Positions 1-64,000 of a stretch of 64,000 nt of DNA are shown here, piece by piece; positions within the stretch are counted from its first letter, which is position 1; each line of letters starts with the position of its first letter. A model generated the notes under the pieces. That model was not told the origin of the DNA and ran no database searches. It was given only the letters and a program-made list of their open reading frames with translations. The stretch spans positions 103,314 through 167,313 of the forward strand of contig JBBSVO010000006.1 in NCBI GenBank assembly GCA_038046805.1, read 5' to 3'. A program made the translations under genes and the position numbers. Source of the stretch: Candidatus Micrarchaeota archaeon (lineage in GTDB: Archaea; Micrarchaeota; Micrarchaeia; Anstonellales; Bilamarchaeaceae).

Positions 1-16
1 TTGGAACGGTGTGACT

Positions 17-2326
17 TCAGATGCGTTCCGTAACCGTTGCCCCAAATCCTTCTTTTTGTCTTGTTAATTTGTAGCTTGCAGCGAATTCTGAACCCATCAA
101 CCCTTCTTCATGTGTTATCACGATTGTTTGTCCGATAACCTCTGGAACTTTCAATTGCAGGGTCTGTGATAGCAGTTCAACTGCTTCTTTATCAAGATTA
201 TGTGTTGGTTCATCCAGAATAAGCATTCCAAGATTTGGGGTAAGTACGATAGAAAGCGCGATTCTCAGTGCAAGCGCAACACATGCACGTTCTCCTCCGC
301 TTGCGATTCCGTCCAGAGATTTCCAGGTTCCATTTCCATCCTGTATTTCGAATACATAATCTTTGTCTGTTGCAGTAATCCTAACTATGGTAATGTCGGC
401 GTATGGGTATATTATCCTCCAAATATTTCCAATCGCTGAGTTTATTGCCTCTATTAATTCAGTTCTTAATGCAATTTGGGTCTCCATTAAAGAATTTTTG
501 AAAATCGCCAGCTCCTCTTCGATCTGTCCAAGTCTTTTTTCCTCTTTCAGCGCCTTTTTTATGGCCCCAAGTTCTTTTCTCGTTGATTCAAGGAGTTCCG
601 CATGCGCTTTATTTTCTGTTACTAAATTCGTTCGTACGCCATTCAATCTCTCGACATTGACTTTTATTTCAGTTATCGCCGTTCTGAGCTCTTCGAACTT
701 TTTTTCATCAAATCCTATTATGGAAATGGATTCGATCAACTGCTCAAGTCTGGCCTTTGCATTTTCAGTTTCCATTTTCATCTTTAGAAGATTGACCGAA
801 TTATTTATCTGAATCGCAAACTGGTGCGCTTCCAGTGTAAGACCTTCCAAGAATGCCACAATTGAAGTTTTTCTCTCAGTTTCCGAAGTGATTCCAGTTG
901 CGATATTGTTTCGTTCCCCTGCAAGTGAACAGACATCCTCCTGCTGGCTTCTAAGTATCATCACCCTTTGCATGAGTGCATCTATGTCTTTTCCAAGAGT
1001 AGTTAATTGGTTGAGTTTTTTCTTTGATTCGATGAGTCGTATAGATGCACCGGAAATTTTGTTTTTTAGTTCCGCAATGCGCGCCCTTCTTTCATCAATC
1101 AAATGCGTTGCTTTATGCTCCTCAAGTCTGTTTCCGCATACCGGGCATTCCAACATTCCGGGTGCAAGTTGCATAGATATCTTTTCCACTTGCGTTATCT
1201 CAGTTTCTGCTGATTTTCTTTCAGTTTCCAGCGAGATTATCTCTTCTTCAAGAAGTTTTATTTCTGTCGCAACGGTTCCGTGCGGCTTTCCATCAAGAAG
1301 TGCAGTTATTTTTTCCTCAGTAATCTTAAGCTCAACCGCTCCTTTTTCCGAGCTTTTTATTTTGGTATCAAGAACTCCCGCGTTTTTTGAAAGTTTTGCG
1401 ATATTCGCGTCAATACCCTTCAGTTCTTCCCCGGCCTTTATTCTCTTTGCTTCTATCTCATCCCGTTTCTGCTTCATTTCAGAGAGTTTTTCCTCACTAA
1501 TGTCCTTTCCCTCAAGTTCCTTTGTCCATGTCGTAATGTATCCGTCGAGTTTTGTTTTTTCTTTGGAAAGTTCACCGGTTTGTTCCCGCTTCTTTGCCAG
1601 TTCTGTATATTCTGTATCTACTGTTTTTGATTTTTCCATGGCTTTTGAAAATTCTTCTTCTGTGCTTTGGAGTTTTTTCTTTGTTTCTTCAACCGCGATT
1701 GTCAATTCCTTTTCTTTATTTTCGAGTTCTGTAATTTCAAATGCTTTAATGTTCTTCGCAACTGCTTCACGTTCTGCTTTGATTCTGTTCATTAAGGTTA
1801 CTGAATTCGCTCTTGCATCCTCAAACTTGTCCAACCCAAGCAGGTTATCCATTTCTGCCTTTCTTTTCTTTGGTTCAACTGTAAGAAAATAATCTATGTT
1901 GTTCTGTTCGGAATAAACAGCTCTTGAAAACAAATCGAAACTGACCGAAAATAGCTGGCAGACGTAATTCGTTACGGATTTTGTTCCGCGTTCAATTAAT
2001 TTTCCATCCTTGGAAATACTGGCATCAGTATCTGCCCCGCCACTTTTCTTTTTTCGAAGTTCACGGGTAATTGTATATCTAATCCCGTTCCATTCAACAT
2101 CTGCTTTTACTAGCGCATCCTGTTCGTTTAATCGTATAATCTCCTCAAGGCTTGCCTTTCTTCTTTCAATCGCAGGGAATGTCCCGAACAATGCAAAACA
2201 TATCGCGTCAAGAATAGAAGATTTTCCGCTTCCCATTATTCCGATAAGAAGATTTGTTCCTTTTCTGAACTCAAGCGTTGTGTGCGAATGCGAACGCCAG
2301 TTTTTAAGTTCAAGAGAAAGAAGCAT
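17..2326 (-). CDS. rad50: Rad50 double-strand-break repair ATPase (SMC-like)
   Basis: 769 aa. Walker A GIMGSGKSS at the N-terminus, long charged coiled coil, central CPVC zinc hook, C-terminal signature SGGE and Walker B LILDEPT. Confidence 0.9.
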   Translation of the reverse strand: MLLSLELKNWRSHSHTTLEFRKGTNLLIGIMGSGKSSILDAICFALFGTFPAIERRKASLEEIIRLNEQDALVKADVEWNGIRYTITRELRKKKSGGADTDASISKDGKLIERGTKSVTNYVCQLFSVSFDLFSRAVYSEQNNIDYFLTVEPKKRKAEMDNLLGLDKFEDARANSVTLMNRIKAEREAVAKNIKAFEITELENKEKELTIAVEETKKKLQSTEEEFSKAMEKSKTVDTEYTELAKKREQTGELSKEKTKLDGYITTWTKELEGKDISEEKLSEMKQKRDEIEAKRIKAGEELKGIDANIAKLSKNAGVLDTKIKSSEKGAVELKITEEKITALLDGKPHGTVATEIKLLEEEIISLETERKSAETEITQVEKISMQLAPGMLECPVCGNRLEEHKATHLIDERRARIAELKNKISGASIRLIESKKKLNQLTTLGKDIDALMQRVMILRSQQEDVCSLAGERNNIATGITSETERKTSIVAFLEGLTLEAHQFAIQINNSVNLLKMKMETENAKARLEQLIESISIIGFDEKKFEELRTAITEIKVNVERLNGVRTNLVTENKAHAELLESTRKELGAIKKALKEEKRLGQIEEELAIFKNSLMETQIALRTELIEAINSAIGNIWRIIYPYADITIVRITATDKDYVFEIQDGNGTWKSLDGIASGGERACVALALRIALSIVLTPNLGMLILDEPTHNLDKEAVELLSQTLQLKVPEVIGQTIVITHEEGLMGSEFAASYKLTRQKEGFGATVTERI

Positions 2327-2378
2327 GAGAATCCGTAGATGGTATTTGAAGGAAAGGGATAAATTCCTGCATTTTTTG

Positions 2379-2430
2379 GTTTACACGTGTAAACTTTCGG
2401 AAGTTTACATTTGGCAACTGGAAGTTTACA
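2379..2430. promoter_or_regulatory. Candidate operator upstream of rad50: 16-bp palindrome plus two GGAAGTTTACA direct repeats
   Basis: GTTTACACGTGTAAAC at 2379-2394. GGAAGTTTACA at 2399-2409 and 2420-2430. All lie 50-105 bp upstream of the rad50 start codon. Confidence 0.4.
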
Positions 2431-2484
2431 CAGGCCTAATCGTAATCAAGACACAAAACTCTAAACGCTAGACTCAAGACAATC

Positions 2485-3693
2485 TTAGCTCCCATATTTC
2501 TTCCCCTTTCCAATCAAATTCAGAATTATCGGCATCATGTCTTTTCCTTCAACATGTCCAAGTCCGCCCTTCATGCAATTCTGCTCGTCAAACTGTGCGA
2601 CCTCGTCCTGCCGTTCATTCCCCCAAATAAGTATTGGCACTTCGTGGCCGCTGTGTCCGCGCCTTGCGCATGGAGTTGAATGATCCCCGGTAATAATAAG
2701 ATTTGCACCACTTTTTGCAAGCAATGGAATCAATTCCGCATCTATGCGTTCTATCATCTTTGTTTTTCCTTTCGGATCTCCATCGTGCCCGAAGCTATCG
2801 CATGCCTTTACATGCAAGAATATCATATCATTACTTCTAAGTGCAAGCACGGCTTCCTTCGCCTTTTCATGCAGGTTCGTATCCTTTGTTCCGGTTGCGC
2901 CATCTACGGTTACCAGTGTCATTCCGATATATTTCGCAACTCCCCGGTAAAGCGCCCCGCCAGCCACACATGCAGCAGTTATTCCAAATCTTTCTGCGAT
3001 TGGCTGGATTTTTTTGTAAGTTCCCGCACCGCGCAAAAGAATCGCATTTGCTTTTGGTTTTCCGCTTTTTTCCTGCTTTCGGTTCTCTTCATGGGCTTCA
3101 AGATGCTCTCTCGCGATTTTCGTGAATGCATTTACTACCCGCGCGGTCTTTTTCGCTTCTTTGCTTTCATCAAGTGGTTTTGATTCGGGCGAGTATCCGG
3201 TTTTTTGCGAGTCTGTTTCAGAAACATTTGCACTTAATCCGCTTCCGCGCAAAACAAGAACTCCTCTATGTTCAACAGAACTTTTGAATATGCACCGAAT
3301 ATCTTCTATGTCAAAATTAAGAGAACTTTCGAGTTTTTTGGAAATGGTTGTGTCAATTCTTCCGGCCCTTCTGTCTGTTATATTATTTCCCTGCGCAGTG
3401 GCAAAGTTTGCGCGAAATGCAACATCTCCTTCTTTCATTTGCACTCCGACGCCAAGTGCCTCAAGCGGTCCTCGTCCACAATAATATTTTTCTGGTTCAT
3501 ATCCTAAAATGGAAAGATGGCTCGTGTCGCTTCCAGGAACAATTCCCCGTTTTATAGTGCTTAACATCCCGGTTATTCCTTCCTTTGTCAGCCTATCCAA
3601 ATTCTTCTTTTTTGCAGTTTGGAGAGGGCTATTCGGAGTGAGATCTCCTAATCCATCTATTATAATCAGTATCGCCTTGTTGTTTGCACCCAT
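2485..3693 (-). CDS. apgM: 2,3-bisphosphoglycerate-independent phosphoglycerate mutase, archaeal ApgM type
   Basis: 402 aa. N-terminus AILIIIDGLGD...PLQTAKKKNLDRL, then GSDTSHLSILGYEP..YY.GRGPLEALG and C-terminal ITGDHSTP, as in the ApgM/metalloenzyme superfamily. Confidence 0.85.
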   Translation of the reverse strand: MGANNKAILIIIDGLGDLTPNSPLQTAKKKNLDRLTKEGITGMLSTIKRGIVPGSDTSHLSILGYEPEKYYCGRGPLEALGVGVQMKEGDVAFRANFATAQGNNITDRRAGRIDTTISKKLESSLNFDIEDIRCIFKSSVEHRGVLVLRGSGLSANVSETDSQKTGYSPESKPLDESKEAKKTARVVNAFTKIAREHLEAHEENRKQEKSGKPKANAILLRGAGTYKKIQPIAERFGITAACVAGGALYRGVAKYIGMTLVTVDGATGTKDTNLHEKAKEAVLALRSNDMIFLHVKACDSFGHDGDPKGKTKMIERIDAELIPLLAKSGANLIITGDHSTPCARRGHSGHEVPILIWGNERQDEVAQFDEQNCMKGGLGHVEGKDMMPIILNLIGKGKKYGS

Positions 3694-3772
3694 ATAATCA
3701 TCTCATATTTAATTCTTCCTTTCTTTCCGGCTATGTTTATATTCTTAACTGCGTAATTCATGCGGTGATCCA

Positions 3773-4867
3773 ATGTTTGATGATATTCTTTCAGCAGCTA
3801 AAGGAAGTTCGGCAGATTCCAGCTCAAAGATTGAGCCAGTGAATGAAGAAGATGGGCATGTGCGTATTGCAGTAATCGGAGTTGGCGGAGCAGGATGCAA
3901 CTGTGTTGATAGGCTTACAAAACTTGGCATCAAAAGTGCGACAACAATTGGTCTGAATACTGATGCAAAGCACATAAACATGATTCAGGCACACAAGAAA
4001 ATCCTTATTGGAAAAACAATTACAAGAGGGCTTGGTGCAGGTGGGTATGCAGATGTCGCAAGAAAGGCAGCAGAAGCAGATCGTGAAATGCTCAAAAGAG
4101 AGATTGGAGAAAATGAACTTGTTTTCATCGTAGCAGGTATGGGTGGCGGAACCGGTGGAGGTGCTGCCCCTGTTGTTGCGGAAATAGCAAAGGAGCAGGG
4201 TGCAATAGTCGTTTCAATAGTAACCTATCCATTTGCCCTTGAGCGTGTTCGTATCAAAAACGCACAAATACAGATAAAAAATCTTGTTCAGAAATCTGAC
4301 ACCGTGGTTGTTATAGATAACAACAGGCTTGCAACCTATGTGCCAAACCTTCCAATTGACAAGGCATTTGAGCTTGCAGATTCAATCACATCTCGAGCAG
4401 TAATTGGAATTGCAGACACAATAATGTTCCCAAGCCTCATGAATGTTGATTTTGCTGATGTAAGGGCTGTAATGCAAGGTGGTGGACTTGCAATGATCTC
4501 TCTCGGAGAAGGAAGTGGGATGGATCGTGTTCAAAATGTAGTGAAAGACACTCTTGAACATCCGCTTCTTGATGTAAATTATGAAGGCGCAAAAGGCTGT
4601 ATGTTGCATATCGAAGGTGGTCCAGACCTTACGCTTGGAGATGTCATAAAAACAGGGGAAATCCTCACACAGAGTTTTGATCCAACCTCTGGGATAAAGG
4701 TTGGTGCAAGGGTTAATCCAAACATGGGGGAAACAATCCGCGTGACTGCAATAATAACTGGCGTGCGCTCCCCGTATATCTTCAAAAAGGATGATGAAGG
4801 TGCAGGTCTTGATCTGGCCGCAACCGCTTCTAGTGGCGGTGGGGATTCAGCGCTCCAATACCTCTAG
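3773..4867 (+). CDS. ftsZ: Cell division GTPase FtsZ
   Basis: 364 aa. GVGGAGCNCVDRL and tubulin signature GMGGGTGGGAAPVVAEIAKE, NVDFADV motif, acidic/Gly-rich C-terminal tail. Confidence 0.95.
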   Translation: MFDDILSAAKGSSADSSSKIEPVNEEDGHVRIAVIGVGGAGCNCVDRLTKLGIKSATTIGLNTDAKHINMIQAHKKILIGKTITRGLGAGGYADVARKAAEADREMLKREIGENELVFIVAGMGGGTGGGAAPVVAEIAKEQGAIVVSIVTYPFALERVRIKNAQIQIKNLVQKSDTVVVIDNNRLATYVPNLPIDKAFELADSITSRAVIGIADTIMFPSLMNVDFADVRAVMQGGGLAMISLGEGSGMDRVQNVVKDTLEHPLLDVNYEGAKGCMLHIEGGPDLTLGDVIKTGEILTQSFDPTSGIKVGARVNPNMGETIRVTAIITGVRSPYIFKKDDEGAGLDLAATASSGGGDSALQYL

Positions 4868-4902
4868 TCTTTTATTCTTTCTTATTTAATTTTTCTATAT
4901 CC

Positions 4903-4927
4903 TGAGCCAACTAAAAAAGTTGGCTCA
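4903..4927 (+). terminator. Hairpin just downstream of ftsZ
   Basis: TGAGCCAAC-taaaaaa-GTTGGCTCA, a perfect 9-bp stem, preceded by T-rich sequence 35 nt after the ftsZ stop. Confidence 0.5.
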
Positions 4928-4930
4928 ATC

Positions 4931-4994
4931 TATACTGAACCAACGAGATAGAACTCAGGAAATAAAATCGGTATTACTTGGTTGGTTCAGTATA
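4931..4994. repeat. 14-bp perfect inverted repeat enclosing 36 nt (candidate small structured RNA or protein-binding site)
   Basis: TATACTGAACCAAC (4931-4944) and GTTGGTTCAGTATA (4981-4994) are exact reverse complements, located between ftsZ and aglB. Confidence 0.4.
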
Positions 4995-5031
4995 TCTCCG
5001 AAGTTATGTACTGTTTGTGACGTGATTTGCT

Positions 5032-8000
5032 ATGTCTTTGGTATTATTCGATTCCTGGTTAATGTTGGTCTGGATTTTCATTACATCGTTTATTCCAGGT
5101 GCGTTGCTGGCCATTTCCATTCTTAAGCGCAGTGAACTCAGGCTATTCGAAAAAATATTGATTGGTTTTGGAATCGGATTCTCTCTTCCTCAACTCATTC
5201 CATACCTGCTTTCTTTTGTAGGAATAAAATTCTCATTCGGAATTGCAATTTTATCTACTCTGGTTTTCTATGCAATTGCAATTGCTCTTTTCCTGAAGGA
5301 AAAGCCATTCGAAGGCTTTAAATTCGAGTTTCCAAAACTTAGTGTCGAAGAGCTGAAGAATATCGAAGCACCTGTATGGAGCTGTATTGTCGCAGCAATT
5401 TTGGTTATAATAATGCTTTCTGCATTCGTGCTTCGTATCTCATCCAGCAGCCCCGTATTTTCTGAGCTTGATCCGTATTATTATACCTATGGGGCTCAGC
5501 AGATAGTCACGCTTGGCGAAATGCCTCTTAATGATGAAACTGCATGGTTTGAGGATGTAAACGGTGATGACATCTCGGAGACAAAGGTGGATCACCGTTC
5601 CCATCCAGTTCTTTTGTATATGGAAGCTGCATGGTACTCGTTCTATACAATGGGTGCGGATGCCGCGCAATATGATAATTATCTTTTGGCATTGGTTGCA
5701 GGTGCATACCCGCCAGTGGCAGCTGCCCTTGCATTCTTTTTCCTTTACCTGTTTTTCGCAGCCAATTACCCGCGTCAATTCGCTCTCATAGGAGCTGCAG
5801 TGGCATCATTTGTTCCGATTCTTGTGCTTAAACTTTCATCTGGAGAGATGGAAGTCCAGCCGTATGCATTTTTTGCGCTCGGGTTTTTCCTTTCAGCATA
5901 TGCCTGGGGGGCAAAGGAGAAAAAATTCGAGAATTCACTTCCATTCGCGCTCGTGGCTGCGCTTGGATACATTGCTCTCGCGTTGGGGAGCTCATCCGCA
6001 GTCGTCGGCGTTTCTGCCATGGCTATATTCATCGGAATCCAGTCAATTTTAATGTTCCTAAAATCCCCGGAAACACGTGAAAACTTACTTGATTTTGCAA
6101 AGTTTAATATCGTTATCATCGGAATTGCATTGTTTCTTGTAGCTACAATAATCCATCCCATTTATAGAAACGGAGTCTTCACCTTTGAATATCTTTACAC
6201 CGGTCCTGCTGTTTATATGATAATGGCTCTTGCACCGACTTTGCTGGCATTGGCCCTGTATTATTTGCGCAATATGATAAAGGACATAGAAACAATGTTC
6301 TATACTCTTGGGGGTATTATCCTCTTCGGTATGCTTGTATTTTTCTTTACTCCGCTCAAAACATTTATCTCGCAGGGTGCAATGAGTGGTCTCACAACAG
6401 CCACATTTGACACTGCACTGAAGCGCACTATCGCAGAACAGGGTGCAAGCGGAGCTCTTTTCCAGGGTCAGCTTGGTTTCATGGCAGCCACCCCCCAGGA
6501 AGTCGCGGAAACATTCCTTCCACCATCTATCTTCGGAGATTTGACAAATCTTGCGACTTCCCTTCTTGGAAAGATTTTCGCACCGCTTTCGGTTTTTGCC
6601 AATACGTTGTTCTCGATTATTTTTGCTGTGGTTAATGCACTTTTCAATGCAGGAATCTCCTATGATACAAAAGAAACGAGTCTCTTGCTGGTTATAATAT
6701 CTCTTTCGTTCCTGGGAATTCTTTATTCTGCTTACCGCTCAATTAAGGGAAGCGGTAGTGAGCTGACGCTGTTCGCACTTTATGCCGCGGTTCTCTTTCC
6801 CCCGGCATTGGTTGGCCTTCTCAAAGCCAAATATACAATTTACGTTGGTTTCTTTTTCGCAGGCGCAATCGGACTTGTGTTTGCAGAGATTTTCATCGCA
6901 GGCTCGGCACTTATAAAAAGATTCTATTCCGAGAAAGAAGAGCTCGTGCGGAAATACATTACGGGTCTGTTCGCCTTTCTGTTCCTTTTCGGGCTTTTGT
7001 TTTCCTATCTTCAGTTTACCCACGAAGATTTTTCTTCTTCAATCCTGTATAACTCCTACAAATTGCGTTTCCAGGACAATCCAGCTGCATTCAAGGAAAA
7101 GCTTACCCAGGTATGTAACCAGCTCCAGCTTTCAGGTGGATACGACGCGGAAATATGTGAGGCTGCAAAAGATCCGGTTGCATACGCATCACGTGGAATA
7201 AACTATCAATTTGACCAGAAACTATGTTCAATTACTATTCCGGATAATCCGTTTACTGCTACGGCCTCCGAGCAGCGCGCAATAAGCTTCAAATGCCAGC
7301 GACTTGCAGTATCCTGGATAAACGTCATGGAATGGATTCGCTTTAACACAGAAAAGGACGCGCGCGTAATTTCCTGGTGGGACTATGGCCACTGGCTTAA
7401 TTTCTTTGGCCAGAGAAACGCAGTTATACGAAATGAGCACATCTCATTGAAAATGATCGGCGAAGTTGCAAAAGGATATCTTCATGATACTCCGGAAGAG
7501 CTTGCTGCGTATATGAAATCCCATGATTCAAAATATGCATTGTTTGACGGAGAATTGGTTCTTTCAGGTGGCACAGTTTTTGGCGGAAAATATGGCGCTT
7601 TGAATTACCTTTCGTGTAACGCGATGGGTAAGACGGATGTATCATATAGTCCCGGTACCTCTCCATGCGAACTTGAACAGCTTTGGGAAACAATTTACGT
7701 ACCAAGGACCGGAGGAGTGCAGCAGTGTTATGTGTCTATATCTTCCGGGAAGGCAGGAATTCTTGCGTACAGATTAAAGGTTACACAAAACCCAGACGGA
7801 GGGCTAAATTCAGGTCTTGAGCCAGCTTATTGCGTGAGCGATGTTGTTCTTGCAGATGGCCAGAAGGTGCTTGCGACTTATGAATTAAACCAAAAAGATG
7901 CTGCCGGAAACCTGAAGCTCAACAAGGCAATCCTTCAGCAGAATTATGAAACACAGGATGGTGTTGCTGTAATGTCTGCGTATTACACAAAGGATAAGAT

Positions 8001-8163
8001 ATGGAAGGAAGGCAACTCCACAGTTGATGGCTATTCTGACAGAAAAGGAAAATTCTATGATTCAAACCTTTACAAGGCGTATTTCCTGGAAGACCTTCCG
8101 GGATTCAAACTGGTTTACAAGACTGCTGGAAATGAGATAAAGATATTCAAGCTGGAGGAATAA
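5032..8163 (+). CDS. aglB: Oligosaccharyltransferase AglB (STT3 family)
   Basis: 1043 aa. About 13 N-terminal hydrophobic segments, ELDPYYYTY in the first loop, catalytic WWDYGHW motif, large soluble C-terminal domain. Confidence 0.9.
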   Translation: MSLVLFDSWLMLVWIFITSFIPGALLAISILKRSELRLFEKILIGFGIGFSLPQLIPYLLSFVGIKFSFGIAILSTLVFYAIAIALFLKEKPFEGFKFEFPKLSVEELKNIEAPVWSCIVAAILVIIMLSAFVLRISSSSPVFSELDPYYYTYGAQQIVTLGEMPLNDETAWFEDVNGDDISETKVDHRSHPVLLYMEAAWYSFYTMGADAAQYDNYLLALVAGAYPPVAAALAFFFLYLFFAANYPRQFALIGAAVASFVPILVLKLSSGEMEVQPYAFFALGFFLSAYAWGAKEKKFENSLPFALVAALGYIALALGSSSAVVGVSAMAIFIGIQSILMFLKSPETRENLLDFAKFNIVIIGIALFLVATIIHPIYRNGVFTFEYLYTGPAVYMIMALAPTLLALALYYLRNMIKDIETMFYTLGGIILFGMLVFFFTPLKTFISQGAMSGLTTATFDTALKRTIAEQGASGALFQGQLGFMAATPQEVAETFLPPSIFGDLTNLATSLLGKIFAPLSVFANTLFSIIFAVVNALFNAGISYDTKETSLLLVIISLSFLGILYSAYRSIKGSGSELTLFALYAAVLFPPALVGLLKAKYTIYVGFFFAGAIGLVFAEIFIAGSALIKRFYSEKEELVRKYITGLFAFLFLFGLLFSYLQFTHEDFSSSILYNSYKLRFQDNPAAFKEKLTQVCNQLQLSGGYDAEICEAAKDPVAYASRGINYQFDQKLCSITIPDNPFTATASEQRAISFKCQRLAVSWINVMEWIRFNTEKDARVISWWDYGHWLNFFGQRNAVIRNEHISLKMIGEVAKGYLHDTPEELAAYMKSHDSKYALFDGELVLSGGTVFGGKYGALNYLSCNAMGKTDVSYSPGTSPCELEQLWETIYVPRTGGVQQCYVSISSGKAGILAYRLKVTQNPDGGLNSGLEPAYCVSDVVLADGQKVLATYELNQKDAAGNLKLNKAILQQNYETQDGVAVMSAYYTKDKIWKEGNSTVDGYSDRKGKFYDSNLYKAYFLEDLPGFKLVYKTAGNEIKIFKLEE

Positions 8164-8261
8164 TCTGGGTTACGCCGTGGAGCGTCACTGTGCGTCCGGG
8201 TCAGTGGGCAAAAAACCAATTGTGACATTCCTTTTTAATCTTTTCCAGCGTCAGTAATAGC

Positions 8262-9185
8262 GTGGGAGGCCCTGCTGAAGTAACTCCGGCGAAGGTGAGG
8301 GTTGCACGCAATTCAGTCACGGCTCTTGCATCCACAATGGGCAGGACAGTCGGGAATATCGCTTCTTTTGGAAAATGGTTTAGTGAAGACGTAGAGTATA
8401 TACCAAAAAAAGAATTGGAAACCGCGATAAGGAGAAAGGATTTCAAACAACTCGCCAGGGTGCTTTATGCGTGTGACCAGGAAAAAGTGCTTAGGCAGAT
8501 CGTTCGAGATATCGAGGGGTATCTCTCAAACTTATTGCAACGCCAGGGGGGCGCCAGCATATTCGGTGGATTTTTAGACAATGCCATGAAGCATTGCAGT
8601 GAGCCATTGGAGTACGGTGGGGTGCCGCCCCCTTATGGTGGAGAGGTTCTCCTGAAAGCGTTTGTAGTTTACTGTGAAAGCAAGGACATTTCCGACAGGG
8701 CACTTTCCAAACTGATGTCTATGGGTCAGTATGATGTGATTTCTGAAATGGTCGAAACCGCCAAGGCAGAGGAAAGAAGGCGCTCCTGCTTGAGGATTTT
8801 GGAGGAAAATTTAGGGTTGCTGGTTGATGGCGGGGTTGATCCGGTGCTAAGGGTTGTACGAAAGCACACAAAGAACGATATTACGAGGCAAAGGCTTGAT
8901 AAATTCCTGGCCATTGACGTAGGGATTAGAAGAGGGCTGCAACGGTTGGCAGCACAGGAGGATTTCAGGAAAATCGTAGATCTATCCCGTACACGGCAGT
9001 TGCAGGGTTGCGCGGAATTCGTGCTTGATCTATTCGAAAGGAACCTAGAGCGGGTTATTGCAACACAGGACGATGGTGTAATCTCATTTGTTTCAAATTC
9101 TACTCAAAATCCGATAATAAAAAAACGGCTGGAGTCGCTTCCAAGAACGCAGGCATCTAGTGAGACGCAGGGGCAGACAGGTTGA
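8262..9185 (+). CDS. Hypothetical protein (helical, no recognised motif)
   Basis: 307-aa ORF with a GTG start in the track. Protein-like composition and no competing ORF of similar length. Start codon uncertain. Confidence 0.55.
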   Translation: MGGPAEVTPAKVRVARNSVTALASTMGRTVGNIASFGKWFSEDVEYIPKKELETAIRRKDFKQLARVLYACDQEKVLRQIVRDIEGYLSNLLQRQGGASIFGGFLDNAMKHCSEPLEYGGVPPPYGGEVLLKAFVVYCESKDISDRALSKLMSMGQYDVISEMVETAKAEERRRSCLRILEENLGLLVDGGVDPVLRVVRKHTKNDITRQRLDKFLAIDVGIRRGLQRLAAQEDFRKIVDLSRTRQLQGCAEFVLDLFERNLERVIATQDDGVISFVSNSTQNPIIKKRLESLPRTQASSETQGQTG

Positions 9186-9207
9186 GTTGCCCATCTTTGA
9201 CGTTATA

Positions 9208-10503
9208 TTATATCCTCTTGCCGATAAGTCCGCCATAATTCGCACCAATGATTTTCACCATCGCCCTCGCGCCGATCTTTCCATGATACTCCTTCACCGC
9301 AACCTGCTTGTATTCATTTGTTCTTCCAGTGAAATCATTATGCCTGCCAAATTGTTTCTCGGTTATCAGGGCGCTTACAACTGTTCCGACCAATTCCCTG
9401 TTTTTTTCTGCCTGGATTCTCCTCGTTACTTCCGCGAGTTTGGCGCTCCTTTTCTTTACAATCTGGGTTGGCAGTTGCTTCATCTTCTTTGCAACCGTTC
9501 CCTCTCGCGGGGAAAATTTTGAAACATTCGTAATATCCGGGCGGATTTTTTCAATAAGCCGCACGGTTTCCTCAAAATCAGCTTCAGTCTCGGTCGGATA
9601 TCCAACAATAATATCCGTCGCAATCGTTATATCTGGAATTTTTTTCCGCATTGCGTCTACGACTTCATAAAAGTCCTTTACTGTATGCTGTCTGTTCATC
9701 TCCATACAAACGCGCTCGCTTCCGCTTTGCACCGGAATATGAATAAATTTGTACATTCTTTCATGTGAGAGCGCCTTGACAAGCGCACCGAGCATCCTTT
9801 TTGCGTGCTGTGGATTTATCATTCCGAGCCTGACCCGAAAATCTCCCTTGGTTTTGCAGATGGCTGAAAGAAGAGCCGGAAGATCTGTTTCAGTTCCAGT
9901 CTTACTCCCAATCCCGTAAACACCCGAATCCATTGCAGTGAGTTGTATCTCCTTTGCACCGTGCGCCATTCCATCCTCAACCCATTTCAGGATTGTTTTT
10001 GGGTGGTAACTGAATAGGAATGGTCTTGCAATTTTGGTCTGGCAAAAATGGCATTTACTTGTGCAGCCTTCGCAAATTGGAATCCTCATTATAGGCGCGG
10101 TTATCGGACGGCTGGCAGTTTCCTTATCCTCTCTATTTTTGTATACTGTTCCGTTTCCAGAGAGTGCGTCGTTTACTGCCTTAGCTACACTAGCGATCGA
10201 AGTTGTTCCAACAATCGCTGCGTGCGGATTTATTTTTTTAATTAGCCGCTCGTTCGCGCTCATACACCCTGCAATTACAAGCGGAACTTTATTTTTTGTC
10301 AGTTTTTTCATGCGTTCCGCGATTTTGTTTTCTGTTGCTCCTTTCACTGTACAGGTGTTGATGACTACGGTATCCGCAGAGCTTTCGCTGGCAGTTAATT
10401 CATATCCGCTTTTTTTCAGAGATAAGGAAATTATGTCACTGTCGCTTTGGTTCAAGGTGCAGCCGTATGTTTCAATATACACTTTATTGCGTTTCGCAAT
10501 CAC
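9208..10503 (-). CDS. Radical-SAM tRNA methylthiotransferase (MiaB/MtaB/CDKAL1 family)
   Basis: 431 aa. N-terminal UPF0004 domain YIETYGCTLNQSDSD, radical-SAM CTSKCHFC (Cx3Cx2C), C-terminal TRAM-like segment. Confidence 0.85.
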   Translation of the reverse strand: MIAKRNKVYIETYGCTLNQSDSDIISLSLKKSGYELTASESSADTVVINTCTVKGATENKIAERMKKLTKNKVPLVIAGCMSANERLIKKINPHAAIVGTTSIASVAKAVNDALSGNGTVYKNREDKETASRPITAPIMRIPICEGCTSKCHFCQTKIARPFLFSYHPKTILKWVEDGMAHGAKEIQLTAMDSGVYGIGSKTGTETDLPALLSAICKTKGDFRVRLGMINPQHAKRMLGALVKALSHERMYKFIHIPVQSGSERVCMEMNRQHTVKDFYEVVDAMRKKIPDITIATDIIVGYPTETEADFEETVRLIEKIRPDITNVSKFSPREGTVAKKMKQLPTQIVKKRSAKLAEVTRRIQAEKNRELVGTVVSALITEKQFGRHNDFTGRTNEYKQVAVKEYHGKIGARAMVKIIGANYGGLIGKRI

Positions 10504-10533
10504 TTAACTGCACCTCGAATTCGCACACCGTTT

Positions 10534-11952
10534 TCACTTGCTTTTCGTCATTATTTCAAGTCCTTCGGGTTTTTTGTTCACGTTTCCTATTTTTACCCCA
10601 ATGATTGTTTTAACACCCTTATTGTGTGCAAGATCAACCAATCTTTGAGTAACTATCCCGTCAAATACTATTGCATGGACGTCTGTTACCTCTTCAAGCG
10701 CTTTTATTACGTCCCGCACTTGCATTTCTTTTACCCGTTCCATGCCGCTGTTGTAAAACCTTGCTTTCAAGGTGTTGCCCAGTTCTTCAAGCTCTTTCCA
10801 GAGTTCCTCCTTGCTTGTAATTACAACTGGCGGAACAACAGGCTGGATAGGGGCTACCTCGTTTCTCTCGGTTTTTTCGGCCCTTTCAATTCTTTCCGGT
10901 TTTTGTTCCACGGTCGCGGTTTTTTGGTATGGCCTTTCCACAGGTTGTTCAAACCTTCTTTCTGTTTGTTCAGTTTTCCTTTCAAACTGATGGAATACCG
11001 GAAGTCTCTGAGCTGGTTTTTGCACCAGTTCATCGCGTGGTTCATCGTACTGTCTTCTTTCAACACGTTCCATTCTCCTCGGTCTTTGATCCATACTGCG
11101 TCTTTTTGCCGCATCATCTCCGCCCTGCGAGCTGCTTTGTTCAAACGGAACCTTTCCGCGCAGGCATTTTATCAGCTCTTTTCTGGTTAGTTCTTCAACC
11201 TCTTTTCCAGTTGGTGCCCTTGCAACGAAGTCTATTTCTGCACCACCCTGAACGAGCTCGTTGAGGATTATGTCTCCTCCGCGGTCTCCATCAAGGAAGA
11301 CAGTGACCTCTTTTCCTTTGGATAACTCAATTATAGTTGGAGTTACCTTCGCACCTTGTATTGCGACCACGTTTGTTATATCGTTTTTCAAAAGGTTAAT
11401 TACGTCTGCCCTTCCTTCCACGAATACGACTTCGTTTGATCTGTCAATACCTGGTCCTGCTGGAAGTCTGTCTGGCCCATACTCTCCAATTTCAGCTATC
11501 TTTACCTCGTCGCGAACCATGTCAGATATTTCCTTGCTTTCTGGGAGTTCCACGTTTATGAGGTTTTTCAGCAGGCCCTTTGCCCTGTCAATGAGTATTT
11601 TTCTTTTCGCATTTCTGGTGTCTTCCACTTTTTGGACCTTTATATTTGCCTCGCATGGTCCAACTCGATCGACTGTTTCCAACGCCGCAGCTATAATGCA
11701 TGTTTCAACCATGTCAAGGCTGCTTGGAACCTTTATCATACCAATTGTTTTTCCATCTCGTCCGTTAAGGTCAACTTCTATTCGTCCGATTCTGCCGTTC
11801 TTTTGAAGATCGCGCAGGTCTAATTCATCACCTAACAATCCTTCCGTCTGGCCGAATATTGCCCCCACTACGTCTGGCTTTTCAACCAGCCCGCCTATTT
11901 CTACATTCGCATAAACTAAGTATTTTACGGTATCAATGTACGTTTTTGCCAT
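10534..11952 (-). CDS. dnaG: Archaeal DnaG primase/exosome-associated TOPRIM protein
   Basis: 472 aa. N-terminus MAKTYIDTVKY...GAIFGQTEGLLGDELDLRDLQKNGRIGRIEV is typical of archaeal DnaG. TOPRIM FVEGRADV...LDGDRGGD. Contains a ~108-aa charged linker. Confidence 0.9.
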   Translation of the reverse strand: MAKTYIDTVKYLVYANVEIGGLVEKPDVVGAIFGQTEGLLGDELDLRDLQKNGRIGRIEVDLNGRDGKTIGMIKVPSSLDMVETCIIAAALETVDRVGPCEANIKVQKVEDTRNAKRKILIDRAKGLLKNLINVELPESKEISDMVRDEVKIAEIGEYGPDRLPAGPGIDRSNEVVFVEGRADVINLLKNDITNVVAIQGAKVTPTIIELSKGKEVTVFLDGDRGGDIILNELVQGGAEIDFVARAPTGKEVEELTRKELIKCLRGKVPFEQSSSQGGDDAAKRRSMDQRPRRMERVERRQYDEPRDELVQKPAQRLPVFHQFERKTEQTERRFEQPVERPYQKTATVEQKPERIERAEKTERNEVAPIQPVVPPVVITSKEELWKELEELGNTLKARFYNSGMERVKEMQVRDVIKALEEVTDVHAIVFDGIVTQRLVDLAHNKGVKTIIGVKIGNVNKKPEGLEIMTKSK

Positions 11953-12054
11953 ATTTTCACCTCATTTTTTCGTATTTCCTTTTTTGTTTTTTAGTTTCTT
12001 TTTTTCATTTTTCTTAGTTCAATTCCTTTTCATTCACAAATCAAACGTAATCGT

Positions 12055-12462
12055 TCACTCTTTTGTTTCCTCTGTGAATTTTTCATAAGCCCGTGCCATA
12101 TCCTCAAAAAATCGGATACCTAACAGGCCTGCAATTGCCTTTCTCAATTCAATATCACATTTCACCCCATATCTTCCAAGTTCTTCGCGCACTTCAAGTG
12201 CGATTTCATTTCCGCGGTCATCTATATCTGTCAGGACGATTGCGTGGCCAGCACCAGTGGCTGCTGCCTTTTCACATGAGCTACGGGTTTTTCCCGAAAC
12301 CGTAAACACATTTTCACAACCAAGCTTTGCAAGTGCTTTTTTGTCCCGGTCTCCCTCCACTAACACAGGAGATTCGCGCAATTTTTGCATGAATTGGGCG
12401 AGTCTCTTAGTAGCAAGCTGCTTTTCTAATGGCTTCGAGTATCTGTTGCTCATCCCCATCAA
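12055..12462 (-). CDS. Small TOPRIM-domain protein (UPF0292-like)
   Basis: 135 aa. VLVEGDRDKKAL and VLTDIDDRGNE Toprim motifs. The 5' end overlaps the upstream gene by 56 nt, so the true start may be internal (for example 12390). Confidence 0.7.
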   Translation of the reverse strand: MMGMSNRYSKPLEKQLATKRLAQFMQKLRESPVLVEGDRDKKALAKLGCENVFTVSGKTRSSCEKAAATGAGHAIVLTDIDDRGNEIALEVREELGRYGVKCDIELRKAIAGLLGIRFFEDMARAYEKFTEETKE

Positions 12463-12676
12463 TCTCTAGCAGTTTTTTTCTGGAGGTCGCACCGCGAAGT
12501 ATTCTCACATTGCTTCCGGTGATTTCTGAAATCCTTTTCACAAGCTCTGCATTGCCCTTTCCCTTTTCTGGTTCTTTGGTTATGCTTATCCGCACTTCCT
12601 CTGAACCATCAGGCAATTTAACCAGTGTTATCCGGAATTTCTTTGACCTTGGAGTTATCCTAACATATAGCTGCAT
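12407..12676 (-). CDS. YggU/DUF167 family protein (UPF0235)
   Basis: 89 aa. Pattern VRITPRSKK...GKGNAELVKRISEITG..VRILRGATSRKK matches the DUF167 fold signature. Confidence 0.7.
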   Translation of the reverse strand: MQLYVRITPRSKKFRITLVKLPDGSEEVRISITKEPEKGKGNAELVKRISEITGSNVRILRGATSRKKLLEIDGDEQQILEAIRKAACY

Positions 12677-12808
12677 ACCCAGCTACTCTCCGGGTTCGTC
12701 GCAAAATTAGTAGGAAACATTTTGGATTTGCTGCGCATTGTTGACGCCCTTTTCATAGGTTTTACCTCGGGGGGCCATCCATGCACAGCATTTATCCATG
12801 AGCGTGAT

Positions 12809-13240
12809 TTATCTCAGAGCTGCTTGCTCTTCTATCAGGTCAATAACTGCTGGGAATATTCTCATAATATCCCCTTCACTCAGTACACCTATAAGCTCAT
12901 TTTTTTCATTAACTACTGGCAGTCTTTTTATCTTATTCTTTTTCATTGCCTTTGCCGCTTCTTCAAGGTTCGTTTCAGGACGAATTACTCTCAGCGGCTT
13001 TGACATTGCTTGATCTGCAGTAGCCTTATAAGGATCCTTTCCCTGCGCGATGATTTTTCCAACGATGTCTCTTTCAGTGATTATTCCAACGGCGTGTTTT
13101 CCCTCTTTATCAGTGGTTACGATTATGGAACCAATGCCGTGTTTTTTCATGAGTGTTGCTACTTCGCCAATCTTTTCGCTGGCAGGGGCTGATATGACCC
13201 TTTTAGTCATTATGTCTCCTACTGTTAGGTCTGAACCCAT
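12809..13240 (-). CDS. CBS-domain pair protein
   Basis: 143 aa. Two CBS-like units (VGDIMTKRVISA... and AMSKPLRVIRPETNLEEAAKAMKKNKIKRLPVV). Confidence 0.8.
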   Translation of the reverse strand: MGSDLTVGDIMTKRVISAPASEKIGEVATLMKKHGIGSIIVTTDKEGKHAVGIITERDIVGKIIAQGKDPYKATADQAMSKPLRVIRPETNLEEAAKAMKKNKIKRLPVVNEKNELIGVLSEGDIMRIFPAVIDLIEEQAALR

Positions 13241-13298
13241 AGTTAATTTTAGGTAGGATAAGGTATTTAAAGGCGAGTTTGCGCCGAGAACAACACGT

Positions 13299-14393
13299 TC
13301 ATTTCTTTTTTATTCGGAATATTCTCACATTTCCACGCTTTTCTTCCGCTCTCCTGCTTTCAAGGATACAACCAGATTCCATTTTTTCAAGATGTCTTCT
13401 TCCGGTTCTTTCCGCGATACCAAGTTTCTTGTAAATGTCCGTGCTTTCCAATTCTCCATCCCCCAGTAGCTCTAAAATTCGTTTTTCCAATTCGTTTATG
13501 CCGGTTTTATTATTTTCATTAACTGCTCCAATAACCGTGGTAATATGCTGTTTTGCAGCTTCCACGTCATCAGGGGTTATTTTTCCCCCATTTCTTGCTT
13601 CTGTTTCCCTTCCACTAAGCCACAACAATGTTATCCCTATTCTTGCATCTCCGCCATTCTTTGCGGCAAATGCGGCGCATTTTCCAATTACCTCTTCGTC
13701 ATACGTGTCATTGTAAATCCCCAAGGTTGCCCTTTCCGTAAGTATGCCCTTCATTTCTTCGGGAGAATACTGGTTAAATTTGATCGACATCTGTGCCATT
13801 GAGCTCCTTATTCTCTTGTCAAGCGCTATTACGAACTCGGGATTATTTGTTATTGCAATTACGGAAATTTCTATCCCTATGGTTTCTGAAGCACGCAGCA
13901 AATCGTAAAACACCTCGTGTTCATTCTTTTGCATGAGTGCATCTGCTTCGTCTAATACTACAATTGCAGTTTTTTTTGAATTTTTGAGATATGTTCCGAT
14001 TTTGTCAAGAATCCGGTCCACGGTCATGCCACTTTGCGGGGCAAGCGGATCAATTCTCTCCAGGATTCTTGTTAGTATAGAATGCCTTGTTCCGTTTTGC
14101 CAGCAGTTTATATATATTATAATCGCGCGTTGGGTATATTCCTGCAATTGCTTCAATACGTATTTTGTGCAGCAAGTCTTTCCAGTTCCTGGTGGTCCGC
14201 TCAAGATCATGCTTGGAATGCGTGCCTTTCGTTCCACTGCCTTGAATGCCAGGGCCATTTCGTGGATTTCTTTTTCCCTTCCAATAATCTCTTCTGGCGA
14301 ATAGTCTGCATTGAAGACGCGTTCGTCTCTGAAAATAAGATTTTCTGACTTAGAATCCCGGAAAATGTTCACAAAGTATATTCGAAAAATCAA
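13299..14393 (-). CDS. cdc6: Orc1/Cdc6 replication initiator
   Basis: 364 aa. Walker A GPPGTGKT, Walker B VVLDEAD, AAA+ lid and C-terminal winged-helix segment. N-terminal LIFRDERVFNADYSPEEIIGREKEI is typical of the family. Confidence 0.9.
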   Translation of the reverse strand: MIFRIYFVNIFRDSKSENLIFRDERVFNADYSPEEIIGREKEIHEMALAFKAVERKARIPSMILSGPPGTGKTCCTKYVLKQLQEYTQRAIIIYINCWQNGTRHSILTRILERIDPLAPQSGMTVDRILDKIGTYLKNSKKTAIVVLDEADALMQKNEHEVFYDLLRASETIGIEISVIAITNNPEFVIALDKRIRSSMAQMSIKFNQYSPEEMKGILTERATLGIYNDTYDEEVIGKCAAFAAKNGGDARIGITLLWLSGRETEARNGGKITPDDVEAAKQHITTVIGAVNENNKTGINELEKRILELLGDGELESTDIYKKLGIAERTGRRHLEKMESGCILESRRAEEKRGNVRIFRIKKK

Positions 14394-14423
14394 TTTATTA
14401 ATATTGCGAGAGCAGATGTTTCA

Positions 14424-15758
14424 ATGGCTCCCACCAAAATGCAAGGCTTCAAATCCAAGATCACCCCTAATCATCATGACCACTGGTCTTCCCATCTCGT
14501 ATTCATACTCGCAGCCATCGGCTCAGCAGTCGGAGTAGGCAATATCTGGCGATTCCCTTATCTTGCAGGGGAGAATGGCGGAGGCACATTTATCGCGGCA
14601 TATCTGGTTGCGGTTGCGGTAATTGGAGCACCGCTTCTTTTGCTCGAATTCATTGCCGGAAAGGCATTTGCATGTTCTGCGCTTCGCGCGTGCGAACAGA
14701 TAAGCAAAAAATTTTCCCTGTTTTATTATGCTAACTTCGCAATGCTGCTCATCATCTTCTCTTATTATATCGTTGTCACTGGTTGGACTCTCGGATATTT
14801 TCTCCTATCGCTTTTCGGGATTTTCATCCCGTTTTCCCAGTTTTCAGCAACCTATCTCTCTCTTATTTTTGCGGCAATCGTTGTCCTAATCCAGTTTTTC
14901 ATAGCTCGCGTTGACATCAAGGCAGGATTGGAGAAGATTAACACGTTTCTTCCACCGCTATTGTTCATCTCACTCATCATCCTTCTTGCAAATGCGTTTT
15001 CATTCAAAAATCTCGACAAGGCATTTGCATTCTACACGACCATAAATGTGCCAGCCCTTTTCAGCAATTCAAACCTCTGGGTTGTCGCAATCTCCCAGGC
15101 GATTTTTTCGCTCAGCATCGGATATGGGATAATGCTTACTTATGGGAGCTATCTGAAAAAGCGCGAAGAGCTCTTCAAAACAACGTTTGCCATAGTAAGC
15201 GCCGATACTGTCGTTTCCCTTATCGCATGCTTTGTGATATTTGCCTTCGTATTCGCGTTCGGTATTGCCCCTAATTCTGGACCATCGCTTGCATTTGAAT
15301 CATTACCGCTTGCGTTCCAGCAGATTCCATACGGCGGTTTCCTGATGCCGATTTTCTTTTTCCTTTTGTTCGCCGCTGCGACAACTTCCGCTGTTTCTAT
15401 GTCTGAACTTGCGATATGCAACATTGAGGAAAAATTCGGAATGAACCGGAAACGCGCATCCGTGATTCTTCTCGGCTTGCTGACACTGTTAATGCTTCCA
15501 TCCGCCCTTAGCTATTCCCCGTTGAATTTCCAGATTGACGGTTCAAAGGTCCTGGATTTCCTTGATGAAAAATTGGTCGGGCATTTCTCCCCGCTAGTTG
15601 TCCTGATTCTTGTGCTTTATCTTGGTCATGGGTATAAACATCTTGAGATGCACGTGCGTGCGGATTTGCCAAAACAATTTGTTGTTCCATTTCTTCTCGT
15701 GGTCCGTTATCTGGTTCCGTTCCTGTTGTTCGGATTTTTCGTGAGGCAGTTCTTGTGA
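14424..15758 (+). CDS. Sodium:neurotransmitter symporter family (NSS/SNF) transporter
   Basis: 444 aa, polytopic. GSAVGVGNIWRFPYLAGENGGGTF signature in TM1. Confidence 0.85.
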   Translation: MAPTKMQGFKSKITPNHHDHWSSHLVFILAAIGSAVGVGNIWRFPYLAGENGGGTFIAAYLVAVAVIGAPLLLLEFIAGKAFACSALRACEQISKKFSLFYYANFAMLLIIFSYYIVVTGWTLGYFLLSLFGIFIPFSQFSATYLSLIFAAIVVLIQFFIARVDIKAGLEKINTFLPPLLFISLIILLANAFSFKNLDKAFAFYTTINVPALFSNSNLWVVAISQAIFSLSIGYGIMLTYGSYLKKREELFKTTFAIVSADTVVSLIACFVIFAFVFAFGIAPNSGPSLAFESLPLAFQQIPYGGFLMPIFFFLLFAAATTSAVSMSELAICNIEEKFGMNRKRASVILLGLLTLLMLPSALSYSPLNFQIDGSKVLDFLDEKLVGHFSPLVVLILVLYLGHGYKHLEMHVRADLPKQFVVPFLLVVRYLVPFLLFGFFVRQFL

Positions 15759-15865
15759 TATCTTGTCATGGACCCTGAGCAGTGAGAATTACAATTATAA
15801 ATCCTGTGCTGGTCATCTGGGCATTACCCTTTTAATCCCCTGTCGCAATATTCCATTTGATTCTT

Positions 15866-17116
15866 ATGAGAATTTACATTTCAGATGCGAAAAAGGAAAA
15901 GGGAAAGAGCGTTCTTATCTCCGGGTGGGTACACGAGATACGAGACCTTGGAAAGATGAAATTCATTCTTGTCAGGGATCAGAGCGGCACAATGCAGGTT
16001 ACAATGAAAAAGGGCGTTGTACCTGATGCAGTAATGGATTCAGCAGTAATGAACCGCGAGGACGTTGTCTCATTTGAAGGCGAGGTAAAAGAAAACAAAA
16101 TAGCACCAGACGGAGTAGAATTAATCCCAATCTCTTTCCAGCTTTTGGGCAAGGTTGAACGTAAGCTTCCGGTTGATCCAAGTGGAGTTGTTCCATCAGA
16201 GCTTGATACGCGACTTGATCATCGCTATGTAGATCTGAGAACTCCGCGCGTTCTGAATATCTTCAAGGCAAAATCTGTGCTTGCAAATGCCTTTAGGGAA
16301 AAGGTGCTTGAGCTTGGTTTCACGGAAATTCATACTCCGTCTATTACCGGAGCTGCAACTGAAGGCGGAACAGATGTTTTTCCAATCACATATTTTGAAA
16401 ACAAGGCATATCTGGTTCAATCTCCTCAGCTCTACAAACAACTTGCAGTTATTGGGGGACTTGATCGGGTGTTTATGACTACTCCCGTCTTCCGTGCGGA
16501 AAAACACAATACAACTACGCATCTAAACGAAGTTGTTCAGATGGATATTGAAATGGGTTTTGCAGATCATCAGGTTGTAATGGATTATCTTGAAATCGTT
16601 GTTTTGCATATGCTTCACAAGGTGGGTGCTCTTGCTCCGGCAAAAGTAATCCGACGCCATACCTATTCCAGCCTTGTTGATGAGCTGAACCGCCATGGAT
16701 TCAAGATGGAATGGGGAGAAGATTTTTCAAAGGAAGCAGAAAAGAAAATTACCGAGATTCTGGGCGAGGAGCTTTATTTTATCTATGACTGGCCAACAAA
16801 GGCGCGTGCATTTTATTCAATGCCAAGTGAAAAGAACCCGGAAATCTGCCATGCATTTGATCTCATTTACAAAGGCCTTGAAATAGCAAGTGGGGCGCAG
16901 AGAATTCATAAAGTTGATTTGCTGGAAAAGCAGTTGCAGAGCCGTGGTCTAGACCCTAATAAATTTGAATTTTACTTAAATGCGTTCAGAATGGGTGCAC
17001 CGCCACATGCCGGATGGTCCATTGGCCTTGAGCGGATTACAATGAAGGCGACAAACCAGGATAATATCCGCGAGTGCGTGCTGTTTCCAAGGGATAGGAT
17101 GAGACTGAGCCCGTAA
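15866..17116 (+). CDS. aspS: Aspartyl-tRNA synthetase, archaeal type
   Basis: OB-fold N-terminus (ISGWVHEIRDLGKMKFILVRD), class II motif 2 FRAE, motif 3 GLERITM. I prefer the ATG at 15866 to the TTG at 15857 used by the track. Confidence 0.9.
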   Translation: MRIYISDAKKEKGKSVLISGWVHEIRDLGKMKFILVRDQSGTMQVTMKKGVVPDAVMDSAVMNREDVVSFEGEVKENKIAPDGVELIPISFQLLGKVERKLPVDPSGVVPSELDTRLDHRYVDLRTPRVLNIFKAKSVLANAFREKVLELGFTEIHTPSITGAATEGGTDVFPITYFENKAYLVQSPQLYKQLAVIGGLDRVFMTTPVFRAEKHNTTTHLNEVVQMDIEMGFADHQVVMDYLEIVVLHMLHKVGALAPAKVIRRHTYSSLVDELNRHGFKMEWGEDFSKEAEKKITEILGEELYFIYDWPTKARAFYSMPSEKNPEICHAFDLIYKGLEIASGAQRIHKVDLLEKQLQSRGLDPNKFEFYLNAFRMGAPPHAGWSIGLERITMKATNQDNIRECVLFPRDRMRLSP

Positions 17117-17140
17117 ATTGCGTCTCGGGCTTAGTCTTGC

Positions 17141-17992
17141 CTAGCGTAATCTTCCAGTATTATCTGTTACTTCCAATACCATCCCATAAAGTGCAGCTGA
17201 TCCACTAACTGCAGAAATAGTGTCTTCTCGTCTTCCGTATCCATAGGAACCAACCCCAAGAACTACTGGGCCACAATAGTCTCGATTCTTTTTTAGGCAC
17301 AATCTTCTTAATGGTCCGGGCGTTTCCCCTATTTGTATCGTGTGTGGAATCATTGTTTTCGGATCCAATGCTGCCCAATTGCTTCCCCAGAAATGGAATC
17401 CCGATACTTCAAGCAACCTGCTATCTGGAATATCTACTACTGTTTCCCGAATCGTGGTCTCGCCGCGCCTTATCTTTGTCATAATCTCTTCAAGAGAAAT
17501 ATCTCGCAATAATTCTGGCAAATAGCCGCCCCCGATTTTTGGAATCTCCACACTAAAATCAGCTGTTGATAAACCAATAGCTACCAATGCGATATTTTCT
17601 CTTCCTTCGTATTTTCCCGTAGAAAGAAGTCTTGCTCTGTAAGATTTTCCAGTTCCATCTTTATAATCATGGACAATCGTGCTTCCAAGCACGTGTCCTT
17701 TTGCAATGAAAAGTGCCTGGTCAACAAAGAAATCAGTAGCCATTCCTAAAGATGGTTTAAATTTATGTTCAGTTACTAGGTGCTGTCCCAAGTGTGGGTC
17801 AATTATTCTAGCTTGCAATCTGCTTCTTCGCCGTAATGCGCTAAATCCTTCAACTTCTGCATAAGCAAGTGCCCAGGGAAAACCTTCCTTTTGTCCAGAG
17901 TCTGCATGTACATATGCATGTCTTGTTCCCTCAAATCTTGTCAAAAGATTTTTGCTTCTAGCTGGTTCTTGTTGTTTAAATTTCATAACCAT
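17141..17992 (-). CDS. Hypothetical protein
   Basis: 283-aa ORF with balanced composition and no motif I recognise. Confidence 0.55.
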   Translation of the reverse strand: MVMKFKQQEPARSKNLLTRFEGTRHAYVHADSGQKEGFPWALAYAEVEGFSALRRRSRLQARIIDPHLGQHLVTEHKFKPSLGMATDFFVDQALFIAKGHVLGSTIVHDYKDGTGKSYRARLLSTGKYEGRENIALVAIGLSTADFSVEIPKIGGGYLPELLRDISLEEIMTKIRRGETTIRETVVDIPDSRLLEVSGFHFWGSNWAALDPKTMIPHTIQIGETPGPLRRLCLKKNRDYCGPVVLGVGSYGYGRREDTISAVSGSAALYGMVLEVTDNTGRLR

Positions 17993-18120
17993 ATTATTTA
18001 CCCCCTTAGCATTTGTTATTTTGTTTCAATTCTTTGAATCCAAGTCTTTAAATACCTATTTTTTAACACAAAAAGTCATCAGAACAATTCCTATTTAATT
18101 TTTCCCTCATATCTATTCTC

Positions 18121-18849
18121 ATGACCATTTTAGTTACCAACGATGACGGCTACACCGAAGGTCTTTGCGCGCTTCTTGAAGTCGCAAAAAAAATTGACAA
18201 AAAGGCGCATGCAGTCATTCCAAACCGCCAGCGTTCCGCAGTTTCAAACAGCCTCACGCTTCACAAGCCTCTGCGGTTCCACAGGGTTGCGGATTCTGTT
18301 GGCGAGCTTAGTGGAACACCTGCCGACTGCGTGCTGTTTTCGCTATTTTCAGGAGAGGTTGAGCCCCCCAAGCTCGTTCTTTCAGGGATAAATTTCGGGG
18401 ATAATTGTGGAATGGATAGCCTGCTTGGCTCTGGAACTCTTGGTGCATGCTGGGAATCTGTTCTTGAAGGAATTCCTGCAATTGCATTTTCAATGTTCCG
18501 CAGTTCAAGAGACTGGAGGGACAAAACCAATTGGGGTGATATTCCGCATGGGCATGAGAAAATAGAGGAAATCGTTCGCATGTTGAAGCCGAAACTCGAT
18601 AGTGATTCATTTTTCAGCGTTCAGCTCCCTCAAAAGTTCCTTGATGCCGAAATTGTTTTCAACAACAATCTCCAGCGCCTTAGGTTCAAGGCATTTATTG
18701 ACAAGAGAAAAGACCCTTACGGGACTCCGTATTTCTGGCAGCATGGGGATTTCGGCAGGTATGAAAAAGGAACCGACATAAGCGATGTGCGAGATGGAAA
18801 AATAGTGATAAGCAAAATCGGTCTCGGTGCGTTTAAGAATATTAAATAA
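18121..18849 (+). CDS. surE: 5'/3'-nucleotidase SurE
   Basis: 242 aa. N-terminus ILVTNDDGY and SGINFGDN motifs. Confidence 0.9.
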   Translation: MTILVTNDDGYTEGLCALLEVAKKIDKKAHAVIPNRQRSAVSNSLTLHKPLRFHRVADSVGELSGTPADCVLFSLFSGEVEPPKLVLSGINFGDNCGMDSLLGSGTLGACWESVLEGIPAIAFSMFRSSRDWRDKTNWGDIPHGHEKIEEIVRMLKPKLDSDSFFSVQLPQKFLDAEIVFNNNLQRLRFKAFIDKRKDPYGTPYFWQHGDFGRYEKGTDISDVRDGKIVISKIGLGAFKNIK

Positions 18850-18869
18850 TATAATTTATTTTGATATCA

Positions 18870-19346
18870 ATGAACTGGAAATCCCATTGTTTGATCGCGT
18901 TCTTTCTTTCGCTCTCCGTTTTCTATTTTGTTTTCTCAGTCCGCGATGCGGACCAACTTCCTCAACTTCTCGTTCTTTCAATTTTTTCCGCACTAAGCGC
19001 GCTTGTCCCTGATTTGGACCATGACATAAGCAAGGGAAGGAAGTTGCTGGATATTGTAGCAATCGTTCTCGCGCTCGCATTAGCTGCTTATTTTTATTTT
19101 TTTAATTCCGCTTCTTTTGGTTCAGGATTTTCCGGTTCATTAATCGTTTTTCTCGCAATAATCGGCGCATACTTTATTGCATTCAAAATTCTGAAACCAT
19201 CTCACCGAGGGATAACACATTCTATTGTCTTGTGTTTTGCGTTTAGTGTTTTGGTTTATTTGATTGCAGGTTTTCAGCTTGCAGTTGCAGGATTTGTAGG
19301 CTATTTTTCACATCTACTGGCGGATAAGGAGATGAAAGTTCTATAA
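18870..19346 (+). CDS. Membrane-bound metal-dependent hydrolase, YdjM/DUF457-like
   Basis: Four hydrophobic segments with LVPDLDH and HRGITHS motifs. ATG at 18870 chosen over the TTG at 18861. Confidence 0.65.
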   Translation: MNWKSHCLIAFFLSLSVFYFVFSVRDADQLPQLLVLSIFSALSALVPDLDHDISKGRKLLDIVAIVLALALAAYFYFFNSASFGSGFSGSLIVFLAIIGAYFIAFKILKPSHRGITHSIVLCFAFSVLVYLIAGFQLAVAGFVGYFSHLLADKEMKVL

Positions 19347-19377
19347 TAGCCCACGGCCCATTGCTCATGGCCCATAG

Positions 19378-19809
19378 CTACAGGGTATTCGGCTTTTTTA
19401 TTTCGCATCTAATGTCTATCGGTTTATCCATCCTGGTTTGGATTATTCCATCCTTGTTATACAAATAGAGCGCAATCGTGCATCTGTACATCTGCGGATT
19501 TGTGTATGTGTTAGCGTAAACTCGCACAGATTTTTCGATGTATTCGCTGCCATCAACTATTCCTATGCGCACTCTTCCCTTGCGCAGGCTGTTGTCCGGG
19601 CTTAAGGAAAGCCTTTCTGGCACGTTTATGTCTGCCTCTGCCCAATACTTTTCCTTTCCGTCGTTTTCCACCCTTACTATGACTTCTATATGGTTTGGCG
19701 AATACGCGAAAACTATTTGGGGGTGCGTCCTTAATGTCAGGTTTGGCATGTTTGGACATTCGGCTTTAAACTTTAAAAGAGGATTGTTTGTATATGTCGC
19801 GTATATCAT
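19378..19809 (-). CDS. Hypothetical protein (beta-rich)
   Basis: 143-aa ORF, no recognised motif. Confidence 0.5.
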   Translation of the reverse strand: MIYATYTNNPLLKFKAECPNMPNLTLRTHPQIVFAYSPNHIEVIVRVENDGKEKYWAEADINVPERLSLSPDNSLRKGRVRIGIVDGSEYIEKSVRVYANTYTNPQMYRCTIALYLYNKDGIIQTRMDKPIDIRCEIKKPNTL

Positions 19810-19818
19810 TTGGCCGAC

Positions 19819-20412
19819 TCATAGTGGTTTCTGACTTCTGCTAATTCCTTCAGCTATTCCCTCTTTTATAGCGGATAATGCTTCTGAGGCTGTTGGCGGA
19901 AGAACTTCCTTAAGCCCGACTCCTATAAAATCAGATATTTGTTTGGCTTCCTTTCGCTTTTTTTCATTAGGCGAACTCAAAACATCCATGATGCCTGCGG
20001 ATACTCTTCCGAATTCCAGAGACGTCTCCTCCCCGTTTTTCAGAGCAAAAATCAAGCTGTATTGATAATATTGTTTTCCCCGTGATGAATGTCCGATATA
20101 ACTTTTGAGAATTAATTCTTTAATTTCATCAAACCCAAATTCTTTGGATTCTTTTTTTAGAATGCTCTGAAACGAGAGAGAACATTTCCGTTGTTCCTTG
20201 TCCAACGTAACCGTAATTGATTTTGTGGTTAATATGAGGTATACTCCCACAAGGCCAAAAACAACTCCGATCGCAAGTGCAGCAAGGTTTGCAGGTCCGG
20301 AGAAAAATGCAATTCCAATCCCGAATGCGGAAAAAATTATTCCACCCGCGAAATTTGTTATGTTGTGATCCTTCAGAACCATTTTTGCCGGATCATCAGT
20401 GATAATCTTCAT
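19819..20412 (-). CDS. Hypothetical membrane protein
   Basis: 197 aa. Two adjacent hydrophobic helices (FAGGIIFSAFGIGIAFF, ALAIGVVFGLVGVYLIL) followed by a soluble domain. Confidence 0.55.
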   Translation of the reverse strand: MKIITDDPAKMVLKDHNITNFAGGIIFSAFGIGIAFFSGPANLAALAIGVVFGLVGVYLILTTKSITVTLDKEQRKCSLSFQSILKKESKEFGFDEIKELILKSYIGHSSRGKQYYQYSLIFALKNGEETSLEFGRVSAGIMDVLSSPNEKKRKEAKQISDFIGVGLKEVLPPTASEALSAIKEGIAEGISRSQKPL

Positions 20413-20470
20413 AGCGCATCAGTTTCGTTATCCCAGCAATCTTTTTATTGCTTGCATTGCTATCAAAATC

Positions 20471-20920
20471 ATGATTCCAGAATCAAGACTCATAAAATCA
20501 GAAATAACCCTTAGGGATCTTTCCCTGCCAGATGACATCAAACTCTCCCGCAAATCCCTGATACGCTGGCTTGCGCTTTCCCTGGGGTTAATATCTCCAA
20601 ATGAAAGCCGCAGGCTTCTTCTGGATATTCTTGATATTTTAATCTCTTTTCATGTGAAAAACGAGCAGCCCACAACCATACAGATATTAGAGACTCTGGA
20701 AAAATCCGGAGAGAAAAAATTCCATCCAAAAGCAGTTTATTATCATCTCCTGAGGCTCAAGGAAAGTGGTTTCATATCCCGTAAAAAGGGGCATTATTAT
20801 ATAGGGGATGGCGATAGCGGAAAACTCTCCCATATTTTCAGAAGAATATACTCCCAGAAATCCGAGAATGTGTTCAAAAAGGTAGACGAGGCATTTTCTT
20901 CAGTTGAATCGGGGTATTAA
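20471..20920 (+). CDS. Putative winged-helix transcriptional regulator
   Basis: Start moved to the ATG at 20471 to avoid overlap with the convergent gene. Segment TTIQILETLEKSGEKKFHPKAVYYHLLRLKESGFISRKKGHYYI looks like a wHTH. Confidence 0.5.
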   Translation: MIPESRLIKSEITLRDLSLPDDIKLSRKSLIRWLALSLGLISPNESRRLLLDILDILISFHVKNEQPTTIQILETLEKSGEKKFHPKAVYYHLLRLKESGFISRKKGHYYIGDGDSGKLSHIFRRIYSQKSENVFKKVDEAFSSVESGY

Positions 20921-20986
20921 ACTGACTGTAGTGTTTTCGCACCTCTTTTAATATTTCCCATTTATAACTTCTGTTAGTGATTTCAG

Positions 20987-22279
20987 ATGTCAGACTTTTC
21001 AGGTTTTTATAAACTCTCTATTGAGGAAAAGCTACGACTGCTAAAGGAAAAATACGGGCTTACAGATGACGAGCTGGCAGTCCTGCGAAAGGATGGCTCG
21101 CTCGGATTGGGCACTGCGGTCAATATGATAGAGAATGTGATCGGCACGCATGGCCTTCCGCTCGGAATCGCGACTAATTTCATAATTAATGGCAAAGAAT
21201 ACCTTATTCCATTTGCAATAGAAGAGGCAAGCGTTGTTGCAGCCGCGAGTTATGGTGCAAAGCTCGCAAAGGAAAGTTCGGGGGGGTTTACTGCGGAATC
21301 AGACCAACCGGTAATGATAGGCCAAATCCAAATCGTTGGTGTCCCCTCAATTAAGGAAGCACAAAAGAAAATCTCCAAAAAGAAAGCCGAGCTTATTTCT
21401 TATGCGAATACTGTCGATCCGATGGTGATGGTAAAATTCGGAGGAGGCCTGCGCGACATTGAAACAAAGGAAATCAACACCCCGAATGGAAAAATGTTGA
21501 TCGTTCATTTGTTAGTGGATTGCCGCGATGCAATGGGTGCCAATGCAGTGAACACACTTGCGGAAACTTTAGCACCGCAATTCGCAGAATTAAGCGGTGG
21601 AAAGGTGCGGCTCAAAATAATCTCAAACCTTGCGATTCACAGGAAGGCACGCGCACGCGCAGTGTGGAAGAAAGAAATTCTTGAACAAAGCACAAAAGGC
21701 CTGATGAAAGGCGAAGAAGTAGTTGATGGAATAATCGACGCATGGGCATTTGCAGCAGGAGATCCATTTCGTGCGGCAACCCATAATAAAGGAATAATGA
21801 ATGGAATCGATGCAGTGGTTATGGCAACCGGAAACGACTGGCGAGCAGTGGAGGCAGGTGCTCACGCGTTTGCTGCAATGGATGGAAAATACAAACCGCT
21901 TACTAAATATCACAAGGATAAAAACGGAGACCTTGTCGGAGAAATTGAGTTGCCGCTCGCTGTCGGGCTTGTTGGAGGTGCTACAAAAGTCCATCCAACC
22001 GCGAAAATAGCAGTAAAACTTCTCGGAGTAAAAAGTGCGCAGGAGCTTGCGCAGGTCATTGCGGCAGTCGGCCTTTCGCAGAACTTCGCTGCATTAAGGG
22101 CACTTTCATCCGAAGGTATCCAGCGCGGGCACATGCGGCTCCACGCAAGAAACCTCGCAACCCAGGCCGGTGCGTCAAGCGCAGTGGAACTGGAGGAAGT
22201 AGTAAATGCGCTTGTGGAAAACAAAAAATTCAATGTTGATTTTGCAAAAGAAACACTAAAAAAATTAAGAGGGGTCTAG
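20987..22279 (+). CDS. hmgA: HMG-CoA reductase, class II (bacterial-type)
   Basis: 430 aa, no membrane anchor. ENVIGTHGLPLGIA, EEASVVAAASYGAKLA, DAMGANAVN, ATHNKGIMNGIDAVV and GIQRGHMRLH align along the whole length with class II enzymes such as staphylococcal MvaA. Confidence 0.9.
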   Translation: MSDFSGFYKLSIEEKLRLLKEKYGLTDDELAVLRKDGSLGLGTAVNMIENVIGTHGLPLGIATNFIINGKEYLIPFAIEEASVVAAASYGAKLAKESSGGFTAESDQPVMIGQIQIVGVPSIKEAQKKISKKKAELISYANTVDPMVMVKFGGGLRDIETKEINTPNGKMLIVHLLVDCRDAMGANAVNTLAETLAPQFAELSGGKVRLKIISNLAIHRKARARAVWKKEILEQSTKGLMKGEEVVDGIIDAWAFAAGDPFRAATHNKGIMNGIDAVVMATGNDWRAVEAGAHAFAAMDGKYKPLTKYHKDKNGDLVGEIELPLAVGLVGGATKVHPTAKIAVKLLGVKSAQELAQVIAAVGLSQNFAALRALSSEGIQRGHMRLHARNLATQAGASSAVELEEVVNALVENKKFNVDFAKETLKKLRGV

Positions 22280-22284
22280 ATTTT

Positions 22285-23742
22285 ATGGAAAAAGAAGACA
22301 TTGCTTTATCTTTGCTTATTGCGCTAGTGGTTTTTGGTCTTTTCGTGGCATTTTCTCCAGCAGGTTTGTCTGAGGAAGGTTATTCAGAGCTTCTGGGGAG
22401 TTCGTTATTCGTATTATTTCTTGCTCCGTTGAGGCTGGAGGGGGTAAAAGTTCTTCTCTTGCTTGCCGCAATTGCAAGCGGAATTCTTGTTTATCTGTTT
22501 TCCACATCGTTCGGAAATCGTATCTCTGCTTTTTTAATCGCGCTTTTGGTTGTTTTCGCCCCATTCGTAATCTCAGGTTTTATTTATGGCATTTCAATTT
22601 TTTCCTTTATCGCCCTTCCGTTTTTCCTGTCGGCCATTTTCTTATTCAGGCAGGATAGTGCATTAAAATTCATATCCGCAGTTCCAACGCTCATAGGTCT
22701 GCTTCTTGTTTTTCCTTCATTATCGTTTTCACTTGACAGTATCGCTAATTTCAGGCATGTTGGCATTCTTCTTCCATTTGCAGTTATTGCGCTTTCCGAA
22801 ACCGTGCGGAAAAAAATAATCTCAATAGAGTTTATCGCGTTCATACTAGGGGCTGCACTTTGTTTCCTTAGTCCTGCTCTTTCAATTCCACTTTTGGTTT
22901 TGGCTTCGGCGCATCCGCTCGCAGAGTTTTTCAATTCGCAGGACAAAATCTCATGGATCCTTCTAACATTTGCATTTGCGTTTTTCCTTTCATTTAATCC
23001 TCTCAATCCATCATCCGAGCTTCTTTCTGCAATCGCTCTTTCCGCCACGGCAACAGTTATTGCATACCTTATACTGTCGCTTTATGATTTCAATATTTCT
23101 ACATCAATTCCGATTATCGTGATTTTCATCATCACGCTTGCGTCGGGTCTCGCACTGTTGCCGCTTTATACTTCTCCGGTTCAAGCACCTTCGAATGTAT
23201 TGCTTGAGGCATTTCGGTTCGATGTTACCAATGATTATTCATCATCAACAGCCATAACCGAATTCCCCAACGCATATAGATATCATACTGCAAAAAGTCC
23301 AATCCTGTTGACATCAAACGATCTTTTGTCAGAAGTCCCGCTTCCATATGATTATACTATCCTTTCCTCCAGCTCGGTTTTCAACATGTTCGGTGAGCGT
23401 ATGGTCGCATTCCGTCCAATATCAACGAATACGGACCCGGCAACCGGAAAACAATCTGCTGTTTTAGCGAATCGCGATCTGTTGCTTTCGGTTCCAATTT
23501 CCGCGGATGGTTCTACGATATCAGGAGATGGCCAGCTCTACGATTTCTCTTTGCGTTTCGTAAAATCAGTTCCGTTCACAAAACTCAGGATGTTTGACAA
23601 GTCTGCATCTATTTCTGATCCGCAGAACGTGTTGATCATCACGGAACAGATAACCGACAGCAATCTTTACAAGATTATTATGTATTCTGATGTCGTTTAT
23701 TCAAAGGACGGGGTAAAGATATTCAAACTGGTGAAAAAATGA
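22285..23742 (+). CDS. Polytopic membrane protein with soluble C-terminal domain (possible glycosylation-related)
   Basis: 485 aa. About 300 aa of hydrophobic helices followed by a ~180-aa domain. Its stop overlaps the aglH-like start by 4 nt. The C-terminus YSKDGVKIFKLVKK resembles the AglB C-terminus GNEIKIFKLEE. Confidence 0.6.
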   Translation: MEKEDIALSLLIALVVFGLFVAFSPAGLSEEGYSELLGSSLFVLFLAPLRLEGVKVLLLLAAIASGILVYLFSTSFGNRISAFLIALLVVFAPFVISGFIYGISIFSFIALPFFLSAIFLFRQDSALKFISAVPTLIGLLLVFPSLSFSLDSIANFRHVGILLPFAVIALSETVRKKIISIEFIAFILGAALCFLSPALSIPLLVLASAHPLAEFFNSQDKISWILLTFAFAFFLSFNPLNPSSELLSAIALSATATVIAYLILSLYDFNISTSIPIIVIFIITLASGLALLPLYTSPVQAPSNVLLEAFRFDVTNDYSSSTAITEFPNAYRYHTAKSPILLTSNDLLSEVPLPYDYTILSSSSVFNMFGERMVAFRPISTNTDPATGKQSAVLANRDLLLSVPISADGSTISGDGQLYDFSLRFVKSVPFTKLRMFDKSASISDPQNVLIITEQITDSNLYKIIMYSDVVYSKDGVKIFKLVKK

Positions 23743-24773
23743 CGCAACTGCTTCCTATTCCGATTACTGCTGGAGGTCCGATTACGTATATCCTCCTAGC
23801 AGTGATTTCGTTCGCAGTTTCATATCTTTTCTCTTATTTTCTTGTCCCAAGGCTCAAACGTGCCGGCATAACCGGACATGATGTAAACAAGCCAGATAAG
23901 CCTGAAGTCGCGGAAATGGGTGGTTTTTCAATAATCGCAGGATTTACGGCGGGGGTCCTGCTCGCGGTTTTCTTCAACACGTTTTTTTCATACAATTTTG
24001 ACCTGGTAAAGGTTCTTGCTGCATTAATTACAATTCATTCTGTTGCTTTTATCGGGGTGGTTGATGACCTTATTTCAATCCCCCAGAGAATCAAGGCATT
24101 TCTTCCACTTGTTGCAGCAGTTCCGCTTGTTGCAATAAAAGCCGCAGGTAGCACGGCAATTCTCATTCCATTCATAGGCACAGTTGATTTTGGACTTGCT
24201 TACACTCTGCTTTTGATTCCGCTTGGGGTTGCGGTTGCATCAAATCTGACAAATATGCTTGCTGGTTTCAATGGGATGGAATCTGGGATGGGAAGCATAA
24301 TATTCGCTGCAATGGCGCTTCTTGCTTTCAATAATGGAAGCGTGGAAATGCTTGTTCTTTTTGTTCCAATGCTCGGAGCACTTCTCGGATTTCTTCCATA
24401 TAATCTCTTCCCAGCAAAAGTGTTTCCTGGGGATGTGGGTAACCTTTCTATAGGCGCGGTTCTCGCAGCAGGAGTGATAATAGGAAATATCGAAGGCGCG
24501 GGTGCGTTTATCCTTTCCCTGTATGTGCTGGACTTTTTCATAAAGCTGAAAAACCGATTCCCAAGCAGAGATTGGTGGGGAGAGATTCGAGCCGAGAAGG
24601 GTGCGAAGGCAATTGGCGAAGTAAAACTCTATCCAGTGGGTGGAAAGGTTCGCGGGTTTGCCCAGTTTATAATGAAATTGCACAACGGGGCTACTGAGTT
24701 GAGGCTTGTTGCGTGCTTTGTTTTCCTGCAGATAATTGTCGCGTTGCTTGTTCTTTTGGCATATTGGAAGTAG
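23739..24773 (+). CDS. aglH: Dolichyl-phosphate GlcNAc-1-phosphate transferase-like (GT4, MraY/WecA/AglH family)
   Basis: 344 aa, polytopic. GVVDDL and NMLAGFNGMESG motifs. Confidence 0.8.
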   Translation: MTQLLPIPITAGGPITYILLAVISFAVSYLFSYFLVPRLKRAGITGHDVNKPDKPEVAEMGGFSIIAGFTAGVLLAVFFNTFFSYNFDLVKVLAALITIHSVAFIGVVDDLISIPQRIKAFLPLVAAVPLVAIKAAGSTAILIPFIGTVDFGLAYTLLLIPLGVAVASNLTNMLAGFNGMESGMGSIIFAAMALLAFNNGSVEMLVLFVPMLGALLGFLPYNLFPAKVFPGDVGNLSIGAVLAAGVIIGNIEGAGAFILSLYVLDFFIKLKNRFPSRDWWGEIRAEKGAKAIGEVKLYPVGGKVRGFAQFIMKLHNGATELRLVACFVFLQIIVALLVLLAYWK

Positions 24774-24877
24774 TGAGAGTGAGCTGGTCGTGAGTGGGGC
24801 TCAAAGTTAACTGATTTTTGTTAATCTTTTTTTAACCTTTTTTGTTAAAACGTGTGGATTATAAATTGTTTTATTCA

Positions 24878-25879
24878 ATGGATATATGTGAATATATGGA
24901 AAGAACAAAGGTATTCATAGTTTTGGGAGAACACGGTGGCCATGGTAGTCCTGCCAATACGCGATTCTTCAGGCGTGCAGTCTGCTCTTTCTTAGATGAG
25001 ATACTTCAGGATGGGAAAAAAGCAACGATGATATATGAAACTGCGTTATACAATTATCCGTTTGGGTGTATGCCGGGAAAGAGTCTTAATGCATCTCGAA
25101 TCCAGGGCTACTTGGACGAAGCCGAACCCAAAAAACATGAAACGATGGCGGCTTTTCAAGCCACGCTTTCTAGTTTGGAGTCGCGTGCAAATGAAAATTT
25201 AAACGCAATTGTCGGCAAAGGAAATCCACTTAGCCTATTTGATGGACTTGGCTTTGAAGATATGGTTCTTGCCATGAATCGCAGAAATATTTGGCAAGTC
25301 AACGTAGTCATTGATCCGCAAAACGTAGATGCAATGTATGCGACATGGGCGCTTAAACAGATTGAAGGCCTGGTTTCAACAGCAAGAATTTCTATGGCAA
25401 GATTGTGTAGCAGTGAAACGACTGAGCTCATAAAGAAATGTTTGAGTGCAGAAGCTGAGTTTTTGGTTTTGCATGATCGTCAGGTATTCTCATTGGTTGA
25501 ACGGCTAAGAGCTCAAAATCCAGAAATGCCGGTAATAATTGTTAGGGGTAGTGCACATGCAGGGATTTCCAGATTGTTTGATCCTAAAGAATATGATGTT
25601 CGGATTGAACAGGATGGCAGAATCATTCCAGGGTTTGGTCCTGATGCGGCTTCAAAAAGATATATCGGAGAAAATTTGACCGAATGTGAATTGAATGGTT
25701 ATGCGAAATTAACACAGTCATTTCTGCTGTATCTGAACGACCTTTCTCGCGGATTACGCGGATTTGTAAAAATGGTTTTGGTTTTTGTCGGGGCACAGGA
25801 TGTTCTATTCAGGTGGGCTAAAAAATATGCAATAAAGCAAAATCCTGAAATTGCACAAGAACTTGGTTTATCTACTTAA
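24878..25879 (+). CDS. Hypothetical protein
   Basis: ORF of roughly 333 aa from the first ATG (the track uses the TTG at 24842). No recognised motif. Confidence 0.5.
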   Translation: MDICEYMERTKVFIVLGEHGGHGSPANTRFFRRAVCSFLDEILQDGKKATMIYETALYNYPFGCMPGKSLNASRIQGYLDEAEPKKHETMAAFQATLSSLESRANENLNAIVGKGNPLSLFDGLGFEDMVLAMNRRNIWQVNVVIDPQNVDAMYATWALKQIEGLVSTARISMARLCSSETTELIKKCLSAEAEFLVLHDRQVFSLVERLRAQNPEMPVIIVRGSAHAGISRLFDPKEYDVRIEQDGRIIPGFGPDAASKRYIGENLTECELNGYAKLTQSFLLYLNDLSRGLRGFVKMVLVFVGAQDVLFRWAKKYAIKQNPEIAQELGLST

Positions 25880-25961
25880 CCTCACGATACAAAACCCGAG
25901 ACCGAGTGAACGTCCGACAGAACGAAGCGTCGTTCCATAGGACACTAGACAAAAAATAAAA

Positions 25962-26109
25962 TAGCGGGGGATGGATTGACAGCTTCACTGGAAATTTTTG
26001 GTTGCCAGACCAAAGCTTTTGAACCATCGACCTCCGGGTTATGAGCCCGGCGGGAACTATGGTTAGTGCGACCTAAATCGCAAAAATCTCCAAGCTCCCC
26101 CACCCCGCT
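25962..26109 (-). tRNA. Initiator tRNA-Met (CAT) with two non-canonical introns (D-loop and T-loop)
   Basis: Minus strand reads AGCGGGG-TG-GGGG-AGCTTGG...TCCC-G-CCGGG-CTCATAA-CCCGG-AGGTC-GATGG-TTCAA[42 nt]AT-CCATC-CCCCGCT-A. The AGCGGGG acceptor and CCGGG/CCCGG anticodon stem fit the archaeal initiator. Anticodon at 26041-26043. T-loop insert 25977-26018, D-loop insert about 26057-26088. Mature length about 75 nt. Confidence 0.75.
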
Positions 26110-26138
26110 AACGTAAAATGTTATTTGTCCACGAGCAT

Positions 26139-26666
26139 TTAAAAATACGTGAGCGCAAGCGTTCCAAGATATGCGAGCAAAACATATCTCGCAGTTCTTC
26201 CAATCACACAAGCCAGCAAAAACCTTTTCCAATCGATTCCGATACTCCCAGCAGCTATTCCTGCAACATCAAACGCGGGATTAGGAATTGCGGACAAAAC
26301 AAAAATCGCAAAAAAATCATTTTTCCTGATCCATTCCTTCCATTTTTTGAATCGTCCGTCCAATTCTTTCTTTACAATGTTAGATGCCCCGGCGCCAACA
26401 GAATATCCGGTTATTTCTCCAAGTCCAGAACCAATGCCTGCAACAACTCCGACGATATATGGGTTAAGCACTCCTCCAATTGCGATTACTGCCGCCCAAC
26501 CCGGCGCAGGAATAAAAATAAGCGCGGAACTTAATAAAGAAATTACGAATACTCCGGCGTATCCCAGTTCTTTGAGTTTTTCTATATCTGCACTAATATA
26601 CCAAATTGCTGCAATTACAATCAGTGCAAACAGCACCTGAAGTGCTCCTTTCGTTCGCTCATCCAT
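26139..26666 (-). CDS. DedA/YqaA (VTT-domain) membrane protein
   Basis: Start reassigned to the ATG at 26666 (MDERTK...), because the upstream part of the track ORF overlaps tRNA-Ala. Motifs IFIPAPGW, GSGLGEITGY, PNPAFDVAGIAAG. Confidence 0.75.
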   Translation of the reverse strand: MDERTKGALQVLFALIVIAAIWYISADIEKLKELGYAGVFVISLLSSALIFIPAPGWAAVIAIGGVLNPYIVGVVAGIGSGLGEITGYSVGAGASNIVKKELDGRFKKWKEWIRKNDFFAIFVLSAIPNPAFDVAGIAAGSIGIDWKRFLLACVIGRTARYVLLAYLGTLALTYF

Positions 26667-26725
26667 AAGAATTAGTCTCTGCCAGTCTTTTAAAATTGTT
26701 CTGCATCCAAATATTATTCTCATTT

Positions 26726-26842
26726 GGGCTCGTAGCTCAGAAGCAGAGCACTCGCCTTGCACGCGAGGGGCCGAGGGTGCGAGAGCTTTGAAATCACCGA
26801 TTTCAAAATTAGTCGGCAAAGCCGTCTATCCCTCCGAGTCCA
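26726..26842 (+). tRNA. tRNA-Ala (TGC) with a 45-nt T-loop intron
   Basis: GGGCTCG-TA-GCTC-AGAAGCA-GAGC-A-CTCGC-CTTGCAC-GCGAG-GGGCC-GAGGG-TGCGA[45 nt, 26783-26827]AT-CCCTC-CGAGTCC-A. G3:U70 alanine identity pair present. Anticodon at 26758-26760. Confidence 0.75.
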
Positions 26843-26948
26843 TTTTGAAGAAATGGACTGACTTGAACCGCAGTTCAAGCCGAAGTCCATTTTGAAGAAA
26901 TGGACTGACTTGAAAGATTCGTCTTTCAAGCTGAAGTCCAATTTTTTT
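26836..26948 (+). repeat. Tandem ~46-51 nt double-hairpin units that begin inside the tRNA-Ala 3' end
   Basis: GAGTCCATTTTGAAGAAATGGACTGACTTGAA occurs at 26836 and, as GAAGTCC..., at 26882. A third partial GAAGTCCA lies at 26933. Each unit folds as AGTCCATTT/AAATGGACT plus a CTTGAA.../...TTCAAG hairpin. Confidence 0.7.
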
Positions 26949-27093
26949 CTTTGGAAAACAATGCGCATTAACAGCGTTTTTTTGCCCCGCTGTTAATTGC
27001 GGACAAAATTTATGAAACTTTTTCCTCCATCAAAACCTTTTTAACCATTTCGCAGGTATTACCCTCAATTGTTTGAAATTCGGGGTGTGACAA

Positions 27094-27195
27094 ATGAGAC
27101 CGATATACATTGACGAGGACGAAGATATGGACGACGATGACTTTGACGAAGAAGAGTGGGATGAAGAAGGTGGCGAAGAAGACGAAGAATTCTAA
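27094..27195 (+). CDS. Candidate 33-aa highly acidic small ORF
   Basis: ATG preceded by GGGGTGTGA. Translates to MRPIYIDEDEDMDDDDFDEEEWDEEGGEEDEEF and is followed by T-runs. No homology argument is possible from here. Confidence 0.25.
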   Translation: MRPIYIDEDEDMDDDDFDEEEWDEEGGEEDEEF

Positions 27196-27301
27196 TCCTC
27201 ACTGGTGTTTTCATTTTTTGTTTTTTGTTTTTTAAAATCCGAGACGGGGTATTGAAAACCAACTTTTATATTATCTATTATACCTTAGAATATATTATAA
27301 C

Positions 27302-27518
27302 GGGCCCGTGGCGCAGCCTGGATAGCGTAGCAAGGCTTATTAAGTAAGTTTGTTAATAAGCTCTAGAAGCCTTCTAAGCTGACGGTCATGAGTTCAAGCA
27401 CAAGCCTTTTGGATTTCAGAAGCATTAAGACAAACGGCTAGTGTTTACCCAAAATCATGGAGAAGCATAATCAACGCGAAACTTGTGGTGTAAGAAAGAA
27501 CATATCTCATCGGGCCCG
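27302..27518 (+). tRNA. Putative tRNA-Arg (TCT), 217 nt, with two introns (anticodon stem about 36 nt, T-loop 106 nt)
   Basis: GGGCCCG-TG-GCGC-AGCCTGGATA-GCGT-A-GC[27332-27367]AGC-CTTCTAA-GCTGA-CGGTC-ATGAG-TTCAA[27398-27503]AT-CTCAT-CGGGCCC-G. Acceptor, D-arm and T-stem are perfect. Removing both inserts gives 75 nt. The anticodon-arm assignment is the weakest part. Confidence 0.55.
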
Positions 27519-27576
27519 AAGTTTATTATCCTGCAAAATTAGAAACAATAATGCGAAACACAATTTAGGTGAGTCT

Positions 27577-27828
27577 ATGCAAAACAACAAAGTAGGTGAG
27601 GCCATCTCTCTTTTGGATATGCTCTCAAATGAATCATCAATTCCAAAGAATATACGAAAAGCACTTTCAGATGCCAAACAAAGGCTTGAATCCAATGAAG
27701 AACTCAATGTTAAGGTCAGTGCTGCAGTTTATATTATAGATTCTATAAGCGATGATATCAACATGCCAGCTCATGCACGAACCCAGATATGGGGGGTTGT
27801 GAGCATGCTGGAATCCATGAAAGCATGA
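27577..27828 (+). CDS. UPF0147 family small protein
   Basis: Start moved to the ATG at 27577 (MQNNKVGEAISLLDML...IPKNIRKAL...DDINMPAHARTQIWGVVSMLE), which matches the conserved archaeal UPF0147 pattern. The upstream part of the track ORF overlaps the tRNA. Confidence 0.75.
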   Translation: MQNNKVGEAISLLDMLSNESSIPKNIRKALSDAKQRLESNEELNVKVSAAVYIIDSISDDINMPAHARTQIWGVVSMLESMKA

Positions 27829-27873
27829 TGAAATTTTTAAATTTCATCAATCATGAACGATTCGTCGTTCATG
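27827..27873 (+). terminator. Two consecutive hairpins after the UPF0147 gene
   Basis: GATGAAATTT/AAATTTCATC, then TCATGAACGA-TTCG-TCGTTCATG (a UUCG-type loop). Confidence 0.5.
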
Positions 27874-27922
27874 GTTTGATCTTGTAGTTAATCCGCACGC
27901 TGCGCTGTGGCGGTGCTTTTTT

Positions 27923-29452
27923 ATGTCCGAATCTTCCGATTTTTCTCAGCTAGGGGTACGCATCTCGCTAGAAGCAGAAAGTCTTCTCAATTCACGGCAG
28001 GATAAAGAGGATATTATCAAACGGCTGTTAAATTCCGGAAAGGTTTTTGTTGATCTAACAGATATAGAGAACGAAATTGCAGGAACCCCTGATTTGATAA
28101 GGAATACTGGTGCCACTGAATTGTCAGAACCACTGTTTCAATCCATCTCATCTAACGATTCTACAAACCAAAAAACCGAAGTTCGTTCCCCTGATTTTTT
28201 TCATCCGACTGCAAAAGAATTTTCATCTGATTTCAAAATCATCCATTCGCGGGAGGTAACTGGAAAATCAAGGACCACGGGCAGCGCGGACGATTTTGTC
28301 GCATATTTCCGAAACCGATACGAACGATTAGCACGCATTCTTCGACTTGGCCGAAACAATCTTCCATTGATTGATCTCGTAAATATAAAGAAATTCGTAA
28401 ATCAGGAAGTCCGCGTTATTGTGATGGTTATTGAAGTCGCCAAAACAAAAAAAGGAAATATTCTCGTTACGGCCGAAGATCTTTCCGGTTCCTTCAAATT
28501 CGTTTTTTCGCATGGCGGGCAGGGTCGCGACAACGAAAAACTGTTTGAAAATGCCGGCAGAATTATTGTTGATGATGTGATTTCCATAAGCGGCAAGGTT
28601 CTTGAACCCTATATTATTGCAAAGGAATTCGAATGGCCGGATATCCCGATCACCCACCAGCGTAAATTTGCGGAGAATGATGTTTCTGCCGTGTACCTCT
28701 CTGATATACATTTCGGAAGCAGATATTTTCTTGATAAATATTTTGAATTGTTTGTGGATTGGCTTCAAGGGAAAGGAGAAGCAAAAGATATAGCTGGAAA
28801 AGTAAAATATCTTTTTATTTCAGGGGATATTGTTGATGGTATTGGAATTTATCCAAACCAGGAAAAAGAGCTTATCATAAAAGATGTGTTCAAGCAATAT
28901 GAAATGTTTCGGGATTTTGTAGAACAAGTTCCTGATTATATTGAAATTTTTGCCTGTCCTGGAAATCACGACGCTGTCAGGCGCGGAGAACCAATGCCTG
29001 CCCTTGGAAAAGAATTCGTTGGCGACAGAGTAAATAGCCTTGGTAATCCATCCACACTTATTGTCGAGGGAGTAAAGCACGTCATGTATCATGGCACTTC
29101 CATCGATTCATTAATCGCGACCCTTCCAAACTGCTCATACAATCATCCTGAAAAAGTCATGATCGAATACCTCAAAAGAAGGCACCTCTCAACAATATAT
29201 GGGGGGAATCCAATTGTGCCTGAGAAAGTTGACTATATGGTTTTGGAGGAAGAACCGGACGTTCTTCATTGCGGTCATGTTCACAAGAACGGTTACACGC
29301 AATACCGGGGAACTCTTCTTATCAATTCCGGGACTTTTCAGGATCGAACAGAATTTCAGATAAAACAGGGTCATGTTCCAACTCCTTGTCTTATTCCAGT
29401 ATGTGATTTGAAGACAGGAAAATTAAGGACGCTTGATTTCAAATCCGCTTGA
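27923..29452 (+). CDS. polB: DNA polymerase II (PolD) small subunit DP1
   Basis: 509 aa. OB-fold region followed by calcineurin-like phosphoesterase motifs DIHFGS, GDIVDG, GNHD, GHVH. Confidence 0.9.
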   Translation: MSESSDFSQLGVRISLEAESLLNSRQDKEDIIKRLLNSGKVFVDLTDIENEIAGTPDLIRNTGATELSEPLFQSISSNDSTNQKTEVRSPDFFHPTAKEFSSDFKIIHSREVTGKSRTTGSADDFVAYFRNRYERLARILRLGRNNLPLIDLVNIKKFVNQEVRVIVMVIEVAKTKKGNILVTAEDLSGSFKFVFSHGGQGRDNEKLFENAGRIIVDDVISISGKVLEPYIIAKEFEWPDIPITHQRKFAENDVSAVYLSDIHFGSRYFLDKYFELFVDWLQGKGEAKDIAGKVKYLFISGDIVDGIGIYPNQEKELIIKDVFKQYEMFRDFVEQVPDYIEIFACPGNHDAVRRGEPMPALGKEFVGDRVNSLGNPSTLIVEGVKHVMYHGTSIDSLIATLPNCSYNHPEKVMIEYLKRRHLSTIYGGNPIVPEKVDYMVLEEEPDVLHCGHVHKNGYTQYRGTLLINSGTFQDRTEFQIKQGHVPTPCLIPVCDLKTGKLRTLDFKSA

Positions 29453-29552
29453 ACCGCGGTTCAAGGGCCTTGAAGTTTTTAATCCGTGGAATTCCACCGG
29501 TCTATTTGACCGGTGGTCACATCAGAAAACCTGGCGGTGGAATTCCCCAGCT

Positions 29553-29632
29553 GTCAAAATGCTCACCAATAAGCGAGCGCCCCTCACAAGCCTTGGTCTA
29601 TGACCGAGGGTGGGCGCGAGCATTTTGACACT
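29553..29632 (+). ncRNA. Candidate structured RNA hairpin in the DP1-DP2 spacer
   Basis: Perfect 12-bp basal stem GTCAAAATGCTC (29553-29564) / GAGCATTTTGAC (29618-29629), enclosing a GC-rich inner stem GCGCCC.../...GGGCGC. About 56% G+C by hand count. ACA sits right after the stem. Strand and function unknown. Confidence 0.3.
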
Positions 29633-29662
29633 TCAAGAGCTCATAATTTAAGACGTGTTTAA

Positions 29663-32600
29663 ATGAATATCGATGACTACAATGACCTCCTTAAGGATGG
29701 TCTCAATAAGGCATTCTCCGTTGCATCAGCAGCGCGCATGAAAAACCTTGATCCAAAATCAGATGTAGAAGTAAAAATAGCAAAAGATGTGGCTGCCAGA
29801 GTAGAAGGGGTTGTGGGTCCGCAGGGAGTTGCTGAAGTTATCAGGAAAATGGAGCAAGGCGGTAAATCAAGAGAAGAAATCGCGTTTGACATCACAAAAG
29901 AAATCGCATCCGGGAAAATTTTTCAAGGCACGCTCGAACAACGAATAGAACAGGCAGTTCGTACCAGTGTTGGGATACTTACGGAGGGTGTTCTTGTAGC
30001 ACCAACAGAAGGTATTGCAAAAATAAAGGTGAAAAAAAATCCAGACGGAAGCGATTTTGTAGCAGTTTACTACGCAGGTCCGATAAGAAGTGCAGGAGGA
30101 ACTGCAGCAGCTCTTAGCGTAGTTATTGCAGACATCGCTCGCAGGGTTGCCGGAGTCGGCGATTATCGTGCAACAGATTCTCAAGTCGAACGTTATGTAG
30201 AGGAAATAAATATTTACGAGGCACGCGTTGCGCATCTGCAATACAAACCCCCGGAAGAGGATACAAGAATAATTGTGATGGGCTGTCCGGTTTGCGTTGA
30301 TGGAGAACCGACAGAAGAAATGGAGGTTTCGGTTCACAGAGGAATATCCGGAGTTGAAACAGATCGGATACGTGGTGGTATTCCATTAGTTATTTGCGAA
30401 GGAATAGCTCAGAAGGCTGCAAAACTATTCAAATATACGAAAAAGCTTGGGTTGGGGTGGGATTGGCTAGAAAGGATAATCAAGATAAAGCGAAAAGCGG
30501 ATACATCTGAAATAAAACCAGATGATGCCTTTTTGGAAGGATTTGTTGCCGGAAGGCCTGTGTTTGCTTATCCTTCAACAAAAGGCGGTTTTCGCCTTCG
30601 TTATGGCAGAAGCAGAACCAATGGTCTGATGGCCAAAAACATACACCCCGCCACAATGCGCGTGTTGGATAATTTCCTTGCGCATGGCACACACATGAAA
30701 ATAGAAAGACCAGGGAAAGGTTGCGTGGTTTCAACATGTGGTCAGCTTGAGCCGCCAGTGGTAAAATTAAGTGATGGAAGTGTCGTGCGGGTAGAATCAA
30801 TTGAATCTGCGGAAAAACTTTCCAGTCAGATTTCGGAAATCCTTTTTCTTGGAGATATGCTTGTTGCTTTCGGCGATTTTGCAAAATCAAACCACCCTCT
30901 CATTCCACCCGGTTACTGCGAAGAATGGTGGCTGCAGGAAGTTGCTGCAAAGGGAATCGTAGTTCCAAAAGACATTTATGAAAGTGCTGCGGCATCTTTT
31001 GATTTTTCCAAAAAATGGGGCGTTCCGTTGAATCCTAAATTTACATTCATGTGGGATTGCATCCCAGTTGCGGATATTTCCATCCTGGTACAATCTCTTA
31101 GAACAGCTAAAATTTCCTGGGACGAAGATACGCCCAAGCAACTTACACTTCTCAATGGAGATGTAAAACGAATTCTCGAATCTCTCCTGATAGAACACAG
31201 GGTTGTTGGTGAAACTCTATCAATTTGCGGTGAGGATGGAATCTCCTTGTTGCTCTCTCTCGGAATGTTTGACATGCGTGATAAATCGATCATTCACTCC
31301 CAGGCTATTTCCCCAGGTATTGATCCAGTCAATTCTACCAATCCTGCCAATTCTACGGGTTCTACCAGTTCTACCAACGATGTGGTTTCATCGCTTTCCG
31401 GAATTAAGATTAGGCCAAAAGCAGGTACCTGGATTGGCGCAAGAATGGGCCGGCCGGAAAAGGCAAAGGAGAGATTTATGGACGGGCATCCAAACATTCT
31501 TTTTCCAACTGGATCAGACAAGAACAGGAGCCTTCCAAAACTGTGCAAGGTGCTTTCTACAAGGGAGGGAAGCAAAAGTACGAATCTTGAGCTTGCACGT
31601 TACAAATGTGGCAATTGTGGAACTACTTCTCCATGGCCTTCGTGTTACAACTGCAATTCCATATGTTCTATCGAACGAGTATGTCAGAAGTGCAGTGCAA
31701 TAACAACATCAGATACTCATTGCGATGTGAAAACCGTTTCCTTTGACAAACGGCCGTTTGATTTGATTTCTGCAATGGATTCTGCAAAAAAGAAAATCGG
31801 AAATTTTATGCCAGATGATCTAAAAGGAGTAAAAGGCTTGTCAAATCCAACCCGTGTTCCGGAAATGCTCGAAAAAGGATTGCTCAGGGCAAAGTATGAT
31901 TTGTATATATTTCGCGATGGAACCATTCGTTTTGATTCAACTGATGTTCCGCTTACACACTTCATCCCCGCGGAGATCGGTTTAAGCATGGAAAAAGCCA
32001 AAGGGCTCGGTTATATCAAAGACTATAAGGGGGAACAGCTTGTTTCTGAAAGTCAGCTCGTTCCTTTGATGCAACAGGATGTTCTTGTTTCAGAGGATGG
32101 TGCAGAATATTTCTTCCGTGTGTCTAAGTTTATTGACGAAATGCTCGTGAATTTATACGGGCTTCCTTCTTTTTACAATCTTTCAAAGTCCTCTGATATA
32201 ATCGGCACGTTTGCAGTCGGCCTTTCCCCACACACTTCTGCAGGTGTATTATGCAGAATAATCGGAATAACAAAAGCGAATGTTGGTTATGCTCATCCAT
32301 ACTTCCATACAGCTAAGAGAAGGAACGCTGATGGTGACGAAGATTCCCTAATGCTTCTCACGGACGCCCTGATAAATTTCTCACGCGCATATCTTGCTGA
32401 AACACGCGGCGGGACTATGGATACTCCGCTCGTTCTTACAACCTTCCTTGAACCAAAAGAAGTTGATGATGAAGTCCACAACATGGAGCTTGTCTGGTTT
32501 TATCCGCTTGAATTCTATGAAGCCGCGACTAAATATGCTTCTCCAGGCGATGTGAAAATAAAAACCGTAAAGGACGTTCTTGAATCTCCGGAAAAATTTG

Positions 32601-33073
32601 AAGGATTTCCGATAACTCATTATTGCGAAAGCATACATGATGGCAACTTACGTACTGCGTATGTCACGCTAAAATCCATTCCTGAAAAACTAGATCTTCA
32701 ATTTAATCTTCAAAAGAAAATCCGCGCAGTGAATGTTCGTGATGCTGCCGAGCGCCTTATTCTGAGTCATTTCATCCCAGATCTTTATGGTAACCTTCGT
32801 TCATATTCCCGTCAGAGCTTTCGTTGCTCAAATTGCAATACGATCTATCGCAGGGTCCCTCTTGTTGGTAAATGTACAAAATGTGGGGGAAACCTAATCC
32901 TGACAATCAACAAGGGCGGGATAGAGAAATATCTTAAAGTTTCAAAGAAAATAATCGATGAATTCGATCTTCCTGTTTATCTGAAGCAGAGGCTGGAGCT
33001 TGTTGAAAAAGAAATAAAAAGTATCTTCGAGGACGAGAAGATTAAACAACTCGGCCTCTCAGATTTTGTATAA
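29663..33073 (+). CDS. polC: DNA polymerase II (PolD) large catalytic subunit DP2
   Basis: 1136 aa. Characteristic N-terminus, several Cys clusters (CPVCVDG; CGNCG...CYNCN...CQKC; CSNCN...CTKCGG), and conserved RRNADGDEDS catalytic region. Confidence 0.9.
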   Translation: MNIDDYNDLLKDGLNKAFSVASAARMKNLDPKSDVEVKIAKDVAARVEGVVGPQGVAEVIRKMEQGGKSREEIAFDITKEIASGKIFQGTLEQRIEQAVRTSVGILTEGVLVAPTEGIAKIKVKKNPDGSDFVAVYYAGPIRSAGGTAAALSVVIADIARRVAGVGDYRATDSQVERYVEEINIYEARVAHLQYKPPEEDTRIIVMGCPVCVDGEPTEEMEVSVHRGISGVETDRIRGGIPLVICEGIAQKAAKLFKYTKKLGLGWDWLERIIKIKRKADTSEIKPDDAFLEGFVAGRPVFAYPSTKGGFRLRYGRSRTNGLMAKNIHPATMRVLDNFLAHGTHMKIERPGKGCVVSTCGQLEPPVVKLSDGSVVRVESIESAEKLSSQISEILFLGDMLVAFGDFAKSNHPLIPPGYCEEWWLQEVAAKGIVVPKDIYESAAASFDFSKKWGVPLNPKFTFMWDCIPVADISILVQSLRTAKISWDEDTPKQLTLLNGDVKRILESLLIEHRVVGETLSICGEDGISLLLSLGMFDMRDKSIIHSQAISPGIDPVNSTNPANSTGSTSSTNDVVSSLSGIKIRPKAGTWIGARMGRPEKAKERFMDGHPNILFPTGSDKNRSLPKLCKVLSTREGSKSTNLELARYKCGNCGTTSPWPSCYNCNSICSIERVCQKCSAITTSDTHCDVKTVSFDKRPFDLISAMDSAKKKIGNFMPDDLKGVKGLSNPTRVPEMLEKGLLRAKYDLYIFRDGTIRFDSTDVPLTHFIPAEIGLSMEKAKGLGYIKDYKGEQLVSESQLVPLMQQDVLVSEDGAEYFFRVSKFIDEMLVNLYGLPSFYNLSKSSDIIGTFAVGLSPHTSAGVLCRIIGITKANVGYAHPYFHTAKRRNADGDEDSLMLLTDALINFSRAYLAETRGGTMDTPLVLTTFLEPKEVDDEVHNMELVWFYPLEFYEAATKYASPGDVKIKTVKDVLESPEKFEGFPITHYCESIHDGNLRTAYVTLKSIPEKLDLQFNLQKKIRAVNVRDAAERLILSHFIPDLYGNLRSYSRQSFRCSNCNTIYRRVPLVGKCTKCGGNLILTINKGGIEKYLKVSKKIIDEFDLPVYLKQRLELVEKEIKSIFEDEKIKQLGLSDFV

Positions 33074-33078
33074 ACTAC

Positions 33079-33477
33079 TTAAAATTTCTGGCCGATAAAC
33101 CCACCTATAAGGGCGAGTATCAAGCCAATTACTGCTCCTATTGGCAATCCTATCAGTGCCCCAACCACGACTGCAATTGCTGCACCAGCCGCTCCTCCGC
33201 CTGCCATTGTAATAGCGATTGTTGCAAGTATTATTCCGACTATTCCTGCAACGACTGATACAACTACACCTACTAATCCAGCGCCCATAAGGTCAAGTTT
33301 GAATGCCTTTACTGCATTGTATCCTGCCCACAGAGATACTGCCAGACTAACTAATCCCAAAATAGCTCCGAGAATCCCGACTCCTAATAAACCTAGGATA
33401 AAATTCAGAATTCCAAGACCAACCAAAATGTATATTGGCATTTTGGATGCTTCAATAATTTTGCCAGTGTCTACCAT
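33079..33477 (-). CDS. Small Gly/Ala/Ile-rich membrane protein
   Basis: 132 aa, almost entirely hydrophobic, with repeated GxxxG-like spacing. Confidence 0.55.
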   Translation of the reverse strand: MVDTGKIIEASKMPIYILVGLGILNFILGLLGVGILGAILGLVSLAVSLWAGYNAVKAFKLDLMGAGLVGVVVSVVAGIVGIILATIAITMAGGGAAGAAIAVVVGALIGLPIGAVIGLILALIGGFIGQKF

Positions 33478-33536
33478 AGATGCACCTCAAACCTTATTAT
33501 ATTTTTTTTCTATGCTCGCAGGGAAGTGTTAAAAAT

Positions 33537-34100
33537 CTATTCTAGTGCAACTTCGACGATAGTCTCATATTTGGGTCCTTTTCCAGTGTCTCTTCCAAGA
33601 ATGCTTTGCTTCAGGAAAAATTGGGTTACTTCGAACTCCCCAAAGTCTGCGTTTTTGTATTTTGCCAGAAAATCCAGCAAATTTATCCTTCTTTTTACGC
33701 GAGCAATCGTCAGATGCGGCGTGTTCTCTTCTCTGGGAAATCCGAGTTCGCCTATTCCCTCATTTATTCTATCAGAGAGTTCTTTCAACGAGTTATCCTT
33801 GCTTTTGCAGCCTATCCACACCACGCGAATATAACTCTCGTTCGGAAAAACTCCGACTCCTCTAAGTTTGACTTTTATTCTTTTTGTTTTTGCCGCAATT
33901 TTGAGAAGTGCATTTTCTATCTTTGCAATGTCATCATATCCTATGTCCCCCAGGAATTTCATGGTTATATGCAGATTTTCATCCTCAGTTGGTCTTATAC
34001 TGTCTCCTGCCTTTTCCAATTCTTTTTTTACAGCACGTAACCTATGGTGAATCTCCTTTGGAATATCAATCGCAACAAATCCCCGGAATGATTTTTTCAT
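33537..34100 (-). CDS. thpR: RNA 2',3'-cyclic phosphodiesterase (2H family, ThpR/LigT)
   Basis: 187 aa. Two H-x-T/S motifs (NLHITMKFLG and TPHLTIARV). Confidence 0.85.
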   Translation of the reverse strand: MKKSFRGFVAIDIPKEIHHRLRAVKKELEKAGDSIRPTEDENLHITMKFLGDIGYDDIAKIENALLKIAAKTKRIKVKLRGVGVFPNESYIRVVWIGCKSKDNSLKELSDRINEGIGELGFPREENTPHLTIARVKRRINLLDFLAKYKNADFGEFEVTQFFLKQSILGRDTGKGPKYETIVEVALE

Positions 34101-34153
34101 GTTATTATCATGGCCACAGTATTTTTAAATATTTGCCACATTATCTGTCTTTC

Positions 34154-34402
34154 ATGGAACCAAGAACCAAAAGACCCGGATCAAGAAGCCCTACTGATCA
34201 CACAAGACCTGTCACGTTTGCAGGTGGCAAAAAGCCAGGTTTGAGAGACGGCCCGAGGACGATTATATTCCTAGCTACTTCTGATGTACAGACCATTGGA
34301 ATCATATTATATGAGTTATCCAATCGTAACATATTTGTTAATGCAACTACGGATGCCTTCACGTTTCGTGGTTCAAAACCAAAGCGTCCATTAGAATTTT
34401 AA
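34154..34402 (+). CDS. Candidate small basic protein (82 aa)
   Basis: ATG at 34154 lies about 25 bp downstream of a TTTTTAAATATTT TATA-like box in an otherwise empty 320-bp divergent spacer. The N-terminal part of the longer track ORF overlaps thpR and is discarded. Confidence 0.35.
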   Translation: MEPRTKRPGSRSPTDHTRPVTFAGGKKPGLRDGPRTIIFLATSDVQTIGIILYELSNRNIFVNATTDAFTFRGSKPKRPLEF

Positions 34403-34424
34403 ACTGTGCAACTTATCTAATCTC

Positions 34425-35696
34425 ATGCTCGAAAAGATTCTTTCGTATGGTGCTGATTCTGCCGAATTATTCTTTCAGTCGGAAAAAGGAACCTCAATTG
34501 AGATCGTCAATGGATCAATAAAATCCGCGGAATCCAGTATTTCTTCTGGTTATGGACTTAGAGTCGTGAAAAACAAACGTATTGGTTTTTCTTATTTTGA
34601 ATACGTGCATGGCGGAAATCCGAAAACTGCCACGGAAAACGCGATAAAACTGTCACAACTTTCAAAACAATCTGATTTTTCATTTATCTCAGGTTCTAAA
34701 TTTCCAAAAATCAGAACGGTTGATAAGACATTGTCCGGAGCTGGAGAAAATGACGCAAGAAATTGGGCCTATTCAGTGGCTAATCAAATAAATAAACACA
34801 CCAAAACTTATCGTGTAATTGTTTCGTTTTCAAATTCGGAAACCCAGATAGCGAATTCGGAGGGTTTCACTGCAGCATATCCTTCAACCAACTTCTCAAT
34901 CTATGCCGAAGCAATGAAAGGAAAGAGCTTTGGTTTCTCTCATTTTTCCAGCCAGTTTATGCCAGACTCCGTAGAAGTGGTGGGTCTGAATACCTCTAAC
35001 ATGCTGAAATCCATGAAAGATGCAAAAAAGCCGGAAAGCGGTAAGTATGTAGTTGTTTTTTCTCCATTTGCAATGAGAAGTGTTCTTGGAATCCTTCTTC
35101 AGTCTTTTTCAGGAGATTGGAAACGGAAGGGAATTGGAGTATTAGCAGATAAGTTAAAACGAAAAGTGTTTTCTGATTCTTTCTCTTTATCTGATTCTCC
35201 ACTTTCCATAGGTTCATCCTCTTTTCCATTCGATGATGAGGGCATTTCAGCTCACGAAACAAAACTTGTCGAAAAAGGAGAGGTCTCATCATTCATGTAT
35301 GATCGTGCAACTGCTGCCCTGGAAGGGGAGTCTAACACACGTGCTTGCGGATCGTGCTCTCGTTCTTCTTATTCTTCGCGTCCTGGTATAGGGTATTCGA
35401 ATCTCGTTATTGGTCCTGGAAATTACGGTGATTTTGAAAGAGAACTGGAAAACTTCATTCTCGTAGAGTCACTGCATGGTGCCCATACTGCAAATGCACT
35501 CACCGGAGACTTTTCCCTGGAAGTTCCAGTTGCCTTTCATTTCCGCAAAGGGAAATCCTCCCCAGTTCGTGGTTTCATGCTCAGTGGCAACATCTTTAAG
35601 CTTTTCAACTCAATATTAGGAATAGAAAAGGAATTCACGATATATGATAATCTTATTTCGCCAAGGATTGCCTTTTCAGAAGTAAATATTATCTGA
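34425..35696 (+). CDS. TldD/PmbA family metallopeptidase
   Basis: 423 aa. N-terminal GADSAELFFQSEKGTSIEIVNGSIKSAE...GYGLRVV pattern and C-terminal GAHTANALTGDFS. Confidence 0.8.
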   Translation: MLEKILSYGADSAELFFQSEKGTSIEIVNGSIKSAESSISSGYGLRVVKNKRIGFSYFEYVHGGNPKTATENAIKLSQLSKQSDFSFISGSKFPKIRTVDKTLSGAGENDARNWAYSVANQINKHTKTYRVIVSFSNSETQIANSEGFTAAYPSTNFSIYAEAMKGKSFGFSHFSSQFMPDSVEVVGLNTSNMLKSMKDAKKPESGKYVVVFSPFAMRSVLGILLQSFSGDWKRKGIGVLADKLKRKVFSDSFSLSDSPLSIGSSSFPFDDEGISAHETKLVEKGEVSSFMYDRATAALEGESNTRACGSCSRSSYSSRPGIGYSNLVIGPGNYGDFERELENFILVESLHGAHTANALTGDFSLEVPVAFHFRKGKSSPVRGFMLSGNIFKLFNSILGIEKEFTIYDNLISPRIAFSEVNII

Positions 35697-35756
35697 ACAT
35701 TATCTGAATAATACCTGAATAATACGCCGTATACTTCGTCTTTGTGGTGAATTCTA

Positions 35757-38700
35757 ATGCGTGATTTTGAAACAACTGAAAAGATCGCAGTGCCGGAAAA
35801 GCTCATAGACCAGATCATAGGTCAAGATAAGGCAGTTGAAATAATAAAAAAAGCTGCAAAACAAAAGCGCAATGTCCTTCTCATAGGTCCGCCAGGTACA
35901 GGCAAAAGCATGCTCGCACAGGCAATGGCAGAGCTAATGCCTGCTGAAGAACTGGAGGATGTTCTTACTTATCCAAATCCAAATAATGAGAATCAGCCAC
36001 TTATCAAGGCAGTTAAAACTCATCCTTCACCAGATGAAATAGAAAAGAATAAGGAATACAAAATGCTGTTTCATCCAAAAGAGCTTTTGGATATGAAAAG
36101 AGGAACTACCGGGAAACCCATGCCTTTGATTGGTATGGGAAGAAGAATATTTCGCATGAGCCGAGCCATGGATGATCGCATGGCAGGTGGCGGTTCTAAC
36201 CTCTTCATGTTGATTCTGATTGGTATAATTCTTCTTGCAATAATTTTCTATCTTGATCTTGCAGAAAACATAAAATGGCTTCTTCTGGCGGGAATTTTCG
36301 GTATTGCATTTTTATATATCATTTCAAGTGCTACCCAGGGCTTAAGCCGCAGGTTTATGCCGACAGAAAATGCAAACCCGAAATTAATCATTGATAACAG
36401 CGAGAAATTTACTGCACCATTTATTGATGCTACGGGTGCAAAAGCCGGCGCGCTTCTCGGAGATTGTAAACACGATCCGTTGCAATGTTTTTTCCCATCA
36501 TCTACGACCTATATCGTTAAGGACGAGAAAATCCTTACAGTTGCTTTGAATGAACTTGTTGATAACTTGCTAGCAAAATACCCAGAATTAATTCAAAGAG
36601 ATGAAAAATATGAAGGGTTGATTCTCCCAAAAAACGAGGAGATTTACACTATTGGTTCATTGAACGCAAACACAATACCTGTACGTATTTTATGTGTAAA
36701 TAGAAGACTGCGCACAGGGAAGGTATCCATTGTTAAGACTGGTATCACTCGTTTATTAGTAACCCCGGAACACAAAATATTTTCCGGTGGAAATCTCATA
36801 GAAGCCGAAAAAATTAGGCCAAGTTCACAATTTTCTTTATATTTTAATCCAGTGATAACGAAGGATGACGTCATAAGGACATTTTCAGAACAAGACCAGG
36901 CAGATGCAGTTAACTATTATAAATTCGTAAAAATAAAAGAGTCAAATCCTCCTTTTGGATACAAGAAAATTGCCAAAATAATGGGGATAAAATCAGGACA
37001 GACCCGGTGGTGGAACAACAAAAAATGTAAACCAAAGGCAGTTCAGACAATAGAACGCCTTGAACATCTTGGTTTGCTTCCCTTCGGTGTTAATAATGCG
37101 GTAGCACCAATAGTTGCTAGAGTTTTAGGCACTACCTTTGGGGATGGAGGTATCTTTTCAACTCTCAATGGAATATTTTTATCTTCTTCTGAAGAAGATT
37201 CTCTTAATCAATACGCACAGGATTTAATCTCCATCTTCGGAACGTCTATAGAACATAATTTTGAGCGCCGAATCAGCGGTGTCAATAATACCGGAAGAGT
37301 TGTATGGAACACGAATCGCGATGTCGTTCGTTTCTTCATAGCTCTCGGAGCCCAGGTTGGAAGAAAGAACAAAAACGTTCGAATACCTTCGTGGATTAAT
37401 CTGAGCTCGGAAGTGCAGCAGGAATTTTTCGGAGCTTTTTTAGGGAATGAACTATGTAGTCCAAGATTCTCCAATGACCAGAACAAGATACAGTGTTTTT
37501 GTTTCGGACTTGCCGGAAGTCGTTCATTGGAACAAAATCGAAAAGAGATTTTATCTACTCTTGCCCATTATCTGAATTCTTATGGAATCCAAACCTCCCC
37601 AAACATAAATGAAAACGAATTCAAAAAAGGGAGATATATATGGAGACTGGGAATATCAACAGAAGTTGAGAACTTAATCCGATTTTACCAGCTTATTCCT
37701 ATTCGTTATTCAAATGCAAAGCTATTGAGAGTTCAGGATGCAATAGAACAGGTTTTGGAACGAAAAAAATCAAAATACAAAGACTTCCTACGCATCGGAA
37801 AGAGTGAAAAATATGTTTTGGCCACTCTTCGCGTTTCGGGAAACACACTTCAAAAGATTATTTCGAATGAAAAGTTGGTTTTTGATTCTTCATCTGTGCA
37901 ATTTTCCGGTTATGTCTATAACATAACAACCGAGTCTGGCAATCTTTTCGCAAATGGAATCCTTGCAAGCAATTCGGGAGGTCTCGGCACCCCCCCTCAT
38001 CTCCGTGTCGAATCAGGCGCAGTCCACCGTGCGAACAAAGGGGTTCTTTTCATTGACGAAATCGCATCTCTTAAATGGCACTGGCAGCAGGAACTTCTGA
38101 CTGCAATGCAGGAAAAGAAATATCCAATAACCGGGCAGAGTGAAATGAGCTCCGGAGCTCTTGTTAAAACAGAATCCGTTCCTAGCGATTTTGTTCTAGT
38201 TGCTGCAGGAAATTTACCTGATCTTCAACAGATTCATCCAGCGCTTCGTTCGCGTATAAGAGGTGCCGGCTATGAAGTTTATGTTGAAGACAGCATGGAC
38301 GATACTCCTGAAAATGAAGACGGGCTTATTCAGTTTATAGCTCAGGAGGTCAAGAAAGACGGGAGGATCCCCCACTTTAATCGGGATGCAGTTATTGAAA
38401 TCATTGAGGAAGCGCGGCGCATGTCTGGTCGAAAAAAGAAATTCACCCTGAATCTAAGAGAGCTCGGTGGACTTGTACGTGCCACCGGAGATATTGCGCG
38501 TGAGCGGGGCTCCCGGTTTGTCGAACGCGAACACGTGGCTCTTGCAAAAAAGGTTTTCAGTTCTATAGAAGGCCAGCTCGGAAAGAAATTCGTAGAGCGA
38601 AAAAAGGATTATGAAACATTCATGCATGAGGGTTCTGCAGTTGGAAGGGTAAATGGCCTTGCAGTGCTCGGAGAATCCTCTTCTGGTCTTGTTCTTCCAA

Positions 38701-39254
38701 TTGTTGCTGAAGTTACGCCTGCTTCATCAAAAAGCGAGGGAAAGGTTTTTGCAACAGGAAAGCTTGGAACAATTGCCAAAGAAGCAGTTGAAAACGTTTC
38801 GGCTATCGTAAAAAAGACAATGGGAACGGATATATCAAAAAGCGATATTCACATACAATTCCTTCAAACATACGAGGGCGTGGAAGGAGACAGTGCTTCC
38901 ATTTCCATCGCAGTTTCGGTAATCTCCGCGATGACAGGAATTCCAGTAAAGCAGGATTATGCTCTTACTGGTTCTGTCGACGTACGTGGGGATGTTCTTC
39001 CTGTTGGTGGTGTCACGGCAAAGACCGAGGCCGCAATAGAAACAGGCCTCAAATATGTGCTGGTTCCGAAAATGAATTTTGAGGATATCATTCTTTCGCC
39101 GGATAAAAAAGGAAAAGCAGAAATAATTCCGGTTGCGAATATAATGGAGGTTCTCAGGCATGTTCTTGTTGATTGTCCAGAGAAGGTGAAACTGCTTGAA
39201 TCGATGAAAGCTGGTGGAAACGTCAAATCAAAACAAGGAAAGAAGAGAAGATGA
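35757..39254 (+). CDS. lonB: Archaeal membrane-anchored Lon protease (LonB), interrupted by an intein
   Basis: 1165 aa. Walker A GPPGTGKS, two TM helices, AAA+ Walker B VLFIDEI after the insert, and a C-terminal protease domain with Ser in GDSASISIAVS. The exteins sum to 669 aa, a normal LonB size. Confidence 0.9.
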   Translation: MRDFETTEKIAVPEKLIDQIIGQDKAVEIIKKAAKQKRNVLLIGPPGTGKSMLAQAMAELMPAEELEDVLTYPNPNNENQPLIKAVKTHPSPDEIEKNKEYKMLFHPKELLDMKRGTTGKPMPLIGMGRRIFRMSRAMDDRMAGGGSNLFMLILIGIILLAIIFYLDLAENIKWLLLAGIFGIAFLYIISSATQGLSRRFMPTENANPKLIIDNSEKFTAPFIDATGAKAGALLGDCKHDPLQCFFPSSTTYIVKDEKILTVALNELVDNLLAKYPELIQRDEKYEGLILPKNEEIYTIGSLNANTIPVRILCVNRRLRTGKVSIVKTGITRLLVTPEHKIFSGGNLIEAEKIRPSSQFSLYFNPVITKDDVIRTFSEQDQADAVNYYKFVKIKESNPPFGYKKIAKIMGIKSGQTRWWNNKKCKPKAVQTIERLEHLGLLPFGVNNAVAPIVARVLGTTFGDGGIFSTLNGIFLSSSEEDSLNQYAQDLISIFGTSIEHNFERRISGVNNTGRVVWNTNRDVVRFFIALGAQVGRKNKNVRIPSWINLSSEVQQEFFGAFLGNELCSPRFSNDQNKIQCFCFGLAGSRSLEQNRKEILSTLAHYLNSYGIQTSPNINENEFKKGRYIWRLGISTEVENLIRFYQLIPIRYSNAKLLRVQDAIEQVLERKKSKYKDFLRIGKSEKYVLATLRVSGNTLQKIISNEKLVFDSSSVQFSGYVYNITTESGNLFANGILASNSGGLGTPPHLRVESGAVHRANKGVLFIDEIASLKWHWQQELLTAMQEKKYPITGQSEMSSGALVKTESVPSDFVLVAAGNLPDLQQIHPALRSRIRGAGYEVYVEDSMDDTPENEDGLIQFIAQEVKKDGRIPHFNRDAVIEIIEEARRMSGRKKKFTLNLRELGGLVRATGDIARERGSRFVEREHVALAKKVFSSIEGQLGKKFVERKKDYETFMHEGSAVGRVNGLAVLGESSSGLVLPIVAEVTPASSKSEGKVFATGKLGTIAKEAVENVSAIVKKTMGTDISKSDIHIQFLQTYEGVEGDSASISIAVSVISAMTGIPVKQDYALTGSVDVRGDVLPVGGVTAKTEAAIETGLKYVLVPKMNFEDIILSPDKKGKAEIIPVANIMEVLRHVLVDCPEKVKLLESMKAGGNVKSKQGKKRR
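36486..37973 (+). mobile_element. Intein (496 aa) with LAGLIDADG homing-endonuclease domain in LonB
   Basis: The insert begins with Cys (DPLQ|CFFPSS) and ends ...NGILASN|S, the canonical C1 ... HN/SN+Ser junctions. Internal LAGLIDADG-like blocks VLGTTFGDGG and FFGAFLGNE. Confidence 0.85.
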
Positions 39255-39283
39255 TCCGGCGTTATGCAATTGTCATCAATCGC

Positions 39284-40534
39284 TCACATCCCCGTCTTCA
39301 CAATTATATTCTCCCCAACAGATGTTATCAAATTAAACGGGAGTCCGTACTTCTTTTCGAACATCGTCTGCACTAAAATTGAACCTTCTGTTCCGTTTAT
39401 ACCTACGACCTTTCCGATGTATGTTCCGTGGTCGTTTATTACCTCTTTTCCCTCAAGCTTCATATTGACTAGAAGGTCTATTCTCATTCCGCGCACAATA
39501 TTTGTGCTGACATAACCTGCAATTATCGCAATCAGCAGGACCGAGAAGAAATCCGCGAAACTAACATATGGCGGTTTATAATTAAGCACCCAGTCGCTTC
39601 CGGTTTTCAATACCAGCATTGCAAGTATAAGCGCTATGGCGTAAAGCGAATATCTTGTTATAAGGAACGTTCTTTTTTCCAGCACCGAGTCTATGCTTTT
39701 TCCGACTATCGCGAACAGTGCTGCAAGGATGAATATTGGAAGTGCGTTTCCAAATACGTTTGCAACGAGTTTCTCGCCGGAGAATCCCATACTTATTCCA
39801 TTGTTCCACGAGAAATACGTGACAAGAATTGCAAATATGAATATTACAAATGTGCCGACATAAGCAACCCAACTCGAATTTCCAAAAGAAAATCTAAAAT
39901 CGCTTAGAATAGATGTTATGTAATCCTCAATTCCAAATCCTTTTAACAGCAGATAAATGCCTACAATTACTCCGACCGGCTGCCATCCCATTCCAAGATA
40001 GCTTGATGCAGAAAGAAGAAGGACTAGGAGCGCAGGTATCCCGATTATTATTCTGGCATAATATGGATCGCGTATCTTGTCAAGAAGCACGAAGTATGTT
40101 TTTTCAAGTTCCTTTGCCTGTTTTATGAATACGATCTTAGTTGAATTTATCTTTAATCTCGAGCGGATTACTGGTATTATTTCTTCATCCGATGCACCGT
40201 CCGATACCAGAATGCAGGATTCCGCATGCGTTTCGCGGACGATTCTATCCAACTGCTCACTTATCTCCCTGTCTGCGCTATAACCAAGTTTTTTGTGGCC
40301 TGTAAGCGTTATTACCTCCGCGTTTTCTCCATCTTTTTTCAGCTTGTCATATATTTTTACTGCGTAAAATATTGTATTGGAATCCGGGTCTTCCGGGTCT
40401 GCAAGTGCAAGCTTCAATGCAGCGTTTATGTTTGCCTCCCTGCCAATGACAGGACCACTTACTTTTCCCTTTTCGTAAATGTCGTTGTCCCGGTCTATGC
40501 AGAGTACAAGCAACGGTCTTTCCATATTCTCCAT
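39284..40534 (-). CDS. DUF373 family membrane protein
   Basis: 416 aa. N-terminal soluble LVLCIDRDNDIYEK...GREANINAALKLALADPEDPDSN followed by 7-8 hydrophobic helices. Confidence 0.75.
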   Translation of the reverse strand: MENMERPLLVLCIDRDNDIYEKGKVSGPVIGREANINAALKLALADPEDPDSNTIFYAVKIYDKLKKDGENAEVITLTGHKKLGYSADREISEQLDRIVRETHAESCILVSDGASDEEIIPVIRSRLKINSTKIVFIKQAKELEKTYFVLLDKIRDPYYARIIIGIPALLVLLLSASSYLGMGWQPVGVIVGIYLLLKGFGIEDYITSILSDFRFSFGNSSWVAYVGTFVIFIFAILVTYFSWNNGISMGFSGEKLVANVFGNALPIFILAALFAIVGKSIDSVLEKRTFLITRYSLYAIALILAMLVLKTGSDWVLNYKPPYVSFADFFSVLLIAIIAGYVSTNIVRGMRIDLLVNMKLEGKEVINDHGTYIGKVVGINGTEGSILVQTMFEKKYGLPFNLITSVGENIIVKTGM

Positions 40535-40589
40535 AATGTTATAGTGAAAGTTAAAAGGTTAAATAGATTTGGTTGCACTGTTGATTGCT

Positions 40590-40780
40590 GATGTCGGTCC
40601 CTTCTTATAGAAATGGCGGTCGAGAGCCTCGTGAGCGGTCGGCCAACGGCTCTCTGAAGCTTTATCATATACGTCATGCGATTCGGGAGAAATGGTGCCT
40701 GGTTGAGCAGGCCGTAACCCTCTCGTGGTCAGCCGATTCCAATGATATCCGCGTAAGAACCCGGTTCTCAAATATAAGAA
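40590..40780 (+). ncRNA. GC-rich structured segment upstream of the HNH gene (candidate ncRNA or leader)
   Basis: About 57% G+C by hand count over 40621-40740, against about 37% in the next 60 nt. Helices GAGAGCC/GGCTCTC, GCCTG/CAGGC and AGAAC/GTTCT. Neither strand gives protein-like translation. Strand not established. Confidence 0.3.
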
Positions 40781-40797
40781 AAAAACAGCTTCGCTGC

Positions 40798-41175
40798 ATG
40801 AACGACAAAGAGATAAAAAAATTTTTCTCAGCGTTGGAATATGTTGTGCAGACCCACATGAGTCCGATGCCGCAAGTTCTGCGCTGTTCTGCAGATTCTT
40901 GTTCAGGCCGTAAAAATGGAAAATCAAACGGCTGTTGTTTTATTTGCCGGGGAATCCAGGATTTAACAACGCATCACGTAATTCCAAGAGAAGTTGGCGG
41001 AACGGATGACGAGCGCAATCTAATGTCCCTTTGCAGGCCGTGCCACGACACCCTCACAACAATCACCAATGAAATGCAGGATGAGGGGAGAAAGATTGGT
41101 GAAAGCCCCCATTTTGTTGATTACGTTGTCCTGGTGCTTGAGATAAAATCCAGATTAAACGGGAATAAAACATAA
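40798..41175 (+). CDS. Small HNH endonuclease
   Basis: 125 aa from the ATG at 40798. CCFIC...THHVIPREVGG...NLMSLCRPCHD is a CxxC...HH...N...CxxH HNH/zinc motif. Confidence 0.8.
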   Translation: MNDKEIKKFFSALEYVVQTHMSPMPQVLRCSADSCSGRKNGKSNGCCFICRGIQDLTTHHVIPREVGGTDDERNLMSLCRPCHDTLTTITNEMQDEGRKIGESPHFVDYVVLVLEIKSRLNGNKT

Positions 41176-41266
41176 TCAAGACCCGAAACGCGAAACCAAA
41201 AACATGGAATTTTAAAGGAGCAGGCGGACATCCGATAATTTAAACTTTGTTCGCAAAATAAATTGC

Positions 41267-42351
41267 ATGCCCGAACCGTGGTTTCCCTTGCCAATGGCAC
41301 TTGCCCCGCCAAAGGAGAAAACCGAAAAAACAGGTTCGACAATGCCGTTGCCAGTTTTTGCATTGGAGCTGCTGGAAACAGACAAATTGAAAATGAAGCT
41401 CGGTCTGGACAGGGCGTATTCCGCCTTTGAAAACCTGCGTGGTCTTTACAAAGGAATGCTTGCCGGAGAAAAAAGTGGCGAAACGGGAACGCTTGGCATA
41501 AAATACTTCTTAAACAACGGTATCACAAAATCCCAGTCTGAGGTTTTGGCGACAAGAAAAGGAGACTGCGACGAAATAACGCGGCTGGCATTTCTTTCTG
41601 CCTCCGGACTGGGAGTGCAAAACGCAGTCATGGTTGAGATGACCTGGATAAATCCAAAGACAAAACAGTTTGAGGGGCATTCCGCGCTGGTTCTGAAGCC
41701 TGAGAATCCGTTGGATGCCCCCATAGTTTTTGATTTTACATATCTGCATGATGGAAAACCGCTGGAATCGGCAAATCTTGAAAAAGGGCTGAGAACGCTT
41801 TACGCAGAAGATGCGAAGAACCCTGATTTTAAGATGGCGCAGTTTGGCACTGTTGCGGAAGTGGAAGCGTCGTATTACGACAAGGTCGGATGGCATTATT
41901 CCACCGTAGGGAATTGGGAAATGACCGCGCTGGCTTATGAAAGGGCGGTGAGCCTTGTACCAGATAGCTTTGAGTATACTAAGGATTTGGCTTTGCGTAT
42001 AAGAAATTGAAGAAATACGAGAAGGCATTGGATGCGTATAAACGCGCTTTAGAAACAGTGGACGGAAAGTTGGATCTGCAAGTGCATGCTAACGCAGGTG
42101 AGATGGCACTAAGACTCGACAGACATGATGAAGCAATAGATTCATTGAAGACAGCACTTTCTATTAGTACTGATGTACAACTTGATATAAAAATAAGAGG
42201 AAATCTTGCAAGTGCGCTGTTTGGTAAAGGATTAATGGCCAACAATGAAAAAAGATATGAAGAAGCCCTCAAACTGTTTAGAGAAGCATTACTATATGAA
42301 CCAGACGATAAGGATATACTAAAAGCGATTAGAAGATTAGAAACAAAATAA
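41267..42351 (+). pseudogene. Transglutaminase-like cysteine-protease domain fused to TPR repeats, frame broken once near 41980
   Basis: RKGDCDEITRLAF core in the first ORF. The second frame is open from 41983 and reads GFGFAYKKLKKYEKALDAYKRALE, a TPR that continues the TPR started in frame 1. This is either a genuine frameshift or an assembly error. Confidence 0.55.
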
Positions 42352-42360
42352 AGAAAATAA

Positions 42361-42735
42361 TTATCGTATATTTGGACGCGGTTTGAGTTCGGTAGTGGTC
42401 TCGATGGGTACAAATCCGACTGTACCGTCTGGATCAAGTTTCATTAAATTTCCACTTTCTTTACTAGTAAATAGTATTGATCCATCTTTCTCTCTTTCTA
42501 TTATTTTACCTTCAGCCAAAAGATCTCCGTCTCTAAAAAATATTTTTATATTCCCATCTCTTCGTTCTAACAGGACTACCCCATTAGCATACGTAATCTG
42601 TGATTTCGTAGGCACCGAACTTTTCGCATCAGCCATAATTCCTTCTCGCGTTGAAGATTTAAAATCAGTTGGCTTGACGGGGGAACAGGATAGGGCGAAC
42701 GCAGTGATTGAAGCACCAACAATCAATCTTCTCAT
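42361..42735 (-). CDS. Small secreted/lipoprotein-like protein
   Basis: 124 aa. N-terminus MRRLIVGASITAFALSC has a signal peptide with a lipobox-like ALSC. Confidence 0.55.
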   Translation of the reverse strand: MRRLIVGASITAFALSCSPVKPTDFKSSTREGIMADAKSSVPTKSQITYANGVVLLERRDGNIKIFFRDGDLLAEGKIIEREKDGSILFTSKESGNLMKLDPDGTVGFVPIETTTELKPRPNIR

Positions 42736-42848
42736 GTTGTAACTTTAGTCAAAAAAGGATATAAACCTATCATTATGACTATCCTACTCGGAGACTAATA
42801 TAAGACTCAAGACGCTAAGCCCGAAACAGGCTGTGAACTGGAAACCGT

Positions 42849-43703
42849 TTACTTGCACGCATGCGTTTTCTCGTCACAGACTTCACCGGACGCACAATCT
42901 TTGTCAAATGTGCATGAGCCTATCTTTGCATCACACATGTGCTGCTTTGTATTACAAACCTGCCATATTCCGCAATCCTTGTCGCTGCTGCACATTCCTT
43001 TATTGGGAGTGCATACATGCTTTTTCTTTTCGCAGTATTCCCACGCAGAGCAGTCATTGTCCATCGCGCAATTTCCCTGGGTTGCAACGCACTTGTTTGT
43101 TTCCGGGTTGCATCTTGCCCATTTCTCACAGTCTCCATCGCCTATACAAAATTCTTTCTTTGCAAGGCAGAAGTTCGTCTTGACATCACATGTCTGCCAT
43201 GTTTCGCAGTCTCCGTCAAAATTACATCTTCCTGTATTCGCTTCACACTTTCTGCTTAATTCATCACAGCTTTCCCAGCCCTTGCAATCATAATCTGTGC
43301 TGCACAATCCAGGTCTCATGGAACATTTGTGGGTTTTCTGGTCGCATACCTCGTATGTTTTATCACATGCCTCATCGCTTGTGCAGAATCCCGCCTTTGG
43401 AACGCATGCATTATCCGCAATAGAACAAACCTGCCATTTCTCGCAATTTGCATCTCCTTTGCATTTGTTTGCCTTGAAGTCGCAGGTATGCGTCTTACTG
43501 TTACACGTTAGTAATGGGTCGTTACATTCTTCTTCCTTTTCACAATAACCCTGTTTCAACACGCAGGATTTTTTCTCAAGGTCACATTTCTGCCAGTCTT
43601 TGCAGTCCTTGTCCTTACTACACCCGCTACCTCCTATGCATCCCGCACCGAGAAAGCTCAATCCACCCAATACAATCAGCAAAAGTATAATGCGCTTGTC
43701 CAT
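42849..43703 (-). CDS. Cysteine-rich repeat lipoprotein (10 x ~26-aa C-x5-C-x5-C-x6-C units)
   Basis: Start set at the ATG at 43703 (MDKRIILLLIVLGGLSFLGAGC, signal plus lipobox). Ten tandem units such as CSTDYDCKGWESCDELSRKCEANTGR. Confidence 0.75.
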   Translation of the reverse strand: MDKRIILLLIVLGGLSFLGAGCIGGSGCSKDKDCKDWQKCDLEKKSCVLKQGYCEKEEECNDPLLTCNSKTHTCDFKANKCKGDANCEKWQVCSIADNACVPKAGFCTSDEACDKTYEVCDQKTHKCSMRPGLCSTDYDCKGWESCDELSRKCEANTGRCNFDGDCETWQTCDVKTNFCLAKKEFCIGDGDCEKWARCNPETNKCVATQGNCAMDNDCSAWEYCEKKKHVCTPNKGMCSSDKDCGIWQVCNTKQHMCDAKIGSCTFDKDCASGEVCDEKTHACK

Positions 43704-43843
43704 GGGGATGTAGTACTTACGAAGGTAATTAAAATTTAGCTTTTTCTTCGCGGTCTTGCGTCTCGCGTCACGTGTCCCGTATTTTGGGTCTTCTTTCAAT
43801 AAAAAAGGAAACGTGCGGAACAAGAAAAACAAAAACCGGAAAC

Positions 43844-44527
43844 TTATATTTTTTCAAGAATTTTCGGAAGTCCAGAAAGAGTTTTGATTGTTGAATCCGC
43901 GGAACTTTTTTTTCGTTTCGTTTTTATTTTTTCCGAATATTTTCCGCGCTTTACAAGAATCGTTTTCATACCCGCCTTTTTTGCGGGAAGGACGTCCGCG
44001 TCCTCACGGTCGCCGATCATAACACATTCGTTCGGTTCCACACCAATTCGTTTAAGAATAATCTCGAAAAATTTCCTATCCTTTTCCCTTCCGATTTCTT
44101 CGGAAACAAAAACATCCTCGAAATAGTGTTCTATTCCCATTCTGATCAGTTTATCCCATTGTTTTACCGCGTTTCCGTTCGTTGCTATATATAACTTGTA
44201 TCCGCTTTCGCGGAGCTTTATCAGTAATCTCGGGACTTCGGGATAAGGTAGAATCCCGGTTTTTGTATTATGGTATGCAGCAACAGCTGCGGCAACGTAA
44301 CGGGCCGGTCTCCTCACTCCGAGCTTGCGGCACAATTCGTCAAACTGATTAGGGTAATTCGAGCCGCGTTTTTTGATTATTCTTGCGAGCATTTCGTGCA
44401 GCCTTTCCGCCTCCTCGTCAACCCCTGCCTCTATCATCGCGCGTATGGCATTCTTTCTCGCAAGTTCCGCGAATTCAGAGCTGGGAAAAAGCGTGTCGTC
44501 AATGTCAAAGAATATATACTTTACCAT
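43844..44527 (-). CDS. HAD-superfamily hydrolase
   Basis: 227 aa. Motif I FFDIDDTLF, motif II ATNG, motif IV GDREDADV. Confidence 0.8.
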   Translation of the reverse strand: MVKYIFFDIDDTLFPSSEFAELARKNAIRAMIEAGVDEEAERLHEMLARIIKKRGSNYPNQFDELCRKLGVRRPARYVAAAVAAYHNTKTGILPYPEVPRLLIKLRESGYKLYIATNGNAVKQWDKLIRMGIEHYFEDVFVSEEIGREKDRKFFEIILKRIGVEPNECVMIGDREDADVLPAKKAGMKTILVKRGKYSEKIKTKRKKSSADSTIKTLSGLPKILEKI

Positions 44528-44599
44528 GTTATTCCATTCTGATAATCGTCAGATAGCTTTAAAAATGGTTTTAGACACAGTTTATGGTTGGGTGTGATT

Positions 44600-47500
44600 A
44601 TGCCAAATCCGAAACAGATCGTATTGCACGTTAATTCCGGGAAATCTTCGCTTGTGGATATGCATGAATGGATGAGGGCCACTATAAAGAAAGATACAAC
44701 TGATGAGCAATTGAATATACCGGCGACCAAACCAGACGTTTATGATTCGGTTTTTATTGGTTTTATCTATAAGAATCCAAGGGATAATGACGAGATTTGG
44801 GCAAGAGTTTATACTCCGATTTATGATAAGAAGAATGCGTTCACAGGTAATTTTCTTGTAACAGAAGCCCGGCTTTCTGATTTGATTGGTGACAAAAAGA
44901 AAATAGATGCAATAGAAGGGGCCATATTGAATCTTCCCAGTCGTTCAATTGGCGAATTTCGCATGTTGAAGGAGCTGGTATCTCCTCAGCATTCTCTTAA
45001 TGATGACGGGTATGATTCTGGTACGGGCTATAGATTTAGTTACGGGAAAAGTGTGGGACGTGACAAAATAGTTTTCCCAATGGGCCGTGAGCTTAAGCAC
45101 GTTAACGTAGCTGCACAAGAGCCTGTGGATGTCACCGTATCCCGAGCCGGTGTAGCCGCCCCAATCTCTCGAATAGCATTCGATGGCGAGATGTGGACTG
45201 CAAAAAAAGCAGTTAAGGAAATAATTGAAGCTCCCGCAACCGATTTGAGCAAAGTAAATCCAAATGACCAGATTGGGTTTGGCAAGTGGCTGAATGGGCA
45301 GATGAAAGAAAAATTCAGTAATTTTGATTTTTCCAAATTATCCAAGGATGACCAAAAGGAATTGGTGAAGCATGTTTCGAATCTTATTTCGAATAGACTG
45401 CTTGCCAGTCTTGCAAAAGCAGAACCGCCCGCTGCAACAGAAAGACCGCCAGCCACAACCGCGCAGGCGCCTGCTGAAAAACCCAAGAGGGAATTATCCG
45501 AGCGTGAACTTGATAATTTGCTTGATGAATTGGAAGCCCCGGATGCGCTCAAAAAAGCTATTCCAAAACCGAGCGGTTCACCACGAATTGCAGAAAATGT
45601 TGAACTTGCCAGACGCGAGAGCGCTGCCAAAGAGGCGCGTCTCTCCAAAGTAAGCGAACCGGTGCAAGCCCCAGTGTTTCCAACCGAACAGGAATTAAAC
45701 GCAGATATTCGCCAATTTGTCAATTCTTTAGACAGTACAAATCTGGCAACATGGGGTGAAGCAAGCGATGTTGTTGACCATATTCTGGAACAGCGGAAAA
45801 TCACAGTTCCATTGAATTTCGCGCTCAGGGAAGGACTTGAATTATATGCATCGAACGAAATCACGGCTCACACGCAGGACGTGTCACCAGCGGTTATGTA
45901 TGAGTTAGAAGACCTCAAAAACGAAGTAACGAAAGTCGTGAATCGGGTGAAGTTTGACAAGTCCGGCCAGGGTGCAAGCCCGTCCAAAGTAATTAACGAA
46001 GTTTTGCGTCAAAAGAATCTAGGAAAAGATTTTGTTTCCCAGAACGATATGAAAGAACTTTCCAGTTTTGCCGCAAGCGAGCTTGTGCGCAGGCTTAATG
46101 AGGTTGTTGTCACTACAACGAATCCAGAGAGGCTGAAGCCGGAAGTTATGAACTTGATTAAAGGAGACTTACAAATGTTTATTTCAACAGGTAACTATTC
46201 CGAGATTTCTGGTGCTACTCCTGATTCGGTTGTAAGGCTCATTCTCACAAGAAGCATGCGACATCTGGTTAAAACGACTGGTGGCATTACCGGAGCGGAT
46301 ATAAAAGAACTCGAAACATATGTGCAACCCCAGTTAATCGCACGCAGAGCTGAACTCGTTAAGCTGGCCGCAGAAGCACAGTCCCGTTCTCGCGCAGAGA
46401 TCGCTCCAGCTGTCTCAACATCAAGAACGGAATCGAGTCTTCCTCCAACTATTCCCCCATCGGAAGTTTCCGCTCAAAGAGAGGCAGAACGACAACGACA
46501 ATTAGCAGCCGAAGCAGAGAGGAGAAGAACACTGGCACCACCAACTCCCGCACCAGCCGCACCAATAGTTGCGCCAGCAGTTTCCACCCCCATCGTTTCA
46601 TTATCCCGCAAAGCAGTTTCAGTTCAGGATGTCGCCAAATCATTCACCGGAAGCTATACTCCCGGGCAATTGATTGAATTGAACCGCACTTTTGCAGAAG
46701 CGCCGGAAGCGCGGAAATACACATCTGCATATCACGTCGTCTATCAAAAACAAAGCGATGACGGCAGCATGCTTCTTTTCGTAAAGGCGCACGGAGGCGC
46801 ACGGATTTACAGGTATGATATTCCTGCAGGGTTTTTTGATCCATCTTCGGTAACGATTTCGAGTGCGGTTCTACAAAATCTAAAATCTGCAGGTGCATCT
46901 AATTCAGAGGCAGATGCGATTGCGATGATAATGACGAAGTCATTTGTTTCCAACATAGTTACTGGGGAAGTCCAGTCTTTTGTTTATGCCAATGGCGGCA
47001 TGAGCAACACGAATTATCTTTCACTTGGCAAGTCACGCGATGAATATCGTATTCCCAAAGGAACAAGATTCTCAAGGCTTATTACGCCACTTGATTTTGT
47101 AAAGGACTTTTCAGCAGAAGATAAACGAAAATACCTTGCAGAGCCCACAGAGAATCCAGACGATTATGAAGTTCTTGGTACAATGATTGCCGGAACCCGC
47201 GCCATGATTTTTAAAGAGCATAAATCCGCGATGGAATCTGCAATCTCCTCGTACTTAGAAGGTAATCCAGAACCGTTTGCAAAATTGCTTCTTTCCTATG
47301 CAATGGAAGGTCAGGCCACTTCAGCAGTACATATACAGGTTCTTTCGGTTTACTTAATGTACAGGCTTCAGCAGGAAGGACTGATGGATTTCACCGGAAT
47401 CTACGCGAAATTAAACGGAAAGACGATAAAGCCGTTAAAGGATGCGGAAGATATTCTGAAAAGAGCAAGAACCAAATCCGGCGCGCAGGAAGTTTTCGCA

Positions 47501-48433
47501 ATTCTTCAGGAATGGGAGAACAGAAAAGTAATGGGGCTTGGAAAAGAAGGTGCAGTTTCAAAGCTCACGGAAATCCTGAATTACGCAAATGAAAATTTCA
47601 TGGCAGAAAAGCCGCCGAAAGGGTACAGCAGGAGCGGAAAGATTTACCCATACCTAAAGAGCCGTGCAACAAAGAAGGTTGCATCGGAAGTTAATCCGGT
47701 TGATGGAAAGCTCGGGCCGATTACGCTTATGGCATGGATGTTCGTGATGACCGAACCATCTCTGGCAAGGGGGCCGGATAAGGACCCAAGAAAGAATCGC
47801 TTGGAAGCCGAACCTCTCCATGTCGCAGATGTAGCGGTTTTTAAGGAAAAGAGAGATGTAACTACCAAACGAGGGGAAGGATCAACTTATGAATTGAATC
47901 TCCATTTCTTCTCTAAAGGAGGCGATAAGCTTACCGAAGCAGCATATCTCAAATCCCAGGGCCTTACTCGCGATCAAGCACTTTTTATGTATTATGGGCT
48001 GATGCTTGCACGTGATACGATCCCAGGTACAGATGGAAATATGGGTTGGTTCATCATTAATCCGAATAGGAAGGAAAGGCAGGATAAAAATATATTCTAC
48101 ACTGGCTTTTTGGATATGGACCGTGGCAAAATATTCCCAGTAACCTATGAGAAGGATACAGCAATTATTGGGGATAGCCCTATACTTGAAAATGTTCAAT
48201 TTATGACACACATTGATAAAGACAAAAAAGAGATCCACCCCTGGGTTGTTCCTGAAAAACAACCTTGGGAAATGGATCCAGCAGTTGTAAGTAGGTTGTA
48301 TTCTGTCCAGTCAAATAACAACACATTTTTCCTTCCCAATTACGGAACACCATCAAGACCAGATAAAAACGGAAATATTTACCCGGGTTCGTTTATTATT
48401 GGGAATGGTACGATAAAAGATTTGACGAAGTGA
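44600..48433 (+). CDS. Giant ORFan protein (1277 aa from the ATG), no signal peptide
   Basis: Uninterrupted ORF with internal ~65-75-aa helical repeats and Pro/Ala-rich spacers (PPAATERPPATTAQAPAEKP; APPTPAPAAPIVAPAV). No catalytic motif recognised. Confidence 0.7.
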   Translation: MPNPKQIVLHVNSGKSSLVDMHEWMRATIKKDTTDEQLNIPATKPDVYDSVFIGFIYKNPRDNDEIWARVYTPIYDKKNAFTGNFLVTEARLSDLIGDKKKIDAIEGAILNLPSRSIGEFRMLKELVSPQHSLNDDGYDSGTGYRFSYGKSVGRDKIVFPMGRELKHVNVAAQEPVDVTVSRAGVAAPISRIAFDGEMWTAKKAVKEIIEAPATDLSKVNPNDQIGFGKWLNGQMKEKFSNFDFSKLSKDDQKELVKHVSNLISNRLLASLAKAEPPAATERPPATTAQAPAEKPKRELSERELDNLLDELEAPDALKKAIPKPSGSPRIAENVELARRESAAKEARLSKVSEPVQAPVFPTEQELNADIRQFVNSLDSTNLATWGEASDVVDHILEQRKITVPLNFALREGLELYASNEITAHTQDVSPAVMYELEDLKNEVTKVVNRVKFDKSGQGASPSKVINEVLRQKNLGKDFVSQNDMKELSSFAASELVRRLNEVVVTTTNPERLKPEVMNLIKGDLQMFISTGNYSEISGATPDSVVRLILTRSMRHLVKTTGGITGADIKELETYVQPQLIARRAELVKLAAEAQSRSRAEIAPAVSTSRTESSLPPTIPPSEVSAQREAERQRQLAAEAERRRTLAPPTPAPAAPIVAPAVSTPIVSLSRKAVSVQDVAKSFTGSYTPGQLIELNRTFAEAPEARKYTSAYHVVYQKQSDDGSMLLFVKAHGGARIYRYDIPAGFFDPSSVTISSAVLQNLKSAGASNSEADAIAMIMTKSFVSNIVTGEVQSFVYANGGMSNTNYLSLGKSRDEYRIPKGTRFSRLITPLDFVKDFSAEDKRKYLAEPTENPDDYEVLGTMIAGTRAMIFKEHKSAMESAISSYLEGNPEPFAKLLLSYAMEGQATSAVHIQVLSVYLMYRLQQEGLMDFTGIYAKLNGKTIKPLKDAEDILKRARTKSGAQEVFAILQEWENRKVMGLGKEGAVSKLTEILNYANENFMAEKPPKGYSRSGKIYPYLKSRATKKVASEVNPVDGKLGPITLMAWMFVMTEPSLARGPDKDPRKNRLEAEPLHVADVAVFKEKRDVTTKRGEGSTYELNLHFFSKGGDKLTEAAYLKSQGLTRDQALFMYYGLMLARDTIPGTDGNMGWFIINPNRKERQDKNIFYTGFLDMDRGKIFPVTYEKDTAIIGDSPILENVQFMTHIDKDKKEIHPWVVPEKQPWEMDPAVVSRLYSVQSNNNTFFLPNYGTPSRPDKNGNIYPGSFIIGNGTIKDLTK

Positions 48434-48437
48434 TACT

Positions 48438-50075
48438 ATGCCTGAACCAAAATTTAAACAAAGAGATGATCTTGCTTCTGTACAGTTAGAGTTGGCGAAT
48501 GCGTTAAGGCCACTTCTGGAATACAAATCTCTTTCTGCCAGGGAGCTTGGAAGACAGCTTACTATCCTTAGCGAAGTTGTTAAGCGCATGTCCACTTCAG
48601 GTAACCTTGATGAGAACAGTGCGAGTTTCATTGGAAAGACATTACGTCCGATTATAAGCGATTCAAACGTCAGTGAAAATACCCGTGCATATGCACGGTC
48701 TATTTTAATTCCGCTTTCCAGGCCAACACCTGCTGGTGCAAGGGAAGGCGCTGCGGCTGCAGGAGGAGTGGTTAGCGAACTTGATCCATATCGTTACTCT
48801 CTTTTGACCGGGACAGATGCAGCTGCTCAATTTGGAAGAGATTTAGAAAAGATACTCCATTATGAACCAATTATTCAGGGTGCAATAAAACCAACTACTG
48901 ATAAGGGAACCTCATTTACTTTGGCTCCAATCGTTCCTGCAGAGCTTGGAGGGTATTTTGGTTATAATCTGATTAGCGACAAAGGAGACATCGAGACCGC
49001 ACAAAAACTTAGTAATGCTGTTTTAAGGGTTCAAGCCGGACTCGCCGGTCCACGAGAGACTGTGTGGCTGGCAAATCAATTCGCCGGGTCAGATCAGCTA
49101 AAAAAAGAACTTGGGGCAGATACCTTTTCTAAATTTGTTTCTGAACTCAAAAAAGGAAATGTTGATGAGGCGATGAAACTGCTTCCAGAAGGCAATGCAA
49201 TGAAACAATATCTTGGTAAGGTAAAAGAACAAGGCGTTTCTATCGAGGAAAGGTCGGATCGCGAGAGCATTACCTTATATCGTTGGGGCGCAGGAATAAT
49301 CCTCAAATTTGATGAGCAGGAGTACAAACTTTGGCGCAAATTAAATACCCGTACAGAGAGCAATCCTCTTTATGTTGTTATTTTGGCAGTAGGTGTTGGT
49401 TATTCAGATTCAATGTTAAAGTACAATATGGTGAAGACTGAGAGAAGGCCTGGAAAAGAGCCGGTAGTCACCACTACAAAAAAGTCAAAAGAACTGACAG
49501 ACGCATGGTATGAAAAGGGAACACTGGATGTTGCTGGTGCGGTTGGAGTCGGAGCCGTAGCTTCAGTCCTTAAGGTTCATGTGGATGCATATGAGCAGTC
49601 TATTTCCATTACACCTCTCGCACAGTATACTGCTGGTGGTGCGGGTCTTATCGGAGTTCCTTATTTGTTAGACTTTAGGGAAATTAAATTTAAGCGTGGA
49701 ACTACCGGAGAAAAGGATTTTTGGGACATTGAATTAAGAGGGGGTAAAGAGCTAGGGCCAGTTGGAAAAGTTCCGCTGGCAAGGTTACTTTCAGTTGATC
49801 TCGAAGCTGGCTGGGGGATGCTTCAGAACGGAATTGACGGAAAAGTTACTTTATTGGCACGCCCGGGAGAGAGAGTCTGTATTTCCATTTCAGGCAAATT
49901 GGGCAGAGACGATATACGAAAATCTTTCTATGGTGGCGCTGCAGGAGTAAGATTTCCAATCTATGGGCCGTTTGAGGGAGAATTAAGCGGTTTTGTAACT
50001 CAATTTCCATCACCCAAATCCAAAAATCCGTATCTTGAAGCTGGTGGCTGGGCTAACTTAGTTGTTCGTTTCTAA
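48438..50075 (+). CDS. ORFan protein (545 aa) with beta-strand-rich C-terminal half ending in Phe
   Basis: Starts 4 nt after the stop of the giant gene. The C-terminal ~270 aa show alternating hydrophobic/Gly-rich segments and end ...YLEAGGWANLVVRF. Confidence 0.7.
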   Translation: MPEPKFKQRDDLASVQLELANALRPLLEYKSLSARELGRQLTILSEVVKRMSTSGNLDENSASFIGKTLRPIISDSNVSENTRAYARSILIPLSRPTPAGAREGAAAAGGVVSELDPYRYSLLTGTDAAAQFGRDLEKILHYEPIIQGAIKPTTDKGTSFTLAPIVPAELGGYFGYNLISDKGDIETAQKLSNAVLRVQAGLAGPRETVWLANQFAGSDQLKKELGADTFSKFVSELKKGNVDEAMKLLPEGNAMKQYLGKVKEQGVSIEERSDRESITLYRWGAGIILKFDEQEYKLWRKLNTRTESNPLYVVILAVGVGYSDSMLKYNMVKTERRPGKEPVVTTTKKSKELTDAWYEKGTLDVAGAVGVGAVASVLKVHVDAYEQSISITPLAQYTAGGAGLIGVPYLLDFREIKFKRGTTGEKDFWDIELRGGKELGPVGKVPLARLLSVDLEAGWGMLQNGIDGKVTLLARPGERVCISISGKLGRDDIRKSFYGGAAGVRFPIYGPFEGELSGFVTQFPSPKSKNPYLEAGGWANLVVRF

Positions 50076-50111
50076 GGGCGCAAATCCGAGTGTTCAATCA
50101 ACTGACAATAT

Positions 50112-50135
50112 TCATGAACGGTTCGCCGTTCATGA
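50112..50135 (+). terminator. UUCG-loop hairpin after the 545-aa gene
   Basis: TCATGAACGG-TTCG-CCGTTCATGA, followed by a second hairpin GAGACAG.../...TTGTCTC. Confidence 0.5.
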
Positions 50136-50183
50136 CATCGATTGAGACAGGATAACATTCTTGTCTCAGGATAACTGATCTAT

Positions 50184-53100
50184 ATGGTTTCATATGTCGC
50201 TGGAACGTGGCGCTTCGTTCTACCTCTACTGCTACTTATTGCCTTTTTTCCCCTCAGCTCTTTTGGCGTAGATAAGACTTATTCCTCTTATACTTTCTAT
50301 AATTCTCCAGGAGTAACTGATGTTTATCTGAAAACAGATATAGGTATTTCCAACAATGTCGAGGTTACGTCATTAGGCCTTCAGCTCCCATCTGGAGAAT
50401 ATTGTCCTGGGAAATTTTATGTTTCACCAAAGGTAAATATAAACTGGCCGAAAGACAAATCCAATTTTTATGTGGTTTCATATTATCCTCTTGGTAATAC
50501 CGAATCCTGTTGGCCGCTTACTGGTTCGAGTAGTAAAACCCAATGTCCTTATCTCCCAATTTCGTACAGTACTATAAACGAGAATAAAAATGCGGAATTT
50601 TTAAGCGATTCATCTTACGCGAGTGTTTTGTCTCTTGGTTTTTATCTTTCTTCATCATCAAATGTTTTGACGGATTTCTATGACCAAAAAATTGCAAAAT
50701 ACTTTGTTGAGGCAACAACAGGAAAGATATATGAAAACAAAAAAGGCGGAGTCAATCTCTTCTGCAAAGGCGCGTCATCAATTGTTGTTGATGGCGCCAC
50801 GATGACGACACAGTCTTTGGCCAGTACTTCATCGCAGAGCATTGCACTTGGAGAAGGGGCTCACTCTGTCTCATCCAAATTATCTGGTCTTGAATGTGTC
50901 GGTGCAGTAAAAAAGTATCCGGATGATGATAAATTTTTCAGAGTATATCTGTTTAAAGAGAATCCATGGGTTCCGAGTTTGAGTGACACCACTGCGTCAC
51001 TGTCGGTAACTGTTCTAAATACGCAATTTTCCGCAACAGCTACAAAATCCTATCCAACTACTTCAAATATTCTTATTTCGCCAGGGGGGACAACCAATGT
51101 ATATATCCTGGTTAAAAATACGGGCGATGTTCCAGTAAAGGCATCAAGCATAATGCTTGGTGCGTCGAGCCCTGGTTTTACTATTGGTCCAGGACCTGTC
51201 AGTGCGGTAAATCCGTTCAATCCATTCGGTTCTCCAATCCAGAACAGCTATAACAAGGAAATCGCCCCGGGTGAGGAGGGAACAGTTATCCTAACAATTA
51301 CTGCGCCAAATACGATTCCAGATAATGCAAAAGTTAATTTCAAACTCAAGGTTTCTGCAACTGAAAAAACCTGCGTTGGAAAAGATACCTACGAAACAGT
51401 TGACTTGTCATTTGACTATCAGATAACCCCGTTGAATCAGGCGGATAACTGCAAATTCGATCCTACTTCAAAAACAATAAACAAGGATGCAACGGATTAT
51501 TTCACTCTTTCCTGTACTGATCAAAACAATGCTCCCATTGCATGTCCGAAAGACATTTCCGTGACTGCTGATCCAAGCGATATTGTAAGCCTTTTATTAT
51601 ACGAGCCGACAACCGGAACAACCATTGTAAAAGCTCTTGATTCCGGAAGCGGTGCCGTTGTCGCAATAAATTCATTCCCGTTCTTCATCTGTTATGCTAA
51701 TGTTACTGTGCCCAAGGTTGATGTTCCTCCGCCACAGAAAAAGAAAGACTGCGTGCTTGCACCATCCACCCAAACAATAAACGGAACAGGAAATTCCGCG
51801 GAATACACTCTCACGTGTCTTCAGGATGCAGTTGCAGTTCCATGTCCGAACAGCAACGAAATTACAGTCACTACAAGCAGTCTTGTTTCTTTTGACAGCT
51901 ATTCCAAATTAGGTTCTGGTCAGGCAAAAATACAGGTTACTTCCAAATCAGAAGGCAGCGGTTCAATCGCAGTAAGCGACAAAAAAGGAATGGTTTGCAG
52001 TGCAGATGTTGTTGTTGAAAAGCCAACTCAGCCTCCTCCACCCGTAGAGCCTGTAAAGACCTGTGCAATTTCTCCTTCACCCCAGACAGTTGAGGGCCTT
52101 GGAAAAAACATGGAATTCACAATGCTTTGTTATTCTGACGGAAATCCGACTTTGTGCGAATCTACTGCATCTGCAGCAGGCCTTACGGTTACAAATGGCG
52201 TTGGAACAATCAGTAGCTATTCTGTTAAAGGAAAATCATCCACACTTATCAATGTCACAAGTACTGCGCTTGGAAATGGAAAGCTTCAGGTTTCAACAAG
52301 CAAATCAGGGCCCCCATTGTGCGAGGCAGACATTACTGTAAAATCTCCGCCAACACCTCCGCCAAATCAAACTCCTACAGTTTATTCCTGCGATGTTACT
52401 CCGGATAATCCTCTTGTAACTCAGAACAAACCACAGACATTTTTAGTAGAATGCTTCAACAACAGCAAATCAATTCCATGCACTGATGTTTCCTGGGGAG
52501 CCGTACCTGCTCTTGAAGCAAAGGCAAATCTGTTACTCAATAATATGGCTATTTTCACTATTTCCGGGCAACCAGGAACTCTTGGTGCCGTATCCGCGCT
52601 TCCATTTAATCAGGCAACAATCTGTTCCACAAACGTGGTTATAGCCGCAGAGGTGCCACCTCCACCGGCAAACGAGACGCCGGTAACGCCACAAATTGAT
52701 TCCTGTGCAATTTCCCCGGATTCCCAATCAATAGAAGGCCAAGGCGTTTATACATCCTATTCGCTTGTGTGTTATGCAAACAAAACAGTTACTACCTGTC
52801 CTGAATTTTCCGGCATGGGTATTTCCATTCCTAATGGTGTTGGTTCTGTAGAGAAATATGAGGTATCAAAGCAAATTGCAACTATTGATGTCCTCACCCA
52901 ATCATTTGGTATAGGAACCCTTTCGGTTTCATCAAAGAATAAATCTTTTTCATGCAGTGCCGCACTTGAAGTTACTGAACCAGCACAACCAACAGTGCGG
53001 AACACGTGTGCAATCGCTCCGTCCGGGGTTACCGTTACCCAAAACGCGTCCACTAGTTTCTCTGTTGCGTGCATGACAAATTTTGCACCTGCGCCCTGTT

Positions 53101-54128
53101 TTAATATAACCTGGACCGCAAGGAGCATCGATGCCAAACTAATCTCCTTTGGTCACCAATTTGCGATATTTAATTTCACTTCTCCACCGGGAACTTTGGG
53201 CGAGGTTGATGTAAATTGGAACAATGATGCACTATGTACTGCCGCGGTTCTCGTGGATACGCCCGTGCTTCCACCAGGAAACTTAACCAACCTCACAAAC
53301 CTAACCAACCTAACTAATTTGACTAATTTAACCAACTTGACAAATCTAACCAACCTTACGAACTTAACCAACCTCACAAACCTAACCAATCTGACTAATC
53401 TAACCAACTTGACAAACCTAACCAATCTTACCAATATTACTAACCTGACTAACATAACCAACGGAACCACGGGGTTCAGGGAATTTTGCAGGATTACCGC
53501 ACCGTTTTTGGTTGTGCCTAACGTCAGTTTTGACATGGATTTGAATTGTTACGATGAAATCGGGCTTCCGGTATCATGCGACAATGTTGCATGGGGCACA
53601 AGCCTTCCAGGCGGTCTTTATGTGTGGGATGCACAGGAGGACCGCGGTGCGTTAATGACTGTAAATTACGGGGGCAACATTACCTTTTCAGTATCCGCGG
53701 ATGTAAACAAGTTGTTTCCGTATTCATGTTCCGCGAACATTACTCTTGTCGGTTCAGGTGCAAACATAACCAATCTGACAAATCTTACAAACGCAACCGA
53801 ATTCTTTGAAGCATGCGCCTTGAAGCCATATTTCTGGCTTGCAAAACCAGGTGAGCAACGCGATTTTGACCTGTCATGTATTTTGGATATTAAGAATGGA
53901 ACAACTGAGGACTGCTCTAATGTAAACTGGGATGTTTCAACAACTGATTTCAGCATTACCGAGCACGCCATCAATGAGTCAAAGGCGATAGTTACATCCG
54001 CTCCGCTCGTTGGAGGAAACTACACGACAATCCTTTCAGTTACCGCAACCGGAACAAAAACAGGGAAGAAATACAAATGCACTGCGGACCTGATGCTTGG
54101 CGGAATGTTCTGCCATGATTACGTTTAA
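50184..54128 (+). CDS. Secreted giant surface protein: signal peptide, CARDB-like region, eight 4-Cys Ig-like modules, poly-sequon linker
   Basis: 1314 aa. N-terminal WRFVLPLLLLIAFFPLSSFG signal. Eight ~90-aa modules each with four conserved Cys, joined by Pro-rich linkers. Many N-x-S/T sites. Confidence 0.8.
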   Translation: MVSYVAGTWRFVLPLLLLIAFFPLSSFGVDKTYSSYTFYNSPGVTDVYLKTDIGISNNVEVTSLGLQLPSGEYCPGKFYVSPKVNINWPKDKSNFYVVSYYPLGNTESCWPLTGSSSKTQCPYLPISYSTINENKNAEFLSDSSYASVLSLGFYLSSSSNVLTDFYDQKIAKYFVEATTGKIYENKKGGVNLFCKGASSIVVDGATMTTQSLASTSSQSIALGEGAHSVSSKLSGLECVGAVKKYPDDDKFFRVYLFKENPWVPSLSDTTASLSVTVLNTQFSATATKSYPTTSNILISPGGTTNVYILVKNTGDVPVKASSIMLGASSPGFTIGPGPVSAVNPFNPFGSPIQNSYNKEIAPGEEGTVILTITAPNTIPDNAKVNFKLKVSATEKTCVGKDTYETVDLSFDYQITPLNQADNCKFDPTSKTINKDATDYFTLSCTDQNNAPIACPKDISVTADPSDIVSLLLYEPTTGTTIVKALDSGSGAVVAINSFPFFICYANVTVPKVDVPPPQKKKDCVLAPSTQTINGTGNSAEYTLTCLQDAVAVPCPNSNEITVTTSSLVSFDSYSKLGSGQAKIQVTSKSEGSGSIAVSDKKGMVCSADVVVEKPTQPPPPVEPVKTCAISPSPQTVEGLGKNMEFTMLCYSDGNPTLCESTASAAGLTVTNGVGTISSYSVKGKSSTLINVTSTALGNGKLQVSTSKSGPPLCEADITVKSPPTPPPNQTPTVYSCDVTPDNPLVTQNKPQTFLVECFNNSKSIPCTDVSWGAVPALEAKANLLLNNMAIFTISGQPGTLGAVSALPFNQATICSTNVVIAAEVPPPPANETPVTPQIDSCAISPDSQSIEGQGVYTSYSLVCYANKTVTTCPEFSGMGISIPNGVGSVEKYEVSKQIATIDVLTQSFGIGTLSVSSKNKSFSCSAALEVTEPAQPTVRNTCAIAPSGVTVTQNASTSFSVACMTNFAPAPCFNITWTARSIDAKLISFGHQFAIFNFTSPPGTLGEVDVNWNNDALCTAAVLVDTPVLPPGNLTNLTNLTNLTNLTNLTNLTNLTNLTNLTNLTNLTNLTNLTNLTNLTNLTNITNLTNITNGTTGFREFCRITAPFLVVPNVSFDMDLNCYDEIGLPVSCDNVAWGTSLPGGLYVWDAQEDRGALMTVNYGGNITFSVSADVNKLFPYSCSANITLVGSGANITNLTNLTNATEFFEACALKPYFWLAKPGEQRDFDLSCILDIKNGTTEDCSNVNWDVSTTDFSITEHAINESKAIVTSAPLVGGNYTTILSVTATGTKTGKKYKCTADLMLGGMFCHDYV
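53280..53468 (+). repeat. 21 tandem 9-bp codon-triplet repeats encoding N-X-T sequons
   Basis: (AAY YTN ACN) x17, then NIT, NLT, NIT, NGT. Sequons 1-3 and 10-12 are nucleotide-identical, indicating an 81-bp higher-order duplication. A 4-sequon run lies at 53763-53798. Confidence 0.95.
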
Positions 54129-54514
54129 ATGGCATTATCTATTATCTCCTTAATCCCAATATCCACTTCTTCAATATCTGTTTTTTCTATTCCTTTGAAA
54201 AAAGAACCCATCGCCAGTGGTTTCATAGAGGAAATTATCGTTTTCCCATCAGTCTCAAAAACCGAAATTCTGCACGGCATGCAAATGGAGATGAACGGAT
54301 TTTTCGTCAATACCATATCCGCGTTTTTCGCAGAGCAGAATTCGATTATCTTCATATTGCCGTGCGAAAATCCCTTTGCCGCGAGCCTTTCCCGGATATC
54401 GTAAACCGCGAATATCGCCCAGCTCTTTTTTTCAATATTTTTCATTACGGAAACGACCGCATCATCAAATAGTTTTTCCGTGATTTTTGAGAATATAAAA
54501 TCTGTTTCATCCAT
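54125..54514 (-). CDS. DUF302 domain protein
   Basis: 129 aa. Pattern FAVYDIRERLAAKGF...IIEFCSAKNA...CMPCRISVFE is typical of DUF302. Confidence 0.7.
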   Translation of the reverse strand: MDETDFIFSKITEKLFDDAVVSVMKNIEKKSWAIFAVYDIRERLAAKGFSHGNMKIIEFCSAKNADMVLTKNPFISICMPCRISVFETDGKTIISSMKPLAMGSFFKGIEKTDIEEVDIGIKEIIDNAI

Positions 54515-54553
54515 TCATCTCACCGTCCATACGTTCTGGTATGAATATCCTGT

Positions 54554-56047
54554 TTATATTATCCCGTGCGTCTCGGTCAATCTCGGAACAATAATCTCAT
54601 ATTTCCGCTCAATTTCATCCTTGAATTCCGAGCTTTTCTCTCCATGCACAAGGAAAATCCGCTTAAGCCTTTTTATTCCCTTGACAAACCGGACAAGGTC
54701 GTCGTGGTCTGCATGCCCTGAGATGCGAACTTCAGCAACTTTCATGTTTATCTCAATCTCTTTTTCTCCCTGGCCTCGGAATTCGTCTTCCTCGTCAGGT
54801 TCTGGTTTAATGCCGCCCACGTTCGTTTTTGATGCTTCTTTCTCTCCATGTCTTCTTCTTTCCCTGCCCCTGCCAAGCCGCATTCTTTTCTGGCCATTGA
54901 GAAGCGCCCTTCCGCGCGTTCCCTCTGCCTGATATCCGACAAATATCAACTTGTTTTTAGGGTTTCCTGCTAATTTCTCTATGTAAAATAATGCCGGACC
55001 GCCGCTGAGCATACCTGAGGTAGTGACTATTATCGCCGGCTCTGCCAATACGTCCTCCCGTTCCTTTGATTTCGGGTGGAAAAAGAACGGGCTGTTGAAC
55101 GGGTCGTCTTCGCTCATCAGGATTCTTTTCTTTATGTCATCATTGGCGTAGTACGCGTTGTGCCTGTATATTCGCATTGCCTTTCCGATCATCCCATCAA
55201 TGTATATTTTTGTTTTTCCGAGCGCTCCAGAGCGCATGTAATCGTCTAATAAAAGCAAAATCTCCTGCGCCCTTCCAACTGCGAACGAAGGAACTATCAC
55301 GTGCCCGCCTTCATTCAGCGTTTTGTTTATCTCCCCAACAAGCTTTTTCGCGGATTCCTTCATGGTTGGCAAAACATCATGTTTTCCGGCATATGTGGTT
55401 TCCATAATCAGGGTTTCCGCACTTAATCCCTGCTCACACCCATCCAGTATTCTGGTATTGCGCGTGCAAATATCTCCGGTATAAAGTATTCCGCCTTTTT
55501 CGTTTATTCTGACCATTGCACTTCCTAGTATGTGCCCTGCATTATGTAATGTAAATTCAAATGGTCCTTGCGTAGGCTCATGATACTCAACCATGTTCAT
55601 CTGCTGAAGCGCATTATCCACGTCCTGTTGTTTGAATAATTTTTCCTTTTGTATTCTGCGATAATCTGATAACAGAACTCCGGCAAGGTCTCGCGTTGGT
55701 TTTGTTGCGTATACTGTTGGTTTTGCCTTGGCAGCGTAAATATGCGGGAGATATCCAGAATGGTCCAGATGTGCGTGGGTTATCACGATTCCCTGAATGT
55801 TTTTTATGTCATTATCTGAAAGCGCAGGGTATTGGGTCACTTCTCCAAGTTTTATTCCGCAGTCAAGCAGCATGCTTTTGGGTTTGCCCCTTCCTCCGTG
55901 GCCGTGAGCCTGTCCGGTTTCCTCCAGCAATATCGCGCTTCTTCCGACTTCTTCAGCTCCGCCGTAAAATGTTGCCCTTATGATCTCACCATTCAAACCA
56001 TCCCCAACTTTATTTTTGCTTCTTCGCTCATTAAGTCTGGCGTCCAT
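54554..56047 (-). CDS. Metallo-beta-lactamase/beta-CASP ribonuclease (aCPSF2/RNase J-like)
   Basis: 497 aa. HAHLDHSG motif, beta-CASP region, C-terminal SGHADHDDL. Carries a ~40-aa charged low-complexity insert. The start is uncertain (ATG at 56047 overlaps the upstream gene by 55 nt; an alternative TTG lies at 55996). Confidence 0.8.
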   Translation of the reverse strand: MDARLNERRSKNKVGDGLNGEIIRATFYGGAEEVGRSAILLEETGQAHGHGGRGKPKSMLLDCGIKLGEVTQYPALSDNDIKNIQGIVITHAHLDHSGYLPHIYAAKAKPTVYATKPTRDLAGVLLSDYRRIQKEKLFKQQDVDNALQQMNMVEYHEPTQGPFEFTLHNAGHILGSAMVRINEKGGILYTGDICTRNTRILDGCEQGLSAETLIMETTYAGKHDVLPTMKESAKKLVGEINKTLNEGGHVIVPSFAVGRAQEILLLLDDYMRSGALGKTKIYIDGMIGKAMRIYRHNAYYANDDIKKRILMSEDDPFNSPFFFHPKSKEREDVLAEPAIIVTTSGMLSGGPALFYIEKLAGNPKNKLIFVGYQAEGTRGRALLNGQKRMRLGRGRERRRHGEKEASKTNVGGIKPEPDEEDEFRGQGEKEIEINMKVAEVRISGHADHDDLVRFVKGIKRLKRIFLVHGEKSSEFKDEIERKYEIIVPRLTETHGII

Positions 56048-56334
56048 CTCGGTTCCCAGACAACCTCTACTACGACGTCTTTGACGCCCTTAAGCTTTTT
56101 GGTCTTCTCCTCGCAATCACTTAGGATATAACTCAAAAGCGGACATGCGGGTGTAGTGAACGTCATTTTTACATGGACGTTTTTGGTATTTTCATTTTTT
56201 CCGCCCTTGCGCGAGGTCTGTACAGTTTTTTCTATCAAAACATCATAAATAAGGCCCAGGCTGACAATATCCACTCCCAGTTCGGGGTCCATAACATGTT
56301 TCAGTGCATTTAGAACTTCCTTTTTTGTGACCAT
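55993..56334 (-). CDS. DUF59/MIP18 (SufT-like) Fe-S assembly protein
   Basis: 113 aa. VLNALKHVMDPELGVDIVSLGLIYDV and TTPACPL motifs. Confidence 0.8.
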   Translation of the reverse strand: MVTKKEVLNALKHVMDPELGVDIVSLGLIYDVLIEKTVQTSRKGGKNENTKNVHVKMTFTTPACPLLSYILSDCEEKTKKLKGVKDVVVEVVWEPRWTPDLMSEEAKIKLGMV

Positions 56335-56418
56335 TCAACCAGCTGTTTTTTTTGACCTGTTTTGATTTCCTGACGCACAATATTAAAGCTTGCGTTACAA
56401 ATTAAGTAGGGGGATACA

Positions 56419-56811
56419 ATGAAAGAAATAACTATTATAGCAAAGAACGCACTGGGCTCATTGGCAGTTGTTTCCGAGGCATTGGGAAATGTCGGGGTAA
56501 ATATAGAAGCTATTTCTGCATATGAGAAAAATGACCGGGCTGTCTTTCGTCTTTTGACCAACGATGTTAATACTACGATGAAAGCTCTTTCAAAAGTTCC
56601 GGATGTAACCGCACGTTCTGAAGATGTGATTGTCCTGAGGCTTGTAAACAGGCCGGGAGAGCTTGCCAAGATTACGAGAAAACTTGCGAATAAATCTGTT
56701 AATCTTGAAAGCTTATACATCGTCAGCAAGGCAAGCGATTTCACAGAGGTTGCCGTAAAGCCTTCAGAAGCTGATTTTGAGAAAGCGAAGGGAGTGCTGG
56801 GGGTAAAGTAA
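56419..56811 (+). CDS. ACT-domain protein
   Basis: 130 aa. Two beta-alpha-beta-beta-alpha-beta-like halves (ITIIAKNALGSLAVVSEALG...; VLRLVNRPGELAKITRKLA...). Confidence 0.6.
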   Translation: MKEITIIAKNALGSLAVVSEALGNVGVNIEAISAYEKNDRAVFRLLTNDVNTTMKALSKVPDVTARSEDVIVLRLVNRPGELAKITRKLANKSVNLESLYIVSKASDFTEVAVKPSEADFEKAKGVLGVK

Positions 56812-56868
56812 TTGTCTTACTGAGTCGAGGATCGTCTCGCGTTTTGAGTTCCGCGCGAAACTAGCAAA

Positions 56869-57609
56869 TCATCCGCTCGCTACTGCCGCCTGCGGTCTTG
56901 CAGCTTCCATTGCTCTTGCTTCCATATTCTCGTCTGCCATAACTGCCCCTCTTGCAAGAAGTTCGTTTACAACGGCATCTGCCATACCTTTGGTATAAAC
57001 GCAAAGGATCGGTTTCCAATCTAACAGAGCTGCAGTTCTAATCATTTCATTAACGTGCACTCTGGCATTAACTCTCGTTTCCTTTCTTCGACCAATCCAA
57101 TTCCCAAAAATTCCGCCTGCAACAGCACCGATAACCATAGAACCAACGATCAATAAGCCAGGGTCTGTCTGGCTTTGTAGTTGTGTGTGTTGTACATACA
57201 ATAGATCTATCATAAGACCCGTGACAACTCCGCTTGTCAGGCCTATGCCAAGATATTCCATTACATCCACACGCAGGTCTTTATTGAGCGTGAATCTGTG
57301 GCTGCAATCTGTGCTTTGCTGGATATGCGGACAAGCGAATCTCCCACTGTCCATTATTATTTCCAGAGTTTTATCTTTTCTCGGCGCCTCGTACAAAAAA
57401 GCCTTTGACATTCCGGCACTTCTCCCAATCGCGCTAACCAGTCCGGATGGTAGCCCGCCATCATCGTGTTTCGGAATCTGCGAAACCCCTACAACCGAAA
57501 TCAATGCGCCAACGGGCTCATACATCAATTTCCTGCAGGTTGCGAATGGTCTAGCTATCTTCCTCTCAGCAAACGCTGTAGTTCCCGTTGCAACTTGTCC
57601 ACGCATCAT
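56869..57609 (-). CDS. Hypothetical membrane protein
   Basis: 246 aa. Two central hydrophobic helices. Lies 21 nt downstream of the 522-aa gene on the same strand. Confidence 0.5.
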   Translation of the reverse strand: MMRGQVATGTTAFAERKIARPFATCRKLMYEPVGALISVVGVSQIPKHDDGGLPSGLVSAIGRSAGMSKAFLYEAPRKDKTLEIIMDSGRFACPHIQQSTDCSHRFTLNKDLRVDVMEYLGIGLTSGVVTGLMIDLLYVQHTQLQSQTDPGLLIVGSMVIGAVAGGIFGNWIGRRKETRVNARVHVNEMIRTAALLDWKPILCVYTKGMADAVVNELLARGAVMADENMEARAMEAARPQAAVASG

Positions 57610-57630
57610 GGCTTCACCATATATTTCGTT

Positions 57631-59199
57631 TTATTTTTTCGCATCTGGCCCTGGCTCAACTTTCGTGAATGGCACTGTTGCAGTTACGGTTCCAGCGTAT
57701 GGTCCCCAACTCATGCTGAATGCGCCTTCATCAAAGCTGCATTGCGTTTGTGCAGCATCTCCCTTTGGAGTGCTTACAACCAATGTCGCGCATCCGACAT
57801 ATTCCGTAGGAACCCCCGTATCTGCCACCACGCCTTCTTTTGGTATCGCGTGAAGAACTGATACGGTCACAGTTTTCCCATCAGTTGTCGGTATTCCAGT
57901 GCTTGTACCTTCTGCGAGTACCCAGGTATAATCGTTATTTGCATATGTCAGCTCTACCCCTGCCTTTGGAACCTTGCAATTCGGATTTCCATGAACCGGA
58001 GAACCAACAAGAACAGTTACAAAGATAACCTCTGTTCCAGTGCTGATAACATAATTCTCCGCAAGTGATGCGCTGCCCCAAACCCAGCTTGCGCCATCTA
58101 TCGCATCAAACTTCATCATCAGGTTTCCGTTTTCATCCCGGGTTGCCTTATATGCTCCATCTGCTTGCTGTTCACAATCCAGGCTCACGAAAACTGCAGC
58201 ACCTGTCATCACTCCGTAAAATTCGTGCTCTGAACTGCAGTCCTTTTCATCAAAAACCAATCGTTGCGGAACTGCGCCCATAGTTGTACCAAACGCTTCC
58301 AGTACACCCTTTTGCGTATAAGTCGCGGTTCCCTCAAACTCATTCTTTACCTCGTACGTCCCGAAAAGTTGTGTTTTCAGTTCATCCTGAGTACCCTCAA
58401 GGTGAATAGTCACGGTTCCATCCGGATTTTCATCAATCGCGGATATTTTATATGCGACTCCATTGTATTCAAGGGTTCCTTCAACATAAACTGCGGCATC
58501 TGTTGCATCCGGCCCGACCTTTATCTGATACATTTTCGTAATCATGCTTCCGCCGCATTCCTCTTCAACCACCGGAGGCTGCGACGTCTCTATTGGTGTT
58601 GAGGTGTCTGCTCCTACATATTGTTCGCCATCTACAGTTTGTGGCGGGTACGAAGTATCCGCTCCCTGTGGTGGTTTTCCGCCATCCGTCCCACCCTCGG
58701 TAGTATCTACCTGTGGTGGAGTTGTAGTCTCTTCATCAGAAACAACTCCATCCCCGGTCTGAGATGGTTTTGCATCTGATTTCGAATCGGGTTTTGGCGG
58801 TGCGTTTCCATCTCCAGTTGCTGCTGAACCATCCTTTCCAGAAACAACATCCAAATAAACATCAACTCCTGCCCTTGGATTTGTAGAGCATTGATCTCCT
58901 TTACAATCCTTTGCAACTGCATCTCCCTGGGTAAACCCTCCGCCATTAACATCTGCAATGCATAATTCTCCCTCGCATTTCGGCTTGTCAGCGGTTGACG
59001 AAGAATCAGGGCATGCTGCAAGAGTTGCTCCTGATAATGCAAGTCCTACTGCAGCCCCAAGAGCTTTTCCTGATTTTTGGGAAGCAATTTTCCCAACTTC
59101 CAACCCAAGACCTCCAAGTTCTGCCTTGAATGCTGCCCACCCTTTGGAAGCGCCTTCTCTTAATTTTTGCCTTACAGTTGCATAGTTCATCAAAAACAC
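57631..59199 (-). CDS. Secreted lipoprotein-like protein with Thr/Pro/Gly-rich linker and beta-rich domain
   Basis: 522 aa. N-terminal hydrophobic stretch ending in the lipobox-like LAAC, then a low-complexity linker, then a large beta-rich region. Confidence 0.6.
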   Translation of the reverse strand: MFLMNYATVRQKLREGASKGWAAFKAELGGLGLEVGKIASQKSGKALGAAVGLALSGATLAACPDSSSTADKPKCEGELCIADVNGGGFTQGDAVAKDCKGDQCSTNPRAGVDVYLDVVSGKDGSAATGDGNAPPKPDSKSDAKPSQTGDGVVSDEETTTPPQVDTTEGGTDGGKPPQGADTSYPPQTVDGEQYVGADTSTPIETSQPPVVEEECGGSMITKMYQIKVGPDATDAAVYVEGTLEYNGVAYKISAIDENPDGTVTIHLEGTQDELKTQLFGTYEVKNEFEGTATYTQKGVLEAFGTTMGAVPQRLVFDEKDCSSEHEFYGVMTGAAVFVSLDCEQQADGAYKATRDENGNLMMKFDAIDGASWVWGSASLAENYVISTGTEVIFVTVLVGSPVHGNPNCKVPKAGVELTYANNDYTWVLAEGTSTGIPTTDGKTVTVSVLHAIPKEGVVADTGVPTEYVGCATLVVSTPKGDAAQTQCSFDEGAFSMSWGPYAGTVTATVPFTKVEPGPDAKK

Positions 59200-59290
59200 C
59201 TCATATAATTAGATTTTGTAACATCCATTATTGTGAAGGAACATTTTTAAACATGAATCTGGACATCAACATTGATTCATTGGTGTATTT

Positions 59291-59686
59291 ATGCCTGTTC
59301 AGGATGTTATACTCGATACAAATTTCCTTCTCGTGCCTTATCAGTACAGAATAGACGTTCTCTCCGAGATTGAGCGCCTGTTGGATTCAAGGGTTCATTT
59401 CATCGTCCCTACGGGCGTTATTGCGGAATTAAAAAAAATATCCAAGGTACGCGGTTCACAGGGAATGGCAGCCAAATTTGCACTCAAGCTTGTTGACGCG
59501 AACAAGCTGGCGCATAAGCTTTCAGTTCATCATTCAATTGGCAGCGTGGATGACTGGATCGTCCATCTCGTGCATTCCAAAGGTTCGATCATCTGCACAA
59601 ACGACGTGGAATTAAAAAAACGGGCAAAAAAGATTGGGGCTAAGATAATCTCAATGAAATCACGGAGCAAGATAGGTATTGTATAA
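59291..59686 (+). CDS. PIN-domain nuclease, Fcf1/Utp24-like
   Basis: 131 aa. VILDTNFLL, VPTGVIAELKK and ICTNDVELKKRAKK match the archaeal Fcf1-type PIN pattern. Confidence 0.75.
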   Translation: MPVQDVILDTNFLLVPYQYRIDVLSEIERLLDSRVHFIVPTGVIAELKKISKVRGSQGMAAKFALKLVDANKLAHKLSVHHSIGSVDDWIVHLVHSKGSIICTNDVELKKRAKKIGAKIISMKSRSKIGIV

Positions 59687-59689
59687 AGT

Positions 59690-60034
59690 TTGCATAATCT
59701 ACTGCGGTTGGTGTTTACACAAATGTTGCTTGAAATCTTCATTGGCACGATAATCATCGCACTTGCGCTTTACTCAATCTGGAAGTTAACCGAGTCGCCC
59801 ATCTCATTCAATAATAATATCTCTCGCGGTAAAAACACCTTGAACATTGAGGCAAAGAGGGACATAGATTATTTGGTTATTCTGGATAAAATCGGAAAAG
59901 CGCAGCATATTTCATTTGTCCGCAGGAACATAAAGAACGGAGAAACACTGGAATTCACTTATCCAGCATCGTCCCATACTGCAAAAATAGTTCTTGAATG
60001 CAAAAACAAAACTTATGAATTCGAGGTTATTTAA
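59690..60034 (+). CDS. Hypothetical small membrane-anchored protein
   Basis: 114 aa, with a single N-terminal helix LLEIFIGTIIIALALYSIW. Confidence 0.45.
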   Translation: MHNLLRLVFTQMLLEIFIGTIIIALALYSIWKLTESPISFNNNISRGKNTLNIEAKRDIDYLVILDKIGKAQHISFVRRNIKNGETLEFTYPASSHTAKIVLECKNKTYEFEVI

Positions 60035-61143
60035 TGGCTGAGAGCAAAGGAAATGCCAAAATGCCAATTTTGCTTTACCGTGGGGAGCATTTTGATTCAA
60101 ATTTTTTCTATTCTTCCGGAGTTGATCTAGACCACTCATTTTTTCTTTCAAATCCCCGGGTTCTTTTTGTTCCGAAGCTTAATTTCACGCTTGCCAGAAG
60201 ATTGTTTTCCGGACGGGTTATCGCTTATTCGAATGTTTCCGAGGTTTTAGGAAAGTTTATACGGAAAAAACAAATCAGAATGCTCGGAACAGACTTCCGT
60301 TCTCTTCCGGTTTCGGCTTATAAAAAACTGTCAAAACTAGCGCGTTTGAAGGACTATTCCGAGCAGTTTTTGCTCGTTCGCGCTAAAAAGCGGAAAAACG
60401 AAATATCAAAAATACGAAAAGCAGTTCAATTTTCAAAAAAGATTTTCTCAGAATTGGAATCTCGGATCCATCATATGAAGACCGAAAGCGACGTGCGCAG
60501 CTTTCTTCTCACCCGCACGCTTGAACTGGGTTTAGAACCTGCATTTGAACCCATTACTGCAAGCGGCTCAAATTCGAGATTCCCACATTACCAGTCCGGG
60601 AATAATGCGAAGTTGCACGATATGGTTTTGGTGGATTATGGCGTGCGATACGAACATTATTGCAGCGATTTAACCAGGTGTTTTTTCCTTAAGCACGGTA
60701 CAAAAGCAGAGAAAACCTATTTGGTTATGCAGGAAATGTTCGCGGATATTATAGATAATTTCCCAGATTTCGTCTCAGGAAAAGATCTCGCGGTTTTCAC
60801 TGAAAAATTATACGCGAAGCATAGTCTTCCACTCCCGCCGCATTCAATAGGTCATGGGATCGGACTTGATGTTCATGAATACCCCCGACTAAGCAAAAGA
60901 TACAAAGATCTGCTCGTTGGAACAACGATGGCGATTGAACCGTCTGCTTATTTCAATTCATTTGAAAAACGCAGCTTGCGGAAACCCTGCACTTCAGTGC
61001 TGGGAGGAGCGTTTTTCAAAAGCTTTGCTCTTCGGCCCTTGAAACCGCTGCCTTTAGGTTGCGGTGGCCGAATGAGCAAATCATTCGGGGTCAGGTTTGA
61101 GGAAACAATTGAATTCAACGGAAAAAAGGCGAAGGTTTTATAA
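60034..61143 (+). CDS. M24-family Xaa-Pro aminopeptidase/prolidase-like, carrying a 41-codon insertion
   Basis: 369 aa. Metal-ligand region HSIGHGIGLDVHEYP, then MAIEPSAYFNS[41 aa]FGVRFEETIEF. Without the insert the EP...GVR.E spacing is canonical. Confidence 0.8.
   Translation: MAESKGNAKMPILLYRGEHFDSNFFYSSGVDLDHSFFLSNPRVLFVPKLNFTLARRLFSGRVIAYSNVSEVLGKFIRKKQIRMLGTDFRSLPVSAYKKLSKLARLKDYSEQFLLVRAKKRKNEISKIRKAVQFSKKIFSELESRIHHMKTESDVRSFLLTRTLELGLEPAFEPITASGSNSRFPHYQSGNNAKLHDMVLVDYGVRYEHYCSDLTRCFFLKHGTKAEKTYLVMQEMFADIIDNFPDFVSGKDLAVFTEKLYAKHSLPLPPHSIGHGIGLDVHEYPRLSKRYKDLLVGTTMAIEPSAYFNSFEKRSLRKPCTSVLGGAFFKSFALRPLKPLPLGCGGRMSKSFGVRFEETIEFNGKKAKVL
60958..61080 (+). other. In-frame 123-nt double-hairpin insertion (MITE-like element or BHB-type intron candidate)
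   Basis: Flanked by direct TCATT (60958-60962 and 61081-85). Hairpin 1 is TTTGAAAAACGC (60961-72) / GCGTTTTTCAAA (61009-20), perfect 12 bp. Hairpin 2 is TTTGCTCTTCGGCC (61024-37) / GGCCGAATGAGCAAA (61066-80). Confidence 0.6.
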
Positions 61144-61175
61144 TTTGTTCAGCGTCTAATCTTTTATTATTCTTC

Positions 61176-61226
61176 GCAGGGATAGCAATCCGCTTGAACT
61201 GATGTTCAAATCTTGTCATCCCTGCT
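61176..61226 (+). pseudogene. tRNA-Leu fragment (5' 13 nt plus 3' ~22 nt of the adjacent gene)
   Basis: GCAGGGATAGCAA...GTTCAAATCTTG-TCA-TCCCTGC matches both ends of the intact tRNA-Leu 39 nt downstream. D-arm, anticodon arm and variable arm are missing. Confidence 0.7.
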
Positions 61227-61264
61227 TTAGGTATTTATTCGTACCTATCCTAAATTCATACTAC

Positions 61265-61388
61265 TGCAGGGATAGCAAAGCCTGGTCAAATGCGCAGGAC
61301 TTAAGGAGCCTTTTGACTTCTAAGTAGGTCTGTGGTTTCGGAAATCCTGTCGCTTAGTGCGTTCGCAAGTTCAAATCTTGCTCCCTGC
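61265..61388 (+). tRNA. tRNA-Leu (TAA) with canonical 37/38 intron (38 nt)
   Basis: GCAGGGA-TA-GCA...TGC-G-CAGGA-CTTAAG[61305-61342]A-TCCTG, variable arm, then GCAAG-TTCAAAT-CTTGC-TCCCTGC-A. Anticodon at 61301-61303. Mature length 86 nt. Confidence 0.85.
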
Positions 61389-61580
61389 ATTTTGTTTTCA
61401 TCTGAGTTCTTCGGGTTTTTCGTGAGGAAATACCTCATGAACTACCTTCCGTCAGTGAAGGTTCTGACGTAAGATCTATTTAAGCCCTGGCCTGAGGCGA
61501 GTTAGACGATTGCCTAATTAATAGTAGTCCAACGAGTCATGGTGCTTATTTTTAAATCCTTTGAACACTAATATACTTCA

Positions 61581-63187
61581 ATGCACACAACTATGTCTAG
61601 ATCAAGAGAACATAGAGCCGACCATGCAGGTAACACCAGCCATAAACAATTTGTCAGACCAAATCCAATGTTGTCGTTTTATCAAGACCCAGAAAATCCA
61701 AACTGGACTTATTTTGGAACAGGTTCTGCAGGTGCAAAAGCAGACTGGCTTTATGATAAAAGTCCGATTATAAGAGCTAATGGTTTTATCGAAGATCCAA
61801 GAACTGTTCTTAGAATGGGTTTGTTCGAAGATCATAGAAACAGAAATGGTTTAGACCGAGCGATTAGAAACCCAGAGATCTTAGGGCACTTAGGAATCTT
61901 ACACTCAACAGTCCTTTTAACAAAAGGGAAGTTGAAGTTCTAGAGTATATCCTAGATCGTATTCCAGAAAAAACCCCCATGGTCGTGCGTTCATCGGCCC
62001 ATGGAGACGCTGCGGGAACTGGATTTTACGATAGTGTTTTTTATATGAAAACTGGAAATAAAAAAACAGACTTAGCAAATCTCGAACTAGCAATAAAAAC
62101 CGTTCTTGCAAGTGAATTTTCACAAAGAGCTTATGCTTTTAGACAAAAAAGAGAGTTAGATCATGGCGTTGCAGTCATGATCGAACCCGCTTTTGTACGA
62201 GATGTGACCCAAGAAGTTGTTGAAACAAATCACCTACGTGAATTGGATAAGGGTACGTACCTTTCACCTGATATTTCTGGTTTTGCATATACAAGTACAG
62301 AAACTGGCCGGGGGTTTGCCGGGGTTGTACTTGGTTTGCCAACTTCTGCAGTAGCGGGCAAGGGCGCAGTAATAACTATCAGACATTCTGATAACGACAG
62401 CTTATTTGGTCGTGTACCTTGGGATACGCTACCACGATTTCAAGATTTAGTAGATCAGGCAGTCGTCTTTGATACTAGAAATGGCCAGTTAAGCGCTGCT
62501 GGGTTTTATACAGAAACAGCGCATTATGAGTTAGACAAATTATTTGGACCATTACTTGGTCTAGAACGAGATATTGGAGAACCGATTTATGCTGAATGGG
62601 CTTTGAGACGAATAAAGGGGCAGGTAGAACGAGCGATTTTGCAAATTTCGGGAGTTTCTAGATCTGATTATTCTGTAGTTTTTCCAGCAGATCCCAAAAA
62701 TATTTTTGCAAGTGCAGAATTTGTTCTGAGAAGCGGATGTGAAGATTGTCAGGGTATATTCTTCTTACCTGATACTGTTTCGGCCAGACAACTTGCAGAA
62801 TTTAATAAAACCCACAAAGGATATGTACTAGTGGCAGATTACAAATTCTTTTCAGATGTACGTGGTCAGCATGATTATCTTGCACCAAGAGTTAATGTTT
62901 TGAGGGATTTCCATTTAGACTATGGCCAATTTGATAATACATCTGCAATTCTTGTATGCGGTCCACCTGAAGCAAAAAATTCCGTAAAGGGACACTTCGA
63001 AGGTGCCTTAAAAGAAGCACAAGTTGTTGGCGGATTTAATATCGGTATGGTTGACTACGTACGTGAACGTCTTGCTTCATTGATGGGTTTGGAAAGAGAA
63101 GGACTTGACGGTAAGAATTTTGTTAATGGAAATATTCGGGCAATTGCAAGTGCGAAAGAACAGAAAATGTTACTTATTTTAGGTTAA
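61581..63187 (+). pseudogene. PEP/pyruvate-binding (PPDK_N, ATP-grasp type) domain protein, frame broken once near 61868-61880
   Basis: The downstream ORF has the VVRSSAHGDAAGTGFYDS motif. Its frame is open back to 61868 and reads ...LEYILDRIPEKTPMVVRSSA. The upstream ORF (61581-61943) supplies the N-terminal part in another frame. Confidence 0.6.
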
Positions 63188-63465
63188 TTTAACCGTTAAA
63201 TTTGTTTATCATAAATCTTGCAAATTTTCAACTTTTTCTCATTCGATAAGCTTAGTTTTTGCTCGAACTTCTTCGAGAATATATAAAGGGATGGCGAGTT
63301 CCATACCCTTGAAGCGTATCTCTTGCGAGTTCAACATCTGAAAGGCTACATTTTTCTGTTTTTCAAGTATGACAATTCTCCATACTTCAAACGATCCGGG
63401 CGTTAATTCGCTTGAGTTCACTCAGAAACTCGTGCAGAAGTATATTGATACCAAAGCCGTAAAAG

Positions 63466-63850
63466 TTCGTGTACATGATTTCGTTAATTCTATTCGTGCA
63501 CACGGTTTTTTGACCCTTAAAACTTCGTGTGTTTCGCCTATTTTCAAGTTATAAACAAGCACACGAAAATCACACGAACTTAGGCGATCTGGAATCCACA
63601 ACACGCAAGAAACGGCGTTCTGGCGCATATATTGGTGTGTGTGAGTGCTGAGTGAAAGCATGAGCACACGATCAAACACACGACTTCAAATGAATTAAGG
63701 CGTAGAACACACGAAGTCGCTAGTTTTTCCGTTCCTTGATGGAGAGAGTGAGAAAGAAAGAGAGTTAACACCTATTCTTGCATTATAAGCAAACACACGA
63801 AAAACACTCGACTTCGCTCGGATTAAGCGTTAGAACATACGAAATCAAGC
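63466..63850. repeat. Iteron-like field of CACACGA heptamers
   Basis: Exact CACACGA at 63560, 63571, 63665, 63677, 63708 and 63794, with an inverted copy at 63525-63531, plus one-mismatch variants. Two ~45-60-nt longer units (63674-63720 and 63791-63850) are related. Confidence 0.75.
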
Positions 63851-64000
63851 GAATTGGCTACACTGAATAGATAGAGAGATAAAACTAGAAAAACGTTTTA
63901 TCCAATCCTTTCTCAACTATTTTCTTGAGAAGCAAATTCTTGACTTCTTCGTCTTCAATAAGGATATTCATTAGTTCATTTGGTTTCTTGTTCGGATCAA

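Follow-up and report, generated by a model that had tools for sequence, protein, structure and literature searches.

Three neighbouring tRNA genes with T-loop introns in a 64-kb stretch of a Candidatus Micrarchaeota genome

Introduction

Micrarchaeota are the group in which the three-unit epsilon2 splicing endonuclease (EndA) and T-loop introns at position 59/60 were first described, together with their cleavage in vitro (PMC3239211). The pre-tRNA-Cys(GCA) of ARMAN-2 (Candidatus Micrarchaeum acidiphilum) contains a 13-nt intron at 59/60 (Fujishima et al. 2011, PMC3239211), and this precursor is cut in vitro by the recombinant epsilon2 EndA (PMC3239211). A second ARMAN-2 precursor, pre-tRNA-Pro(GGG), carries two T-arm introns, at positions 53/54 and 59/60 (PMC3239211). 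Multi-intron tRNA genes and intron transposition are also on record for Thermoproteales (Sugahara 2008 and Fujishima 2010, as summarised in PMC4033280).

Here we describe three tRNA genes (iMet, Ala and Arg) with interrupted T-loops, located in a 64-kb stretch of DNA that was analysed as a whole and is referred to below as the window. They resemble the ARMAN-2 pre-tRNA-Cys in phylum, in the T-loop site 59/60, in a relaxed bulge-helix-bulge (BHB) motif, in the use of the T-stem as the outer helix and, presumably, in the class of the processing enzyme. They differ from it in that the introns are longer (42-106 nt) and reside in iMet, Ala and Arg, and in that two of the genes have a second intron. 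Whereas the pre-tRNA-Cys motif is of the hBH type, those of iMet and Ala have both bulges and an inner helix (hBHBh'-like, with central mismatches). The ARMAN-2 pre-tRNA-Pro(GGG) is likewise a tRNA with more than one intron, and its T-loop site 59/60 has a strict BHB; unlike there, the second intron in the window is a D-loop intron in iMet and an anticodon-stem intron in Arg instead of one at 53/54, and the Arg T-loop intron is in the 58/59 register. As far as the summary cited above describes them, Thermoproteales have in common with Micrarchaeota many non-canonical intron positions, up to three introns per gene, similar introns in different tRNAs and a correlation with broad-specificity EndA, but they are Crenarchaeota with an (alpha-beta)2 EndA, as opposed to the epsilon2 type here. 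In contrast to Thermoproteales, the evidence for intron families in our case comes from DPANN genomes and is only weakly visible in the window itself.

Results

Anatomy of the interrupted tRNA genes

The tRNA genes and introns considered here are the following (^ marks a splice site).

25962..26109, minus strand: tRNA-iMet(CAT) gene, 148 nt, two introns, mature tRNA 75 nt
25976..26017, minus strand: iMet T-loop intron, 42 nt, spliced at 59/60, TTCAAA^AGCTTTGG...GAAGCTGTCAA^T
26057..26087, minus strand: iMet D-loop intron, 31 nt, directly before U21, AGCTTGGAG^...^T
26726..26842, plus strand: tRNA-Ala(TGC) gene, 117 nt, one intron, mature tRNA 72 nt
26784..26828, plus strand: Ala T-loop intron, 45 nt, spliced at 59/60, TGCGAG^AGCTTTG...CAAAGCCGTCTA^T
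27302..27518, plus strand: tRNA-Arg(TCT) gene, 217 nt, two introns, mature tRNA 75 nt
27333..27368, plus strand: Arg intron 1, 36 nt, at 29/30 (equal to 28/29, repeated A) on the 5' strand of the anticodon stem
27398..27503, plus strand: Arg T-loop intron, 106 nt, best at 58/59, TTCAA^GCACAAG...AGAACAT^AT
61266-61389: tRNA-Leu(TAA) gene with a canonical 37/38 intron of 38 nt, Rfam score 45.9 bits

As the initial annotation had claimed, the T-stems GATGG/CCATC, GAGGG/CCCTC and ATGAG/CTCAT enclose inserts of 42, 45 and 106 nt in iMet, Ala and Arg, respectively. The lengths it gave for the genes without inserts (75, 72 and 75 nt) were reproduced upon removal of all inserts; for iMet and Arg, 75 nt is reached only when the second intron (31 nt in the D-loop and 36 nt in the anticodon stem, respectively) is taken out as well. 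With the spliced sequences and default settings, ARAGORN called tRNA-Met(CAT), tRNA-Ala(TGC) and tRNA-Arg(TCT), by which the Arg gene, earlier listed as putative, obtained its identity. Identity elements could be read from the sequence for iMet (A1:U72 and G29-G31:C39-C41, the three G-C pairs at the base of the anticodon stem) and for Ala (G3:U70). Boxes of the TTTTAAA/TTTTATA type are found about 28-37 nt upstream of each of the three genes, and oligo-T tracts follow the iMet and Ala genes. None of the three is a split or permuted gene, since each has its exons in colinear order, contiguous on a single strand and spanning 117-217 nt. With 93% identity between its PolD DP1 and that of a Candidatus Micrarchaeota MAG, the window is placed in Micrarchaeota.

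On the raw window, ARAGORN called 0/3 of these genes with default or intron options, and lowering the threshold brought up no more than a mis-call of unspliced Ala and probable false positives within ORFs. A search of the window with Rfam at the gathering threshold detected the tRNA-Leu only; at E <= 10, a lone partial, sub-threshold match to the 5' part of Ala was added (25.8 bits). A scan of the whole window with a T-arm-only pattern returned about 200 chance matches and zero additional tRNAs.

The second introns were positioned with the help of orthologues (L numbers denote loci of related Micrarchaeota, L001 being a close relative). For the iMet D-loop intron, the site was set by the intron-less D-loops AGCTTGGAGT (L040, an iMet gene free of introns) and AGCCTGGAGT (L009, which has the T-loop intron only). 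Its central helix pairs at 3/4 positions in the window (TTGG/CCAT) and at 4/4 in L001 (TTGG/CCAA). In Arg intron 1 the central helix GTAG/CTAG (3/4) is followed by a 10-bp inner helix, and the exon join GCA^GC gives the anticodon stem GCAGC of the orthologue L082.

A T5 run is located within the iMet D-loop intron. Such a run might be expected to stop archaeal transcription, and as an observation it counts against a transcribed iMet gene.

BHB fold and splice site of the T-loop introns

For each of the three T-loop junctions a BHB, in Arg a putative one, could be drawn, as had been anticipated, although in each case the motif is relaxed (central helix 2/4 in iMet and 3/4 in Ala, outer helix of 2 bp in Arg). 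The iMet motif consists of the 5-bp T-stem as outer helix, a central helix with two pairs (C56-G and A57-U), the bulges AA^A and AA^T, and a 6-bp inner helix, GCTTTG/TGAAGC. For Ala, the 5-bp T-stem is combined with the central helix TGCG/CGTC, the bulges AG^A and TA^T and the 6-bp inner helix GCTTTG/CAAAGC; the central helix pairs at all four positions in L002 and L005, with CGCA and CGTA. In these two relaxed, non-strict motifs both splice sites lie 2 nt 3' of the central-helix strands and the bulges are 3 nt long. A strict hBHBh' scan (4/4 central pairs, each helix 2 bp or longer) produced a large number of chance candidates, but the T-loop junctions were not among them; thus, the local motifs are relaxed and the BHB pattern alone is not specific. 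Minimum-free-energy folds place the bulges not exactly as in the BHB model. The 37/38 intron of tRNA-Leu(TAA) is built in a similar way, with a tRNA stem as outer helix, a 4-bp central helix including loop nucleotides and 3-nt bulges, and its BHB is slightly relaxed too (central pairs 3/4). It differs in its position in the anticodon loop and in being found by Rfam, whereas the T-loop introns escape the standard finders.

Support for the fold comes from the phylum as a whole. When splice registers were fitted to 41 distinct T-loop-interrupted Micrarchaeota tRNA genes, the best register was 59/60 in 38 and 58/59 in 3 of them. In the BHB alignment of 36 genes, 88.9% of the cells were paired vs. 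64.6% after shuffling, and the covariation score was 0.651 vs. 0.188, a value reached by 0/500 shuffles. Shifting the partner by 1 to 3 columns in either direction lowered the pairing to 34-54%. The partner strand of the central helix follows the T-loop sequence: TTCA occurs with TGAA/TGGA, TTCG with CGAA, and TGCG with CGCA/CGTA. A BHB with splicing at 59/60 is strongly supported for the Micrarchaeota T-loop introns of these 36 genes.

The core of a group I or group II ribozyme (P3-P9 or domains I-VI) typically exceeds 200 nt. PMC6125680 reports group I introns from archaea, among them Micrarchaeota, and this would speak for the inserts being self-splicing group I or group II introns, or other mobile elements, instead of BHB introns. 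However, the inserts measure just 42-106 nt, and no Rfam intron family was detected in the region at the gathering threshold or at E <= 10. No ORF is conserved with L001, as the single overlapping ORF shifts frame between the two genomes, and the junction geometry and the covariation fit a BHB. We give self-splicing or other mobile elements practically no credence and treat the inserts as BHB introns.

Conserved exons and diverged introns in a close relative

The PolD DP1 of L001 is 93% identical to that of the window, and the mature iMet, Ala and Arg tRNAs of the two are identical. Their T-loop inserts vary in length (42 and 32 nt in iMet, 45 and 49 nt in Ala, 106 and 90 nt in Arg, for the window and L001, respectively) and are strongly diverged in sequence; in addition, L001 has two further D-loop introns. 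This is the picture of purifying selection on the exons and of introns that vary freely, with the junction helices kept by compensatory changes in the inner helix, which reads ACTCGG/TTGAGT in the iMet intron of L001 (central helix 3/4) and AAATGC/GCGTTT in its Ala intron. Because identical mature sequences are accompanied by strongly diverged inserts, the pattern of interrupted tRNAs goes beyond chance.

The same comparison bears on whether the three loci are decaying tRNA pseudogenes, their T-loops broken by insertions that are left unspliced and the genes unused. Such decay would account for the failure of standard finders at all three loci, for the imperfect BHB motifs of the window, and for the odd T-loop UGCGAGU and the D-loop without GG of Ala. 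Yet exons that are 100% identical to those of L001 stand next to inserts diverged past easy alignment and carrying helix-preserving compensatory changes, and dozens of Micrarchaeota genomes show this architecture again. L001, L002 and L005 all conserve the odd Ala T-loop, and promoter-like boxes are present upstream. We consider pseudogenes very improbable, and conclude that iMet, Ala and Arg are in all likelihood functional, independently transcribed Micrarchaeota (DPANN) tRNA genes with T-loops interrupted by BHB introns.

Splice register of the Arg T-loop intron

All three T-loop introns had been assigned to one identical site (58/59, give or take one position). Our fit gives 59/60 as best for iMet and Ala vs. 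58/59 for Arg, and therefore the position is common only within plus or minus one. In the 58/59 register the Arg intron has a fully paired central helix, G53-C56 with GAAC (GTTC/GAAC, 4/4), and the bulges AA^G and AT^A, together with an outer helix of 2 bp only and no adjacent inner helix (hBH-like). At 59/60 the central helix is reduced to 1/4.

Splicing of Arg at 59/60 would rely on a very relaxed motif, with no defined elements besides the T-stem and the 3' bulge. This register would make use of what is by far the commonest T-loop site and would retain the whole 5-bp T-stem as the outer helix. On the other hand, the central helix favours 58/59, and the products of splicing do so too. In L001 both registers yield the same tRNA, whereas in the window position 59 becomes A with 58/59 and G with 59/60; the latter choice would result in the T-loop TTCAAGT vs. 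TTCAAAT in L001, as the sole mismatch between otherwise identical mature tRNAs. With 58/59 the two mature tRNAs are identical, and their T-loop TTCAAAT is that of the orthologue L082, which has a 37/38 intron only, no T-loop intron, and the same exons bar a few positions. Furthermore, the minimum-free-energy fold of the L001 precursor contains GUUC/GAAC, and the GAAC register is shared by L022, L036 and L087. We regard 59/60 as unlikely for Arg and keep to 58/59.

The Arg T-loop insert folds no better than its shuffles (z = -1.2). It includes a conserved 20-nt block, ACCCnAAAAnTCATGGAGAAG, which was considered as a coding start, the frame of which is lost in L001, and as a C/D-box sRNA, for which no box C or box D motifs were found. 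Sliding of an orthologous intron by one nucleotide (59/60 in L002/L084 vs. 58/59 in the window) was rejected, as the similarity is not significant (z = 0.6-1.1). A nested BHB within the 106-nt intron (an 81-nt candidate) was indistinguishable from chance and not conserved in L001.

Splicing endonuclease

We identified three-unit EndA ORFs of the epsilon2 type, colinear with ARMAN-2 EndA (PDB 4FZ2), in 28 related Micrarchaeota loci; one example is a 396-aa ORF at L017 10578-11768. The expectation of a lineage that accepts relaxed BHB motifs agrees with the placement of the window in Micrarchaeota, the group of epsilon2 EndA. The proposed inspection of EndA architecture, confined to the window, yielded no EndA gene: neither EndA nor RtcB was found in the 64 kb by Pfam (30 ORFs scanned, from a set of 52 non-overlapping ones with 90 aa or more) or by tblastn of the whole window, nor in the L001 sequence examined. 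We predict that the genome of this organism encodes both epsilon2 EndA and RtcB, and that the precursors are cleaved and ligated in its cells.

Similarity and possible mobility of the introns

T-loop inserts are present in 39 of the 79 Micrarchaeota tRNA genes sampled, so that three out of three genes would be expected to carry one about 12% of the time. The adjacency of three T-loop introns, from which intron spread had been suggested, is accordingly no signal in itself. Alignment of the three introns showed that those of iMet and Ala are alike and that the Arg intron is unrelated to both. The former two share 5' AGCTTTG and 3' AAGC-YGTC-WA, and their global alignment gives z = 3.9-4.1, reached by 0 of 300-500 shuffles, with the likeness residing in about 15 end nucleotides and 15 pairs having been compared. 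The suggestion of spread has only modest direct backing in the window, from the iMet-Ala likeness (z about 4). At the same time, the iMet T-loop intron of the window is unlike those of L001, L081 and L009, which resemble one another (z = 4.6-9.9), while the Arg T-loop intron and its L001 counterpart are orthologous (z = 5.9). The resemblance of the iMet intron to the Ala intron over its own orthologues suggests a local exchange of introns.

The cluster could reflect a recent local spread of one intron among neighbouring genes and not the phylum-wide background frequency. In addition to the similar ends of the iMet and Ala introns and the departure of the iMet intron from its orthologues, the central-helix strand TGTC of iMet fits the Ala T-loop as well, or as poorly, as its own. 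Related introns can also occupy D-loop, 37/38 and T-loop sites of a single gene, as in L013. The background frequency argues against this explanation, as do the Arg intron, unrelated to the other two and inherited in common with L001, and the restriction of the likeness to a few end nucleotides among 15 pairs. Moreover, all three L001 genes already have T-loop introns, and their presence is therefore older than the split between the window and L001. Recent local spread is conceivable, but we are rather doubtful of it as the origin of the cluster.

Elsewhere in the phylum, an intron family with a CTTTTT-AGG-AAAAAG hairpin followed by a CAAAAAC motif was found in different tRNAs, in the D-loop, at 37/38 and in the T-loop, and at these sites within one gene (L013) as well. 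An HMM of the widespread Micrarchaeota intron family matched D-loop introns in other loci and none in the window. We tentatively propose that BHB introns may be mobile now in Micrarchaeota genomes, and that the iMet T-loop intron of the window may have been replaced by, or converted towards, the Ala intron 0.7 kb away, though the odds seem to us somewhat against it.

Discussion

In the proposed precursors the T-stem would act as the outer helix, and T-loop nucleotides 54-57 (53-56 in Arg) would pair with the four intron nucleotides directly upstream of the 3' splice site to give a 4-bp central helix. Each splice site would then lie 2 nt 3' of its central-helix strand, within a 3-nt bulge. Both bulges would be cut by a broad-specificity splicing endonuclease, in this phylum the three-unit epsilon2 EndA, and the exons would be joined by an RtcB-type ligase into tRNAs of 75, 72 and 75 nt. 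A possible reason why 59/60 is favoured is that the T-stem and the near-universal TTCRA may represent a ready exon half of a BHB in any tRNA, in which case an intron would need only to end in TGAA-NN to use it.

The T-loop introns of iMet, Ala and Arg are real, but they are the normal, already described state of Micrarchaeota tRNA genes. For ARMAN-2, both the 59/60 T-loop introns and their cleavage by epsilon2 EndA have been known since 2011, and the window reveals no new mechanism. What the window adds is a set of well-resolved cases, with about 40 genes compared, to the known link of epsilon2 EndA with highly fragmented tRNA genes. Across the phylum 59/60 is the dominant T-loop site and 58/59 a minor register, and the introns turn over quickly between close relatives. 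There is also a consequence for annotation. ARAGORN misses the three genes, one of which encodes the only initiator tRNA seen in the window, and all of them stay below the threshold of Rfam, so Micrarchaeota MAGs annotated with standard settings will seem to be without essential tRNAs.

If the introns are indeed mobile, 59/60 would be a universal landing pad, the exon half of the BHB being provided there by the conserved T-stem and TTCRA. Intron transposition, documented so far for Thermoproteales, would be extended to DPANN archaea with a different endonuclease, and close genome pairs such as the window and L001 would let intron gain, loss and replacement be dated.

Interrupted tRNA genes and their counterparts in a close relative

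Between positions 25962 and 27518, the window contains three tRNA-like genes with a split T-arm in each:

25962-26109, minus strand: tRNA-iMet(CAT) gene, AGCGGGG...CCCCGCTA; anticodon arm CCGGG-CTCATAA-CCCGG; T-arm GATGG-TTCAAA[42 nt]T-CCATC
26726-26842, plus strand: tRNA-Ala(TGC) gene; T-arm GAGGG-TGCGAG[45 nt]T-CCCTC
27302-27518, plus strand: tRNA-Arg(TCT) gene; T-arm ATGAG-TTCAA[106 nt]AT-CTCAT

The inserts of 42, 45 and 106 nt and the mature lengths of 75, 72 and 75 nt proposed in the initial annotation were reproduced; both 75-nt lengths also require removal of a second intron, located in the D-loop of iMet (31 nt) and in the 5′ strand of the anticodon stem of Arg (36 nt). Run on the unspliced window, ARAGORN detected no tRNA at all, and the Rfam threshold was reached there only by tRNA-Leu(TAA) (61266-61389, with a canonical 38-nt intron). 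After splicing in silico, the three sequences were recognized by ARAGORN at default settings as tRNA-Met(CAT), tRNA-Ala(TGC) and tRNA-Arg(TCT) with normal cloverleaves. Identity elements are present in iMet (A1:U72 and three G-C pairs adjoining the anticodon loop) and Ala (G3:U70). A TTTTAAA/TTTTATA box lies approximately 28-37 nt upstream of each gene, and oligo-T follows the iMet and Ala genes.

Neighboring genes include HMG-CoA reductase and both PolD subunits. DP1 shares 93% identity with a ‘Candidatus Micrarchaeota archaeon’ protein and ~55-60% with hundreds of further proteins from Micrarchaeota. A DP1 profile scan of GTDB genomes yielded the 80 Micrarchaeota loci used for comparison, in many of which, as in the window, a tRNA-Arg gene is found just upstream of DP1. 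The close relative L001 (MAG UBA10214) carries all three tRNA genes in the same order and with identical exons. Its T-loop inserts measure 32, 49 and 90 nt for iMet, Ala and Arg (42, 45 and 106 nt in the window) and are largely unalignable with those of the window. The inner helices differ in sequence with pairing kept, both for iMet (GCTTTG/TGAAGC in the window vs. ACTCGG/TTGAGT in L001) and for Ala (GCTTTG/CAAAGC vs. AAATGC/GCGTTT), and two additional D-loop introns of L001, one of 87 nt in Ala and one in Arg, have no counterpart in the window. This pattern of kept exons, diverged inserts and compensated helices, together with the extra introns of L001, marks spliced introns rather than pseudogenes.

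Splice sites and bulge-helix-bulge motifs

All ways of splitting the 7-nt T-loop between the two exons were compared. For iMet and Ala, only the 59/60 register gave a coherent bulge-helix-bulge (BHB): the T-stem forms the outer helix, the central helix joins positions 54-57 to intron positions -6 to -3, and the bulges (58,59|i1 and i-2,i-1|60) are followed by a 6-bp inner helix. As the central helix is imperfect (2/4 pairs in iMet, 3/4 in Ala), both motifs are relaxed. T-loop inserts occur in 41 distinct tRNA genes of the window and the 80 loci, with 59/60 as the best register in 38 and 58/59 in three; the 59/60-type genes mostly have 4/4 central pairs, TTCA usually being matched by TGAA or TGGA.

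Of the 59/60-type junctions, 36 were aligned in a fixed register; 88.9% of cells were paired vs. 64.6% in column shuffles, and the covariation score was 0.651 vs. 0.188, a value reached by 0/500 shuffles. Sliding the 3′ partners by 1-3 columns lowered pairing to 34-54%. T-stem pairs served as a selection criterion and carry no information; those of the central and inner helices were not selected for. Pairing in the central helix reached 93.8%, AU changing to GC and UA to GU/GC; in the inner helix, double changes occurred at all six pairs. Thermodynamic folding alone reproduced the exact bulges for none of the three precursors; inexact bulges in such folds are usual for BHB motifs. The predicted splice register rests on comparative data.

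For Arg, the central helix has 1/4 pairs at 59/60 and 4/4 at 58/59 (G53-C56 with GAAC), the latter cutting after A58 and before A59. Splicing at 58/59 makes the mature tRNA-Arg of the window and L001 identical, with the T-loop TTCAAAT of the intron-less orthologue L082, whereas 59/60 leaves a single G59/A59 difference. The intron 3′ end (...GAACAT|AT) is kept between the window and L001, the remainder having diverged; the L001 precursor forms GUUC/GAAC in its minimum-free-energy fold; and three further loci (L022, L036, L087) use the GAAC register. These four observations favor the 58/59 site. The candidate Arg BHB there is weak: its outer helix has 2 bp, and no inner helix adjoins. A 1-nt sliding of an orthologous Arg intron was unsupported by intron comparison. 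The single T-loop position initially proposed for all three genes holds to within ±1, not as an identical site, the refined sites being 59/60 (iMet, Ala) and 58/59 (Arg).

Splicing endonuclease

We used the three units of the ARMAN-2 epsilon2 EndA sequence, parts of which came from a PDB search (4FZ2), as tblastn queries against the window and the related loci. In 28 related loci, including ones with T-loop introns, they matched colinearly in a single ORF a few kb downstream of PolD (e.g., L017 10578-11768, 396 aa). No EndA was found by tblastn in the window or in the examined part of L001, and Pfam scans of 30 window ORFs revealed neither EndA nor RtcB. The three-unit architecture is seen in relatives and not in the window, and we therefore infer from the phylum that the enzyme of this genome is probably an epsilon2 EndA.

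Intron spread and intron families

The clustering of the three genes had been taken as a sign of intron spread. Since a T-loop insert is present in 39/79 filtered tRNA genes from the 80 loci, three of three neighbors is unremarkable (probability about 0.12), and L001 already has T-loop introns in all three. The introns themselves provide some direct sequence evidence of a possible exchange between iMet and Ala, which in the window share an AGCTTTG 5′ end and an AAGC-YGTC-WA 3′ end (z = 3.9-4.1; no shuffle equals). The window iMet intron is unlike those of L001, L081 and L009, which resemble each other. The Arg T-loop intron has AGCCTTTTG-A-TTC in common with the canonical intron of tRNA-Leu (z about 3.1-3.8). 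Across the phylum, an alignment of seven T-loop introns, drawn from four or more tRNA species, reached 66% column identity; an HMM built from these seven also matched D-loop introns in other genes and, for L013, in the same gene, and had no match in the window.

Orthologues of tRNA-Arg(TCT) upstream of PolD (L013 5274-5547; L018, L026, L077) have up to three introns (D-loop, 37/38, T-loop), with a CCTTTT-NNN-AAAAGG hairpin and a CCAAAAC motif common to them. Together with the HMM matches to D-loop introns, this suggests that an intron family is proliferating in Micrarchaeota. Runs of at least five T, expected to terminate archaeal RNA polymerase, also lie inside tRNA precursors (e.g., ATTTTTG in the iMet D-loop intron, window 26057-26087, minus strand; CTTTTT in many Micrarchaeota introns) and are conserved despite the expected termination.

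Other features of the window

The mature tRNA-Ala(UGC) T-loop (window 26726-26842), UGCGAGU, carries G55 in place of the near-universal U/pseudouridine and is kept in three relatives (L001, L002, L005). The 7-nt D-loop of this tRNA, AGAAGCA, lacks the usual G18-G19 pair and possibly has A18 G19, a pattern suggestive of co-variation at the 18:55 elbow contact. A direct repeat of 31 nt, AGTCCATTTTGAAGAAATGGACTGACTTGAA, has two full copies (26837-26867 and 26884-26914) and a partial third (26925-26944). The first begins with the final 6 nt of tRNA-Ala, and every unit contains hairpins. Absent in L001, the repeat may act in processing or termination, or may be the scar of a duplication. At 61176-61227, ~40 nt before the start of the intact tRNA-Leu(TAA) gene, lies a partial tRNA-Leu copy of ~52 nt containing GCAGGGATAGCAA (5′ acceptor and beginning of the D-stem) followed by TTCAAATCTTG and TCCCTGC. 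It resembles a deletion derivative or the scar of an integration (att-like).

A gene for a LigT-like 2H phosphoesterase/2′-5′ RNA ligase family protein (33537-34100, minus strand; PF02834, 1.9e-25) lies immediately downstream of PolD DP2; in the 28 related loci, the gene for the three-unit epsilon2 EndA sits a few kb downstream of PolD DP1. A Lon-type protease ORF (35757-39254, plus strand, 1165 aa) has split AAA+ domain matches (residues 18-70 vs. ~750-833), a split that one or more inteins, or a large insertion of another kind, could explain. A stand-alone ORF of 196 aa (40585-41175, plus strand) encodes a small HNH endonuclease (PF01844, 2e-10). Four large ORFs had no Pfam match at E ≤ 1e-5 (5032-8163, 44588-48433, 48438-50075 and 50184-54128; 1043, 1281, 545 and 1314 aa), three of them adjacent on the plus strand.

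Relation to known T-loop introns

In ARMAN-2, a member of the Micrarchaeota, 56% of tRNA genes are disrupted (Fujishima et al. 2011, PMC3239211). A relaxed hBH motif surrounds the 59/60 intron of its pre-tRNA-Cys, its tRNA-Pro(GGG) has introns at both 53/54 and 59/60, and the 59/60 substrate was cleaved in vitro by recombinant epsilon2 EndA (PMC3239211). Intron transposition among tRNAs is documented in Thermoproteales (PMC4033280). Given these reports, the window case is of a known type, and three T-loop introns are an ordinary finding for Micrarchaeota. The initial reading as BHB introns was supported with refinements: exact sites, relaxed motifs, unremarkable clustering and an endonuclease inferred from relatives. 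What the window adds is the particular isoacceptors and the site usage across the phylum; its main value lies in annotation, and it also gives a small view of fast intron turnover.

Follow-up and report, generated by a model that had tools for sequence, protein, structure and literature searches.

The minus strand of the window, the whole 64,000-nucleotide stretch of DNA analyzed here (C6:103314-167313), carries an initiator tRNA-Met(CAU) gene at 26109..25962. The gene is 148 nt long, as a first, sequence-only reading of this DNA had proposed, and consists of three exons of 22, 39, and 14 nt interrupted by two introns. The host is a groundwater Micrarchaeota, a DPANN archaeon, whose assembly (G000) comprises 1.2 Mb in 16 contigs with a completeness of 86% and a G+C content of 43%. 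The PolD small subunit encoded next to the locus shares 93% identity with its counterpart in "Candidatus Micrarchaeota archaeon UBA10214" and 51-59% with those of other Micrarchaeota MAGs. UBA10214 (G202; loci L001, L040, and L071) belongs to the same genus and serves here as the sister species; the completeness of its assembly is 84%.

All features of the locus lie on the minus strand. Exon 1 (AGCGGGGTGGGGGAGCTTGGAG, 22 nt, 26088..26109) contains the 5' acceptor strand AGCGGGG, U8 and G9, the 5' D-stem strand GGGG, and the D-loop AGCTTGGAG up to G20a; it matches uninterrupted orthologues without gaps and is identical in UBA10214. Intron 1 (ATTTTTGCGATTTAGGTCGCACTAACCATAG, 31 nt, 26057..26087) interrupts the D-loop at Sprinzl position 20a/21, as placed by the orthologue alignment and by UBA10214. 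Exon 2 (TTCCCGCCGGGCTCATAACCCGGAGGTCGATGGTTCAAA, 39 nt, 26018..26056) opens with U21, the 3' D-stem strand UCCC, G26, and the anticodon arm CCGGG-CUCAUAA-CCCGG, whose 5-bp stem and 7-nt loop present the anticodon CAT at 26043..26041. It continues through the variable loop AGGUC and the 5' T-stem strand GAUGG into the T-loop UUCAAA, ending at A59. Intron 2 (AGCTTTGGTCTGGCAACCAAAAATTTCCAGTGAAGCTGTCAA, 42 nt, 25976..26017) lies in the T-loop at position 59/60, as placed by its bulge-helix-bulge (BHB) register and by UBA10214. Exon 3 (TCCATCCCCCGCTA, 14 nt, 25962..25975) supplies U60, the 3' T-stem strand CCAUC, the 3' acceptor strand CCCCGCU, and the discriminator A73; the terminal CCA is not encoded. 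Exons 2 and 3 were delimited by ARAGORN on the spliced sequence, BLAST, alignment, and the sequence itself. Splicing is predicted to join GCUUGGAG to UUCCCG at the boundary of exons 1 and 2, and GGUUCAAA to UCCAUC at that of exons 2 and 3.

Two flanking elements may direct transcription, judging from their sequences. A TATA-like, A/T-rich box, TATTTTTAAAT (26137..26147), located 28-38 nt ahead of the mature 5' end, is a putative archaeal promoter; TATTTTTAAAT is not conserved upstream of the UBA10214 orthologue. A T-run, TTTTATTTTTT (25951..25961), follows directly 3' of the discriminator base and is a putative archaeal terminator.

Mature sequence and intron boundaries

We searched 201 Micrarchaeota genomes with the provisional spliced sequence, and at least about 120 of them gave a contiguous full-length match of 75 nt. 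The uninterrupted initiator genes read out from these matches were all 75 nt long and shared an invariant GGAGU in the D-loop and an invariant UUCAAAU in the T-loop. The spliced exons of the window were then aligned with the uninterrupted initiator genes of 21 other Micrarchaeota (n = 22). The joined exons gave a 75-nt sequence that aligned without gaps, and the exact mature sequence was thereby established through uninterrupted orthologues. Compared with the orthologue L008 from the same family, 71 of the 75 positions were identical, and all four differences formed two compensatory stem pairs: C:G to U:A at 30:44 and A:U to G:C at 52:66 (75-nt numbering; 28:42 and 50:64 in Sprinzl numbering). 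The spliced sequence formed all 21 of the 21 cloverleaf pairs. Across the alignment, cloverleaf partners were paired in 99.8% of cells, versus 38-57% when the 3' partners were slid, and double changes at 8 pairs amounted to covariation.

Archaeal initiator tRNAs are identified by a terminal A1:U72 pair together with three G:C pairs in a row at 29-31:39-41. Both A1:U72 and G29-31:C39-41 were present in the window gene and invariant in 22/22 aligned sequences; all initiator identity elements are therefore intact. ARAGORN called a tRNA-Met(CAT) only after in-silico removal of both introns; with either intron retained it returned no call or a spurious tRNA-Leu. A covariance model, R1, built from the 22-sequence alignment matched the interrupted locus across model positions 1-75 with 75.5 bits (E = 1.8e-16 in the genome), a score that is partly circular because the window's own spliced sequence is 1 of the 22 training rows; the alignment to independent orthologues is not circular. 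The next-best match in the genome was a tRNA-Ser at 27.7 bits. The match of the locus to the initiator model is far beyond chance.

These results bear out most of what had been read from the letters alone. The acceptor AGCGGGG/CCCCGCT, the anticodon arm CCGGG-CTCATAA-CCCGG, and the variable loop AGGTC are all found on the minus strand within 26109..25962, as are the TGCGA/TCGCA hairpin and the AGCTT/AAGCT and TTGGT/ACCAA helices. The identification of an archaeal initiator tRNA-Met gene interrupted once in the D-loop and once in the T-loop is supported by the orthologue alignment, the covariance model, and in-silico splicing, after which the D-arm and T-arm assignments hold (21/21 pairs, 75.5 bits). 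The T-loop insert, 26017..25976, is 42 nt as claimed. The D-loop insert, put at about 30 nt between GCTTGGA and TCCC, is real, but its size needed correction. The gap measures 33 nt and holds a 31-nt intron, because its first G and last T are G20a and U21; the triplet A20-G20a-U21 is invariant in the 22 aligned initiator tRNAs.

The window alone left some play in the boundaries, as each junction can shift by one or two nucleotides without altering the product. Nor did a blind, strict-register BHB scan of the 148 nt settle them: spurious GC-rich pairs from tRNA stems outranked the true sites. The splice sites were fixed from uninterrupted orthologues because a single sequence could not fix them. 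UBA10214 added a second anchor. Its exons are 100% identical to those of the window, and its introns occupy the same two sites. In that species GGAGTT is restored only by a 20a/21 junction.

Intron 1 of UBA10214 is also 31 nt long and differs by 4 substitutions; one converts the U·U mismatch in the central helix H of the window into U:A, and the others fall at unpaired positions (hairpin loop, 2x2 internal loop, and 3' bulge). Intron 2 is 32 nt long and cannot be aligned in sequence with its counterpart in the window. Its helix h' is nevertheless kept in register by compensatory changes, AGCUU:AAGCU in the window becoming AACUC:GAGUU. Between the two species, introns and flanks have diverged and exons have not. 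The changes within the introns are, as far as sequence comparison indicates, evidence that the introns are maintained rather than decaying.

Copy number of the initiator gene

Only at this locus of the genome did BLAST with the mature sequence find the three exons in collinear order. Searches of the assembly and of UBA10214 for the exact initiator anticodon-arm core, and for variants of it, in a tRNA context, with no more than 2 mismatches, returned no second locus, and neither did a search of both for the initiator acceptor pair within 400 nt. Likewise, R1 detected no second initiator gene in the assembly or in UBA10214. The second R1 match in UBA10214, at 46.8 bits, turned out to be tRNA-Phe(GAA), which has a canonical intron, and was set aside as not an initiator. 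The possibility that this is the only initiator gene therefore stands to the extent that no intron-free second copy was detected in this assembly or in UBA10214, both about 85% complete. At that completeness a second, unassembled copy is conceivable. The 100% conservation of the exons argues that the copy in the window is the functional one.

The same conservation bears on whether the locus could be a decaying pseudogene, with a working initiator gene in the unassembled ~14% of the genome. The 86% completeness leaves room for such a gene, and the weak central helix of intron 2, with 2 of 4 pairs, would suit decay. Against this, exon identity is 100% between two species that have diverged in introns and flanks, no other initiator gene was found in either of the two independent assemblies, changes within the intron helices are either compensatory or confined to unpaired sites, and the initiator identity elements are all intact. 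We consider a pseudogene highly improbable.

Splice motifs and processing enzymes

In the canonical BHB register, the 5' exon ends two nucleotides into a 3-nt bulge that follows a 4-nt strand of the central helix (H), and the intron ends two nucleotides into a second bulge, so that the two sites lie 4 bp apart. Both introns follow this register. For intron 1, H pairs UUGG (17-19) of the D-loop with CCAU of the intron, with 3/4 pairs in the window and 4/4 in UBA10214. The 5' bulge is AGA, cut after AG, and h' consists of 2 bp (UU:AA), followed by a 2x2 internal loop and the 5-bp hairpin UGCGA:UCGCA; the 3' splice site falls within a 3x3 internal loop, with no clean bulge. For intron 2, h is the 5-bp T-stem and H pairs the T-loop UUCA with UGUC of the intron, with 2/4 pairs in the window and 3/4 in UBA10214. 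The 5' bulge is AAA, cut after AA, h' is GCUUU(G):(U)GAAGC (6 bp), and the 3' bulge is AAU, cut after AA.

Shuffled introns reached the register values with p of about 0.05 for intron 1 and 0.001 for intron 2 in the window, and of 0.012 and 0.0001, respectively, in UBA10214. In the minimum free energy (MFE) fold (z = -3.2), the acceptor, anticodon, and T stems are retained, as are the 3-nt bulge at the 5' site of intron 1 and helix h' of intron 2; the 3' site of intron 1 is base-paired there in a shifted D-stem register. Neither intron forms the strict hBHBh' motif (3-4-3: a 4-bp H, two 3-nt bulges, and two outer helices), which at 59/60 is found in relatives such as G066, L041, L042, and L043. 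Both form the relaxed motif (HBh'/hBH), with each 5' bulge between H and h' and the 3' cuts in register. By this sequence-based classification, both motifs are relaxed and HBh'-like rather than strict. Another 15 initiator genes with a 59/60 intron and another 9 with a 20a/21 intron show the same register, and in most of them the central helix, UUCA:UGAA or NNGG:CCNN, is perfect.

Could the gene be real and one or both junctions lie elsewhere? In the window, junctions of intron 2 at 57/58, 58/59, and 59/60 yield identical mature RNA, and a perfect TGAA complement to the T-loop UUCA occurs inside the intron, offering an alternative UUCA:UGAA helix 9 nt ahead of the 3' junction. We rejected the internal TGAA as the central helix; its use would leave extra T-loop nucleotides and destroy the cloverleaf. 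As to the neighboring junctions, only 59/60 keeps the invariant UUCAAAU in UBA10214, and it was chosen for that reason. In addition, 15/15 other T-loop introns examined place the 3' cut immediately before U60, two nucleotides past the 4-nt stretch that is paired with the T-loop. Junctions other than 20a/21 and 59/60 are thus very unlikely.

Genes for the enzymes that would act on these sites were found in the assembly. Contig C8 (locus L038 1207-2388, minus strand) encodes an EndA of 393 aa that matches Pfam PF01974 and PF02778 and aligns from end to end with the epsilon2 endonuclease of ARMAN-2 (PDB 4FZ2/9W2K); residues 3-393 align to 4-387 of 4FZ2 chain A (395 aa) with E = 1.2e-137. ARMAN-2 EndA has the catalytic triad Y236/H251/K282 and an ARMAN-specific loop (ASL) whose Y160/K161 give it broad specificity (PMC3488258, PMC12397907), and it cuts strict and relaxed motifs in vitro, including the 59/60 intron of pre-tRNA-Cys (PMC3239211). 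Residues Y237, H252, K283, Y161, and K162 of the C8 protein align with Y236, H251, K282, Y160, and K161 of ARMAN-2, and the equivalents of K228, R275, and W384 are also conserved. By alignment, then, the C8 protein is a full-length epsilon2 splicing endonuclease, the predicted orthologue of the ARMAN-2 enzyme. An RtcB ligase is encoded on contig C9 (550.8 bits). Separately, a 177-aa ORF on contig C2 (locus L039 1456-1989, minus strand) matches PF01974 weakly, at 25.5 bits versus a cut-off of 27 bits; alongside the epsilon2 enzyme, this ORF may represent an EndA-like subunit that is degenerate or has a structural role.

We propose the following route. The locus would be transcribed into a precursor of about 150 nt or more, in which homodimeric epsilon2 EndA would recognize two relaxed BHB motifs, one formed by U17-G19 of the D-loop with the 3' part of intron 1 and the other by T-loop residues with the 3' part of intron 2. 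Cuts would fall after G20a, after nucleotide 31 of intron 1, after A59, and after nucleotide 42 of intron 2, and RtcB would ligate the three exons. With ends processed by RNase P, RNase Z, and the CCA-adding enzyme, the product would be an initiator tRNA of 75 nt plus CCA, bearing A1:U72 and the three G:C pairs at 29-31:39-41, presumably used in initiation. Cleavage depends on the assumed broad specificity of EndA, because H of intron 2 has 2/4 pairs and the 3' site of intron 1 is unclean and is paired in the MFE fold.

Retention of the inserts as expansion segments, or their removal by self-splicing or another route that bypasses EndA and RtcB, might be entertained. At 31 and 42 nt, however, both are far below the size of group I or II introns; if retained, they would hide G18-G19 and the T-loop, the parts of the tRNA that make up its elbow. 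The register of the BHB motifs is moreover conserved, and the cognate enzymes are encoded. Retention or another route is therefore hardly credible. In our assessment, the locus is very probably a single-copy initiator tRNA-Met(CAU) gene whose two introns are spliced via relaxed BHB motifs by epsilon2 EndA and RtcB.

Interrupted tRNA genes in this and other archaea

Standard tools overlooked the gene. Default ARAGORN reported no tRNA in the whole window. Rfam at the gathering threshold missed the gene, the only tRNA that it reported in the window being another one at 61266-61389, and at E <= 10 it found nothing tRNA-like in the 281-nt region, where the only match was a chance one to a cyanobacterial sRNA at 15.9 bits. 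Since standard finders miss it, automated annotation would mark an essential initiator gene as missing and understate the completeness of the genome. The problem extends to other tRNAs: 4 pass the Rfam cut-off in the 1.2 Mb, and ARAGORN -i, which allows introns, finds 14. A scan for acceptor plus T-arm gave tRNA genes with lengths of 93-290 nt, the majority of them carrying D-loop introns. In this genome almost all tRNA genes are interrupted, and more than one intron per gene is the rule; an automated annotation of the MAG would badly under-report its tRNAs.

A recurrent intron family of ~70-80 nt, with the pattern ..CC(C)TTTTGAC..TGAAACC..GGNCAAAAGCG..TTCA..CGAAAAG.., occupies the D-loops of at least 7 different tRNA genes and the anticodon region of others. 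Its sites include C3:97879, C3:116338, C6:32910(-), C6:233187(-), C7:18919(-), C8:6722(-), and C3:95308(-), and a short form lies in the window at 61266-61389. Its recurrence suggests transposed or mobile BHB introns, or an intron-borne structured RNA. Membership of the initiator introns in a mobile family was considered and rejected: both are single-copy in the genome, and both fall outside the recurrent CCTTTTGAC D-loop family. Elsewhere in the assembly, at C9:12340-12470 (-), a tRNA-Lys(UUU)-like gene (GGGCTCGTAGCTCAG…CTTTTAA…) has its T-loop interrupted after GGTCCAAA, an apparent 59/60 intron.

Among the Micrarchaeota sampled, the initiator gene is a mosaic. It is uninterrupted in most genomes; a 59/60 intron occurs alone in G066, G017, G091, G004, G038, and G126, a 20a/21 intron alone in G006 and G132, and other initiator introns lie near 8/9, near 31/32, or at 37/38. 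The form with both 20a/21 and 59/60 introns is confined to the genus described here. In a genome of the same family (L052, G087:C1), the initiator gene has two introns in other positions, near 8/9 and near 31/32; initiator intron positions therefore turn over within one family. Another member of the family (L051, G017:C5) has a 136-nt initiator intron at 59/60 with short A/C-rich repeats (…AAAACGAGAAACAGAA…GACAAACAAGACAGCTAACAAAACAGC…).

Outside the Micrarchaeota, the 20a/21 and 59/60 pair is also found in an Aenigmatarchaeota genome (L041, JAFCFQ010000040.1, ~4550-4669, plus strand) and in five Methanomassiliicoccales/Thermoplasmatota MAGs (L044-L048). Most of these genes have strict BHB motifs, with TAGG:CCTA or CAGG:ACTG in the D-loop and UUCA:UGAA in the T-loop. 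The initiator genes of a Njordarchaeum (Asgard) MAG and of a "Thermococci" MAG have a 59/60 intron only. Two entries, "Thermococci archaeon B88_G9" (L043, QMUK01000084.1) and "Thermoproteales archaeon" (L049, CAZFTG010000035.1), share a near-identical initiator locus, including ~90-nt flanks on each side; given their differing taxonomic labels, at least one of the two bins is probably mislabeled.

In these three distant phyla, the introns pair with G18-G19 and U54-A57, which are residues of the tRNA elbow. The likeliest explanation of the recurrence is independent hits, the conserved G18-G19 and U54-A57 making it easy for a BHB to form there. Alternatively, the two introns could form an ancient combination, or one coupled in function, by which the only initiator tRNA is kept from folding until both cuts have taken place. 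We regard this as unlikely; if true, such a combination could serve as a checkpoint on maturation or shield the gene from integrating elements.

The sequence-only reading had implied that translation initiation would depend on two noncanonical splicing events. The significance of the gene is lower than this implies, because nearly all tRNA genes of the genome are interrupted, the lineage has a broad-specificity endonuclease, and essential BHB-dependent initiators are already known (PMC3218864). The annotation is useful and leaves the current understanding of archaeal tRNA splicing unchanged. Its value lies in a comparatively anchored, putative example of an essential single-copy tRNA relying on two relaxed-BHB cleavages by an epsilon2 endonuclease, and the natural variants in the sister species could serve as substrates for studies of endonuclease specificity.

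Several known systems share parts of this arrangement. Multiple noncanonical tRNA introns and the epsilon2 enzyme have been described in ARMAN-2 (Candidatus Micrarchaeum acidiphilum), a member of the same phylum (PMC3239211). Its pre-tRNA-Cys has an intron at the same 59/60 site, and its endonuclease has an orthologue encoded here. In contrast to that case, the present one concerns an initiator tRNA in another genus, of a groundwater lineage, with a second intron at 20a/21, and its enzyme and substrate are predicted from their genes. In Thermoproteales, tRNA genes have up to three introns (PMC4033280, PMC4090602). As here, several BHB introns in the D-, anticodon-, and T-arms of one gene are missed by standard finders and occur together with a broad-specificity endonuclease, but these organisms are crenarchaeal and use an (alpha-beta)2 enzyme. 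Nanoarchaeum equitans, also a DPANN archaeon, likewise assembles its sole initiator tRNA by splicing endonuclease and ligase. There, however, a split tRNA-iMet is joined at 37/38 (table in PMC3218864), that is, two halves are trans-spliced at the canonical site, whereas cis-splicing of two introns is predicted here. In Thermofilum pendens, the single-copy tRNA-iMet(CAU) gene is permuted, with its junction at 59/60, and has a canonical intron at 37/38; its processing was concluded to be essential (Chan, Cozen and Lowe 2011, PMC3218864). Both cases thus present a single-copy initiator tRNA that needs two BHB-type events, one of them at 59/60. The T. pendens gene, from another phylum, is permuted, its second event is canonical, and its endonuclease is of the (alpha-beta)2 type, whereas the gene described here is collinear, both of its introns are noncanonical, and the predicted enzyme is epsilon2.

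Follow-up and report, generated by a model that had tools for sequence, protein, structure and literature searches.

The question raised by positions 27302-27518 of the 64,000-nt stretch of DNA analysed here (the window) is whether a tRNA gene lies where standard programs see none. ARAGORN reports no tRNA in the unspliced locus, even when introns are allowed, and the Rfam tRNA model gives no match to it, either at the gathering score or at E<=10. The silence of the covariance model is expected because the introns that we describe below are non-canonical. The sole tRNA that ARAGORN or the Rfam model sees in the window is tRNA-Ser(UGA) at 61265-61390, which has a 38-nt canonical intron. An earlier reading of the letters (the original prediction) had proposed a tRNA gene with two inserts, and this reading is supported by in silico splicing, by orthologues with uninterrupted arms, by exon conservation and by the splice motifs. 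Every element that it named lies at the coordinates given. We conclude that 27302-27518 (+) is very probably a real three-exon tRNA-Arg(UCU) gene of Candidatus Micrarchaeota (DPANN).

Genomic setting and gene anatomy

The genes downstream of the locus encode a UPF0147 protein and then both subunits of DNA polymerase D, the small (DP1) and the large (DP2). The best matches of DP1 all belong to Candidatus Micrarchaeota/Micrarchaeia (DPANN). A 197.6-kb contig of a groundwater metagenome (ENA ERZ1292622, Hain_H52_02um) contains a stretch identical to the window, in which Pfam identifies ordinary chromosomal genes (FtsZ, Cdc6/Orc1, Asp/Asn-tRNA synthetase, HMG-CoA reductase, LonB and a beta-CASP RNase). 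The features of the proposed gene are collected in Table 1.

Table 1. Features of the proposed tRNA-Arg(UCU) gene (window coordinates)
Feature	Position	Strand	Description
TATA-like element TTTTATATTA	27264..27273	+	Putative promoter element, 29-38 nt upstream of the mature 5' end
Exon 1	27302..27332	+	tRNA positions 1-29; all bases identical in the sister genome (L001)
Parts of exon 1			Acceptor 5' strand GGGCCCG 27302-08; U8; D arm 27311-28; A26 27329; G27 C28 A29
D-arm bases of exon 1		+	A14, G18 G19, A20, A21
D stem	GCGC 27311-14 / GCGT 27325-28	+	Loop between the strands is AGCCTGGATA
Anticodon-stem pieces before joining	GC 27330-31, AGC 27368-70	+	
Intron 1	27333..27368	+	36 nt, position 29/30, anticodon stem, relaxed HBh' motif
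Exon 2	27369..27397	+	tRNA positions 30-58
Parts of exon 2			G30 C31; anticodon loop CTTCTAA 27371-77, anticodon TCT 27373-75; GCTGA 27378-82
Parts of exon 2, continued			Variable loop CGGTC 27383-87; T stem 5' strand ATGAG 27388-92; TTCAA 27393-97
Intron 2	27398..27503	+	106 nt, position 58/59, T-loop, relaxed hBH motif
Exon 3	27504..27518	+	tRNA positions 59-73
Parts of exon 3			A59 T60 (complete T-loop TTCAAAT); CTCAT 27506-10; CGGGCCC 27511-17; G73 27518
T-rich trailer TTTATTATC	27522..27530	+	Conserved in L001; possible transcription stop

A promoter role for TTTTATATTA would fit what is generally known of archaeal promoters, and the orthologues in the sister genome (L001) and in a more distant relative (L180) have similar T-rich TATA-like elements (TTTTTATTTA/G) 25-35 nt upstream. 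The gene does not encode CCA, the sequence that follows exon 3 being G73-AAG. The three exons are colinear within 217 nt, so this is not a split or permuted tRNA gene. Nor are the inserts recognisable as self-splicing (group I or group II) introns, for which a match to a ribozyme family and a length of ~200 nt or more would be expected: they measure 36 and 106 nt, and no such Rfam family matches 27200-27620 at E<=10.

The joined exons form a normal tRNA-Arg

The original prediction had noted the pairing of GGGCCCG with CGGGCCC at the two ends of the locus. Both strands are present, and G73 follows directly. By chance, however, hundreds of 7-nt complements ~200 nt apart are expected in 64 kb, so the acceptor pairing by itself proves nothing. 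The tRNA D-arm consensus pattern, in contrast, has a single match in the whole window on both strands, at 27309. The intact D stem (GCGC/GCGT) and T stem (ATGAG/CTCAT) are likewise where they had been placed. For the anticodon arm, we went through all single deletions that would yield an arm of 17 nt from A26 to the T stem. The unique best arm is GCAGC/CTTCTAA/GCTGA, with four Watson-Crick pairs, U33 and A37; the proposed joining of GC to AGC is thus the best among all single deletions, and no better alternative arm emerged. Because the D-arm match is single, the best join is unique, and the resulting 75-mer is called a tRNA-Arg and is identical at 72/75 and 66/75 positions to two relatives that the Rfam tRNA model recognises, the combination of tRNA elements at 27302-27518 is not due to chance.

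When the three exons are joined in silico, the 75-mer folds as a normal cloverleaf, which ARAGORN identifies as tRNA-Arg(tct). It has a 7-bp acceptor stem, a 4-bp D stem, a 5-bp anticodon stem and a 5-bp T stem; the anticodon and T loops have 7 nt each and the variable loop has 5 nt. Standard pairs occupy 20 of the 21 positions; the exception is G27.A43, a mismatch common to 11 of 16 relatives, including intron-free ones. All of the universally conserved bases are found in the joined exons (U8, A14, G18 G19, A21, U33, purine 37, G53, T54 T55 C56, A58 and C61), with A58 before and C61 after the 106-nt intron. In bacterial and yeast systems, arginyl-tRNA synthetase recognises A20, C35 and a purine at position 73. 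The joined exons match this identity set (A20 at 27322, C35 at 27374 and G73 at 27518). The codon that the product would read, AGA, is the commonest of the six arginine codons in the long open reading frames of the window (31%).

Splice motifs

In the archaeal bulge-helix-bulge (BHB) motif, a 4-bp central helix carries a 3-nt bulge 3' of each strand, and the RNA is cut after the second base of each bulge. We applied this rule, which reproduces the canonical 37/38 case, to both boundaries, and the predicted cuts give exactly the mature sequence for intron 1 and for intron 2. For the first insert, which had been expected to be ~36 nt long and near positions 28-30, the rule gives exactly 36 nt at position 29/30. 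For the T-loop insert, the 106 nt of the original prediction can now be placed by the BHB register at position 58/59, and splicing would restore TTCAAAT.

In intron 1, the central helix GTAG/CTAG has three of its four pairs: TAG (27328-30) is paired with CTA (27363-65), and G27327 and G27366 are mismatched. The bulges are C A^A (27331-33) on the 5' side and A A^G (27367-69) on the 3' side, where ^ marks the cut. The inner helix is long (10 bp, 27334-43 / 27353-62), and the outer helix is absent (HBh'). In intron 2, the central helix GTTC (27392-95) / GAAC (27498-501) has all four pairs, with bulges A A^G (27396-98) on the 5' side and A T^A (27502-04) on the 3' side. An outer helix of 2 bp (27390-91 / 27505-06) is present, and no inner helix adjoins the central helix (hBH/BHL-like). 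The register is fixed at 58/59, the only one with a central helix; we considered position 59/60 and rejected it, as that register has no central helix, compared with four of four pairs at 58/59. Neither intron has the strict hBHBh' form, in which both bulges are directly bordered by an outer and an inner helix of 2 bp or more. Because intron 1 lacks an outer helix and intron 2 lacks an adjoining inner helix, both introns belong to the relaxed motif class.

The original prediction had also noted a CACAAG/CTTGTG helix near the ends of the T-loop intron. The helix exists (27399-404 / 27482-87), but it is outside the splice motif, because on the 3' strand 10 nt separate it from the central helix and the sister genome has not conserved it. 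When the precursor is folded for minimum free energy, the favoured pairings differ in part from the motifs. Because of this difference, the modelled splice motifs are best regarded as compatible conformations and not as predicted ground states.

The sister genome and more distant relatives

A sister lineage (loci L001-L004, including GCA_013331535.1) has the same gene order and a DP1 protein that is 93% identical. The orthologous tRNA gene in the sister genome is located at L001:3307-3552. All 75 exon bases are identical between the window and this gene. By comparison, the third codon positions of three neighbouring genes are 72-82% identical, and the flanking intergenic DNA is 75-85% identical. 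Intron 1 is almost unchanged (35 of 36 bases identical), and its single difference falls in the hairpin loop. The T-loop intron has diverged far more: it is 90 nt long in the sister genome, compared with 106 nt in the window, and the two are 60% identical with 20 gap columns. The GTTC..GAAC helix and both bulges of intron 2 are kept in L001 despite the divergence of the rest. The sister gene has in addition a third intron of 45 nt in the D-loop (17/17a), the removal of which reproduces the D-loop of the window gene exactly. This D-loop intron is thus present in one and absent from the other of two genomes that are ~90% identical at the DNA level.

More distant relatives were collected in two ways. 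Genome contigs were searched with the anticodon-arm pattern AGCCTTCTAAGCTGNNGGTC; among the matches listed, most were bacterial tRNA-Arg genes, and one was a useful archaeal locus (L009). A further 52 metagenome loci were found with a 5'-exon pattern. As the latter pattern demanded an intact 5' exon, genes with a D-loop intron are under-sampled among the metagenome loci. The arm GCAGC-CTTCTAA-GCTGA runs uninterrupted in L009, L132, L143 and others, in agreement with the CTTCTAA loop and the TCT (Arg) anticodon of the original prediction. Two of these genes are intron-free tRNA-Arg(UCU) genes that the Rfam tRNA model scores highly (L132: 68.1 bits, L143: 67.1 bits), and both carry G27.A43. The spliced 75-mer of the window is identical to L143 at 66 of 75 positions, with compensatory changes in the stems, and to L140 at 72 of 75. 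L140 has a canonical intron only and scores 46.9 bits with the Rfam tRNA model; neither its anticodon stem nor its T-arm (ATGAG-TTCAAAT-CTCGT) is interrupted.

L180, a syntenic orthologue from a more distant relative, has the same neighbourhood of VTT, UPF0147, DP1 and DP2 genes, with a DP1 protein that is 58% identical. Its introns are at 17/17a (36 nt), 37/38 (20 nt) and 56/57 (32 nt), and its spliced product is the same as that of the window gene at 73 of 75 aligned positions. When 16 tRNA-Arg sequences, spliced or intron-free, are aligned, 96.7% of the cloverleaf cells are paired, and nine pairs have changed on both sides. The covariation score is 0.321, compared with 0.116 in shuffles (none of 500 reaches 0.321), and pairing drops to 28-45% in a control in which the partners were slid. 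Among the covarying pairs are 49-65 and 52-62 of the T stem, which straddle the 106-nt intron.

The tRNA-Arg(CCU) gene at L173 likewise has an intron at 29/30, there with all four pairs in the central helix, and base 25 and its partner in the intron change together between L173 and the window. In most relatives, the T-loop intron is at 59/60, with a TTCA/TGGA or TTCA/TGAA central helix and the T stem serving as the outer helix. These 59/60 introns are 13-77 nt long, have near-strict motifs and occur in at least 12 distinct related tRNA-Arg genes. Typical T-loop introns in related tRNA-Arg genes measure 13-37 nt, and the next longest outside the sister lineage has 77 nt. Across related Micrarchaeota, introns of the orthologous gene are found at 17/17a, 29/30, 37/38, 56/57 and 58/59, and further relatives add 59/60. 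We conclude, as far as sequence comparison can tell, that there is clear intron turnover between close relatives of this tRNA-Arg(UCU) gene. Transposition of introns was also considered and set aside, as no second copy of any intron was found in the window or in the 180 fetched loci.

Alternative explanations

A decaying tRNA pseudogene with two insertions, from which no functional tRNA is made, would explain why standard detectors are blind to the locus and why both splice motifs are relaxed and not strict. Against this, 75 of 75 exon bases are identical in the sister genome, while neutral-like sites have fallen to 72-85% identity; at 75% identity per site, the probability of this by chance is ~4e-10. 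The boundaries of both inserts obey the BHB cut rule and, when cut, restore the TTCAAAT T-loop and an anticodon arm that is intact in relatives. The syntenic orthologue L180 also carries three spliceable introns, and AGA, the codon that would be read, is the most used arginine codon in the window. We therefore consider a pseudogene very unlikely. A different anticodon arm has to be weighed as well, since ARAGORN -i, given the locus with the T-loop intron alone removed, reports a class-II-like tRNA-Ser(UGA). In that model, AAGG/CCTT forms the anticodon stem, a 27-nt intron sits inside the anticodon, and CTAAGCTGACGG is the long variable arm. The underlying 7-bp helix (AAGGCTT 27332-38 / AAGCCTT 27367-73) does exist and forms in the local minimum-free-energy fold. 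However, the anticodon stem of the model has only 4 bp and is separated from the D stem by two bases; the variable arm is poor and contains a G.G pair, and the anticodon is built across the splice junction. It also conflicts with the orthologues, which have the arginine arm uninterrupted, and a normal tRNA-Ser(UGA) is already available in the window (61265-61390). This makes the serine tRNA an extremely unlikely reading, and we retain the tRNA-Arg(UCU) gene with introns at 29/30 and 58/59.

A third possibility is compatible with the tRNA-Arg(UCU) gene and concerns the T-loop intron alone, which might additionally carry a functional small RNA, such as a box C/D guide or a stable circular RNA. 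At 106 nt (90 nt in the sister), the intron is much longer than the 13-37 nt that relatives usually have at this site, and the long introns of tRNA-Trp that nest a C/D RNA provide a precedent (PMC4090602). The sole hint of intron function is an 11-nt block, TCATGGAGAAG, which is identical in the two otherwise diverged T-loop introns. Against a box C/D RNA, the sense strand of the window intron has no C-like box (RUGAUGA) and no CUGA, and in the intron of L001 a single weak C-like match occurs, again with no CUGA. No Rfam family matches the T-loop intron even at E<=10. The 60% identity of the intron, with many indels, is at or below that of neutral-like sites. Nor does the intron contain a conserved open reading frame: the ATG-initiated frame from 27457 is broken by a stop codon in L001. 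A search for an internal duplication of the exon junction gives no significant signal, with about 10-14% of shuffles scoring as well. A functional RNA within the intron is therefore distinctly improbable in our view. That the intron is kept exceptionally long because it functions once excised, for example as a stable circular RNA, is improbable too.

Several other readings of the introns and their surroundings were tried and rejected. Intron 2 was compared with the exon 2/intron junction, from which it might have arisen by internal duplication (TCATGGAGAAGC resembles TCATGAGTTCAAGC), but 10-14% of shuffles give as high a score in local alignment. The only known RNA family to match around the introns is CRISPR-DR44 (27263-27290, E=0.56), a chance-level match in the AT-rich promoter region. 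An open reading frame at 27457-27828 starts in intron 2 and continues into the UPF0147 gene in the same frame; L001 has not kept this frame, and the real start of the gene is at 27577. The T-loop intron has no other copy within the window.

Proposed processing pathway

The locus is, on the strength of sequence comparison, very likely a functional chromosomal tRNA-Arg(UCU) gene with three colinear exons and two introns that would be spliced by proteins. A precursor of ~217 nt plus a short leader and trailer would be transcribed from the TATA-like element ~30 nt upstream, and each exon-intron boundary would fold as a relaxed BHB motif. The tRNA splicing endonuclease would then cut out the 36-nt intron at 27332^27333 and 27368^27369 and the 106-nt intron at 27397^27398 and 27503^27504, and an RNA ligase would join the three exons. 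The ends would be trimmed and CCA added (we propose this addition because CCA is not encoded), giving a 75-nt tRNA that reads AGA. The layout of exons and introns, the cloverleaf of the spliced product, the selective conservation of the exons and the agreement of the motifs with the published cut rule are seen in the sequences; transcription, cleavage, ligation and the type of endonuclease are steps that we infer.

Cutting of HBh', hBH and BHL motifs has been reported only for (alpha-beta)2 and epsilon2 enzymes (PMC5829648), and epsilon2 enzymes occur in ARMAN-2 and Mancarchaeum (PMC3239211, PMC5829648). An epsilon2 endonuclease like that of ARMAN-2 would be the obvious candidate here. Neither a splicing endonuclease gene nor an RtcB ligase gene was found among the 49 window open reading frames scanned with Pfam; these are 49 of the 51 of at least 110 aa, the other two being the genes for the DNA polymerase D subunits DP1 and DP2.

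Comparison with known systems

Published lengths of archaeal tRNA introns extend from 11 to 129 nt, and the medians are 12-25 nt; the long introns of tRNA-Trp nest box C/D RNAs (PMC4090602). An archaeal tRNA gene can be interrupted by as many as three introns, at positions that follow no apparent pattern (PMC8450103, PMC4033280). The original prediction had called the T-loop intron unusually long for an archaeal tRNA. This holds against the archaeal medians and against the T-loop introns sampled here (13-106 nt), of which it is the longest; it does not hold against the published range (PMC4090602), within which the intron falls, and the lineage is known for T-loop and multiple introns (PMC3239211). 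Introns of comparable length (~65-105 nt) are found in tRNA-Trp(CCA) of Euryarchaeota (PMC4090602), but these are located at the canonical 37/38 position and have C/D boxes, whereas the window intron is in the T-loop and has none.

The closest known system is that of ARMAN-2 (Candidatus Micrarchaeum acidiphilum), in which pre-tRNA-Cys is interrupted at 59/60 by an hBH intron and pre-tRNA-Pro by two T-loop introns, one at 53/54 and one at 59/60 (Fujishima et al. 2011, PMC3239211). Relaxed motifs are cut by the epsilon2 endonuclease of ARMAN-2 (PMC3239211, PMC5829648, PMC12397907), and structures of the enzyme are available (Hirata et al. 2012, PMC3488258; PMC12397907). The window gene shares with ARMAN-2 the phylum-level lineage, T-loop introns, more than one intron per gene, relaxed motifs of hBH/BHL type and the need for manual searches. 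It differs in isoacceptor and intron sites: the ARMAN-2 examples are tRNA-Cys and tRNA-Pro, whereas the window gene is a tRNA-Arg(UCU) with its T-loop intron at 58/59 and a partner intron at 29/30. In addition, the 106-nt T-loop intron is much longer than most T-loop introns in related tRNA-Arg genes (typically 13-37 nt).

Surveys of Thermoproteales reportedly list many intron positions of the same kind as 29/30 and 58/59. As far as the accounts that cite Sugahara et al. 2008 describe them (PMC4033280, PMC4090602, PMC8450103), the tRNA genes of these Crenarchaeota resemble the window gene in that one gene may hold as many as three introns, at sites without apparent order, and in their relaxed BHB motifs and fast gain and loss of introns between close relatives. 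They differ in belonging to a different superphylum and in having (alpha-beta)2 endonucleases, the architecture being presumably another one here. For the window gene, we found no sign of intron transposition, as no second copy of any intron occurs in the window or the fetched loci.

T-loop introns, multiple introns and an endonuclease for relaxed motifs are already published for this lineage, and thus the locus is not new biology; the understanding of how archaeal tRNA introns work is unchanged. What sets the window gene apart is that it encodes the Arg(UCU) isoacceptor, combines introns at 29/30 and 58/59, has the longest T-loop intron sampled and shows intron turnover between close relatives. 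Intron turnover is more likely to be a novel aspect of the gene than is a function of the T-loop intron in its own right, but it is the weaker of the two.

The practical consequence concerns annotation. Because ARAGORN and the Rfam tRNA model miss the gene, automatic annotation would show a genome that lacks a tRNA for AGA, the most used arginine codon in the window. The incomplete tRNA sets of new DPANN genomes have been ascribed to undetected disrupted genes (PMC5829648), and the intron models of tRNAscan-SE 2.0 were built from Crenarchaeota, Euryarchaeota and Thaumarchaeota (PMC8450103). The locus and its relatives are curated examples that could be used to train intron-aware models for DPANN. 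They also offer natural substrates with which to explore the breadth of the endonuclease, with HBh' motifs at 29/30 and 17/17a, an hBH motif at 58/59 and near-strict motifs at 59/60. The tRNA-Arg(UCU) orthologues form a natural system for intron gain, loss or sliding, in which the D-loop intron that distinguishes two ~90% identical genomes is a recent gain or loss event to study.

Introns of the tRNA-Arg(UCU) gene and its relatives

The orthologous tRNA-Arg(UCU) gene of the sister genome (locus L001) carries a third intron of 45 nt in the D-loop at 17/17a (L001:3324-3368), which is also present in L002-L004; its central helix, GCAG/CTGC, forms all four of its pairs, and its inner helix has 6 bp. 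This intron is absent from the window gene, despite exons that are 100% identical to those of the sister genome. The syntenic tRNA-Arg(UCU) at locus L180, from a Micrarchaeota genome that is more distant (DP1 58% identical), too has an intron at 17/17a, unrelated in sequence to that of the sister genome. Because this distant orthologue also has an intron at the site, the difference is more economically explained by a loss in the window's lineage. With the three intron sites of the L180 gene, introns are found at five different positions across relatives in one orthologous gene.

Intron 1 is identical at 35 of 36 positions between the window (27333-27368) and the sister genome (L001:3383-3418), compared with just 72-85% at neutral-like sites of both genomes, and is thus conserved about as strongly as the exons. 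A possible cause of this conservation is the 10-bp hairpin together with the splice motif, alongside possible other constraints.

The topmost pair of the window gene's anticodon stem is mismatched (G27.A43). In an alignment (A2) of 16 spliced or intron-free tRNA-Arg sequences, the mismatch is common to 11 (the UCU and most CCU genes), intron-free sequences among them; the remaining five have G.U at 27/43, namely three CCG/GCG/UCG genes and the CCU genes at L125 and L157. Judged by these sequences, G27.A43 is a feature of the lineage and no defect of the window gene.

The tRNA-Arg(UCU) genes of two metagenome loci are long (L147, 257 nt; L142, 199 nt), and their inserts consist of tandem copies of a unit of ~58 nt, each with the exon sequence AGCTGACGGT repeated at its end. 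A third locus, L153, has one such unit. From the sequences, the L147 and L142 inserts look like intron growth via partial tandem duplication of the gene. The total insert of L147, 182 nt, exceeds the published maximum of 129 nt for an archaeal tRNA intron (PMC4090602).

The AT-rich stretch around 27263-27290 is read as a putative tRNA promoter. A weak Rfam match to CRISPR-DR44 on the forward strand at these positions (E=0.56; 21.4 bits, below the gathering score of 35) was treated as chance, because it is not accompanied by a repeat array.

Other genes in the window

tRNA-Ser(UGA) was missed by default ARAGORN and found with ARAGORN -i; its Rfam tRNA score is 45.9 bits. The AAA domain of the LonB protease gives Pfam matches at residues 18-70 and about 750-833, and the intervening insert of ~680 aa, whose matches to Intein_splicing and LAGLIDADG_3 are weak and below threshold, probably represents an intein containing a homing endonuclease. 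The three very large ORFs gave no Pfam match at E<=1e-5. The window also encodes a LigT-like protein, whose family works on RNA ends and is distinct from the known archaeal tRNA-splicing ligase.

Coordinates of the tRNA features and genes discussed
Feature	Location	Strand	Details
tRNA-Arg(UCU), syntenic	L180:2021-2183		introns at 17/17a (36 nt), 37/38 (20 nt), 56/57 (32 nt)
Anticodon-stem pair 27/43	window 27330 and 27382		A2 columns 29 and 45
tRNA-Ser(UGA)	window 61265-61390	+	38-nt intron at canonical position; long variable arm
Large ORF	window 5032-8163	+	1043 aa
LigT-like 2H phosphoesterase / 2'-5' RNA ligase family protein	window 33537-34100	-	directly downstream of PolD genes
LonB protease	window 35757-39254	+	1165 aa; AAA domain split
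Large ORF	window 44588-48433	+	1281 aa
Large ORF	window 50184-54128	+	1314 aa

Follow-up and report, generated by a model that had tools for sequence, protein, structure and literature searches.

Three large co-directional genes in the genome of a Candidatus Micrarchaeota archaeon are conserved together, in the same order, across related archaea, and the middle of the group (the end of the first gene, the whole of the second and the beginning of the third) has been exchanged as a unit relative to the closest relative. I propose, tentatively, that the triad is a lineage-specific, fast-diversifying module for cell-surface recognition or attachment. The genes encode 1277, 545 and 1314 amino acids by the ORF list and occupy 44600-54128 (+) of the window, by which I mean the whole 64,000-nt stretch that was analysed. 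Their source is a MAG of Candidatus Micrarchaeota, a DPANN archaeon, in keeping with the small archaeon that the original prediction had envisaged. The features are as follows.

44558..44566, +: TATA-box-like element TTTAAAAAT, putative operon promoter, 34-42 nt upstream of the gene 1 start codon (read from the sequence)
44590..44597, +: Shine-Dalgarno-like GGGTGTGA directly before the gene 1 ATG; GGTG is kept there in relatives
44600..48433, +: gene 1, 1277 aa, variable over the N-terminal two-thirds and conserved in a C-terminal core
45395..45499, +: gene 1 Pro/Ala-rich spacer 1 (aa 266-300)
46490..46609, +: gene 1 Pro/Ala-rich spacer 2 (aa 631-670)
47201..47749, +: gene 1 conserved helical core (aa 868-1050), with motifs ILQxWxN and NPVDGxLGPxTL in alignments
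47750..48430, +: gene 1 C-terminal tail (aa 1051-1277), a Pro-rich linker and beta domain (WFIINP...FLPNYG), where the hypervariable block begins
47750..51100, +: hypervariable block (gene 1 tail, gene 2, spacer and gene 3 head), exchanged as a unit relative to L012
48438..50075, +: gene 2, 545 aa, with a helical N-terminal half (aa 1-267) and a beta meander (aa 268-545), ending ...WANLVVRF
50076..50183, +: structured gene 2-gene 3 spacer, 108 nt, lineage-specific
50112..50135, no strand assigned: hairpin 1, a perfect 24-nt palindrome TCATGAACGGTTCGCCGTTCATGA, with a second copy at 27851-27873
50143..50168, +: hairpin 2, 10-bp stem, from the RNA fold
50184..54128, +: gene 3, 1314 aa, predicted secreted, Cys-rich, sequon-rich modular surface protein
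50184..50267, +: gene 3 signal peptide (aa 1-28) by hydrophobicity scan, present in all homologs
50268..51443, +: gene 3 head (aa 29-420), the part best conserved across lineages (KGGVNLFCKG, invariant Cys), with a CARDB/DUF1573-like segment
51444..53270, +: gene 3 Ig-like repeats 1-6, about 95 aa each, with four invariant Cys and Pro-rich linkers, from the alignment
53280..53468, +: gene 3 (N-L/I-T)n array of about 21 consecutive N-glycosylation sequons in varied codons
53481..54113, +: gene 3 Ig-like repeats 7-8, from the alignment
54078..54125, +: gene 3 conserved C-terminus C-x(9-10)-C-x-x-[FY]-[VI]-COOH, without a TM anchor

None of the three proteins has a match in Pfam, NCBIfam, PHROGs, PADLOC or PDB sequences, and a word-indexed protein search with the triad returned only itself. 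Their description as ORFans is nonetheless wrong in the strict sense: an exhaustive HMMER search of 1.84 billion representative proteins gave 14 matches, three of them fragments of the window's own genes 1 and 2, leaving 11 relatives. Together with look-ups of the loci, that search places the triad, its gene order unchanged, in at least 10 further Micrarchaeota/Iainarchaeota lineages (L005/L020, L008, L009, L011, L012/L016/L026, L013/L019, L014 and L021, with a divergent version in L015, L022 and L023/24). The genes are syntenic in every related locus for which upstream DNA exists, and a homologous third gene is present in all related loci. The three are thus a real unit, as had been supposed, and two outcomes that the original prediction had named as fatal, loss of synteny and a match to known families, were not found. 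All named homologs (P0008 and P0015-P0019 for gene 1, P0011-P0014 and P0020 for gene 2) come from Micrarchaeota or 'ainarchaeum' MAGs; the triad has been found only in, and appears confined to, Micrarchaeota/Iainarchaeota, that is, Micrarchaeota-type DPANN archaea. The surrounding genes (HAD ... beta-CASP, FeS_assembly_P, ACT) are the same in distant relatives.

The layout points to a single operon. The ORF call for gene 1 runs from 44588/44600 to 48433 (+), its length being counted from the ATG at 44600. Its stop codon TGA (48431-48433) lies 4 nt from the ATG of gene 2 (48438), which is probably translationally coupled to it, and in one relative (P0014, L011) gene 2 is naturally fused to the core of gene 1. 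The 108 nt between genes 2 and 3 (50076-50183) hold two hairpins. The ORF list and RNA folding bear out the sizes and both gaps first reported. The fold of this spacer (-36.7 kcal/mol, z = -3.9) was equalled by 0 of 200 shuffles. No Shine-Dalgarno site was found before gene 3 within the window's 108-nt spacer; in relatives, the same junction is a gap of 4-21 nt or a 4-nt overlap. An element TTTA[TA]AAAT-GTTTT stands at the same distance upstream of gene 1 in L012, L005, L008 and L014, and of the three genes, gene 1 alone has a conserved combination of TATA box and GGTG Shine-Dalgarno site before it. Because of the short gene 2-gene 3 gaps in relatives, the fusion, and the restriction of these signals to the front of gene 1, I read the triad as one operon, presumably co-transcribed.

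Gene 3 is the most readily interpreted of the three. Its product has 39 Cys and 42 N-x-S/T sequons, from which glycosylation is predicted; its sequon array shows a 9-nt period (20 copies, 70% matches). AF2 models a repeat as an all-beta, Ig-like domain (pLDDT 93.4), whose best Foldseek matches are the Ig-like domains of the S-layer proteins SbsC and EA1 (E = 2.7e-4 to 1.3e-3, TM 0.63-0.75), with further matches to filamin, titin and the C-terminal Ig domain of gpV, the tail-tube protein of phage lambda. Sequence profiles see little of this: Pfam gives 0 families at E <= 1, hence no Big_1/2/3 or S-layer HMM, the repeat profile reaches a best E of 0.22 against PDB sequences, and the DUF1573 match in the head is weak (E = 0.042, in the L005 homolog). 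The signal peptide, the sequons, the confidently modelled repeats and an AglB-like gene in the window together give good support to the prediction that gene 3 is exported, glycosylated, modular and adhesin-like. The AglB oligosaccharyltransferase-like gene, recognised by its AglB core domain, lies within the same window. Apart from the N-terminal signal, the only hydrophobic 19-mer in gene 3 is a marginal one at aa 491. Archaeosortase-type anchors consist of a C-terminal TM helix following a sorting motif; an anchor of this type (PGF-CTERM and similar) was rejected for gene 3, which has no such helix and ends in ...CTADLMLGGMFCHDYV.

Gene 1 (NCBI MEK6979361.1, a hypothetical protein) has no signal peptide, as originally claimed, no TM-like segment and 0 Cys, judged by hydrophobicity scan and composition. 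The repeated helical modules once attributed to it survive in part: self-BLAST found no significant internal repeat, and what stands is a motif of 17 aa that occurs at aa 483, again at aa 567 and more loosely around aa 251, together with the two Pro/Ala-rich spacers. AF2 models the core well over aa 868-977 (pLDDT 80-90). PG_binding_1 (PF01471) is a three-helix bundle with a DGxxGxxT motif. The NPVDGxLGPxTL motif of the core may resemble it, although Pfam finds no PG_binding_1 match there, and the only related signal is PG_binding_3 in the homolog P0016 (E = 0.005, 15 residues). The D of NPVDG is the sole invariant residue of catalytic type (D/E/H/C/S) in the core. The original prediction made gene 1 a cytoplasmic scaffold. 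The first protein of the divergent clade has a signal-like segment at its N-terminus. Were it a true relative of gene 1, a kinship to which profile comparison lends weak support (probability 18%), this would speak against a role confined to the cytoplasm.

The C-terminal half of gene 2 is beta-rich, as had been noticed: AF2 gives about 14 antiparallel strands over aa 268-545 (pLDDT 50-83). This half is rich in Gly and its strands are amphipathic. The protein contains 1 Cys and neither a signal peptide nor a TM-like segment, and it and its homologs (477-552 aa) lack a hydrophobic N-terminus that might serve for export. The last residue is F in five of eight homologs, the remainder ending in L or in acidic extensions. 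A role as membrane-inserting component, as first suggested, gains little from comparison of folds. Foldseek found no significant match for the beta half, membrane barrels included, the best barrels (GFP and OMPLA) having E >= 0.2 and probability <= 0.57 (0.15 for OMPLA), while Pfam's OMP_b-brl_2 appears in one homolog only, at E = 0.06. No invariant catalytic-type column (D/E/H/C/S) was found in the gene 2 alignment, which, with the near lack of such residues in gene 1, speaks for proteins that are not enzymes.

Then there is the comparison with the closest relative, L012. Its flanking proteins are 78-96% identical to those of the window and its flanking DNA 83-87%, but between 47754 and 51171 there is zero nucleotide similarity, and the proteins of this contiguous block are at most 30% identical. 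In gene 1, identity falls at aa 1051 from 98% (aa 1001-1050) to about 18%; gene 2 can no longer be recognised (E = 4e-4 over 36 aa); in gene 3, the head is about 30% identical and the stalk about 90%, the swapped part being aa 1-300. A more distant comparison, with L005, gives 45-68% for the flanks and 28-31% for the triad. Since genomes that are otherwise nearly identical differ by a joint swap of the gene 1 tail, gene 2 and the gene 3 head, these three are probably matched parts that act together. Their joint replacement could also reflect a single recombination tract anchored in conserved flanks, which calls for no physical interaction.

On the attachment reading, gene 3 would be exported by Sec, disulfide-bonded and N-glycosylated, with a head of about 400 aa, an Ig-like stalk whose number of domains varies by lineage (eight here), and a conserved Cys-loop C-terminus. 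Genes 1 and 2, with their 4-nt spacing here and overlap or fusion in relatives, would be made together and would most likely be joined in a complex by the gene 1 tail. The gene 1 tail, gene 2 and the gene 3 head, working jointly, would then determine the partner (host) cell to whose surface the archaeon attaches. Several observations count against this proposal. Genes 1 and 2 lack a recognisable export signal or TM segment, whereas the gene 3 head would lie outside the cell; the AF2 model of the gene 1 core with gene 2 is moderate (mean pLDDT 59, pTM 0.33); no fold match supports any function for them; and gene 3 has no membrane anchor. Of the attachment apparatus first envisaged, then, the genuine unit and the exported adhesin-like gene 3 stand, and the roles given to genes 1 and 2 are conjectural. 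A bolder version, which I consider a long shot, makes gene 2 a beta-barrel or pore of a kind new to archaea that docks, with the gene 1 tail, on the gene 3 head as a trans-envelope or cell-to-cell conduit, the swappable block setting host specificity. If true, such a conduit would let Micrarchaeota latch onto a host and exchange material with it.

An alternative view is that the triad builds the envelope, gene 3 being a structural cell-wall or S-layer-associated glycoprotein and genes 1 and 2 its assembly or anchoring factors, the fast evolution then being due to general drift of surface proteins or to pressure from viruses. The likeness of the gene 3 repeats to SbsC and EA1 domains, the heavy predicted glycosylation, the conserved core-genome place beside housekeeping genes and the presence of S-layers in Micrarchaeota (bioRxiv 10.1101/2021.04.28.441871) all fit. 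I nevertheless judge it unlikely: gene 3 has neither the PF05123 domain nor the scarcity of sulfur reported for the Micrarchaeota S-layer protein SLP_Mh, homologs are detectable in only a subset of Micrarchaeota (the 14 matches less three self-fragments), and a sharp block swap between near-identical genomes resembles specificity switching more than drift.

The sharpness of that swap might instead recall a conflict system of the polymorphic-toxin kind, with gene 1 carrying a variable effector tail behind a conserved demarcation motif, gene 2 acting as cognate immunity protein or translocator, and gene 3 as delivery device or receptor. Identity breaks directly after the conserved ...LGPITLMAWMFVMTE, the tail and the next gene are exchanged together, the closest relative has variable N-terminal modules with ankyrin repeats among them, and the divergent first protein begins with a signal-like segment. 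It is quite improbable. Pfam searches of the tails revealed no domain of a toxin, a nuclease, a peptidase or a deaminase, and the tails share just two invariant residues (P1155 and D1172 of gene 1, numbered P288 and D305 in the aligned segment). Toxin tails differ from one another even in their folds, but one tail type here, common to L005, L008, L009, L011 and L013, is kept between distant lineages at 25-30% identity. Moreover, the conserved gene 2 (477-552 aa) far exceeds the usual size of an immunity protein, the variable block reaches into the gene 3 head, PADLOC gives 0 matches, and no N-terminal secretion or trafficking domain was found in the window's clade.

The idea that an integrated virus or mobile element left the genes behind, as capsid, tail or receptor-binding remnants, is close to refuted. 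In its favour are their large size, fast evolution and lack of annotation, an HNH endonuclease 3.4 kb upstream, and the match of the gene 3 repeats to the gpV domain, but PHROGs has no match below E = 0.05, tblastn over 50,697 phage records gave 0 matches, a BFVD fold search gave none at E <= 0.001, GC content is the same as in the surrounding DNA, no tRNA or integrase was found at the borders, and distant relatives keep the same chromosomal neighbourhood. The notion of three unrelated neighbours, for which the structured spacer without a Shine-Dalgarno site might speak, has a negligible chance and is refuted by synteny, order and tight spacing being kept in at least 10 lineages, with one gene 1-gene 2 fusion and a central block that varies jointly.

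How does the proposed attachment module compare with known systems? Surface proteins with Ig-like repeats (intimin/invasin adhesins of the Big_2 type, SbsC, EA1) share with gene 3 a signal peptide, a stalk of Ig folds of about 95 aa with Pro-rich linkers, and a distinct head. Gene 3 differs in having no Pfam Big or S-layer HMM match, four invariant Cys per repeat, no beta-barrel or TM anchor in its chain, a C-terminal Cys-loop ending in [FY][VI], and two partner genes of unknown function that always precede it. SLP_Mh (Micr_00292) comes from the same phylum and is likewise large, secreted, N-glycosylated (predicted, for gene 3) and without a clear anchor; it has an N-terminal PF05123 and almost no sulfur-containing residues (10.1101/2021.04.28.441871). 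Gene 3 was rejected as a protein of this type, PF05123 being absent from it and from six homologs and its Cys numbering 39.

Gene 2 recalls bacterial OMP barrels (OMP_b-brl, two-partner secretion, intimin-type) in its roughly 14 modelled amphipathic strands, in an aromatic end in five of eight homologs and in a neighbour like an Ig-repeat passenger; it differs in its missing signal peptide and its helical N-terminal half of 267 aa, and neither an outer membrane nor BAM machinery is known in archaea. The CdiA-CT/CdiI and Rhs-CT/immunity systems are like gene 1 in that the tail of a large protein changes abruptly after a conserved segment and the downstream gene is replaced with it, but the triad has no secretion or toxin domain, a large conserved gene 2, few tail types and a block that continues into a third gene.

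The myxobacterial kin-recognition system TraA/TraB is like the triad in its plan: its surface receptor, whose distal domain is polymorphic and whose stalk consists of Cys-rich repeats, is encoded with a partner gene. The system bears no sequence relationship to genes 1-3, and its domain, envelope and partner proteins differ. The only match in the window to the TraA-type Cys-rich repeat is in a separate neighbouring gene (42849-43832; E = 2e-4, far below the curated cut-off). What sets cell-cell recognition specificity in the myxobacterial system is the swapping of alleles.

Four nucleotides separate the stop of gene 1 from the start of gene 2, and the 108-nt gap before gene 3 is predicted to form two hairpins (-36.7 kcal/mol, z = -3.9). 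The ORF list and the RNA fold thus return the gene sizes, the single strand and both gaps as they were originally described:

44600-48433, + strand: gene 1, 1277 aa from its ATG, in an open reading frame that opens at TTG 44588
48438-50075, + strand: gene 2, 545 aa
50184-54128, + strand: gene 3, 1314 aa

The window comes from the chromosome of a DPANN archaeon, where the triad has as neighbors both PolD subunits, an intein-containing LonB, DUF373, FtsZ, Cdc6, Rad50, an AglB-like protein, beta-CASP and a HAD hydrolase. Gene 1 corresponds to MEK6979361.1 at NCBI, from a Candidatus Micrarchaeota MAG, and is present in Hainich groundwater assemblies; the 9.5 kb of the triad is identical in three other samples.

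Some of the neighbors deserve a word in their own right. An intein with a LAGLIDADG-like domain interrupts the AAA+ module of the LonB protease gene (35757-39254, 1165 aa); the homologs of this gene are 839 aa in L012, the locus of the closest relative, and 664 aa in the related locus L008, so intein content varies among close relatives. A tRNA spanning 124 nt (61266-61389; Rfam, 45.9 bits), missed by ARAGORN, is probably an intron-containing archaeal tRNA. Between an HNH endonuclease and a Cys-rich gene (41267-42742) lie a 247-aa gene that matches no family and a TPR-like gene of 114 aa, both missing from the same place in L012, hence a small indel beside the HNH gene. The Cys-rich protein itself (42849-43832, - strand), two genes upstream of the triad, matches DUF5885 (E = 7e-13) and, weakly, myxobacterial TraA-type Cys-rich repeats; it is 93% identical in L012 and may be another surface protein.

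The three genes were predicted to be ORFans, and this did not hold. Word-indexed searches with each protein found itself or nothing, and none of the three has a significant match in Pfam, NCBIfam, PHROGs, PADLOC or PDB sequences. An exhaustive phmmer search over 1.84 billion representative proteins, with residues 1-200 and 700-1277 of gene 1 plus residues 130-545 of gene 2 as the query, returned 14 matches, 3 of them fragments of the window's own genes 1 and 2. Six resemble gene 1 (P0008, P0015-P0019), four resemble gene 2 (P0011-P0013, P0020), and one, P0014, is a single 974-aa protein bearing the core of gene 1 together with gene 2. All the named matches come from Micrarchaeota or 'ainarchaeum' (probably Iainarchaeum) MAGs. 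P0002, an ENA member of the gene 1 cluster, is a 1320-aa strain variant in which gene 1 reads through into the first 30 aa of gene 2, either by an assembly frameshift or by a natural fusion like that in the related locus L011. Against PDB sequences, profiles of the gene 1 core and the gene 3 head (residues 29-420) found nothing, and the gene 2 profile nothing beyond a single TPR-like hairpin (E = 0.007). A prophage is rejected on searches of PHROGs, phage records and BFVD, and a defense system on the lack of a PADLOC match. The searchable published papers hold no description of the triad as a unit. Genes 1 and 2 are protein families without detectable relatives outside this archaeal group, gene 3 adds a member to the large and varied class of surface proteins with Ig repeats, and the triad would in kind be a surface recognition or adhesin operon.

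Contig look-ups found the same three-gene order in every one of the related loci L005, L008, L009 and L011-L014.

Products of genes 1, 2 and 3 at the related loci
L005: 643, 536 and 1019 aa
L008: 1011, 552 and 840 aa
L009: 673, 537 and at least 584 aa
L011: a fusion of 974 aa, then 845 aa
L012: 1523, 523 and 1316 aa
L013: gene 1 partial, then 534 and at least 647 aa
L014: 985, 477 and at least 335 aa

As in the window, the HAD gene lies upstream in L005, L009 and L012 and beta-CASP downstream in L005 and L012; the L009 contig stops inside gene 3. The third genes are homologous to gene 3 (E = 1e-100 to 5e-7), every one of them encodes a signal peptide, and they share the C-terminus C-x(9-10)-C-x-x-[FY]-[VI]. 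Directly 3' of the triad in L008 (14216-15064) is a weak match to Peptidase_A24 (prepilin peptidase), not seen in the other loci. Scanning GTDB genomes and JGI metagenomes with the motif KGGVNLFCKG of the gene 3 head (the alignments of gene 2 and the gene 1 core offer no stretch conserved enough for scanning) gave 12 further loci, L015-L026. By HMMs of the three families, the full triad in its order is present wherever a main-clade locus includes upstream DNA, so the synteny expected under the original prediction is kept.

A divergent clade (L015, L022, L023/24), from marine and other samples, retains this arrangement: it encodes a protein of ~1200-1370 aa, then one of ~650 aa and a gene 3-like protein of ~710 aa, and beta-CASP comes next, on the other strand. 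Profile-profile comparison supports homology of the middle gene to gene 2 (probability 76%, E = 2e-5) and, weakly, of the first to gene 1 (probability 18%). The first proteins lie as follows:

L015, 2786-6634: first protein of the divergent clade
L024, 250-4353: first protein of the divergent clade
L022, 70-3639: first protein of the divergent clade

In each, a long N-terminal segment combines RR or R-F-F with a stretch of mild hydrophobicity and an A-x-A site, resembling a Tat or Sec signal, and no such signal is found in the gene 1 proteins of the window's clade.

The window, L012, L005, L008 and L014 share a TTTA[TA]AAAT box 34-43 nt upstream of the gene 1 start, at 44558 in the window, and after it a GGTG Shine-Dalgarno site. 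In the relatives genes 2 and 3 lie 4-21 nt apart or overlap by 4 nt, and GGTG-like sites are present there, but the gaps are too short to leave room for a promoter; the structured 108-nt spacer is peculiar to the window's lineage. From the placement of the putative promoter and the tight gaps I infer, strongly, that the triad is co-transcribed. The shared gene order, the tight spacing, the lone promoter and the fusion all point to one functional unit in which the products of genes 1 and 2 would bind each other. As for the spacer, one perfect palindrome, TCATGAACG[G/A]TTCG[C/T]CGTTCATG, occurs twice in the window (27851-27873 and 50112-50135), ~70 nt upstream of the ATGs of the PolD small-subunit (DP1-like) gene (27923) and gene 3 (50184), where shuffled sequences lead one to expect no match by chance. 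The copies differ by G:C to A:T, both arms having changed together, so that pairing is kept; the palindrome may serve as a common operator or form a hairpin in RNA.

Gene 3 was predicted to be exported and modular, and its sequence bears this out. Its product begins with a signal sequence and contains 39 Cys and 42 N-x-S/T sequons, of which ~21 follow one another in an N-L/I-T array whose codons vary. Eight repeats of ~95 aa, separated by Pro-rich linkers and each keeping four invariant Cys, make up residues 421-1029 and 1100-1310. With the repeats serving as one another's alignment, AF2 models the repeat confidently as all-beta (pLDDT 93.4), and its best PDB matches are the Ig-like domains of the S-layer proteins SbsC and EA1, followed by filamin, titin and the Ig domain of phage lambda gpV. 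Sequence and model together suggest an exported, disulfide-stabilized and glycosylated protein that consists of a stalk and a variable head, an architecture classically found in adhesins and recognition proteins. A known S-layer protein is ruled out, since gene 3 lacks PF05123 and is Cys-rich.

The products of genes 1 and 2 have no signal peptide and no TM-like segment, and contain no Cys and one Cys, respectively. Family-wide conservation in gene 1 is limited to the C-terminal ~410 aa: a helical core with ILQxWxN and NPVDGxLGPxTL, a Pro-rich linker and a beta domain marked by YYG...WF[IV]VNP...Y.AYYD...PWE...F.[FI]PNYG. The N-terminal parts vary by lineage, with ankyrin repeats inserted in the closest relative. 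Repeated helical modules with Pro/Ala-rich spacers were predicted for gene 1; the window protein does have two such spacers and carries two or three copies of a 17-aa motif, but long repeats cannot be detected statistically. The AF2 model of gene 1 residues 868-1277 joined to gene 2 is of moderate quality (mean pLDDT 59) and is uninformative over the last ~90 aa of the gene 1 tail (residues 1051-1277), where the alignment is thin. Its confident parts are the helical core of gene 1, two helical segments of gene 2 and parts of the C-terminal half of gene 2, predicted to be beta-rich and modeled with ~14 antiparallel strands, those of the first hairpin 23-25 residues long. Foldseek finds no significant fold match for it in PDB or BFVD, the weak top matches being generic beta-barrels (GFP, OMPLA). 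Gene 2 is Gly-rich and ends in Phe in five of eight homologs. Neither gene 2 nor, one invariant D apart, the gene 1 tail has invariant catalytic-type residues in the alignments, which favors structural or binding roles. The start peptides of the two proteins are alike within a genome (MPNPKQ / MPEPKFKQ in the window, MGKQAQKQ / MGEKQKEK in L009, MGGSSL / MGGSLA in L015), a likeness that may be chance or a shared N-terminal signal.

L012 is otherwise very close to the window (DUF373 96, beta-CASP 95, HAD 83 and DUF302 78% identical as proteins), and the DNA flanking the triad is 83-87% identical. Gene 1 is 40-98% identical up to residue 1050 (98% over 1001-1050), then ~18% to its end; gene 2 is essentially unrecognizable (E = 4e-4 over 36 aa); gene 3 is ~30% identical over residues 1-300, ~63% over 301-450 and ~90% from 451 on. 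With no nucleotide similarity between 47754 and 51171, it follows that a contiguous block of ~3.4 kb, running from the gene 1 tail through gene 2 into the gene 3 head, has been swapped for an allele that is very divergent. L005 is more distant, and there too the triad as a whole (28-31% identical) has diverged much more than its flanks (45-68%).

Because they are replaced jointly, the gene 1 tail, gene 2 and the gene 3 head would be matched, most simply through mutual contact, which suggests selection for a diversified interface. The block swap could also be one recombination tract that reflects no interaction at all. I propose, at somewhat less than an even chance, that the triad is a lineage-specific attachment or recognition module, in which gene 3 provides an exported, glycosylated Ig stalk whose variable head would serve recognition, and the gene 1 tail, gene 2 and that head would contact one another as a matched set. 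A further weak point of this reading is that genes 1 and 2 in the window's clade carry no export signal. The Tat/Sec-like N-termini of the divergent clade, whose homology to gene 1 is weakly supported, hint that such proteins can act extracellularly, gene 2 perhaps carried along as a partner.

A structural role in the envelope would suit the resemblance of the gene 3 repeats to S-layer Ig domains, but gene 3 is unlike the known S-layer family and such a role would hardly explain the block swap; I think it unlikely. The pattern of breakpoints fits a polymorphic-toxin-like system, quite unlikely nonetheless, given no toxin domain, few tail types and a downstream protein that is large and conserved. 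That the triad is something categorically new, an archaeal beta-barrel-based cell-to-cell device, seems distinctly improbable. A viral remnant is very improbable, since those same searches of viral records found no similarity and the triad keeps its chromosomal context. Chance adjacency of three genes, refuted by synteny, is hardly credible.

Little is known of how DPANN archaea, such as Micrarchaeota, recognize and hold their hosts, and very few candidate genes are known. The triad, taken as an attachment or recognition module, is a concrete and testable candidate. It adds two uncharacterized families (genes 1 and 2) to the catalogue that are worth structural work, one with an unusual, signal-less beta-meander domain. 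The joint replacement and diversification of its block follow the same pattern as specificity-determining loci of the cell surface.
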